Virus record (IMG/VR): IMGVR_UViG_3300037067_010746
Reading direction: 5' to 3' (one strand)
Length of the DNA: 22,141 bases
From: an uncultured virus (IMG/VR IMGVR_UViG_3300037067_010746)
Taxonomy: Duplodnaviria; Heunggongvirae; Uroviricota; Caudoviricetes
Shown: positions 1-22,141 of the stretch, one piece after another
Layout: each line of letters opens with the position of its first letter
Position numbering within the stretch: position 1 is the stretch's first letter
Made by a program: the position numbers and the translations under genes
Notes under the pieces: generated by a model
Told to the model about the DNA's origin: nothing
The model's input: only the letters and a program-made list of their open reading frames with translations
Databases searched by the model: none

Positions 1-320
1 CAGAATTTTTCTTCTTCTTGATATTTATTGATAAGCTTTTTAATAAGGCTTTGGCTAATTAGAATATAGCCATCTGTTATTTTATTTTCTCGCTTAGTAC
101 GAGTATCTGGTTTTTCATCTAAAGCTCCAGGAGGAATAGCATCCGGATTTTCTTTATAGAATACTGTAGTAGATTCTTGATTTGCTTTTTCAATAAATTC
201 ATCATCAGTTTCTTCTGTATCAAAAATCTTTCCACTAAATTCCTGTTCTTTAGCATTCTCTTGCCTACGTTGGACTATACCCTTTTCATGTATATTAGGC
301 TTAGTTATACCATATGACAT
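1..320 (-). CDS. Partial ORF running off the left edge; possibly the N-terminus of a PD-(D/E)XK exonuclease
   Basis: Hand translation from ATG at 320 (overlapping the upstream stop): MSYGITKPNIHEKG...ILISQSLIKKLINKYQEEEKF, open to base 1. The S-x-S-L-I-K segment resembles phage PD-(D/E)XK N-termini and the SSB/ATPase context fits. The catalytic part is not visible. Confidence 0.4.
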   Translation of the reverse strand, partial: MSYGITKPNIHEKGIVQRRQENAKEQEFSGKIFDTEETDDEFIEKANQESTTVFYKENPDAIPPGALDEKPDTRTKRENKITDGYILISQSLIKKLINKYQEEEKF

Positions 321-592
321 TAATAATAATTGTATAAAGTTTCAGCAAACTCTAATACCTTATCAGTAGTATCGAGTTCGCATACGATTACCGACATTGC
401 CGCTCGTCTAAGAGCAGCTTGTCGACAAATTAATGTTTCTTTATTATCACCTTTTTGAACAATCCATTTACCGAATTTATTTGAGATTTTAATAAAGTCT
501 TTAGCAATGACAACTTGACCAAGTTTTTCACAAACTACAGCAGTTGTTTCGGTTGCTACCTGTTTACATATAGAACTATCTTTTTGATTCAT
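320..592 (-). CDS. Hypothetical protein (90 aa)
   Basis: ORF coupled to both neighbours by stop/start overlaps. Confidence 0.7.
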   Translation of the reverse strand: MNQKDSSICKQVATETTAVVCEKLGQVVIAKDFIKISNKFGKWIVQKGDNKETLICRQAALRRAAMSVIVCELDTTDKVLEFAETLYNYY

Positions 593-1296
593 TAGAATGG
601 CAAATCATCTTCATTACCAATATTTGCAAATGGATCAGGATTATCTTTTGCCTCTTCAGAAGATTTAATTCTCGGAGTAAAAGATTTTGATGAACTTGTT
701 GTTGGCTCAATATCTTTATCTACAGAAGTTGATACATCGCCAGTTAATTGAGGAATAATGATATCTTTAACTTTAGAAATTAAGAATTCGTCAAGATCGC
801 TATAATCGCTTTTAATTAAAGTTCCTTTTTTGTCTACGATTTTTTCAATCATAGGAGCTAATTCTTCTCTTGTATACATATATTCAAGTTTAATATCATT
901 AGACTTAACACTTGCATTCTTATATTCTCCTTTGTTTCCAAAGTATGCAATGTAGATATTATCAAAAGAAGTTGCAGTCAGCAATCTATTAAGAATACTT
1001 CTCATTACACCATTCATTTTTTCAAATTTGCATTTAAGCCGATATCGCACTTCTGTTTCGATATCTTTTAATGTGAGAACTACAGTAGGATATACATCCC
1101 CTGATTTTTGATATTCGCCAGTACCAAACTTGATATCGATTAATTGTCCTTGAACATAATCACATTCACTTACAACTTCTCCTTTCTCTCCTTCAGCTCT
1201 GTCAAATACTTCGATGTACGCTTTATCATCTTCTTTTTTTAGATTGATAAACGTAAAGAATAGCGTTTTCCCGCCGGTTTTGTTTCCGTAAGCCAT
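592..1296 (-). CDS. Single-stranded DNA-binding protein-like
   Basis: Beta-rich N-terminal domain, low-complexity linker and acidic C-terminal tail EDDLPF typical of SSBs; lies in the replication module. Confidence 0.7.
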   Translation of the reverse strand: MAYGNKTGGKTLFFTFINLKKEDDKAYIEVFDRAEGEKGEVVSECDYVQGQLIDIKFGTGEYQKSGDVYPTVVLTLKDIETEVRYRLKCKFEKMNGVMRSILNRLLTATSFDNIYIAYFGNKGEYKNASVKSNDIKLEYMYTREELAPMIEKIVDKKGTLIKSDYSDLDEFLISKVKDIIIPQLTGDVSTSVDKDIEPTTSSSKSFTPRIKSSEEAKDNPDPFANIGNEDDLPF

Positions 1297-1312
1297 TTTT
1301 TTAACTTTTTAA

Positions 1313-2713
1313 TTATGATTCTAATATATTGATTGACAACTCTTGTTCACTATCGGCGATAACTCTATCCATAAAGATAATACCATTATATTGTTTTGCA
1401 ATATTAAGCAATTCTGGTAAACGAGTATTATCATAACTTTCAGCACTTCCTATAAGCCAAATTGGTAATGCTTGATTAAGATGAGCCATAAGTTTAATGA
1501 TAATCATACCACCTTCAGAATAACTAACTGAATCCTTTGTAAATGGAATATAATTATTCCCATCGACATAAAAGCATTCGCCATCTTCAATAGATATATT
1601 CTCTACTGGTAATTTATTCTCTTCAATGATTGCCTCTTTTCGTTCACGTTTCTTTTTAATATCAGCATCAAGAATTTGTAATTCGTCAAATTTAACTTGA
1701 GCAACTTTTTTATTTTCAGTATAAGATTTATCTTTAGCTTCGATATTTCTAACTGCTTCAATAAAAGCTTTACCTGATGTTATACGTTCACGAACTTTAA
1801 ATTCATTACCTAAGTCTTTACAGTTATTTACATCTTCTAATGCTTTGATATTTTTATCCTTTAAATCAGGCATAATATTTTCAAATCCTTTTAGCTCAGA
1901 TAACCGTTTTACTTTTTTTTCCTCAAGTGATTTTATTTGTTGAGTAATATCATCGATATCTTCTTTTGCTGAATCTATAAATAAATTATTTTGCAAAATT
2001 GCATCTTTAGTAGTTTTAAGATTTTCTGATAGTTTTGTTGGATTATTCGCAAGTATTTTTTCTAATTGTTGCTCATAAGTATAAAGTAAGTTTTTTGCAG
2101 TTTCAACTTTAGTGATTTTCTCTTTTTCTTCAGGAGTTAATTTAAATTGGTCAACAATACTTTTTGCTGCTTCATATTCTTTATTTATAATTGTACGAGA
2201 ACCATATAAAGTACCAAATTTTGGAGATACTTCATTTTCAATCTTCAAATATTCTTCTCGTGCAATATCAGGTAATAAGTTAAGAATAATTTCAGCTTGT
2301 TTTTTTCTACCTTCTGCTGTTAATCCCCAACCAAACCATTCATCAATAGTAAATGAATTATATTTGAAAATATCTGCAATTACATTATTCCTTGAAGTAC
2401 TTTTATGAACATTAGTATCTGGATCAATAATTACAAATTTATTTGTATCACTTGTAAAATCCCATTTAACGAGATAATTACCACCATTAGCACCATCAAA
2501 AGAAAATTGACCCTTAACTTGTCCATTTTCTTCTCCAAAAGATACATTATCTGTTTTCCTTGCAATGCCAGTAGCCAATGTTGAAAGACCTTGTAAAAAT
2601 GTTGTTTTACCTATATTGTTCGGACCACCGACAACATATACATTACCACTTTGAAACTCATGAGAGAAATCCTTGATTTTCTTAAAGTTTTTAAATTCTA
2701 AATTAAGATTCAT
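1313..2713 (-). CDS. Rad50/SbcC/SMC-like coiled-coil ATPase
   Basis: N-terminal LEFKNFKKIK, Walker A GPNNIGKT, long coiled coil, signature-like SYSEG and degenerate Walker B (WLIGSAESYD). Confidence 0.8.
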   Translation of the reverse strand: MNLNLEFKNFKKIKDFSHEFQSGNVYVVGGPNNIGKTTFLQGLSTLATGIARKTDNVSFGEENGQVKGQFSFDGANGGNYLVKWDFTSDTNKFVIIDPDTNVHKSTSRNNVIADIFKYNSFTIDEWFGWGLTAEGRKKQAEIILNLLPDIAREEYLKIENEVSPKFGTLYGSRTIINKEYEAAKSIVDQFKLTPEEKEKITKVETAKNLLYTYEQQLEKILANNPTKLSENLKTTKDAILQNNLFIDSAKEDIDDITQQIKSLEEKKVKRLSELKGFENIMPDLKDKNIKALEDVNNCKDLGNEFKVRERITSGKAFIEAVRNIEAKDKSYTENKKVAQVKFDELQILDADIKKKRERKEAIIEENKLPVENISIEDGECFYVDGNNYIPFTKDSVSYSEGGMIIIKLMAHLNQALPIWLIGSAESYDNTRLPELLNIAKQYNGIIFMDRVIADSEQELSINILES

Positions 2714-2714
2714 A

Positions 2715-2945
2715 TTAATTTAATTGATTAATAATTGATTTGATTTTTTCGTATTGTTCATTTATTATTACATGCTCTGATGAAAGAAATACTACACATA
2801 AACCTTTCTTTCTTGTTCTCATAATAGCTGTCTGTTTATTTATTGAAATAGATATAGGTAATGTTCTATTTCTTCCTGATAATACAGTAGTTTCGATGCG
2901 AGCTTCTGTTTCAGAATAATTTACTTCAATTGTTCCGTTTAACAT
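2715..2945 (-). CDS. Hypothetical protein (76 aa)
   Basis: Tightly packed ORF in the operon. Confidence 0.65.
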   Translation of the reverse strand: MLNGTIEVNYSETEARIETTVLSGRNRTLPISISINKQTAIMRTRKKGLCVVFLSSEHVIINEQYEKIKSIINQLN

Positions 2946-3826
2946 TAGTCTTCGTTTGAATTATTTTCATCTTCGCTATCATTATTAATCTCTTCATTAA
3001 ATATTTCATCTATTAATTTAATAACATAATCAGATGATAATTTAAAGTCAGGATTTTCCATCGATGCTCGAATAGCAGATATAAACATTAAGAAATAAGT
3101 AGTATCTACACCAATAAGTTGATCTTCTAATACTTTTACATCAAGTAAATCTAATTGATTTAATTGTACGGCCATTTTAAGATATTCTCCGGCATTTATA
3201 CTCCAGCCACGATTAATGAATTTGCGAGTTCTAATAATTGATGACAATGGATATTTACTACCAGTATAACGAAGTTCTCTTGCAAGTAAAGCTTCTGCAC
3301 TCGTTCCTGGAATAACAAGTTTATTATCCCAACTTGACCAATAAGATTTAGTATGTTCAAAATCATAATTAGCATGAATTTCTTCAGGTTCACCATAAAA
3401 ACGAATTACTAATTGGACTTTATCAGATAAAGTGATAGCATTACCAGTAATAAATATTGGTAAAAATGAATTTAGTTTATATGACTTATGAGATGCATTA
3501 AATTTAATAATACCAGCAGACGGTATAAAGATAGAAATTCTTCCATCAACTTCTTTTGTTAATAAAGAAGGAATACTCTTTTTTTGAACAATAGCACAAG
3601 CTTCAACTTGTTTAATATAGTAAGCACAGAGAGCGAGTACTGTTTCCTTATTTCTAAAATACATATCGTAATCATTTACTTCTTCTTGTAGTAACATCGA
3701 AGCAATTGCTCCACCGGTAATGATAGTATTCATTTTTACAAGATTTCTTACTGTTTCATCAGTAATACTGTTACACCATTTAGAATGAATGTATTTTAGC
3801 TGTTTTTCAATTGTTTTTCTTTTCAT
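2945..3826 (-). CDS. Phage nucleotidyltransferase-like protein (Pol-beta superfamily)
   Basis: ITGGAIASMLLQEEVNDYDMYF matches the GG...DxD motif; later YDF and RTRKFINRGW motifs recall CCA/poly(A)-polymerase-like phage proteins. Confidence 0.65.
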   Translation of the reverse strand: MKRKTIEKQLKYIHSKWCNSITDETVRNLVKMNTIITGGAIASMLLQEEVNDYDMYFRNKETVLALCAYYIKQVEACAIVQKKSIPSLLTKEVDGRISIFIPSAGIIKFNASHKSYKLNSFLPIFITGNAITLSDKVQLVIRFYGEPEEIHANYDFEHTKSYWSSWDNKLVIPGTSAEALLARELRYTGSKYPLSSIIRTRKFINRGWSINAGEYLKMAVQLNQLDLLDVKVLEDQLIGVDTTYFLMFISAIRASMENPDFKLSSDYVIKLIDEIFNEEINNDSEDENNSNED

Positions 3827-3841
3827 ATTTTTTATTTGTTT

Positions 3842-4144
3842 TTAATAAATATCAGATTCAGTTGCATCACAATAATCATGAAAGTTATTTCTTATATAAG
3901 AATTAGAAGACATTACTTCACCAGAATTAGGTTCAATAATATCATAATCTGCATCATTTAATTTTGAAAATAAAATTTCTTGTGATAAAACTTTACAATT
4001 ATTATTATCATTACCCAATACTCTAATTAATAAACTTAAAGTATTTCGTACATGATCTTCATCCATAGAACTCACAGTTTGAATTCTACCATCTTTTGTT
4101 TTCCAACATGAAATTGGTTTTTTAATTTTTTTACCGTAGCACAT
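3842..4144 (-). CDS. Hypothetical phage protein (100 aa)
   Basis: ORF coupled to the helicase stop; WKTKDG...MDEDHVRN motif. Confidence 0.65.
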   Translation of the reverse strand: MCYGKKIKKPISCWKTKDGRIQTVSSMDEDHVRNTLSLLIRVLGNDNNNCKVLSQEILFSKLNDADYDIIEPNSGEVMSSNSYIRNNFHDYCDATESDIY

Positions 4145-5574
4145 TAAATTTCTATAAATATATTATAATCTAAAGAATGAACAAATCGAATCAAAGCAGT
4201 ATCATCATCTGATGTATCTTCTCGATTTGCTCCAGTATCGACAATAAACAAATGTCGCATTGAGTCTTTGTATTCTCCATATTCATTCATAAGATCATCA
4301 TATTTCCCAGGATTATTTATTAATAATACTGAATTCGGAATACGTCTAAATGCTTCAGTTCCCTTCATATCCATTAATCGAGGACGGAAAGCACTTTTAA
4401 TACGATCTTCACTTTGTTGACTATCTTTATAATGATGAATAGGAATAATACATCCTTTGGTTTTCTGTCTAATATTTAACATTTGATTCATAACATAATC
4501 ATACATTGAATTTTCGGCACCTTTAAAATCTTCTCTATCGGACAAGGCAAGAACATTATCTACAATTAATACATTAAATCTTCCTGGACGTACTTTGCAA
4601 AAGTTTGCAAATTCATTAGCTATCTTCCAACTTCTTGCAGATTGTTCTTGAAATACAATATCAAAAGAATTAAATTTATCCATTATACCTCGAATAGAAT
4701 TTCTACTGGTATCACTAAATTGTCTTCGTTTGATATCTTTAGGTTTGACAAAAATCTTTGTAGCGAGATATCCTGCTGCAATATCCTTAGCACTATCTTC
4801 TAATGTAACCCAATAGATAGAAACATCATTATATTTCTCAAGGATAGCAAACATCATAGCCATTACAAATTTAGACTTACCATGTTTTGCTCCTCCGGCA
4901 AATAATAATATTTTATCTTTAGTTAATCCAACTTTATTATCAAACTTTTTATATCCAGTTTCCCATACAAACCTATCATTTTCTTCTTCACTCTCCATAT
5001 CATCAAGAAAACTATTAGTTACATCTTGTATAGATTTTGTAGAATCGGCTTTTTCGATACCCTCATTCATTTTAGTTAATTGAAGCATTGTATCATCAAT
5101 AGTCGTAAATATATCCTTAGAGCTATCGAAAGCATCTGTAATCTTTTCGCTACATAGTATAATAAGTCTTCTTTGTAATGATTTTTGTTTTAATATTCTA
5201 ATATGAGTTTGAATATGAGCATCAGTATAAACTTTAGTTCCCATCATTGATATTGCATATGGACCACCAGCTTCTTCAAGGCTACCCATTCGAATTAATT
5301 CTTCAACTACTGTAAGTAAATCAATATCATCACCTCGAGCATATAAATTCTTTATAGCAAGAAATGATAAATTACATGATGGAGAATAGAAATCTCCATC
5401 GTCAAGAAATGTAATAGCAAAACGAGTGTCTTTTGAGTTGGTAAGCATGATAGTACCAATAACGGCTTCTTCTAAATCTATAGATTGTGGAGGCGTTTTT
5501 CCTTCATTATTAGAAGAGAGTAGATGCCTGTTGGCTTTTATCGACTTGGACTTTTTGGGGTTGTTTGGTTCCAT
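4144..5574 (-). CDS. dnaB: DnaB-like replicative helicase
   Basis: DnaB N-domain (PPQSIDLEEAVIG, DFY, IDLLTV, AGGPYAI), Walker A GGAKHGKS, VTLED, Walker B LIVDN, RPRLMD. Confidence 0.88.
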   Translation of the reverse strand: MEPNNPKKSKSIKANRHLLSSNNEGKTPPQSIDLEEAVIGTIMLTNSKDTRFAITFLDDGDFYSPSCNLSFLAIKNLYARGDDIDLLTVVEELIRMGSLEEAGGPYAISMMGTKVYTDAHIQTHIRILKQKSLQRRLIILCSEKITDAFDSSKDIFTTIDDTMLQLTKMNEGIEKADSTKSIQDVTNSFLDDMESEEENDRFVWETGYKKFDNKVGLTKDKILLFAGGAKHGKSKFVMAMMFAILEKYNDVSIYWVTLEDSAKDIAAGYLATKIFVKPKDIKRRQFSDTSRNSIRGIMDKFNSFDIVFQEQSARSWKIANEFANFCKVRPGRFNVLIVDNVLALSDREDFKGAENSMYDYVMNQMLNIRQKTKGCIIPIHHYKDSQQSEDRIKSAFRPRLMDMKGTEAFRRIPNSVLLINNPGKYDDLMNEYGEYKDSMRHLFIVDTGANREDTSDDDTALIRFVHSLDYNIFIEI

Positions 5575-6019
5575 GCAAATTATTTTTAAATTGATTTATT
5601 GCTTCAACGATTTTATCTGGTCCACGAGTATTTAGTACATCTTGAAATTTCTCAGTAATACTACTAAATATTTCAAATGACATATTCCCGAGCATATAGA
5701 AATCACGAGGATTTTTCCCTAAACCAAAATTAGAATCATACATACCATCAGAGATAAATACAATTATACCTTTTTTCTTATCTGTTTTAGCTAAATATTT
5801 AGGATCTTTAGAGCCATGTTTTCTATCCCACCAATCACTATAAGCTTTGAACTTAGTATAAATGAAATCGAAATCCATTGGATCTCCTTGAAATGTTGTC
5901 ATACTGCTTTTTAAGTGTCTTTCAACATATGCAAACATTTGATTTTTATTTGCTTCCGGATCAAGCTTAAACAATAATTCAAATTGTTCAAGCGTCATTA
6001 CTGTTTTTTCTTCTTTCAT
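5510..6019 (-). CDS. Hypothetical protein overlapping the helicase start (possible replication/loader protein)
   Basis: 169-aa ORF directly upstream of DnaB; function inferred from position only. Confidence 0.55.
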   Translation of the reverse strand: MKEEKTVMTLEQFELLFKLDPEANKNQMFAYVERHLKSSMTTFQGDPMDFDFIYTKFKAYSDWWDRKHGSKDPKYLAKTDKKKGIIVFISDGMYDSNFGLGKNPRDFYMLGNMSFEIFSSITEKFQDVLNTRGPDKIVEAINQFKNNLHGTKQPQKVQVDKSQQASTLF

Positions 6020-6237
6020 TAATTATAAATAAAAGGATCTAACACAAAGTAATCGAGTAAGAGCCATCGTTTAAGCTCTAATATGTAGACTTGTATATTC
6101 CCTGATTTATCACGTGCTATACTATCATATTTAGCTGTATAAATAGTTTTTAAGTTTACATAAAGAGGAGCTGTTGGCAATGGTCTTACCCATAGTACTT
6201 CAGGTTTAATTTGTAATTTGTTATTAAGTTCGTTCAA
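6019..6237 (-). CDS. Hypothetical protein (72 aa)
   Basis: Coupled ORF with TTG start. Confidence 0.5.
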   Translation of the reverse strand: MNELNNKLQIKPEVLWVRPLPTAPLYVNLKTIYTAKYDSIARDKSGNIQVYILELKRWLLLDYFVLDPFIYN

Positions 6238-6287
6238 AATGTTAAGTTTTATTGTTTCTTCGAAAAGATATACAAATATACTATTAA

Positions 6288-6761
6288 CTATGAAATTTCG
6301 AGTTCTATAATTCCTGCAGCAGCTTTTAACCGAATGGAATCAATAGAATTAAGTTTAGAGAATATTCTAAACATCTCCAGATTACTATCAAAACTATACT
6401 TAGGAATAAAAATTGCATCTCCATTAGTATTTGTATTAAAGTACCCATAAAATATTCCATCTTTTAGTTTTTGTAAATATCCCCATCGATGATTCTTGGA
6501 GTTAAATATTTTAATGGTTTTCATTTGCTTATTTATACTTGGAGAAGCATAAACAGCTTTACCATTATCAATTACCATTTTACCTTTATCTTTTTTATGG
6601 ACAAGGTACCCGAGTAAGGAGCAGTACCGTACGATCTCATCATATTCTCTACTACTAAATCTTAATCGAGTTAATTCTTCTTTTACGATAGTCTCTTTTA
6701 ATAAAGAGAGTTTTTTGATATCCTCAGTTTTTAGGGAATCGAACAAATTGTTTTTTCTCAT
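6288..6761 (-). CDS. Hypothetical basic protein (157 aa)
   Basis: ORF track; same-strand packing. Confidence 0.65.
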   Translation of the reverse strand: MRKNNLFDSLKTEDIKKLSLLKETIVKEELTRLRFSSREYDEIVRYCSLLGYLVHKKDKGKMVIDNGKAVYASPSINKQMKTIKIFNSKNHRWGYLQKLKDGIFYGYFNTNTNGDAIFIPKYSFDSNLEMFRIFSKLNSIDSIRLKAAAGIIELEIS

Positions 6762-6765
6762 CGTT

Positions 6766-7071
6766 TTAATTATTATTGTTAGGATTATAAATTAGCCATT
6801 TAATAGGCAACATTAGTGATAGAACTACGTAAGTAATTCCAATAGTTATTATTATTTCAATACCTATACCATAGAATAGATAATGAATAATCATTGCGAG
6901 CCACACGCTATTACAGAAATGACAATATCCAAAAGAGTTTCGAATAGACCATTTCATTTTATGAAGGATTTTAAACCACCAATGTAATGGATGTCCAGGA
7001 AACATTAATTTTTGATATATTAATTCTAAACCAGCTATAGCAATTCCGAGTATTATGTAATTACTCAACAT
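6766..7071 (-). CDS. Membrane protein with CxxC (DUF1360-like)
   Basis: Likely start MLSNYIILG at 7071; hydrophobic helices and GYCHFCNSVW motif. Confidence 0.55.
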   Translation of the reverse strand: MLSNYIILGIAIAGLELIYQKLMFPGHPLHWWFKILHKMKWSIRNSFGYCHFCNSVWLAMIIHYLFYGIGIEIIITIGITYVVLSLMLPIKWLIYNPNNNN

Positions 7072-7291
7072 ACCTTTCTTTTTGAATTTGTTTAAACTTT
7101 TTTTTATTGTATGGATAAATTTTACACCACTTATCAATAATAACAGTATTACGCTTATATAAGAGTACACGTAAGTTTCTTGTATATATATTGATAATTC
7201 TGCTTACCGAAGCTAATGATAGCTCAGGAACGTCCTTACGTACCTTTTCGAGCACTCTTGATGCGTAGTCTTTAGGTTTTAATTTCTTCAT
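7061..7291 (-). CDS. Small basic protein, possibly HU/IHF-like
   Basis: Two helices (LSLASVSRIINIYTRNLRVLL) followed by a beta strand (VIIDKWCKI), as in HU; Lys/Arg-rich. Confidence 0.4.
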   Translation of the reverse strand: MKKLKPKDYASRVLEKVRKDVPELSLASVSRIINIYTRNLRVLLYKRNTVIIDKWCKIYPYNKKKFKQIQKERYVE

Positions 7292-7514
7292 TTTCTAAAA
7301 TTAATAAACCTTTATCACTTCTAATGATTTTACCTTTTCTTATAGCACCAATAATTCGTGTATTTTTTAATACACTTACAATTGAAATAATAGCTATTGG
7401 TGGTATCTCTTTTTGTATTTGATCAAACATAATATCGCAATCTACATGACTTGTAAATAAACCACATATTATATCTTCAACTAAAAGAACAAAGATTAAT
7501 GATGATTGTGTCAA
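7272..7514 (-). CDS. Hypothetical protein (80 aa)
   Basis: Overlaps the UDG stop. Confidence 0.55.
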   Translation of the reverse strand: MTQSSLIFVLLVEDIICGLFTSHVDCDIMFDQIQKEIPPIAIISIVSVLKNTRIIGAIRKGKIIRSDKGLLILENEEIKT

Positions 7515-8056
7515 AATAATGATTTTGCTTTAATAAAATCTTTTACAACCTTATCATATAATTCATAATTACTCGAACGTATTAAATTAGTTGGATGTAA
7601 TGTAGGCATAACATGAATACCATTAGGCAATATAATAAATTTACCTCTAAGTTTAGAAATGCTACGTTGCCGAGTTATGGCATATAAAGCTATAGAACCA
7701 AGAGTAATAATTACTGTAGGATTTAAAATAATTTGTTGTGTTTTTAAATTAAATCTACACATGTCAACATCATTATGAGTTATCCTTTTATTACTCCTAC
7801 ATTTAACTGCATGTGTAATATAAACATCATCACGATATATTCCGGAGTCAGTAAGTATACTATTAAGAACAAAACCAACATTCCCAATAAATGGCATACC
7901 ATAAGCATCTTCTTCTTTATTTGGTGCTTCACCAACAATCATGATTTTAGCATTAGGATTTCCTTCTCCGGGAACGAGGTTTAATCGAGAATCGTGTTGA
8001 ATACACTTTTGACACTTCTGAAGTTCTAAGTGTAATTGGTTGAGATTTAAGTTCAT
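7511..8056 (-). CDS. Uracil-DNA glycosylase, family 4 (4Fe-4S)
   Basis: CQKC, VPGEGNPNAKIMIVGEAP, ED..G.PFIG, VKCR, fourth Cys, TLG, MPTLHP. Confidence 0.9.
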   Translation of the reverse strand: MNLNLNQLHLELQKCQKCIQHDSRLNLVPGEGNPNAKIMIVGEAPNKEEDAYGMPFIGNVGFVLNSILTDSGIYRDDVYITHAVKCRSNKRITHNDVDMCRFNLKTQQIILNPTVIITLGSIALYAITRQRSISKLRGKFIILPNGIHVMPTLHPTNLIRSSNYELYDKVVKDFIKAKSLF

Positions 8057-8267
8057 CTATATTTATCAATTTACGTATTGCTTGATAATGTCCTTCAAGT
8101 GCTTTATATAAGCAATTAGAAAATGATATTTCATTTACTCTACTTTCACCACTATTACGGAGATCTTCAATTAAATTATGCATTATTATCATCATATCAG
8201 ATGTTTCTTGATCTAATCGAGAAAACTGATTTTCTATTTTCTTTAATCGTTTAAATATTTTAAACAT
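7953..8267 (-). CDS. Hypothetical protein (104 aa) overlapping the UDG 5' end
   Basis: ATG overlaps the upstream ORF end; 104-nt overlap with UDG. Confidence 0.5.
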   Translation of the reverse strand: MFKIFKRLKKIENQFSRLDQETSDMMIIMHNLIEDLRNSGESRVNEISFSNCLYKALEGHYQAIRKLINIDELKSQPITLRTSEVSKVYSTRFSIKPRSRRRKS

Positions 8268-8565
8268 CTTCCATATCTATTTCTTGTAATAACTTACAAA
8301 TTTGTATTAAGATAATAGTATCTGTTACTGAATAAATAGGTTCAGATAGTATCCCTTGAGATATAAGTTGTTCCAAAATACCTTCATTTTCAGAATAGTT
8401 TTTAATACAAACTTCATTTTTTTCTAAAATAATTTCCGGAACATTAACTGTTACCGTTGCGTAAGGCTCACCACCTTTTGTAATTAACATAAGAGCTATT
8501 CTATCATTATTTTGATATTTGCTTTTCCAAATGTCCATCACTTCACCATTGATTTTTACTTCCAT
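8260..8565 (-). CDS. DUF4313-like phage protein
   Basis: YQNNDRIALML...GEPYATVTVN...IKNYSENEG pattern. Confidence 0.6.
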   Translation of the reverse strand: MEVKINGEVMDIWKSKYQNNDRIALMLITKGGEPYATVTVNVPEIILEKNEVCIKNYSENEGILEQLISQGILSEPIYSVTDTIILIQICKLLQEIDMEDV

Positions 8566-8580
8566 GAGATTTATTATTAA

Positions 8581-8715
8581 TTAATATACATATACTTTGA
8601 TTAATATCCACCAATTAAATATCTTACGATATACTCTAATTGTATGTACCATAATACTGCCATGACCTACTATGACAGTTTTTCTTTTTGTTTTAAATTT
8701 AATTTCTTTATTCAT
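8581..8715 (-). CDS. Small basic ORF (44 aa), not in the ORF track
   Basis: Hand translation MNKEIKFKTKRKTVIVGHGSIMVHTIRVYRKIFNWWILIKVYVY; start overlaps the end of the upstream gene. Confidence 0.4.
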   Translation of the reverse strand: MNKEIKFKTKRKTVIVGHGSIMVHTIRVYRKIFNWWILIKVYVY

Positions 8716-8923
8716 TATCTATTACAAATTTTACATTTAATATTTTTTGTACTGTTCTGCATTTTTTAACTCCATTGTAAGAAAGTCCATTTTGTTGTGC
8801 GTATTGAGGAATAGTTTGTATGTTTAAATATGCTCCTACAAGTTCAATTAATTGAACTAATTCTGTGTTTGAAACTTTACCTTCGTAAATATTTTTTTCA
8901 ACTTCTTGTATTAAATTACTCAT
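8708..8923 (-). CDS. Small putative HTH (excisionase/MerR-like) DNA-binding protein
   Basis: ATG at 8923; C-terminal TIPQYAQQNGLSYNGVKK...ILNVKFV resembles a winged HTH. Confidence 0.45.
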   Translation of the reverse strand: MSNLIQEVEKNIYEGKVSNTELVQLIELVGAYLNIQTIPQYAQQNGLSYNGVKKCRTVQKILNVKFVIDNE

Positions 8924-8973
8924 AATCAACTTATTTTTTTGGTTAAATTTATTGAATTACGTTTAGTAGGATG

Positions 8974-9378
8974 TTAGCACCCATTCGAAAGACGCAGCAG
9001 CACATCGGCATGGCACGGCTTATTTAATGAGCAAAAACATGATAGATTTTTACCTTTAAGAATTGAATAATCGGGCGGAGTTGGTAAACAACTTTGTTTT
9101 AATTCACCTTTTATCCATTGTTCGTAAAGGTCAACAATATCAGATAAATCAAAACCGCCAGCAGCACTCCAATAAATCCAACGGTCTAATATGTTTCGAT
9201 TTGTCGAATAACACATTATCCAACCATCAGGAGTTAATTTAAACGGATTACCAAACTTTGTCGGTCTTCCAACATAAACAGTATTTTCAGGAGTTTTATA
9301 TCCTTTAGCCCTCGAACGCTGAAAACGAACGGGTGCTAACAATATGTTTATGCAATTGGGTTTTTGTGGTGTATTCAT
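8974..9378 (-). CDS. DUF4326 family protein (cassette 1)
   Basis: VYVGRPTKFGNPF...LKGKNLSCFC...PCHADVLLRLSN motifs. Confidence 0.85.
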   Translation of the reverse strand: MNTPQKPNCINILLAPVRFQRSRAKGYKTPENTVYVGRPTKFGNPFKLTPDGWIMCYSTNRNILDRWIYWSAAGGFDLSDIVDLYEQWIKGELKQSCLPTPPDYSILKGKNLSCFCSLNKPCHADVLLRLSNGC

Positions 9379-9462
9379 CTGTATTACAATTTATTAAGTT
9401 AGTACTATTTTTATAGCGCAGTGGCTTATAATCCCCAACTGCACAAACATTTAACGTTGTAA
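9334..9462 (+). repeat. attC-like site A
   Basis: tgctAAC-aat-ATGTTTaTGCAaTTGGG...CCCAAcTGCAcAAACAT-ttaac-GTTgtaa; about 129 nt. Confidence 0.8.
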
Positions 9463-9468
9463 ACAATG

Positions 9469-9669
9469 CTACAACTTTGCTAATAATTCATCTAATTTAG
9501 AATTTAACGAATCCAACCTATCATAATTTGAGTAGGTTAATAAAGTTTCGTCAACATCTGTTAATTGCTCTTTAGTTAATGTCTTGCTTATTTCAATCAA
9601 TTCTTCTTCTTCAAAAATTGTAGCAGTTAAGTTTCTGCGTTTCTCTAATAATTCGTTAAATTTTTCCAT
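9469..9669 (-). CDS. Hypothetical acidic protein (cassette 2)
   Basis: 66-aa ORF filling the space between sites A and B. Confidence 0.7.
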   Translation of the reverse strand: MEKFNELLEKRRNLTATIFEEEELIEISKTLTKEQLTDVDETLLTYSNYDRLDSLNSKLDELLAKL

Positions 9670-9705
9670 CTTATAATTAAGTTATTCGTTAATAATCTGC
9701 ACAGT

Positions 9706-9758
9706 TTACAACAATAAATAAAAAACATTAAAACGATTTTTTATTCAAACCGTTATAG
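9706..9758 (+). repeat. attC-like site B (short)
   Basis: ttacAAC-aat-aAATAAAAAA...TTTTTTATTc-aaacc-GTTatag; about 53 nt. Confidence 0.7.
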
Positions 9759-9780
9759 CCAATTAAAAAGACGGCTACGA

Positions 9781-10083
9781 TTAAGCAAGTTTCGACTTAT
9801 CAAATCCTGCGATTTTAATTTCCACCTTTTCTCGTTGCATTTTACCATCTTGATAATACTCTGTCCAAATGTCGCCACTTTCTTCACCTTCACCTGATAG
9901 TTTAAATACAACTTTTGGGTGTCTTTTTGAGTATTCCACCATATTTTCTTTATGGTCGTACCATTTAATTTCGCCATCAAAGCAGTTGTTATAATCAGCT
10001 AACTCGCTAATCTCTTTTTCGTAATCAGTAACATAGTCGTTACCTTCTACAATCTCTAATTCGTGTCTTGTGTAGTATCCCAT
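9781..10083 (-). CDS. Hypothetical phage protein, 100 aa (cassette 3)
   Basis: Likely start MGYYTRHELEIV at 10083; KWYDH and LSGEGEESGDIW motifs common in phage proteins. Confidence 0.75.
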   Translation of the reverse strand: MGYYTRHELEIVEGNDYVTDYEKEISELADYNNCFDGEIKWYDHKENMVEYSKRHPKVVFKLSGEGEESGDIWTEYYQDGKMQREKVEIKIAGFDKSKLA

Positions 10084-10087
10084 TTCT

Positions 10088-10410
10088 TTAAAAATTAACT
10101 GGCTATAACACACAATAAAAAATATNNNNNNNNNNTTTTTGGCCAATTAAACATCCCAGCTACGTTCCCATTCTTGGATTATGTTTCTGTAATATTCTAC
10201 CGACTTTAACTTTTTGTAAGGATTGTTTTTTCGTAATCCATTTGGAAACTCACAACATAATCCATCGTGTCCAGTCATTCCATCTCCATCATGGCAACCG
10301 CATTTACATTCCATTACAACTGCCCATTTATATTTTTTATATGTCTTACAAAAAGTGCATTTACACATCTGATTAAAAATTAACTGGCTATAACACACAA
10401 TAAAAAATAT
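10088..10410 (+). repeat. 38-nt exact direct repeat (10088-10125 and 10373-10410), the left arms of attC-like sites C and D; site C is broken by an N gap
   Basis: TTAAAAATTAACTGGCTATAACACACAATAAAAAATAT occurs twice; Ns at 10126-10135. Confidence 0.9.
10147..10368 (-). CDS. Cys/His-rich small protein, 73 aa (cassette 4)
   Basis: Likely start MCKCTFCK at 10368; CKCGCH...HDGLCC suggests metal binding. Confidence 0.65.
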   Translation of the reverse strand: MCKCTFCKTYKKYKWAVVMECKCGCHDGDGMTGHDGLCCEFPNGLRKNNPYKKLKSVEYYRNIIQEWERSWDV

Positions 10411-10517
10411 ATGGGTGTTTGTGCCTATTTGTGCAGTTGTACCTTTAATTTGCTTCAATGTATGAGGACAGGTTACTGCTTTGAAATCCCATACATTTCT
10501 TATTGCCACCGTTAGTA
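10388..10517 (+). repeat. attC-like site D
   Basis: ctatAAC-aca-CAATAAaAAATaTATGGG...CCCATAcATTTcTTATTG-ccacc-GTTagta; about 130 nt. Confidence 0.8.
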
Positions 10518-10523
10518 GCCATT

Positions 10524-11147
10524 TTAAGAACCCCACTGCAACGCCATTGCTTCGGCAATTCCGGTAAAGGTTTTGGAACGGGCTTTCCTTCGTTCTTCTT
10601 TTGGTAATTTAAAAGATTCATAGTGCAATCGGCTGTCTGTTCGTCCACTTTTATGCACTATAATATCAGGTTCAACAATATTTGTAGGTTGTAGTTTTTG
10701 CAATCCTGCAATCCATAAACAAGTGCTTTTGCGTTCAGTATGCCCAAATTGGTAGGGTTGTATTATTTGGGCTGGCTTTTTATAAAGTCGGCTCATTATT
10801 CCAATTGGGTTTTCAATATAACCTTTACCAATTTTCTCCAATGCTTCGGCACACTTCAAAAAGTGTTCAATTGCTTCGGCTCTTTGTTCGTGTATGTTTG
10901 GGAAGCGTTCAGCGTATTCAGGCTTGTAATACTTATTAGCTGCAACTGTTAGTCTTGTACATTCTGGGTGCATACCTAAAAAGTCAGGCTTAATAAATTC
11001 TATTGCCTCAAAGCAATCCATTTGTAAGTGTCTTTCGGGGTGTTTTCCGCTTGCTGGTAATAAATCACAACTATAAGCATCGTGTCCAGCATTTAAAAAC
11101 GCTTGCATTACTGTTTGGCTTTCTTCGTGTGTTATCAATACTATCAT
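10524..11147 (-). CDS. Short phage-type DNA cytosine methyltransferase-like protein (cassette 5)
   Basis: VLITHEESQ...AF...GHDAYSCDL, HPECT (PC-like motif IV), IENP (motif VI), IIQPYQFGH, KSTCLW, RSKTFTGIAEAMALQW. Confidence 0.75.
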   Translation of the reverse strand: MIVLITHEESQTVMQAFLNAGHDAYSCDLLPASGKHPERHLQMDCFEAIEFIKPDFLGMHPECTRLTVAANKYYKPEYAERFPNIHEQRAEAIEHFLKCAEALEKIGKGYIENPIGIMSRLYKKPAQIIQPYQFGHTERKSTCLWIAGLQKLQPTNIVEPDIIVHKSGRTDSRLHYESFKLPKEERRKARSKTFTGIAEAMALQWGS

Positions 11148-11221
11148 AAAATTTGATTAAAAAATGAATAAAAACGGCACATAATACTACCTATACGTCA
11201 GTTTGCAAAAAGCAAACCGAT

Positions 11222-11497
11222 TTATTGCGGTTTCCATTCTTTATTACATTTAGTGCATATAAATTTTATGGGCGAACATTCATCTTCATCACAAGTGCAA
11301 ACCGATTTGCTAATATCAGCTAAATCTAATTTGCTTTGTTCTATGCTCGCTTGTAAAGCTTTGTTTTCTTCGTTCATTGCATATAGCAAGTTGTCTATAT
11401 TATTTACTTGCATCATTGCATACAATTCGTCTTTGGTATCTATTGCGTGTAATAGTTTACCTCTTATTTCTGATAATTCAATTATGTGTTTTTCCAT
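11222..11497 (-). CDS. Hypothetical protein with C-terminal Cys-rich (zinc-ribbon-like) tail (cassette 6)
   Basis: 91 aa; coiled-coil N-terminal part, then CTC...C...CTKC. Confidence 0.65.
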   Translation of the reverse strand: MEKHIIELSEIRGKLLHAIDTKDELYAMMQVNNIDNLLYAMNEENKALQASIEQSKLDLADISKSVCTCDEDECSPIKFICTKCNKEWKPQ

Positions 11498-11624
11498 ATT
11501 TTACACGTATTAAGTTATTTTTAAATTATTCGCAAACTATTGTTAGCTGTATAGCGTTATAGCCAATTACGTACAGCGTTGCTCGTACCTATTTAGCTTT
11601 TCATTATTCTAAAATTAATATGAT

Positions 11625-11679
11625 AAAAAAAAACTCAAGCAAAGCTTTCCAATAACACCATATTATTACTTTGCTTGAG
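11625..11679 (-). terminator. Putative terminator or processing hairpin
   Basis: 11-bp stem CTCAAGCAAAG/CTTTGCTTGAG with a 24-nt loop, followed by T9 on the minus strand. Confidence 0.5.
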
Positions 11680-11696
11680 AAGTACGGATATACTTG

Positions 11697-11789
11697 AAGA
11701 GATGATCGGATTCGAACCGATAGCGTTAAATGAATGGGATACATTTAATGTTCTAACCAATTGGTTTTCGACCTACGAACTACACCTCC
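11697..11789 (-). tRNA. Atypical tRNA-like gene (possibly Gly-CCC-derived, or a pseudo-tRNA)
   Basis: Acceptor GGAGGTG/CATCTCT, D stem GTTC/GAAC, T arm ATCGG-TTCGAAT-CCGAT; enlarged D loop and anticodon arm. Confidence 0.7.
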
Positions 11790-11791
11790 AT

Positions 11792-11830
11792 AAAAAAAGC
11801 CTTCTCGTATCTCTACATAAGAAGGCTTTT
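11792..11830 (-). terminator. Putative intrinsic terminator
   Basis: AAAAGCCTTCT/AGAAGGCTTTT stem with a T run on the minus strand, just after the 11838 stop. Confidence 0.65.
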
Positions 11831-11837
11831 ATATTTA

Positions 11838-12227
11838 TTAAACATTTGGCTGGACATCTGTTCCATCAAGTTTAAGATAAGATAGATCTTGATTATTTAA
11901 GTCCTTAAGGTTTATATTTAATATTTTATAAAATTCAGCGTTTCCGCTTAAGGACTTTCCGAGAATCACCACCTCAACTTCCAATATCTCATTAATAAAT
12001 AAAACAGAAATTTGAATAGTTGAAATATAGTTTATCAACTGACTCTGGACTATATTATCAATATTTAAACTTGCAATAGGTATATCTATATCAACATTAC
12101 TGCCGATATCTACTCCTATTACGTACCCTTGACTAACATCTACATTTAATGTAGTGTTCGATGCCATTAATAAACTCGTAAATAATAACGAGATAATAAC
12201 AGCTAATAAACCACGTAATGAATTCAT
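11838..12227 (-). CDS. Hypothetical exported/membrane protein
   Basis: Likely ATG at 12227; MNSLRGLLAVIISLLFTSLLMA is signal-peptide-like. Confidence 0.5.
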   Translation of the reverse strand: MNSLRGLLAVIISLLFTSLLMASNTTLNVDVSQGYVIGVDIGSNVDIDIPIASLNIDNIVQSQLINYISTIQISVLFINEILEVEVVILGKSLSGNAEFYKILNINLKDLNNQDLSYLKLDGTDVQPNV

Positions 12228-12401
12228 AAAATTAAGTATTAGTAAATAATTATTAAGAAATAAAAGTAATACATTTTTATCCAAAATGCAAAATTGAGTT
12301 ATTTTCGTTTTCTATATTTAAAATATAGTTCTAATAATAATACCCAAATAAATGATGTAATAGTTAAGAGTATTAACCATGCCAAAAAGAATTCTATTAA
12401 T

Positions 12402-12629
12402 CTAATCATTTGATTTAAGTGTTAGTATATGATTTGTATATTCTTTGATGGTAAGTTTACGAAGATGTAATCGATATCGATTTCTTGTATGACTTTCGAC
12501 AAAACATATCATAAACCATATTTTATTTTTCTTATTCTTTAAGGTCAACCAAATAATATCTCCAGATCGTGGAGTATTCATTTTCTTATAAATTTCATCT
12601 GATATTATATATTTCATTATAAATGACAA
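12402..12629 (-). CDS. Hypothetical protein
   Basis: ORF track; same-strand packing. Confidence 0.5.
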   Translation of the reverse strand: MSFIMKYIISDEIYKKMNTPRSGDIIWLTLKNKKNKIWFMICFVESHTRNRYRLHLRKLTIKEYTNHILTLKSND

Positions 12630-12871
12630 TTAGGATTAATAACTGGAAATTCTTTTTGAATATGATATGAACCATATGGAGATGTTGTAAGATGTATTTC
12701 TCTGTTTTTATGATGACAATAATCGTAATGAATAGAAATTGTTTTCATATCACTTGGTTTATCAATATCAATAAAATTTGTTTGTTTCTCAATTTCATCA
12801 ATAAGTTGTTTTGCTAATGAAAGAATCCTATCGTTAGGATTAACTTTTTTGTTTCTTATTCTAATATTCAT
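12617..12871 (-). CDS. Hypothetical protein (84 aa)
   Basis: ORF with AT-rich leader. Confidence 0.6.
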   Translation of the reverse strand: MNIRIRNKKVNPNDRILSLAKQLIDEIEKQTNFIDIDKPSDMKTISIHYDYCHHKNREIHLTTSPYGSYHIQKEFPVINPNCHL

Positions 12872-12891
12872 ATAAATTAATTTAATTATTA

Positions 12892-13314
12892 TTAAAACTC
12901 TAAATCTTTAATATAATCTTCTTCAATTGAGTCTTCAGGAAACAAGTATTCAAGTGTAAAACATTTATGCTTACGTTTAACGGTCTGTGTTCTTTCCATG
13001 CCAAATATATGATATACATGAGTGATAGCCTCTGTATCGTTCTTAGTATAACTACATTCATGATTATTATGTTCATAGTCATATACATCTTGAGGTTCAC
13101 AATTATCAGCTATCTCTTTGGTGTTAACTTCATAAAACTCATAAACTTTTTCAATACCTTCTTTAGTACCATATAAACCATTACCTACATTAATAATAGT
13201 TTTGTTTTGTAATTGCATTCTTTCTATTCCTTCATTATATTGTTGATGAGAGAAGGCAAAAAAGCAATCGACTAATACCGGTTGCTTTTCATTTATTTCT
13301 GCATAAGTTGCCAT
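12892..13314 (-). CDS. Conserved-looking hypothetical phage protein (140 aa)
   Basis: FFAFSHQQYNEG and YEHNNHECSYT motifs. Confidence 0.7.
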   Translation of the reverse strand: MATYAEINEKQPVLVDCFFAFSHQQYNEGIERMQLQNKTIINVGNGLYGTKEGIEKVYEFYEVNTKEIADNCEPQDVYDYEHNNHECSYTKNDTEAITHVYHIFGMERTQTVKRKHKCFTLEYLFPEDSIEEDYIKDLEF

Positions 13315-13316
13315 AA

Positions 13317-13556
13317 TTAAGGTAATATTAAATAAATTTGACTTATGAGATCTTCAAGTTCTTTAGTTCCAATTTCAACAGTACCATTATATTCCCCACT
13401 ACCAACAATATCATCAACTTCTATTGCAACATATTGTTCAAATGTGAGTTTCTTTTGTGCTTGAAGAAATTGAGCATCATCAGAAGAAAATTCTGATTTA
13501 CTAACAGTAACCCCACATATAGGGTCTGTAGATATGAAATATTTTATTATTCTCAT
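13317..13556 (-). CDS. Hypothetical protein (79 aa)
   Basis: Coupled ORF. Confidence 0.6.
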   Translation of the reverse strand: MRIIKYFISTDPICGVTVSKSEFSSDDAQFLQAQKKLTFEQYVAIEVDDIVGSGEYNGTVEIGTKELEDLISQIYLILP

Positions 13557-13768
13557 TCTAATATATTTTTTAATGTTTGAAATTCTTTAATTGTATCAGT
13601 AATATTCCTATCAAAATTATACAAGTGGATTTTAGTTTGTCCATGGAATTCATCTTGAAGAAATGTTTTAGTTTCTTCAGTTAAACTATCATATTGTAAT
13701 TCTAATTTTTCAACTTGATTTAAAAGTGATTTTAACTTAGGTAAATCTTTTCTATTTGGATTATTCAT
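13553..13768 (-). CDS. Hypothetical protein (71 aa)
   Basis: Coupled ORF. Confidence 0.6.
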   Translation of the reverse strand: MNNPNRKDLPKLKSLLNQVEKLELQYDSLTEETKTFLQDEFHGQTKIHLYNFDRNITDTIKEFQTLKNILE

Positions 13769-14049
13769 TAGATTACAGCTTTAATAGTGTTTCTTATTCG
13801 TTGATAAAGAACATCATTTGCATAGACTTCCTTATTTGTTATCATATCATCACCTATAGCTAATAATAGTTCAAACATATCAGGTGCAGCAGCTATAAGC
13901 TTAGCATTAGCTCTGTGTTCATTGATAGAACAATCTCGTAGCATAACTTTAGCAATAAGAGGCGTACCAATAGCTCCTATTGAAATTTCTCGATCAGGTT
14001 GAGTCCATTCATTGATAGACCATTTACCTTTTGTATGATTTGTTTCCAT
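13768..14049 (-). CDS. Phage hypothetical protein (HTxGxW...ANAxLIAAAP type)
   Basis: Likely start METNHTKGKW; ANAKLIAAAPDMFELL motif. Confidence 0.75.
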   Translation of the reverse strand: METNHTKGKWSINEWTQPDREISIGAIGTPLIAKVMLRDCSINEHRANAKLIAAAPDMFELLLAIGDDMITNKEVYANDVLYQRIRNTIKAVI

Positions 14050-14180
14050 AATTGTATTTATTAAATGATTGTGTATTGAATAGGAAAGTAACAAGTAATC
14101 ACATTCGTCTACGGGCAGATTAAATCTTTTCGCATATGTACCTCATACTTGTTACTATATTTTATATTAAATTATTTTCA

Positions 14181-14384
14181 TTACCTATAAATATTATGTA
14201 CTTGAATTAATAACAAATCTCCATTCCATGATGTTTGATATTCCTTAATAGTAGATTTATTATATATTGTTGGATTTGTTATAATATCAAATATCCTTGT
14301 CATTTCAATTTCGGTACCAGAGTATATTACTCCATCATTATCTATAATTTTCCACATATTATTAAAATTTATATTATTTCCCAA
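14181..14384 (-). CDS. Hypothetical protein
   Basis: ORF track. Confidence 0.55.
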   Translation of the reverse strand: MGNNINFNNMWKIIDNDGVIYSGTEIEMTRIFDIITNPTIYNKSTIKEYQTSWNGDLLLIQVHNIYR

Positions 14385-14584
14385 CTATTGTATTTTGGTA
14401 TTAAAGGGATATAATCATCTGAAGCTTTTTTATTACAAACTTTACATATCATTCCAGGAATAACTATATTATGATAATTTTCATCATCATAACCAATATC
14501 GATTGTAACATCGCCACAATGTTCACATACTAATTCTAAATTTAGATCTCGACGTGATTGATATAATATCTTTTTAATTTTCAT
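14369..14584 (-). CDS. Zinc-ribbon protein
   Basis: CEHC...CKVC. Confidence 0.7.
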   Translation of the reverse strand: MKIKKILYQSRRDLNLELVCEHCGDVTIDIGYDDENYHNIVIPGMICKVCNKKASDDYIPLIPKYNSWEII

Positions 14585-14764
14585 AACTGATTCTTATTTA
14601 TACATAAATAACACATAATCGGTAATTACACAATATAACTCTTACAATTCCGCATGAACATATTCCCACCTATATCCTTATTTAACATTAAAATCTTATA
14701 ACACTAATATAGCTATAACCATATAGACCCATAAAAAGGAATAAGTCAGCGAAACTGCATGCGA

Positions 14765-15010
14765 TTATTGAGCAATACTCATAGTAAATACATCTATGTT
14801 AAGACTTGATAATACTTGGTTTAAGACTGGTTTAGCATTGCGAGCACATAGGTTACAAGTGCAAGGTTCTTTGGTAAACTTACCACAACCTGAGTTGAAA
14901 ATATATCCATTCTTTATTATTTGTTGAAACTTGCCTGTTCTTATCAAGCGTTGAAGAGTTAAAGGGCTTATAACCCTTTGAATACTGGTGATTACAGTTG
15001 GTTGATTCAT
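14765..15010 (-). CDS. Hypothetical Cys-rich protein
   Basis: CG...CTCNLC. Confidence 0.6.
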   Translation of the reverse strand: MNQPTVITSIQRVISPLTLQRLIRTGKFQQIIKNGYIFNSGCGKFTKEPCTCNLCARNAKPVLNQVLSSLNIDVFTMSIAQ

Positions 15011-15162
15011 ATCCGTACAGTTTAATTTAATGGTTAATTGATGATTTATGGTGTATAAAAAAGGTGTATATTTATAGTTAAGTGATTGATAATCATTCGG
15101 CGAGTATATGCCTCATCTAAAGTATTACTTTAAGTAGATAAGTTATACCTATATATAAGGTA

Positions 15163-15444
15163 TCATTTATACCATTTAGATAATTCTAATCCTTTACCTA
15201 TTTTAAACTTGCCAACACTATCTTTTATATATATATAATTATTAGTATTAAGTTGTTTAATTGTATAGATGCAATAAGGACTATTCCATTCCAATTGAGA
15301 AATCGCATAGACACCAAACTCATTAACAGTAACAACAGTATCTTTACTACTATCATTATTATTACAAGATGATGTTACGAATAAGATTACTCCTATACAT
15401 ATAAGAGTTAATGCTAAGACTTTAAGATGTTTCATTATATTCAT
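15163..15444 (-). CDS. Putative lipoprotein
   Basis: MKHLKVLALTLICIGVILFVTSSC: basic N-region, hydrophobic core, lipobox-like SSC. Confidence 0.6.
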   Translation of the reverse strand: MNIMKHLKVLALTLICIGVILFVTSSCNNNDSSKDTVVTVNEFGVYAISQLEWNSPYCIYTIKQLNTNNYIYIKDSVGKFKIGKGLELSKWYK

Positions 15445-15481
15445 TGTTTGTTTGTGACTTTGTGCGTGCCAAGTTGTTGTT

Positions 15482-15506
15482 AAAAAAAAGGGGGATATTA
15501 CTCCCC
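15482..15506 (-). terminator. Intrinsic terminator
   Basis: GGGGA-tattac-TCCCC stem with T8 on the minus strand, just after the 15513 stop. Confidence 0.7.
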
Positions 15507-15512
15507 GATTCT

Positions 15513-15926
15513 CTATTCAACTTTTAATCCAGCTGCTGTTCTTGCAACTTGATTGTTTGACCATACTGCTTCTTCACCTTCAATTGCAACTAATCCTTCT
15601 GGAGTATGTAACAATGCAAGATGTCCAATCTCTTGAACTAATGCTTTACGGATAGCTGATTCAGTCTTTTGACCTTTCATCTTCGCTACAACTAATGGTT
15701 GATATTTTGCAATCAATACAGCATTAACACCTGCTGCTTCATCAGCCATAACGATACGTACTTTACCTTCATCACATTTTCCTGTGAAATAATCTTTTAA
15801 TGGTTTACCATCATCTGAAATTCCACGATCAGCTTTAACTTGAACGTCTTCTAATGTTTGCATGTTGAACGGTTTGAAACCAGAGTTGTCATTTACTCTT
15901 GGTGCTGGACAAATAATTGTTTTCAT
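15513..15926 (-). CDS. Hypothetical protein (137 aa), first gene of the leftward arm
   Basis: Clean ORF with AT-rich leader and its own terminator. Confidence 0.75.
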   Translation of the reverse strand: MKTIICPAPRVNDNSGFKPFNMQTLEDVQVKADRGISDDGKPLKDYFTGKCDEGKVRIVMADEAAGVNAVLIAKYQPLVVAKMKGQKTESAIRKALVQEIGHLALLHTPEGLVAIEGEEAVWSNNQVARTAAGLKVE

Positions 15927-16219
15927 AATAAATTGTTTAATATTAATTGATTTTATTTAACTGTAAGGCTCGGGGGGTCGCATAGGGGTATTCAGCGAGG
16001 GCGTAGATTTGGAATAAAGGTATGTGGGGGTATAATACCAAAGTAGATAGAACTTGAGTAGAGCTAACTTATAGCGAAATATGTAGGGGGGTTATGGGGG
16101 ATGGGGTGTTTTGATTGGGTGGGGGTGTTGAAAAGTGTGTTAATAACTGTATGACTAATATATTGTGCATTGACTAATATATTAGTTACTTTGTAATCGA
16201 GATATTAATATCATTACAG
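15927..16219. promoter_or_regulatory. Divergent intergenic region with G runs and an operator-like repeat
   Basis: Coding strand switches here; many G3-G6 runs; TGACTAATATATT at 16152 and 16171. Confidence 0.6.
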
Positions 16220-16414
16220 ATGACGATTAGATACAAGTGGGTTGCATTGCGGAAAAAGAGTAGGATTAGTATTTCCGAAATAAGCCGAAGAACAGGTATC
16301 AGTCGTAACATGGTATCTCTTTATGAGAATGGGAAGTGTGATATCGGAACAGATAAGTTAGAAATGATGATACAGTCAATAGGAAGTGAGTTACAAATAA
16401 AAACAGTCGAGTAA
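16220..16414 (+). CDS. XRE/Cro-type HTH regulator
   Basis: LRKKSRISISEISRRTGISRNMVSLYENGK. Confidence 0.88.
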   Translation: MTIRYKWVALRKKSRISISEISRRTGISRNMVSLYENGKCDIGTDKLEMMIQSIGSELQIKTVE

Positions 16415-16692
16415 TGGAAACACAAAAAACAATAGACTACACTACTTTACCATTAGAATTTAAAGTAGGTGACAGATTCCATTATCCCGAAGATAAACTT
16501 GGGATAACGGTTGATTACGAACTTAAATCTATTAAACAAAAAGAAGGTAATGATATGTATATATTTAAACCTCTTTCAAATTTCTATATGTGGAAAGGAC
16601 AAAAATTCAATCTTAAGAATTTTGAGTTACGTAAAAAAGAAATATTTGATTTATTATACAAAGGAGTATGGATACCATTAAAAACAAATTAA
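16414..16692 (+). CDS. Hypothetical protein (92 aa)
   Basis: Coupled to the HTH gene stop. Confidence 0.65.
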   Translation: METQKTIDYTTLPLEFKVGDRFHYPEDKLGITVDYELKSIKQKEGNDMYIFKPLSNFYMWKGQKFNLKNFELRKKEIFDLLYKGVWIPLKTN

Positions 16693-16706
16693 TTAAAAAT
16701 AAATAT

Positions 16707-17225
16707 ATGGAACCAACAAGAGAAAATACAGAAATTATTAGTGTTAACATTACGCCGAATAAAATATTTATTCAATACGCAATATATGTTAATGAGATTT
16801 TAACAAATCACAAAGTAGAATATCTTTCTAAACAGAAACCTATTCATGCCGATTTTAGAAAAAGTATTGAAGCAATGGATACTCATCTTCATGGTGTATT
16901 TATGTTTCCAACTGAGGCAATCGACCGAGTATCAGTATCTGGTATCGAAATCCAATCTAAAAATCATAACGATTCAGTTAAGATAATTGGCAAATATGCT
17001 TTGGCAAGTGGAAACAGTACTAATATAAAAACTGACTTCATTCGTTTTGAACCAGATGACCAACCTTATACTTATGAAGAAGTAGAAAATATTGAAATCG
17101 ATACTAATACTATTCGTGAAGAAGCGTATAGATATCTTTTTGAAGATAAACAAGCTCAATTATCTTTATTTGACAAACAAGGAGATGCTGTTGTAGATGT
17201 TCCAGATAATCCTAATAATTTTTAA
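16707..17225 (+). CDS. Hypothetical phage protein
   Basis: Likely start MEPTREN; IHADF and EEAYRYLFEDKQAQLSLF motifs. Confidence 0.7.
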   Translation: MEPTRENTEIISVNITPNKIFIQYAIYVNEILTNHKVEYLSKQKPIHADFRKSIEAMDTHLHGVFMFPTEAIDRVSVSGIEIQSKNHNDSVKIIGKYALASGNSTNIKTDFIRFEPDDQPYTYEEVENIEIDTNTIREEAYRYLFEDKQAQLSLFDKQGDAVVDVPDNPNNF

Positions 17226-17226
17226 T

Positions 17227-17601
17227 ATGGGAAAAGTTATAGTACACGAATTTGATCCTCAAGTATATCCAAGAAAACTCTGGGTATGTTTTAATGCTAC
17301 CAGAGAAGTTTTAGAAAAGTATTTTAACTTTGAGAGGGAGATTAAAGAAGAGTGGTTCACAGATGGTGGGGCAATAACCTCAAATTGTACCTCAAAAGAG
17401 ACTGATTTGGGTGGATATTTAGTGTGGACAGGGTTATCTAAAATACCTGTAGACTATATAAGCCATGAAGCTTCCCATGTAGCGGACAACATATTTGAAT
17501 ATATAGGAGAAAACTCTAAAACAGAAGAATGCTATGCATACCTTATTGGATGGGTAGCAAAGCATATAGATATTGCAATGAGAACAAAAACAATTAAATA
17601 A
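17227..17601 (+). CDS. HExxH (zincin-like) protein
   Basis: Likely start MGKVIVHEF; ISHEASH...EECYAYLIGW. Confidence 0.65.
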   Translation: MGKVIVHEFDPQVYPRKLWVCFNATREVLEKYFNFEREIKEEWFTDGGAITSNCTSKETDLGGYLVWTGLSKIPVDYISHEASHVADNIFEYIGENSKTEECYAYLIGWVAKHIDIAMRTKTIK

Positions 17602-17612
17602 CTAAAATAATC

Positions 17613-17957
17613 ATGCAAAAAGTAAATTTCAAACCAAGTCCAGGATTAATTCTCGTGGCACCAATTGCTATTAAAGCAAAAGAAACAAGAGGTAAATCAA
17701 ATATCCTTTTACCAGGGACATCAATAGGAAAAGCAGATGATTTTGCTTCGGTAGATGAAATATTCGATGAATGGCCTTTTCAAGCAAGAGTTGTCGCAGT
17801 TGGAAATGCTTTGCCTAATATTCCTATAGATGTGGAAATTGGAGATATTGTGTATCTTGCTCGTGAACTAACAGTGCGTGATGCTGTATTAGTAGATAAA
17901 GTTACATATGCTACTATTCGGGTATCAGATACTCATGGTAAAATAATCAAAGAATAA
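17613..17957 (+). CDS. GroES/Cpn10-like co-chaperonin
   Basis: FKPSPGLILV, SNILLP, ARVVAVG, VEIGDIV, IRVSDTHG. Confidence 0.75.
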   Translation: MQKVNFKPSPGLILVAPIAIKAKETRGKSNILLPGTSIGKADDFASVDEIFDEWPFQARVVAVGNALPNIPIDVEIGDIVYLARELTVRDAVLVDKVTYATIRVSDTHGKIIKE

Positions 17958-17979
17958 TATTAATTTAATACTTAAAATT

Positions 17980-18294
17980 ATGGATTTCGGTCAAGCAGTA
18001 AAAGCTTTAAAAGAAGGCAACATGGTTCAACGTGAAGGTTGGAATGAAAAAGGTATGTTTGTATTTATGCAAATACCAAGTGAAATAAAAAAAGAGATTG
18101 TACCTAAAATGCAATCATTACCATATTTGGTAAAAGAAGAATTTCAAAAACGTTTTGAAAATAGTGATGATCAAATAGATGCTATCTATTATAGTAATCA
18201 ATTAGCTCTTGTGAATACAAGTAATCTAATAACAGGATGGTCGCCATCAACATCTGATGCATTAGCTGAAGATTGGAAAATATATGGTAATTAA
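17980..18294 (+). CDS. DUF2829 family protein (Tad2-like anti-Thoeris sponge)
   Basis: MDFGQAVKALKEG..VQREGWN..GMFV...WSPSTSDALAEDW. Confidence 0.85.
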   Translation: MDFGQAVKALKEGNMVQREGWNEKGMFVFMQIPSEIKKEIVPKMQSLPYLVKEEFQKRFENSDDQIDAIYYSNQLALVNTSNLITGWSPSTSDALAEDWKIYGN

Positions 18295-18296
18295 CA

Positions 18297-18794
18297 ATGA
18301 TTATAAATTACAAGGAAATAGCTATTACGATTGCTATAGTTGATTTTGTACTATATGTTGCATACATATGGGGAAGATATGGAATACAAAAATCTATATC
18401 TATATCTTTCTATGAATTACCTGAACATGAACGTGATTTGTTTCGCGTATTTATTTTAGTATTAGCTCTTGCCGTAATTATAAGTGGAATTGGTTTTGAT
18501 AATATTGCTTTTTACATCTCTGGAGGATTATTATCTTTAGTAGGAATTTTTAGTCGCATACAAAATAAAAAAAAATTCATTATCCATCTTACGGGAGCAA
18601 TAGGAGGAATCATTTCATGCAATATAGCTTTAATGCTTGAAGATTTTAAAATGGGTTTATACTCGACAACTATAGTGTTAGTTGGAATTATACTTGTATT
18701 ATTATTCGGAAACAGGAAACATCTTATTTGGAATATTGAAATAATATGTTTCTCAGTACTTATAATTGCATTACGAATAATCATAGAATTTTAG
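18297..18794 (+). CDS. Multi-pass membrane protein
   Basis: About 5-6 hydrophobic segments; SIS..FY motif. Confidence 0.75.
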   Translation: MIINYKEIAITIAIVDFVLYVAYIWGRYGIQKSISISFYELPEHERDLFRVFILVLALAVIISGIGFDNIAFYISGGLLSLVGIFSRIQNKKKFIIHLTGAIGGIISCNIALMLEDFKMGLYSTTIVLVGIILVLLFGNRKHLIWNIEIICFSVLIIALRIIIEF

Positions 18795-18898
18795 AATTAT
18801 GAGAAGAAGAAATTTTCCAGAAGTTCGTCGATGTCGAGAAGGATGTTGACGAAGATTAAAAAAAAGTTTATCTTAGTAATTAATTTAATATTTACACA

Positions 18899-19432
18899 AT
18901 GGCAAAAAAAGTAATAGAAATGACATCAAGAAATGTTGTTACATGTAAGAAATCAGAAATAGAAATATATTTCAAAGTGTTTGGTAATCGTTCTTTATTA
19001 GCATTACCAGGAAGTAAGTTCGCATATTTCATGGAAAAGAATTATAGTATTCTTGATACTGAAATAAAAAAACATCAGAAATATAATTCAGAACAAATAG
19101 ATATTCGTGGGAAATTAGACCAAAAATATCTTGATGCAGAAAAAGAAGTACTTGAACAATATTGTGCTCGTAATGAAAAAAATGAACCCGTTATTAAAAA
19201 CGGAATGTATAGCATTACAGATATAGAAGAATTCAAGAAAAGTAAAGCAGCTATAATTAAAAAAAGTAAAATCTTTACTAAAGAAGATCTCAAGGTTGAA
19301 AAGTATAACAAAGCAATGGATGCTTATATGGATACTGAAGTAACATTCGAATTCAGAAAAATAAATGAGGACGATTTACCTCAAAATTTATCTGGAGAAC
19401 AACGAATTATTATTAAAGATTTCATTATATAA
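18899..19432 (+). CDS. Hypothetical Lys/Glu-rich helical protein
   Basis: 177-aa ORF followed by a terminator. Confidence 0.7.
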   Translation: MAKKVIEMTSRNVVTCKKSEIEIYFKVFGNRSLLALPGSKFAYFMEKNYSILDTEIKKHQKYNSEQIDIRGKLDQKYLDAEKEVLEQYCARNEKNEPVIKNGMYSITDIEEFKKSKAAIIKKSKIFTKEDLKVEKYNKAMDAYMDTEVTFEFRKINEDDLPQNLSGEQRIIIKDFII

Positions 19433-19441
19433 TTAAGGATT

Positions 19442-19476
19442 AAGGGGGTACATTTTAAATAATGTACCCTTTTTTT
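19442..19476 (+). terminator. Intrinsic terminator
   Basis: GGGTACATT-ttaaat-AATGTACCC followed by T7. Confidence 0.8.
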
Positions 19477-19496
19477 ATTTATTAATAATAAATTTA

Positions 19497-19504
19497 TAAC
19501 TTTG
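19497..19504 (+). promoter_or_regulatory. Bacteroidota-type -7 promoter element
   Basis: TAACTTTG matches TAnnTTTG; lies between the terminator and the ATG at 19518. Confidence 0.45.
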
Positions 19505-19517
19505 TAAATAAAAGAAA

Positions 19518-19832
19518 ATGTTAAAATATTATTTCAAAGAAGGAGAAGAAGTCTTTCATAAAGACAACTTAGAAAAAAAATTGATAATATCAAGAATATT
19601 AAAAGAATCAGTAGCTTTTAAAAAAGGTTTTGATGAGAAAACAGGAACGGCTATTATAGAGAAGTCAATACGGATGATTGGAATTGAATGCCATTGGTGG
19701 GAATTATCGGAAGCATTAGGAGAGAAATCATTACGTAAACATAAATTCCACTCTACAGAACTTATTCCTTACGAAGTAGGGATAAAAGGTAAAGAAGCAA
19801 TAATAAAATGGCTTAGAGAATATAGTAATTAA
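19518..19832 (+). CDS. YodC/DUF2158-like small beta protein
   Basis: FKEGEEVFHK...IECHWW...KFHSTEL pattern. Confidence 0.5.
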   Translation: MLKYYFKEGEEVFHKDNLEKKLIISRILKESVAFKKGFDEKTGTAIIEKSIRMIGIECHWWELSEALGEKSLRKHKFHSTELIPYEVGIKGKEAIIKWLREYSN

Positions 19833-19851
19833 ATGAATAAATTATTAAGCT

Positions 19852-20154
19852 ATGAATCGAAAAATGGACATCCGGGATATCGCAGATTTTCCCGTTAAGA
19901 CGGTAATCCTCACAAACACACCATCAACTGGTGATGAAACAGTATATGTTGCATATGCTAATCCGACCAAACAAGGTAATCTGAATGAAGTTGCAATACA
20001 AAAAACCGTAATATTAATCGATACACCGTCGGTTGGAGATACTGATATTACTGATAGTTGGGCGACATCAACTGTTACAGCCAATGATCAATTATATTTC
20101 AATAAACGTTGGGATTTAAGAACATCTTATGATTACAAAACTCTTAGTTATTAA
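19852..20154 (+). CDS. Hypothetical, probably virion-associated protein
   Basis: Thr-rich; C-terminal WDLRTSYDY; directly upstream of the fibre gene. Confidence 0.55.
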   Translation: MNRKMDIRDIADFPVKTVILTNTPSTGDETVYVAYANPTKQGNLNEVAIQKTVILIDTPSVGDTDITDSWATSTVTANDQLYFNKRWDLRTSYDYKTLSY

Positions 20155-20174
20155 TCTTTTAACAATCGAAAATT

Positions 20175-22141
20175 ATGGCAAAATTGACATATGATAAATT
20201 ATTGAGAAAGAAAATGCTTCATTCTCACCAAATTATTGATATCTCTTCATTAGATACATCATTAAATTTAAAGGCTGATCTTATTGGAGGTACTGTTCCT
20301 CCTAATCAATTACCTTCATATGTTGATGATATTATAGAAGGCTATTATAATTCAGATGATTCCTTATTCTATGAAGAAGCCGGATATATTACTCCTATTG
20401 CTGGAGAAAGTGGTAAAATATATCTTGGAGTAGATACAGGATTTACATATCGTTTTGCGGGAGCAATATTTATTCTTATCGGAGCAGTTAAAACTGTTGC
20501 TGGCAAAACTGGAAATGTTCTTTTAGTGATTAATGACGTGTCTGGATTAGAAGAAGCATTATTATGGGAAAAATTTCCAGATATTTCAGAAATACTATAT
20601 GGCAGACTATATAATTGGTATGCTGTCAATACTGGCAAATTGGCTCCAATAGGGTGGAGAGTTCCAACAGATGCTGAATGGACAACATTATCAACATATT
20701 TAGGAGGAGATAGTGGTGCAGGCGGAAAATTAAAAGAGGTAGGAACAGAGCATTGGCTTGACCCAAATACAGGAGCAACAGATGAGTTCGGATTTACAGC
20801 TCTACCAGGTGGCGGGAGATACAATGATGGTTCATTTGGTGATATTGGTAACCATTCTGGTTGGTGGAGTTCTACTGAAGAATCTGAAAGTATTGCCATC
20901 TACAGGAGTATAGACTTCAGTATTAGTACACTAAGCTATGTCTTAAATTATGAGGTTAGCGGATTCTTTATCCGTTGCATTTACGATGGAGTAGGAGCTC
21001 CAACAGAACCAATTATCTATGATGCAGATGGAAACTCATATAATTGGGTTCAAATTGGCACCCAATATTGGTTAGGAAAAAACTTAGCAACAACAAAATA
21101 TAATGACGGAACCGCAATTCCAAATGTAACAGATAACACAGAATGGGCAGCATTGACTACTGGAGCTTATTGCAGTTATAATAATGATGAAGGTTTTGTA
21201 TTTGAAATAACAGTTGATGAAATCCATATCCAACCAAAAAATGATAAACGAATTAAAGCTGGAATTATTGATGGTTTAGGGACAGCATCGTCAGAAGATA
21301 TAGGAGCATTTGCAACTTCGGCACAGGGAATCTTAGCGGATGCAGCTCTACAAGGTCTTGATAGTAGTACTAATAATATATTGTCAAGTTTTGATGGCTC
21401 TACGGGTAAACTTATAAAATTATCAAAGATAGGATATGCTAGTAATGAATCTGAACTAAAGGCATTACTAGCAGATTCGATTCCACGACTTATTATTGTA
21501 ACCACTAAATTTACCGTGAATACTGATATTTCAATTGGCAATTCAGGTTCGATAGTTACAGGTATAGTTGTACAATTTGCAAATATAACACTGACAAATA
21601 CATTAGTTGCGAATGCATATGTTATATTTGATTGTAATGTTTACGGAAGCGGCATTTCTGTTAGTTATGTTACTGAAACATACGATTTAAACGTTTTCAT
21701 AAAATCAACAAATGGTCAAATAACCTGGAATGAATTGGAAACAGGACATTCAAGTATTAATGTTTGTAATGTTGGAGGCAGTTCAACAAATATAGTTGGT
21801 TATGGGTCTCCAACAGTAGTAGAACATGATACTAACTATTGGATTCCATTTGCAAATGCTTTATCAGAAGGAACAGATTATTTAAATAAAACTCATTTAG
21901 ATGAGAATTATGATTCTTTAGGCTCTGCAACGACTGCCCAAGCTAATGCTGAAAGTTACGCAGATGGTTTAGTTGTTGGACTAGTTGACGAATTAGCAAG
22001 TAAATGGGAAAAAATTCCAGATATTTCAGAAATACTATATGGCAGACTATATAATTGGTATGCTGTCAATACTGGCAAATTGGCTCCAATAGGGTGGAGA
22101 GTTCCAACAGATGCTGAATGGACAACATTATCAACATATTT
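20175..22141 (+). CDS. Tail-fibre/receptor-binding-like protein with FISUMP (Fib_succ_major) domains; partial, at least 655 aa
   Basis: Hand translation is open from ATG 20175 to the window end: KADLIGGTVPPNQLPSYVDDIIEG...GESGKIY (fibre motif), YGRLYNWYAV, GWRVPTDAEW, FTALPGG, WWSST, IRCIYD, DGNSY..VQIGTQYW..KNL. Confidence 0.85.
   Translation, partial: MAKLTYDKLLRKKMLHSHQIIDISSLDTSLNLKADLIGGTVPPNQLPSYVDDIIEGYYNSDDSLFYEEAGYITPIAGESGKIYLGVDTGFTYRFAGAIFILIGAVKTVAGKTGNVLLVINDVSGLEEALLWEKFPDISEILYGRLYNWYAVNTGKLAPIGWRVPTDAEWTTLSTYLGGDSGAGGKLKEVGTEHWLDPNTGATDEFGFTALPGGGRYNDGSFGDIGNHSGWWSSTEESESIAIYRSIDFSISTLSYVLNYEVSGFFIRCIYDGVGAPTEPIIYDADGNSYNWVQIGTQYWLGKNLATTKYNDGTAIPNVTDNTEWAALTTGAYCSYNNDEGFVFEITVDEIHIQPKNDKRIKAGIIDGLGTASSEDIGAFATSAQGILADAALQGLDSSTNNILSSFDGSTGKLIKLSKIGYASNESELKALLADSIPRLIIVTTKFTVNTDISIGNSGSIVTGIVVQFANITLTNTLVANAYVIFDCNVYGSGISVSYVTETYDLNVFIKSTNGQITWNELETGHSSINVCNVGGSSTNIVGYGSPTVVEHDTNYWIPFANALSEGTDYLNKTHLDENYDSLGSATTAQANAESYADGLVVGLVDELASKWEKIPDISEILYGRLYNWYAVNTGKLAPIGWRVPTDAEWTTLSTY
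20564..22141 (+). repeat. In-frame direct repeat of at least 138 nt (20564-20701 vs 22004-22141), period 1440 nt
   Basis: Identical except T20574 vs A22014. Confidence 0.95.

Follow-up and report, generated by a model that had tools for sequence, protein, structure and literature searches.

A recombinase-less array of integron-like gene cassettes in a Bacteroidota phage, probably part of an Xer-type system

Introduction

The integron is generally seen as a bacterial platform, with the integrase IntI as its defining component. Integrons, together with attC clusters lacking an integrase (CALINs), are the subject of IntegronFinder (Cury et al. 2016, PMC4889954). CALINs have also been published in phages, and the available text of Qi 2023 (PMC9892861) describes the sites of the Polaribacter phage P12002L, which were called by HattCI and Infernal: IntI1 inserted P12002L_attC2 into attI1 by recombination at G|TT, on the bottom strand only, and attC1, of a short hairpin class, showed no recombination with IntI1. 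An earlier note on the DNA analysed here had supposed that phage cassette arrays are rarely described; this needs correction: such arrays, that of the related P12002L included, were already in print. What is unreported there are a linked recombinase, long arms and Flavobacterium phages: the available text mentions neither an array-linked recombinase nor long arms, and 'Flavobacterium' has 0 occurrences in it.

PeSLs, the promoter/terminator stem-loops of T4-type phages (PMC2839356, PMC4122927), are motifs of conserved sequence, and their recombination is driven by homology. They bound single accessory genes of hyperplastic regions, and genes are inserted, deleted or swapped at them. A further comparable system is rAID-1, found on the chromosomes of gut Bacteroidales, in which a XerD-like tyrosine recombinase lies at the 5' end of an array of co-oriented, small, low-GC genes for interbacterial immunity; in the available text of Ross et al. 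2019 (10.1101/471110) the authors call its repetitive intergenic sequences reminiscent of integrons.

Here we describe an array located in a 22,141-nucleotide stretch of DNA (the window) from an uncultured Caudoviricetes virus (IMG/VR IMGVR_UViG_3300037067_010746). We think it likely that this is a recombinase-less array of an integron-like, Xer-type system of Bacteroidota (Flavobacteriia-type) phages, either served in trans or persisting as a decaying remnant.

Results

The array occupies positions 8973-11569 of the window and comprises five to six single-gene cassettes, every gene being on the minus strand (Table 1). The cassettes have inverted arms of their own, ~15 nt long (GTTA...TAAC), with imperfect hairpins separating one cassette from the next. 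The repeats quoted in the earlier note were all found where it had placed them and, as it had claimed, the AAC end of a site pairs better with its own cassette (14, 12 and 14 of 16 positions complementary for cassettes 1 to 3) than within the same site (7 and 8 of 16 for cassettes 1 and 2, for which a score is available). Sites A, B and D fold as imperfect hairpins, with weak energy z-scores of -0.08, -1.59 and -2.37, respectively, on the minus strand, the better-folding one (hairpin D: -19.6 kcal/mol, versus -15.2 on the plus strand); these folding energies are not clearly better than those of shuffled sequences. Two further observations of the note were confirmed: site C is broken by a run of Ns, and sites E and F are degenerate: the arms of cassette 5 agree at 11 of 15 positions, and 11556-11569, a member of the GTTATAGCCAAT arm family (family D4), is a solo arm. 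The assembly broke at site C because of a 36-nt repeat (10088-10125 = 10373-10410), which also explains why the left arm 9752-9766 pairs with 10380-10394 as well. The true left arm of cassette 4 begins GTTATGGCC and reads GTTATGGCCAATTAA in a contig of the metagenome X1. ORF 6 may be a decayed cassette.

Table 1. Features of the cassette array and its borders (positions of the window).
Feature	Position	Strand	Description
Constant flank, attI-like side	8946..8972		27 nt adjoining the array
Cassette 1	8973..9340	-	arms 8973-8987 and 9326-9340, 14/15 complementary
Cassette 1 ORF	8974-9342 (TTG start) or 8974-9378 (ATG start within hairpin A)		DUF4326 protein (PF14216, 2e-18)
Hairpin A	9341..9455	-	115 nt, terminal stem ~17 bp
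Cassette 2	9456..9712	-	arms 9456-9469 and 9699-9712, 12/14 complementary
Cassette 2 ORF	9469-9669		66 aa, no family
Hairpin B	9713..9751	-	39 nt, short class; coding-strand loop has GTTTTAAT
Cassette 3	9752..10109	-	arms 9752-9766 and 10095-10109, 14/15 complementary
Cassette 3 ORF	9781-10083		100 aa, phrog_6306
Hairpin C remnant	10110..10139	-	interrupted by assembly gap, N at 10126-10135
Cassette 4	10140..10394	-	right arm 10380-10394; left arm lost in N gap
Cassette 4 ORF	10147-10368		73 aa, Cys-rich
Hairpin D	10395..10510	-	116 nt, terminal stem ~19 bp
Cassette 5	10511..11175	-	degenerate arms 10511-10525 and 11161-11175, 11/15
Cassette 5 ORF	10524-11147		207 aa, phrog_757, labelled 'DNA methyltransferase'
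Site E	11176..11221	-	short, degenerate; contains GTTTGC-AAAAA-GCAAAC hairpin
ORF 6	11222..11497	-	91 aa, no family, arms not recognisable
Upstream array end	11542..11569	-	pair of solo arm remnants of GTTA type (11542-11555, 11556-11569)

Searches of NCBIfam with seven proteins (the six cassette proteins and a flanking 73-aa ORF product) and of PDB sequences with the 207-aa protein returned no match. An E-value-based Rfam scan of 8500-12000 gave a tRNA as its sole match and none to the array sites, and no further copy of the array-hairpin family was found elsewhere in the window.

Cassettes are gained, lost and exchanged at the GTT core, with a minority of breakpoints beside it. Contigs of four sequencing runs were compared with the window. 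Two joints occur in the k-mer contigs of one metagenome (X1): 8972 is linked to 9456, with 483 nt (GT..AC) left out, and 9755 is linked to 10140, cassette 3 being absent; the sides of these joints measure 27 and 29 nt, where the tool warns below 30. One X1 contig spans exactly 9456-9756. Contigs diverge at 9337 and 9458, around hairpin A, the family of which is multi-copy in metagenomes (depth 595, compared to ~35 for the backbone, in X1), as is that of hairpin D (depth 395). A search of metagenomes with the DnaB-like helicase yielded a single locus, L128. It shares 99.98% identity with positions 1-8979 of the window (8979 nt) but differs in its first cassette: it switches cassette at a shared TGCTAAC, and the cassette end on the constant flank is ...AATTGTTGCTAAC. 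A viral-contig scan with the UDG-like protein of the window found no relative. The constant flank is therefore known joined to three alternative first cassettes (cassette 1 of the window, that of the X1 contig and that of L128), but the window has no integrase.

The DUF4326 cassette is 84% identical in DNA to two contigs that are otherwise unrelated, L018 and L019, and this homology ends at 8973/8974 and about 9341, that is, at the arms. The same arms are present in both contigs, so homologous cassettes retain the end complementarity. Hairpin D is 74% identical over 154 nt to a hairpin-bearing stretch of L019 (1855-2001); for the same hairpin at L048:3488-3609 the figure is ~80%, over 51 nt. 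The ORFs bordered by one arm family (GTTATAGCCAGTTAA) differ between the window and L019, which is unexpected under a strict cassette model.

The same architecture fills arrays in 9/9 Flavobacterium phages examined and in P12002L, whose array region examined here (L001) overlaps the published CALIN. Positions 9719-9754 of the window (site B, a short hairpin like P12002L attC1) are 97% identical over 36 nt to an intergenic segment of P12002L (30919-30954). The cassette 5 gene (10531-11148), and only that gene, matches 37 Flavobacterium phage records with 83-84.5% DNA identity. Among the nine Flavobacterium phages the cassette order is shuffled, one cassette (Q) is translocated, and cassette A is separated from the constant end by zero to three extra cassettes; it retains its 85-nt hairpin in 9/9 phages beside 6 different neighbours. 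Most of the mosaic breakpoints fall at ...AACGTTA|; some lie beside the core (AAAAACAGC|, |ATAACAAGTG and AAAGCAC|), and homology-driven exchange therefore also acts. With the X1 joints and the L128 switch, these breakpoints support the proposal of the earlier note that cassettes are gained and lost at G|TT and shuffled by attC-type recombination, a proposal that withstood the tests set for its own refutation.

The ends of cassettes and the stems of hairpins covary. In 28 non-redundant sites, from modules pre-selected at ≥13/16 own-arm complementarity (≥12/16 in the window), the own-arm mean was 13.6/16, against 8.9/16 within the same site, and own-arm exceeded same-site complementarity in 27. 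Among 59 non-redundant modules, the bases at arm positions 5-10 and 12-15 change while their complementarity is kept; at position 11, 52 of the 59 have a G.T, as read on the coding strand. For 58 long hairpins, the score of the 5' stem with its own 3' stem (mean 27.4) was above the 95th percentile of cross-scores in every case (58/58; cross score 12.0). G.T accounts for 79 of the 143 stem mismatches of these hairpins, and the coding strand was the better folder in 47/58 (p = 8e-7). This own-versus-cross comparison was used in place of RNAalifold, which gave 0 consensus pairs on a MAFFT alignment of the 58 hairpins because indels misalign the stems. The covariation of arms and hairpins and the conserved coding-strand G.T wobble suggest that the coding strand is probably the one that folds; the wobble is as compatible with RNA pairing as with single-stranded DNA.

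No tyrosine recombinase was found in the 22-kb window (tblastn) or in 5/5 complete cultured phage genomes with such arrays, and none is annotated in hattifnatt9-1. The view that the array has no integrase thus stands for the window; it fails for many related viral contigs of IMG/VR, in which an Xer/IntI-related tyrosine recombinase of ~277 aa lies directly downstream of the arrays, in the context of a phage replication module. At least one module was present upstream in 58 of the 63 recombinase loci with ≥1 kb of upstream DNA. For 80 IMG/VR loci, 147 modules were counted in 222.7 kb of upstream DNA (135 with the G.T signature), compared to 10 in 296.5 kb of downstream DNA (1 with the signature). 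A conserved attI-like junction of the AAC|TATTATATGTA type was detected in 65/77 recombinase loci and in 4/76 control windows; this sequence abuts the last cassette, the recombinase gene starting ~54 nt further downstream in most of the 77 loci, and one junction sequence bears 5 different last-cassette arms. Compared by eye, the constant flank of the window has no convincing similarity to this motif.

The recombinase matches PF00589 at 5e-36. Its best NCBIfam matches, XerA_Arch and integron integrase, are both under the cut-off (169.5 versus 265 bits for the latter). The best solved structures are XerA and then VchIntIA, the latter in two pieces with ~42 residues absent between them: residues 10-177 and 202-274 of the recombinase align to 9-179 and 246-319 of the VchIntIA chain, and the IntI-specific insert is therefore missing. 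The Arg, His-x-x-Arg, His and Tyr positions, which we take to be the catalytic set, are invariant in the recombinase alignment (A1). A genome-contig scan with the recombinase, by a method that detects near relatives only, yielded a single close relative (68% identity, on a MAG contig of 2.7 kb); no homologue from Flavobacterium turned up.

Discussion

As an Xer-type recombinase lies beside such arrays in relatives, these phages appear to trade genes like bacterial integrons do. On its coding (minus) strand, the mobile unit would consist of an imperfect hairpin of 39-123 nt, GTTA with a cassette-specific arm, the ORF, and the complementary arm with TAAC. Units would be cut and joined inside the AAC/GTT core, and a circularised unit would carry one long composite hairpin, which would explain why complementarity links the two ends of one cassette and does not extend to the neighbouring ends. 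We infer that the likeliest enzyme is the Xer/IntI-related tyrosine recombinase without the IntI-specific insert, which probably recognises the folded, presumably single-stranded coding strand. With no recombinase in its 22 kb, the array of the window would be served in trans, whether by an enzyme encoded elsewhere in the genome, by a co-infecting phage or by the host; alternatively it may be a slowly decaying CALIN-type remnant.

A broader reading, for and against which the balance seems even to us, is that Bacteroidota phages own an integron-like gene-capture platform distinct from IntI integrons and driven by a minimal Xer-type enzyme. Folded coding-strand sites with a fixed G.T wobble would be recombined into a conserved attI-like site, each cassette bringing an upstream hairpin and 15-bp self-complementary ends, and enzyme-less virulent phages, that of the window included, would borrow the recombinase of co-infecting phages or hosts and so trade methyltransferases and other likely counter-defence genes.

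The likeness to integrons and CALINs takes in several features: single-gene cassettes are followed by imperfect hairpins bounded by inverse AAC...GTT cores, exchange occurs exactly at G|TT (in X1, L128 and the phage breakpoints, with a minority beside the core), cassettes begin with a sequence that matches their own 3' site, the TAAC core frequently contains the stop codon, the first cassette varies next to a constant site (in relatives, a conserved attI-like site by the recombinase), and methyltransferases are among the cargo. By the structure of its sites the array resembles a CALIN: 2.6 kb hold at least 4 of them, and the 22 kb of the window encode no recombinase. However, the complementary ends measure ~15 bp, not 7, with the fixed G.T wobble at position 11, and the array-linked recombinase, co-oriented with and downstream of the array, is not an integrase with the IntI-specific additional domain. 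The ORFs are on the best-folding strand, antisense to classical cassettes, and all read towards the constant end or recombinase instead of away from attI, the direction in which integron cassettes are expressed from a promoter Pc; this gene direction is a correction to the earlier description as integron-like cassettes.

As in rAID-1, the setting is Bacteroidota and a Xer-like recombinase adjoins small co-oriented genes; by description only (available text of 10.1101/471110), rAID-1 differs in being chromosomal, in its immunity cargo and in its 5' recombinase, that of the viral loci being at the 3' end. Archaeal XerA (PDB 5hxy, 4a8e) and XerC/D are the best sequence matches of the recombinase and of the same length class, but Xer enzymes resolve chromosome dimers at dif, whereas the array-linked enzyme lies beside cassettes and an attI-like site. 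In contrast to PeSLs, the sites covary and differ between cassettes, no single conserved stem-loop sequence being present at all junctions (own 27.4, cross 12.0), and a dedicated tyrosine recombinase is linked.

PeSLs are nevertheless a precedent (available text of PMC2839356 and PMC4122927) for the main alternative, which we hold to be unlikely: hairpins and arms would be regulatory or RNA-level elements (terminators, ORF-closing processing stems or 5' leaders), shuffled by general or short-homology recombination with the help of phage recombination proteins, and the tyrosine recombinase next to them would be a common integrase for lysogeny that happens to lie by an accessory-gene region. The longest shared stretches (CACAAAGCCnCGAGAACGTTAT) are where breakpoints must fall, and some breakpoints are outside the core; the phages have an exonuclease, a NinG/Rap-type protein and HNH endonucleases, with no integrase; however, the arms and hairpins differ beyond 4-6 nt (same-site 8.9/16; cross 12 versus own 27) and therefore offer little homology for recombination, and IntI1 recombines one related site at G|TT (available text of PMC9892861). 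That the conserved G.T wobble is tolerable to RNA pairing, and that a hairpin with its 5' arm is common to the upstream regions of different ORFs like a portable leader, has to be set against the last cassette lying at a conserved motif that, for most of the 77 loci, keeps a fixed spacing of ~54 nt to the recombinase gene, the arrays being on one side of the recombinase only, and the accumulation of variable cassettes at the constant end.

It is very improbable that the arm-flanked genes represent small transposon-like elements, one per gene, of the MITE/TIR type and mobilised by a transposase encoded elsewhere. The ~15-nt terminal inverted repeats have a conserved GTTA end, and a survey finds many MITEs common to Flavobacterium genomes and viruses (available text of PMC11602168), among which MITE tools might count arm-flanked modules. 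Elements of that type would be multi-copy and near-identical, at dispersed sites with target-site duplications. The modules, however, are present in single copy, differ from one another in arm sequence and cargo, and occur solely in head-to-tail, co-oriented arrays beside one recombinase family; the window encodes no transposase.

That the repeats arose by chance in AT-rich DNA or reflect faulty assembly has a negligible probability and is refuted by recurrence of the design in cultured complete phage genomes and >80 viral contigs, covariation, the modules at recombinase loci and L128, even though the array has an N gap and a 36-nt duplication and 15-nt inverted pairs (≤1 mismatch, 100-1500 nt apart) show no overall enrichment in the window (8, versus 9.4 expected), where GTT-anchored pairs do (3, versus 0.21 expected; maximum 2 in 100 Markov simulations of the window alone). 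The decisive support for the array being real comes from relatives and from contigs matched to the window.

In the journals that our search covered, we found no paper linking phage cassette arrays to an Xer-type recombinase. If such a system is confirmed, it would run parallel to, and contrast with, the IntI-defined bacterial integrons, and the IntI-specific domain would be unnecessary for cassette capture. It would explain in concrete terms how phage accessory regions, which in this case are rich in DNA methyltransferases, become mosaic gene by gene, and would make the origin of attC-type sites testable with a 277-aa enzyme, an attI-like motif of ~11 nt and single-wobble hairpins. For annotators, many of the tiny 'hypothetical proteins' called in these phages would fall within recombination hairpins.

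Layout and cargo of the array

Every gene in the 8.7-15.9 kb region of the window lies on the minus strand, which is the coding strand of the array, and the cassettes alternate there with hairpins. An intact cassette opens with GTTA or GTTG and ~11 specific bases, and closes with the complement of these bases followed by AAC. The two arms of the same cassette match at 14, 12 and 14 of 16 positions, vs 7 and 8 of 16 for the AAC and GTT arms of one site (cassettes 1 and 2, where available). The end complementarities quoted in an earlier note on this DNA (14/15, 12/14 and 14/15) were all reproduced; the run of Ns said to break site C was found, and sites E and F proved degenerate here too, as is cassette 6. 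Overall, the observation of an integron-like cassette array is confirmed and its interpretation supported.

Positions of the array features, of neighbouring features and of related features in phage records (window coordinates unless a record is named)
Feature	Position	Remark
Cassette 1	8973-9340	hairpin A next, 9341-9455 (plus-strand reading)
Cassette 2	9456-9712	hairpin B next, 9713-9751 (plus-strand reading)
Cassette 3	9752-10109	next hairpin interrupted by N run, 10126-10135
36-nt repeat, two copies	10088-10125 = 10373-10410	
Cassette 4	to 10394	hairpin D next, 10395-10510
Cassette 5	10511-11175	arms degenerate, 11/15; short degenerate site next
207-aa protein gene	10524-11147	
91-aa ORF	11222-11497	without arms
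Solo arm remnants (two)	11542-11569	
tRNA-Leu, 94 nt	11696-11789, minus	
Terminator-like hairpins with T runs	11790-11830; about 11620-11670	flank the tRNA-Leu
First gene past the constant end	8708-8929, minus	73 aa
Same position, Flavobacterium phage	L011 1786-1983	65 aa
C-rich region	15927-16225	between divergent minus/plus gene blocks
Tiny CDSs within hairpins, Flavobacterium phages	L004 2321-2425; L012 2124-2234, 3835-3939; L011 2309-2425	and others

The cargo comprises a DUF4326 protein (PF14216, 2e-18), proteins of 66, 100 (phrog_6306), 73 (Cys-rich) and 91 aa, and a 207-aa protein. The latter is at most a putative DNA methyltransferase, as this label comes from PHROGs (phrog_757) and GenBank similarity notes only; searches of Pfam, NCBIfam and PDB sequences returned no match backing this label. 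The phage-like content of the window includes a DnaB-type helicase, an SbcC-like ATPase, a UDG-family protein and tail-related matches.

One start option for the DUF4326 ORF is a TTG in the window (region 9340-9378) and a GTG in the related viral contig L019 (region 1453-1503); this codon takes its final base from the G of the GTTA core, so that joining two cassettes would complete it. An in-frame ATG within the upstream hairpin, kept in both sequences, is an alternative start. The N gap falls between the two copies of the 36-nt repeat, and the TTTTT that follows it is probably an artefact, since a contig from X1, a metagenome run whose contigs match the window, has GTTA followed directly by TGGCCAATTAA.

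Cassettes are shuffled among cultured phages

DNA similarity of the window to cultured phages was limited to the 207-aa gene (10531-11148), for which 37 Flavobacterium phage records gave matches (83-84.5% DNA identity). The match covers the gene alone, and its homologue in these phages is itself a cassette, GTTATAAGCAAGCTGC ... GCAGCCAGCTTATAAC; the Flavobacterium phage arrays contain 9-15 such units. An array of the same design is present in the Polaribacter phage P12002L, one intergenic site of which (30919-30954) shares 97% identity with site B of the window over 36 nt. When nine Flavobacterium phages (>93% identical where aligned) were compared, the array mosaic breakpoints fell overwhelmingly at ...AACGTTA|, a minority being located just beside an arm or hairpin. 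Cassette content thus changes among relatives at the GTT core, where the earlier note had placed gain and loss, apart from this minority beside it.

Cassette order in Flavobacterium phages, read from the constant end, ATATTGTAG|TTAT
Phage	Order
mumin	A B C .. D E F G H I J
snork6-2	A L M N O P Q E F G R H I
lillamy	V A L M N O P W Q G R H I J
filifjonk	S A H' T U B C ..
snusmum6-1	Z X A Y F G R H I J
hattifnatt	aA Q aB A F G R H I J

In these orders, the constant end bears from none to three additional cassettes, and cassette Q has been relocated. They also show that the hairpin on the plus-strand right stays with each cassette whatever comes next: the 85-nt hairpin of cassette A is kept in 9/9 phages, with 6 different neighbours. 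As the hairpin travels with its cassette, the mobile unit on the coding strand consists of hairpin, GTTA-arm, ORF and arm-TAAC. This unit is cut after TAA|C on the coding strand, which is the classical G|TT on the opposite strand.

Gain and loss in the array of the window

In X1, a groundwater metagenome that covers the window best among the runs examined and may be its source sample, one contig joins 8972 to 9456 and skips 483 nt (GT..AC, 3 ambiguous bases) corresponding to cassette 1 and hairpin A, and a second joins 9755 to 10140, which drops cassette 3 and exposes the true left arm of cassette 4. These joints are good but imperfect evidence, as they lie in k-mer contigs with sides of 27 and 29 nt. 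The depth of the cassette-bearing contigs was 7.9 and 7.4, vs 17.8 and 14.4 for the joined forms. Hairpins A and D reached depths of 595 and 395 vs ~35 for the backbone. Many X1 contigs agree through hairpin A, either from the TAAC core at 9337 onwards or as far as ..AACGTT at 9458, before passing into differing arms. Independently, the metagenome contig L128 matches window 1-8979 at 99.98% identity (8979 nt) and carries at the same flank the end of another cassette (...AATTGTTGCTAAC), the switch occurring within the shared TGCTAAC. Finally, the DUF4326 cassette is present in the related viral contigs L018 and L019 at 84% DNA identity and with identical arms. This homology stops at 8973/8974 and about 9341, and no other ORF of at least 60 aa is common to these contigs and the window.

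Sites are conserved as one-strand structures

On the window alone, the chance test makes a modest case; the strength comes from relatives. Near-perfect 15-nt inverted pairs show no overall enrichment in the window (8 vs 9.4 expected). GTT-anchored pairs are enriched (3 vs 0.21 expected; at most 2 in any of 100 simulations), and hairpins A, B and D do fold, with weak z-scores. Across 59 non-redundant modules, the arms pair as a 15-bp stem in which positions 1-4 are GTTA and positions 5-10 and 12-15 are free to vary with complementarity kept; position 16 is mostly unpaired (46/59). A coding-strand G.T at position 11 is conserved in 52 of the 59; on the opposite strand it reads A.C. The 58 long hairpins (85-130 nt) scored 27.4 with their own 3' end vs 12.0 with the ends of others, and in all 58 the own stem score exceeded the 95th percentile of cross scores. 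G.T represents 79 of the 143 stem mismatches, and the coding strand is the more stable fold in 47/58 hairpins (p = 8e-7). The pairing of arms and hairpins and the strand bias indicate that what is conserved in the sites is the structure of a single strand rather than the sequence.

Many of the tiny CDSs (~100-130 nt) annotated as 'hypothetical protein' in Flavobacterium phage records fall within inter-cassette hairpins and probably do not represent genes. In several of the long loops, an ATG opens a short reading frame into the 3' stem, from which leader peptides may be made.

An Xer-type recombinase is encoded beside the arrays of relatives

The claim that the array has no integrase holds for the 22-kb window, in which no recombinase homologue was found; related viral contigs, though, encode an Xer-type recombinase beside their arrays. 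In the viral contigs L019 and L034 the array ends with ...GGCTATAAC|TATTATATGTA, and a gene for a 277-aa tyrosine recombinase begins 54 nt past that AAC, followed in order by an SbcC-like gene, a hydrolase and a helicase. The protein matches PF00589 at 5e-36 and is closest to XerA_Arch (192.6 bits, cut-off 220); with the integron integrase model TIGR02249 it scores 169.5 bits in two stretches (cut-off 265). Its closest solved structures are XerA (5hxy, 4a8e), then VchIntIA, the alignment to which has a gap of ~42 missing IntI residues.

A profile built from five recombinases retrieved 120 IMG/VR relatives; the analysis covered the best 80 loci (54-100% identity). In these best 80 of 120 loci, 147 modules lie upstream of the recombinase (222.7 kb), 135 of them with the G.T signature in its orientation, and 10 lie downstream (296.5 kb), one with this signature. 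At least one module occurs upstream in 58 of the 63 loci having at least 1 kb of upstream DNA, 39 of them carrying two or more; downstream, 10/76 loci have one module and none has two. A motif of the form AAC plus TATTATATGTA is located upstream of the recombinase in 65/77 loci, mostly at -54, and in 4/76 control windows. Loci of identical motif sequence have five different last-cassette arms. A motif at -54 next to varied last-cassette arms is the signature of an attI-like site. No PF00589 gene was found in the five complete cultured phage genomes with arrays, and the hattifnatt9-1 annotation lists no tyrosine recombinase.

Proposed mechanism

The most probable mechanism, with which the evidence agrees, is an integron-type cycle. 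A unit would be excised between two AAC/GTT cores; in the circularised unit, the two arms and the hairpin would form one long composite stem-loop. Re-insertion of the circle would favour the attI-like end, and the Xer-type recombinase would be the enzyme, with the folded coding strand as its substrate. We infer that this enzyme is the catalyst, that its substrate is single-stranded and that circles form. The main rival, which we consider improbable, is that hairpins with a regulatory or RNA-processing role recombine through short homology. It would fit the off-core breakpoints, the arm families shared by different ORFs and the cultured phages without any integrase, and G.T is equally an RNA feature. 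The integron-type cycle would account for four observations: cassette ends that pair with each other, covarying sites, a fixed wobble that would mark strand or register, and variable cassettes piling up at the constant end. The window phage must obtain the enzyme from beyond its 22 kb, unless the array is decaying, an option raised by the degenerate sites E and F and cassette 6. The array is best filed as a recombinase-less member of an integron-like, Xer-type cassette system of Bacteroidota phages.

Comparison with known systems

The array departs from classical integrons in three features: it has no IntI domain, its ORF orientation is inverted and it lacks an integrase. In all respects open to testing, it nevertheless behaves as an integron array does. 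The earlier note considered cassette arrays to be rarely described in phages; published examples exist, as Qi et al. 2023 (PMC9892861) list 17 phage CALINs (attC clusters without integrase), P12002L among them. In that study, P12002L_attC1, a short hairpin site between the two methyltransferase genes, gave no recombination, and IntI1 integrated P12002L attC2 into attI1 at G|TT, using the bottom strand only; the available portion of the paper makes no mention of Flavobacterium phages, 15-bp arms or any Xer-type recombinase. The rAID-1 arrays of gut Bacteroidales, according to the part of the source available (10.1101/471110), similarly combine an XerD-like recombinase with integron-like arrays, but are chromosomal with the enzyme at the 5' end. 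By function, the closest phage analogue in the partial descriptions available is the PeSLs, the promoter/terminator stem-loops of T4-type phages, which differ in being conserved sequence motifs. In the literature searched, no phage array with a linked Xer-type recombinase of this kind is described. In its available part, a survey (PMC11602168) counts thousands of 'MITEs' in Flavobacterium genomes, common to viral sequences; tools of that type could classify arm-flanked cassettes or hairpins as MITEs.

Features outside the array

On the coding strand, the array is closely preceded by the tRNA-Leu (anticodon TAG by ARAGORN; 34 bits in Rfam), which has long insertions relative to the tRNA model. 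A family search with the window's 73-aa protein beside the constant end returned no match; a role of this small protein in recombination directionality is a guess. The left end of the Flavobacterium phage records L004-L012 (about 97 to 992/1381) exists as two alternative modules, a 906-nt exonuclease gene vs 1146-nt and 147-nt genes, swapped at sharp breakpoints bearing no relation to GTT cores. The C-rich tracts between the divergent gene blocks (CCCC/CCCCC runs; the rest of the genome has 30% GC) may mark a regulatory or origin region.

Follow-up and report, generated by a model that had tools for sequence, protein, structure and literature searches.

In the window analysed here, a 22,141-nt stretch of DNA from an uncultured virus, all ORFs between positions 3 and 15926 lie on the minus strand, including every ORF within 8974–11497, which bears out the statement of an earlier sequence-only reading that the cassette ORFs are uniformly minus-strand. 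The region 8973–11570, in the early (minus-strand) arm of the phage, is probably an integron-like array of about six gene cassettes that lacks a recombinase. The phage carrying this array is new, with hosts of the Flavobacteriia type, and no close relatives of its backbone were found among phage records (query, window positions 1–8000) or in IMG/VR (queries, three backbone proteins). An independent metagenome contig of 1683 nt matches window positions 11586–10181 at 98%. Upstream, the array is bounded by a tRNA-Leu gene (11696–11789; Rfam match) and, 3' of it, by a terminator-like hairpin with a T-run (11679–11625), both on the minus strand, as are all features described below. Two AAC-type boxes, GGCTATAAC (11564–11556) and CAGCTAAC (11549–11542), occupy the upstream array end (11532–11570), together with a left arm already named in the sequence-only reading. 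In an Rfam search of the window, the tRNA alone passed, and the repeated elements of the array are covered by no known RNA family.

At the downstream end, the DUF4326 cassette closes with an outer box at 8973–8987 (..CGAATGGGTGCTAAC on the gene strand, GTTAGCACC.. on the plus strand). A folding test of the following 44-nt intergenic stretch (8973–8930) gave no fold; with no hairpin after the box, the array ends here and adjoins backbone genes. The DUF4326 gene encodes 134 residues (8974–9378; ATG at 9378–9376), its translation opening with MNTPQKPNCINILLAP as previously given, and residues 23–128 match the Pfam family DUF4326 (PF14216; E 2e-18, 67.2 bits against a gathering cut-off of 25). Its stop codon, TAA at 8976–8974, sits within GTTAGC at 8973–8978. 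The gene is preceded by site A (9330–9466), a hairpin of the 122-nt class with AAC at 9458–9456, a right arm at 9362–9341 and GTT at 9340–9338; the loop of about 70 nt (about 9431–9363) contains the DUF4326 ATG, and an in-frame TTG (9342–9340) lies at the junction. The arms of site A form a duplex of -28.5 kcal/mol on the gene strand against -20.5 kcal/mol on the other, the best pairing of 4413 windows tried against the left arm.

Further upstream, the 66-aa ORF cassette (9469–9669) has flanking boxes that co-vary, GTTGTAAACTGTGC (9712–9699) pairing with GCATTGTTTACAAC (9469–9456) through GTTG/CAAC. It is preceded by E3 (9702–9762), a short-type element with a conserved loop, TCGTTTTAATG (9736–9726), of which 36 nt (9719–9754) are 97% identical to an intergenic site of Polaribacter phage P12002L. 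The next cassette carries a 100-aa ORF (9781–10083; phrog_6306) enclosed by a 15-nt inverted repeat (10109–10095 and 9766–9752, 14/15 complementary). A run of Ns interrupts the window at 10126–10135 and breaks element E2 (10095–10150), whose right arm and core are those of E1, as part of an identical 40-nt repeat (10086–10125 and 10371–10410). The 74-aa Cys-rich ORF (10147–10371) begins about 22 nt past the core of E1 and has its stop codon in the outer box. E1 itself (10384–10521), an element of about 122 nt, has AAC at 10513–10511, GTT at 10394–10392 and a loop without ATG. The 207-aa gene (10524–11147; phrog_757) is annotated as a 'DNA methyltransferase' in relatives, matches nothing in Pfam or NCBIfam, and shares 83–84.5% DNA identity with Flavobacterium phages, the homology being limited to the gene. 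A decayed element stands before it (11148–11221): its core, GGTAGTA..GCCGTTTTT, is degenerate, and a small hairpin, GGTTTGC-TTTTT-GCAAACT, is present. The cargo of the array, methyltransferase-like genes and DUF4326, with Tad2-like genes in relatives, looks like counter-defence.

The spacers between these genes are a family of folded recombination sites, with conserved AAC/GTT ends, variable but co-varying arms and a loop, and it is exactly at the boxes that relatives cease to be homologous. On the gene strand they are imperfect palindromes of the form ..TAACG-arm-loop-arm-TGTTA.., mostly about 122 nt long; 80–81 unique elements were collected from related phage DNA, with spans peaking at 120–129 nt (n=41). 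This set came from an AAC..GTT hairpin screen in which AAC and GTTA were required, so the invariance of these letters and the high pairing are partly by construction; the AAC...GTT ends are also retained in model matches at other loci. In an alignment of 45 elements, 15 of the 20 pairs show compensatory changes and 91.2% of cells are paired, compared to 60.5% after shuffling (reached in 0 of 500 trials) and 36–52% when slid. A covariance model built from these 45 elements, with site A and E1 among the seeds, scores 89.7 bits on site A and 95.3 bits on E1, values that must be read in the light of both being seeds, and finds the non-seed E3 at 21.9 bits (E 0.009). All 35 matches of the model (R1), at loci mostly outside model building, are on the gene strand; the complete genome of Flavobacterium phage lillamy9-1 gives 15 matches, on the gene strand only and all within the early arm. 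A crude TAAC/GTTA hairpin scan with a simple match score, which gave 72 hits for the window and 72–153 for shuffled sequence, was replaced by duplex energies and the covariance model.

The folded elements are asymmetric in several respects. The gene strand folds better in 59 of 80 elements with RNA parameters and in 72 of 80 with DNA parameters, a G.U pair beside AAC/GTT is retained in 39 of the 45 aligned sequences, and beside the R box the consensus forms a 5-versus-1 internal loop, in addition to having conserved G.U pairs. Single-base extrahelical bulges of the attC type are absent from the consensus, so extrahelical bases cannot serve as an orientation mark here. Outside the core, the eight bases beyond GTT match the eight beyond the next AAC, across the gene, at a mean of 5.7 of 8 positions (at least six in 40 of 56 cases), as opposed to 3.3 of 8 for the same outer bases within an element (at least six in 6 of 81). 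These two complementary ends per gene are the footprint of a cassette, which in the window takes the form of the repeats around DUF4326 (15/16) and the 100-aa ORF (14/15) and of the co-varying GTTG/CAAC boxes of the 66-aa ORF. For DUF4326, the flanks 8972–8987 and 9326–9341 make up a 16-nt inverted repeat that is 94% complementary; its pattern, allowing up to three mismatches, occurs twice against 0.09 expected, a count of two being reached in 1 of 100 shuffles.

The sequence-only reading had further proposed that the sites double as coding sequence. For DUF4326 this agrees with the ORF, the hairpin and the coordinates: from its start at 9378, inside the site A loop, the gene reads through right arm and core, with loop, arm and core together supplying codons 1 to 12–16, and stops on the TAA within the 8973 core. 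The first 16 residues lie outside the Pfam family and are missing from the DUF4326 homologues in L008 and L086. The proposal also holds for the 91-aa ORF and for the stop of the 74-aa ORF. It fails for three starts, those of the 74-, 100- and 207-aa ORFs, found some 22 to 45 nt past the core. Across the family, 32 of 76 elements enclose the ATG that comes first in frame with the downstream ORF, in most cases 38 to 78 nt ahead of the G of the core, and 19 of the 76 elements have no other in-frame ATG within 90 nt past the core. The ATGs in the loops may be, as predicted from sequence, the translation starts of several cassette genes; in lillamy9-1, the annotated start of the methyltransferase gp009 is inside a loop. 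In published annotations, the hairpins already contain both spurious small ORFs and the starts of real genes.

Comparison of relatives provides natural cases of the chimeric proteins that exchange of sites or loops had been suggested to build. DUF4326 sits behind two other hairpins in L084 and L085, each of which encodes a distinct N-terminus, in frame, within its loop. At the DNA level, homology with the window begins exactly at GTTAGCACCC and ends at GGGTGCTAA; three different hairpins therefore supply in-frame loop ATGs for the same domain, and the homologue of site A in L004 stands before a methyltransferase. All three DUF4326 contexts have an in-frame TTG, GTG or ATG exactly at the junction, and translation of DUF4326 could begin at this NTG instead of the loop ATG. 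Homologues of the 207-aa gene are likewise started by two different loops (L016/L019 and L022), the canonical Met being missing there. A third case is the 91-aa ORF, which starts at 11497. Its first 63 residues (11309–11497) form a conserved N-terminal module that ends in a core-like box, ATTAGC (11314–11309), and are followed by a Cys-rich tail of 28 residues (11222–11308) that lacks its own start codon and is bordered by the 12-nt direct repeat AAATCGGTTTGC at 11308–11297 and 11223–11212. Residues 1–63 are kept in four protein relatives, and the tails of all four diverge straight after LAD(I/V)S, which corresponds to the core-like (A/G)TTAGC; the box is GTTAGC-type, with a Val codon, in three of the four. 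The junction hence lies at this box, a few bases past the arm of the sequence-only reading, which had pointed to arm-encoded peptides joined to unrelated domains as the thing to look for. The divergent relatives (P0002–P0004) were compared as protein; a search of IMG/VR found no relatives of the ORF, and the only metagenome locus, L097, repeats the window at 98%.

As to the hairpin proposed for the 91-aa ORF, its arms (11318–11335 and 11532–11549) are as described, and the divergence of relatives shows that a junction exists there; the pairing itself is borderline. The arms are complementary at 14 of 18 bases (-18.7 kcal/mol on the gene strand, -14.6 kcal/mol on the other), equally good pairing with the left arm is reached by 0.18% of 4413 windows, corresponding to about p 0.1 in a 300-nt neighbourhood, and a scan with the covariance model did not find the site. 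This weak pairing, together with a supposed loop of about 196 nt that exceeds the usual size and a faint W..GY motif shared by the tails of P0003 and P0004, possibly the original C-terminus, would fit a different origin for this ORF alone, namely an ordinary small gene cut short by cassettes that entered at a secondary site, a GTT within the gene, and supplied its new tails, without any peptide-coding loop. We regard such an origin as rather unlikely, in view of the two AAC-type boxes directly upstream of the ORF (11564–11542), the gene strand once more pairing better than the other, and a similar Cys-rich tail (SVC..) that follows a typical element with an ATG in its loop in L008.

The terminal AAC...GTT boxes are symmetric and do not set an orientation, which has to be read from what moves together. 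In one-neighbour pairs of near-identical relatives, upstream arms and gene were kept together 10 times against 0 when counted by gene clusters and 9 against 0 by arm clusters, in pairs that come from two gene clusters and are not independent. A contig of sequencing run X1 joins 8972 to 9456 and leaves out 483 nt, exactly the DUF4326 gene and site A, the two sides sharing GTT; its depth is 17.8, and that of the DUF4326 unitig 7.9. A population variant without one complete unit (site A and DUF4326) exists, as seen in this one contig; one of its sides is 27 nt, and the run may represent the same sample as the window. Word depths are 7–40 in genes and reach 150–466 in element bins, and the boxes are where contigs break. 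Units with the 207-aa gene that are 99.5–99.9% identical stop at TAAC on both sides; other comparisons reveal exchange at the inner box too, and both boxes are therefore used. A joint 9755|10140 was not counted as a deletion, its 29-nt side being identical to the left arm of E3 and possibly the true sequence under the N-run. Further joints with sides of 20–25 nt are present.

Taken with the position of the recombinase described below, the linkage and the deletion joint support the sequence-only reading in that the genes are antisense to the sites. These three independent lines indicate that each hairpin moves together with whichever gene follows it on the gene strand; seen from the other strand, the layout is that of a canonical cassette except that the gene is inverted. 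On this evidence, cassette ORFs do not read toward their own site as they would with attC, the sites going with the downstream gene.

We found no recombinase in the 22-kb window, in the annotation of lillamy9-1 or in nine of the ten array-bearing phage records searched, and no integron integrase above the family cut-off in three element-bearing MAGs. In the L084 contig, a 277-aa Xer-like tyrosine recombinase, encoded at L172 1453–2286, adjoins the array, scoring 169.5 bits with the integron-integrase model against a cut-off of 265. Among phage loci with small Xer-like recombinases and available upstream DNA, five of six have elements upstream, co-oriented, and all 20 element matches near these genes are upstream (0 downstream). 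Beside six tyrosine-recombinase loci in two MAGs there were no model matches below E 0.2; three of these contigs end just past the gene. An IntI with its extra domain, an attI and a Pc beside the array, as in a complete integron, were not found.

These observations can be combined into a putative mechanism. A small Xer-like tyrosine recombinase, at the downstream array end in some related phages, would cut the folded single strand at AA|C, and what usually moves would be a site together with its downstream gene, equivalent to a classical cassette whose gene is inverted. Each cassette would thereby bring along an A-rich region for translation initiation and, in many cases, also a start codon of its own within the loop. 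If exchange took place at the inner box, or if the other strand were used, sites and genes would be re-paired, such that one gene would acquire different loop- or arm-encoded N-termini and one loop-encoded module different tails, and genes without their own start codon would be expressed solely as such fusions. We also consider it possible, if somewhat short of probable, that the recombination site is part of the gene, its loop bearing the start and the first 12–60 codons, and that exchange at the core resembles exon shuffling by adding leaders and N-terminal modules to start-less cassette genes, including tiny Cys-rich tails made only as fusions. Were this true, a virulent phage would possess a built-in generator of new accessory proteins.

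Against recombination at folded sites stand the lack of a recombinase in the window and in most array-bearing phage records, with no IntI above cut-off, and a consensus without attC-type extrahelical bulges; moreover, the elements are transcribed and fold better on the gene strand, which fits a role in RNA equally well. The hairpins could thus be RNA elements only, acting in processing, stability or translation control of a polycistronic early transcript, with mosaicism arising through ordinary homologous recombination at the spacers. The co-orientation of all elements with transcription, the better folding of the gene strand, the G.U pair beside AAC/GTT (39/45), the A-rich leaders and ATGs in the loops and the lack of a recombinase in most element-bearing phages are all in line with this account. 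It is nevertheless improbable: complementarity of the bases beyond the core spans the gene, not the element, homology breaks precisely at G|TTA or TAA|C, the deletion joint falls exactly within GTT, and relatives of one tyrosine recombinase are constantly associated with the arrays. A function in RNA could be true alongside recombination. Chance repeats or an assembly artefact, with the scaffold stitched through repeats and the ORF–repeat overlaps accidental, would agree with the N-run, with Logan contigs breaking at each element and with the surplus of 'hairpins' in shuffled sequence in the crude first scan, yet are very improbable given the independent 98% contig, the covariation controls and model matches in unrelated loci, and the recurrence of in-frame loop ATGs in three DUF4326 contexts.

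The cassette system itself is partly published. In the context of virulent phages, Qi et al. 2023 (PMC9892861) describe a CALIN (an integrase-less attC cluster) in Polaribacter phage P12002L, and section 3.4 of that paper reports, as the sole published case of such recombination, that IntI1 recombined one P12002L site, which we infer to be the CTAAC..GTTAGGC hairpin of L001. A literature search for accounts of these elements, or of start codons within them, yielded only this paper; Nilsson et al. 2020 (PMC7077304) contains no mention of palindromes, hairpins, stem-loops, inverted repeats, a variable region or an integrase. The array family points to a testable recombinase and offers, in natural relatives that have the same domain with different site-encoded ends, a concrete and testable case of phage protein diversification through site-specific recombination. 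Cassette boundaries and gene starts in Bacteroidota phages accordingly need different calling.

Other repeat systems resemble the arrays in part. The promoter-early stem-loops (PeSL) of T4-type phages are repeated stem-loops that flank small accessory ORFs in plastic early regions of these virulent phages, for which gene shuffling has been proposed. Unlike the elements described here, a PeSL consists of a promoter plus stem-loop, is proposed to be homology-driven, and is not known to have AAC/GTT boxes, cassette-end complementarity or a dedicated recombinase. The rAID-1 clusters of gut Bacteroidales (Ross et al., bioRxiv 10.1101/471110) are chromosomal, carry immunity genes and have a recombinase at the 5' end as their authors define it; they are set beside the phage arrays here by published description. 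An Xer-type tyrosine recombinase at one end of a co-oriented array with repeated intergenic sites is absent from the window and from nine of ten array-bearing phage records, while in related phage contigs five of six recombinase loci with upstream DNA have elements upstream.

In the usual view, integrons are devices of bacteria, and their promoterless genes point toward a recombination site that does not itself encode protein. Like attC sites and CALINs, the phage elements are palindromes of 45–140 nt with AAC...GTT ends, kept in structure and variable in sequence, and stand in co-oriented arrays with one gene per unit and complementary cassette ends. Unlike integrons, they are accompanied by no IntI, the recombinase, where present, being the 277-aa Xer-like protein. 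They also differ from attC in having no single-base extrahelical bulges; in attC, the strand is chosen through two or three such single bases in the R''-L'' arm (Bouvier et al. 2009, PMC2727003). Both boxes of the phage sites act as junctions, and the sites contain start codons and N-termini. Context-dependent N-termini are known from the aac(6')-Ib variants, and ORF-11 in attI1 allows start-less cassette genes to be translated from upstream sequence. There, as in the phage arrays, the start is outside the cassette boundary and the upstream context sets the N-terminus; in integrons this is an exception tied to attI or the 5' conserved segment, whereas the predicted phage starts lie in the hairpin loop and are common (32/76). 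The array, which belongs to a virulent-type phage, departs from the integron picture in three ways: the gene reads away from the site with which it moves, the site gives the gene its start codon and N-terminus, and one domain carries different site-encoded ends in natural relatives.

Read on the gene strand, which is the minus strand of the window, each spacer of the cassette array is built in the order stop codon, ..YTAACG, left arm, loop, right arm, NTGTTAR.., next gene. The sequence-only reading had proposed that these sites double as coding sequence; its observation was correct, and comparison with related loci upholds the predicted coding role. The DUF4326 reading frame (8974–9378, minus strand) does open with an ATG at 9378 within site A, as it had stated, 38 nt before the core G, and then crosses the right arm and core (..PNCINILLAP..) to reach its stop, the TAA of the box that follows. 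DUF4326 homologues at two related loci (L008 and L086) begin MERIQRKR.. and MKRIQIKR.., past the core, corresponding to residue 17 of the window protein, which makes residues 1–16 of the latter an add-on. The same gene is found in L084 and L085 behind two other hairpins, each of which offers a loop ATG in frame with no intervening stop and encodes a different leader (MAETSNTHKNGNCANRV, MQKTKQTTETAVTYEPM), and a homologue of site A (72% over 101 nt) in L004 precedes an N6/N4-type methyltransferase whose frame likewise opens in the loop. The junction itself coincides with an in-frame TTG, GTG or ATG in each of the three DUF4326 contexts, and 69 of 80 elements have NTG as the triplet preceding TTA; translation could therefore start at the junction rather than at the loop ATG.

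Similar overlaps occur in other cassette genes. Members of the 207-aa family have their own Met in the window, L003 and L007, and lack it in L016/L019 and L022, where the ATG is supplied by two different loops. The 91-aa ORF has four relatives (P0001–P0004) that match residues 1–63 (71–99% identity over the part aligned) and lose all similarity directly past a core-like box at 11314–11309; beyond residue 63, the window, P0001 and P0002 have Cys-rich tails, and P0003 and P0004 have tails of a different kind. In the window ORF, this 28-aa Cys-rich tail is flanked by a 12-nt direct repeat, AAATCGGTTTGC (11297–11308 and 11212–11223, spacing 85 nt), and in L008 TCGGTTTGC likewise stands after the core, ahead of a Cys-rich tail.

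Across the family, the downstream ORF has its first in-frame ATG inside the element in 32 of 76 cases and ~3 to 82 nt past the core in the other 44, and 19 of the 76 elements have no further in-frame ATG within 90 nt past the core. In the ~122-nt class, 46 elements yielded 46 loop-ATG frames that stay open as far as the core, and 25 of these run on into a long ORF; since one third is expected by chance, some of the ‘inside’ assignments are coincidental. In the published annotation of Flavobacterium phage lillamy9-1 (L083), the very small hypothetical ORFs gp006, gp008 and gp011 fall within hairpin elements (2309–2425, 3052–3159 and 4459–4554), and the annotated start of its methyltransferase gp009 is a loop ATG (4153).

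Identically designed elements separate the early genes of lillamy9-1 and of Polaribacter phage P12002L, and on IMG/VR contigs the 207-aa gene has relatives flanked by elements of like design. A duplex-energy screen yielded 80–81 distinct elements, with a sharp peak in span at 120–129 nt (n = 41) and smaller size classes near 47, 62 and 88 nt. When 45 elements of the ~122-nt class were aligned, 15 of the 20 consensus pairs showed compensatory changes, and paired cells amounted to 91.2%, compared with 60.5% in column shuffles (none of 500 reached the observed value) and 36–52% with the partner slid, where the invariance of the terminal AAC/GTT and part of the pairing arise by construction from selecting hairpins with these ends. 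Independent support came from R1, a covariance model of the ~122-nt elements, whose matches lay on the gene strand in 35 of 35 cases at loci mostly outside the model-building set. The complete lillamy9-1 genome contains 15 R1 matches, all in the early arm (2248–8963) and none elsewhere, and a Flavobacterium MAG (G001) contains at least 60, with up to 13 on a single contig of 10.6 kb, all on one strand. Three contigs binned with this MAG (C167, C176 and C58; L157–L159) carry arrays of 7–13 elements each, oriented on a single strand.

Within the window, E1 (10384–10521, minus strand) and site A (9330–9466, minus strand) are R1 matches that also seeded the model, E3 (9702–9762, minus strand) is a match (E 0.009) that did not, and E2 (10095–10150, minus strand) is interrupted by an N-run. 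This run, ten Ns followed by TTTT at 10126–10139, falls in the left arm of E2; because a contig from the metagenome run X1 passes from 10140 directly into 29 nt identical to the left arm of E3, the hidden sequence is likely to be an E3-like arm, with the printed ‘CCAAAAA’ box probably an artefact of assembly. E3 belongs to a short-type subfamily in which an 11-nt loop, TCGTTTTAATG, is constant over wholly different stems, with 15 instances at L001, L004, L006, L014, L019, L046, L071 and the window (9726–9736, in E3). Two of the 15 have the GTTA/TAAC stem order reversed with the loop strand retained, which suggests strand-specific recognition of the loop.

Judged by sequence comparison, the elements are the boundaries of the cassettes. 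The eight bases outside GTT pair with the eight outside the next AAC, across the gene, at a mean of 5.7/8 (at least 6 in 40 of 56), compared with 3.3/8 against the AAC of their own element (at least 6 in 6 of 81). This across-gene pairing of cassette ends explains the inverted repeats around DUF4326 (8972–8987/9326–9341, 15/16) and the 100-aa ORF (14/15), as well as the co-varying GTTG...CAAC around the 66-aa ORF. The boxes are also where homology among relatives ends: copies of the 207-aa unit, 99.5–99.9% identical in Flavobacterium phages and a second lineage, extend upstream for 130–150 nt to TAAC and end 3′ at the next TAAC, 1–35 nt past the stop codon, and for the DUF4326 gene, L084 and L085 share homology with the window only between GTTAGCACCC and GGGTGCTAA, with none on either side. 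An independent metagenome contig (L097), 98% identical to window 11586–10181, parts from it at 10181 (L097 position 1406), away from the boxes and within the 3′ end of the 74-aa ORF, whose C-terminus differs between the two.

The surrounding ORFs lie without exception on the minus strand from 3 to 15926, with a second arm on the plus strand from 16220 onward, and PHROG and Pfam matches (DnaB-like helicase, SbcC-like ATPase, UDG, Tad2-like and tail-fibre-like proteins) assign the window to a tailed phage. Positions 1–8000 had zero matches among 50,697 phage records, and no IMG/VR relatives were found for three backbone proteins; by these searches, the phage backbone is without close relatives. 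Between 8000 and 12500, the only gene matching known phages is the 207-aa ORF (10524–11147), with 83–84.5% DNA identity to 37 Flavobacterium phage records, weaker matches to Cellulophaga phages, and homology that ends at the gene's ends. An unannotated spacer of P12002L matches a 36-nt intergenic stretch (9719–9754) at 97% identity. A cassette system would be expected to give just such separate sharing of a gene and of a spacer. The Tad2-like (Thoeris anti-defence 2) domain protein is encoded at 17980–18294 on the plus strand (Pfam E 9.8e-21), and an 88-aa ORF of L004 (4626–4892) that, read by eye, resembles it appears to be placed as a cassette.

In X1, a 328-nt contig is identical to 9456–9756 and continues with 27 nt of 8946–8972; its joint, between 8972 and 9456 and with a GTT that the two sides share, implies a variant without exactly site A and DUF4326. 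In this run, possibly the window's own sample, the joint contig had a depth of 17.8, the DUF4326 unitig 7.9 and the backbone contig 21.1. Across four metagenome runs, summed contig depth over elements (9319–9552 and 10372–10488) was 10–60 times that of the intervening genes (in X1, 299 and 466 compared with 8–30), indicating near-identical arms in many other contexts of the same samples.

The symmetric end boxes say nothing about which strand the sites occupy. Strand choice has been ascribed to single extrahelical bases on one arm (Bouvier et al. 2009, PMC2727003), and none occur in the consensus of the 45-element alignment, whose asymmetry comes from an internal loop (5 versus 1) and from G.U pairs that are conserved, one of them adjoining AAC/GTT in 39 of 45 sequences. 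With RNA parameters the gene strand gives the better fold in 59 of 80 elements, and with DNA parameters in 72 of 80. Where a single neighbour was retained, it was always the arms with the downstream gene (10 versus 0 and 9 versus 0, counts that rest on two gene clusters). Comparisons of relatives also show exchange at the inner box, the place at which recombination of the other strand would be expected (Bouvier et al. 2009, PMC2727003). In the L084 contig, a 277-aa Xer-like tyrosine recombinase directly follows the last cassette; five of the six loci of its relatives that have upstream DNA contain R1 matches, of which 20 of 20 are upstream and co-oriented and none downstream. Linkage, the deletion variant and the recombinase position thus favour the earlier claim that the genes are antisense to the sites.

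CALINs have been described in virulent phages, including two sites of P12002L, one of which was recombined by IntI1 (Qi et al. 2023, PMC9892861), and gut Bacteroidales are reported to have Xer-associated arrays whose repeats are integron-like (Ross et al., bioRxiv 10.1101/471110). A literature search for start codons inside sites, or for an inverted orientation of the genes in these phages, yielded only Qi et al. 2023; that sites would supply starts and termini, and that their exchange would yield natural chimeras, is new as far as such searches reach. The array system itself is a variant of a kind already known. Read from the other strand, it shares the classical integron layout of a recombinase pointing away, followed by cassettes each ending in its own site, but, unlike in classical integron cassettes, its genes are inverted.
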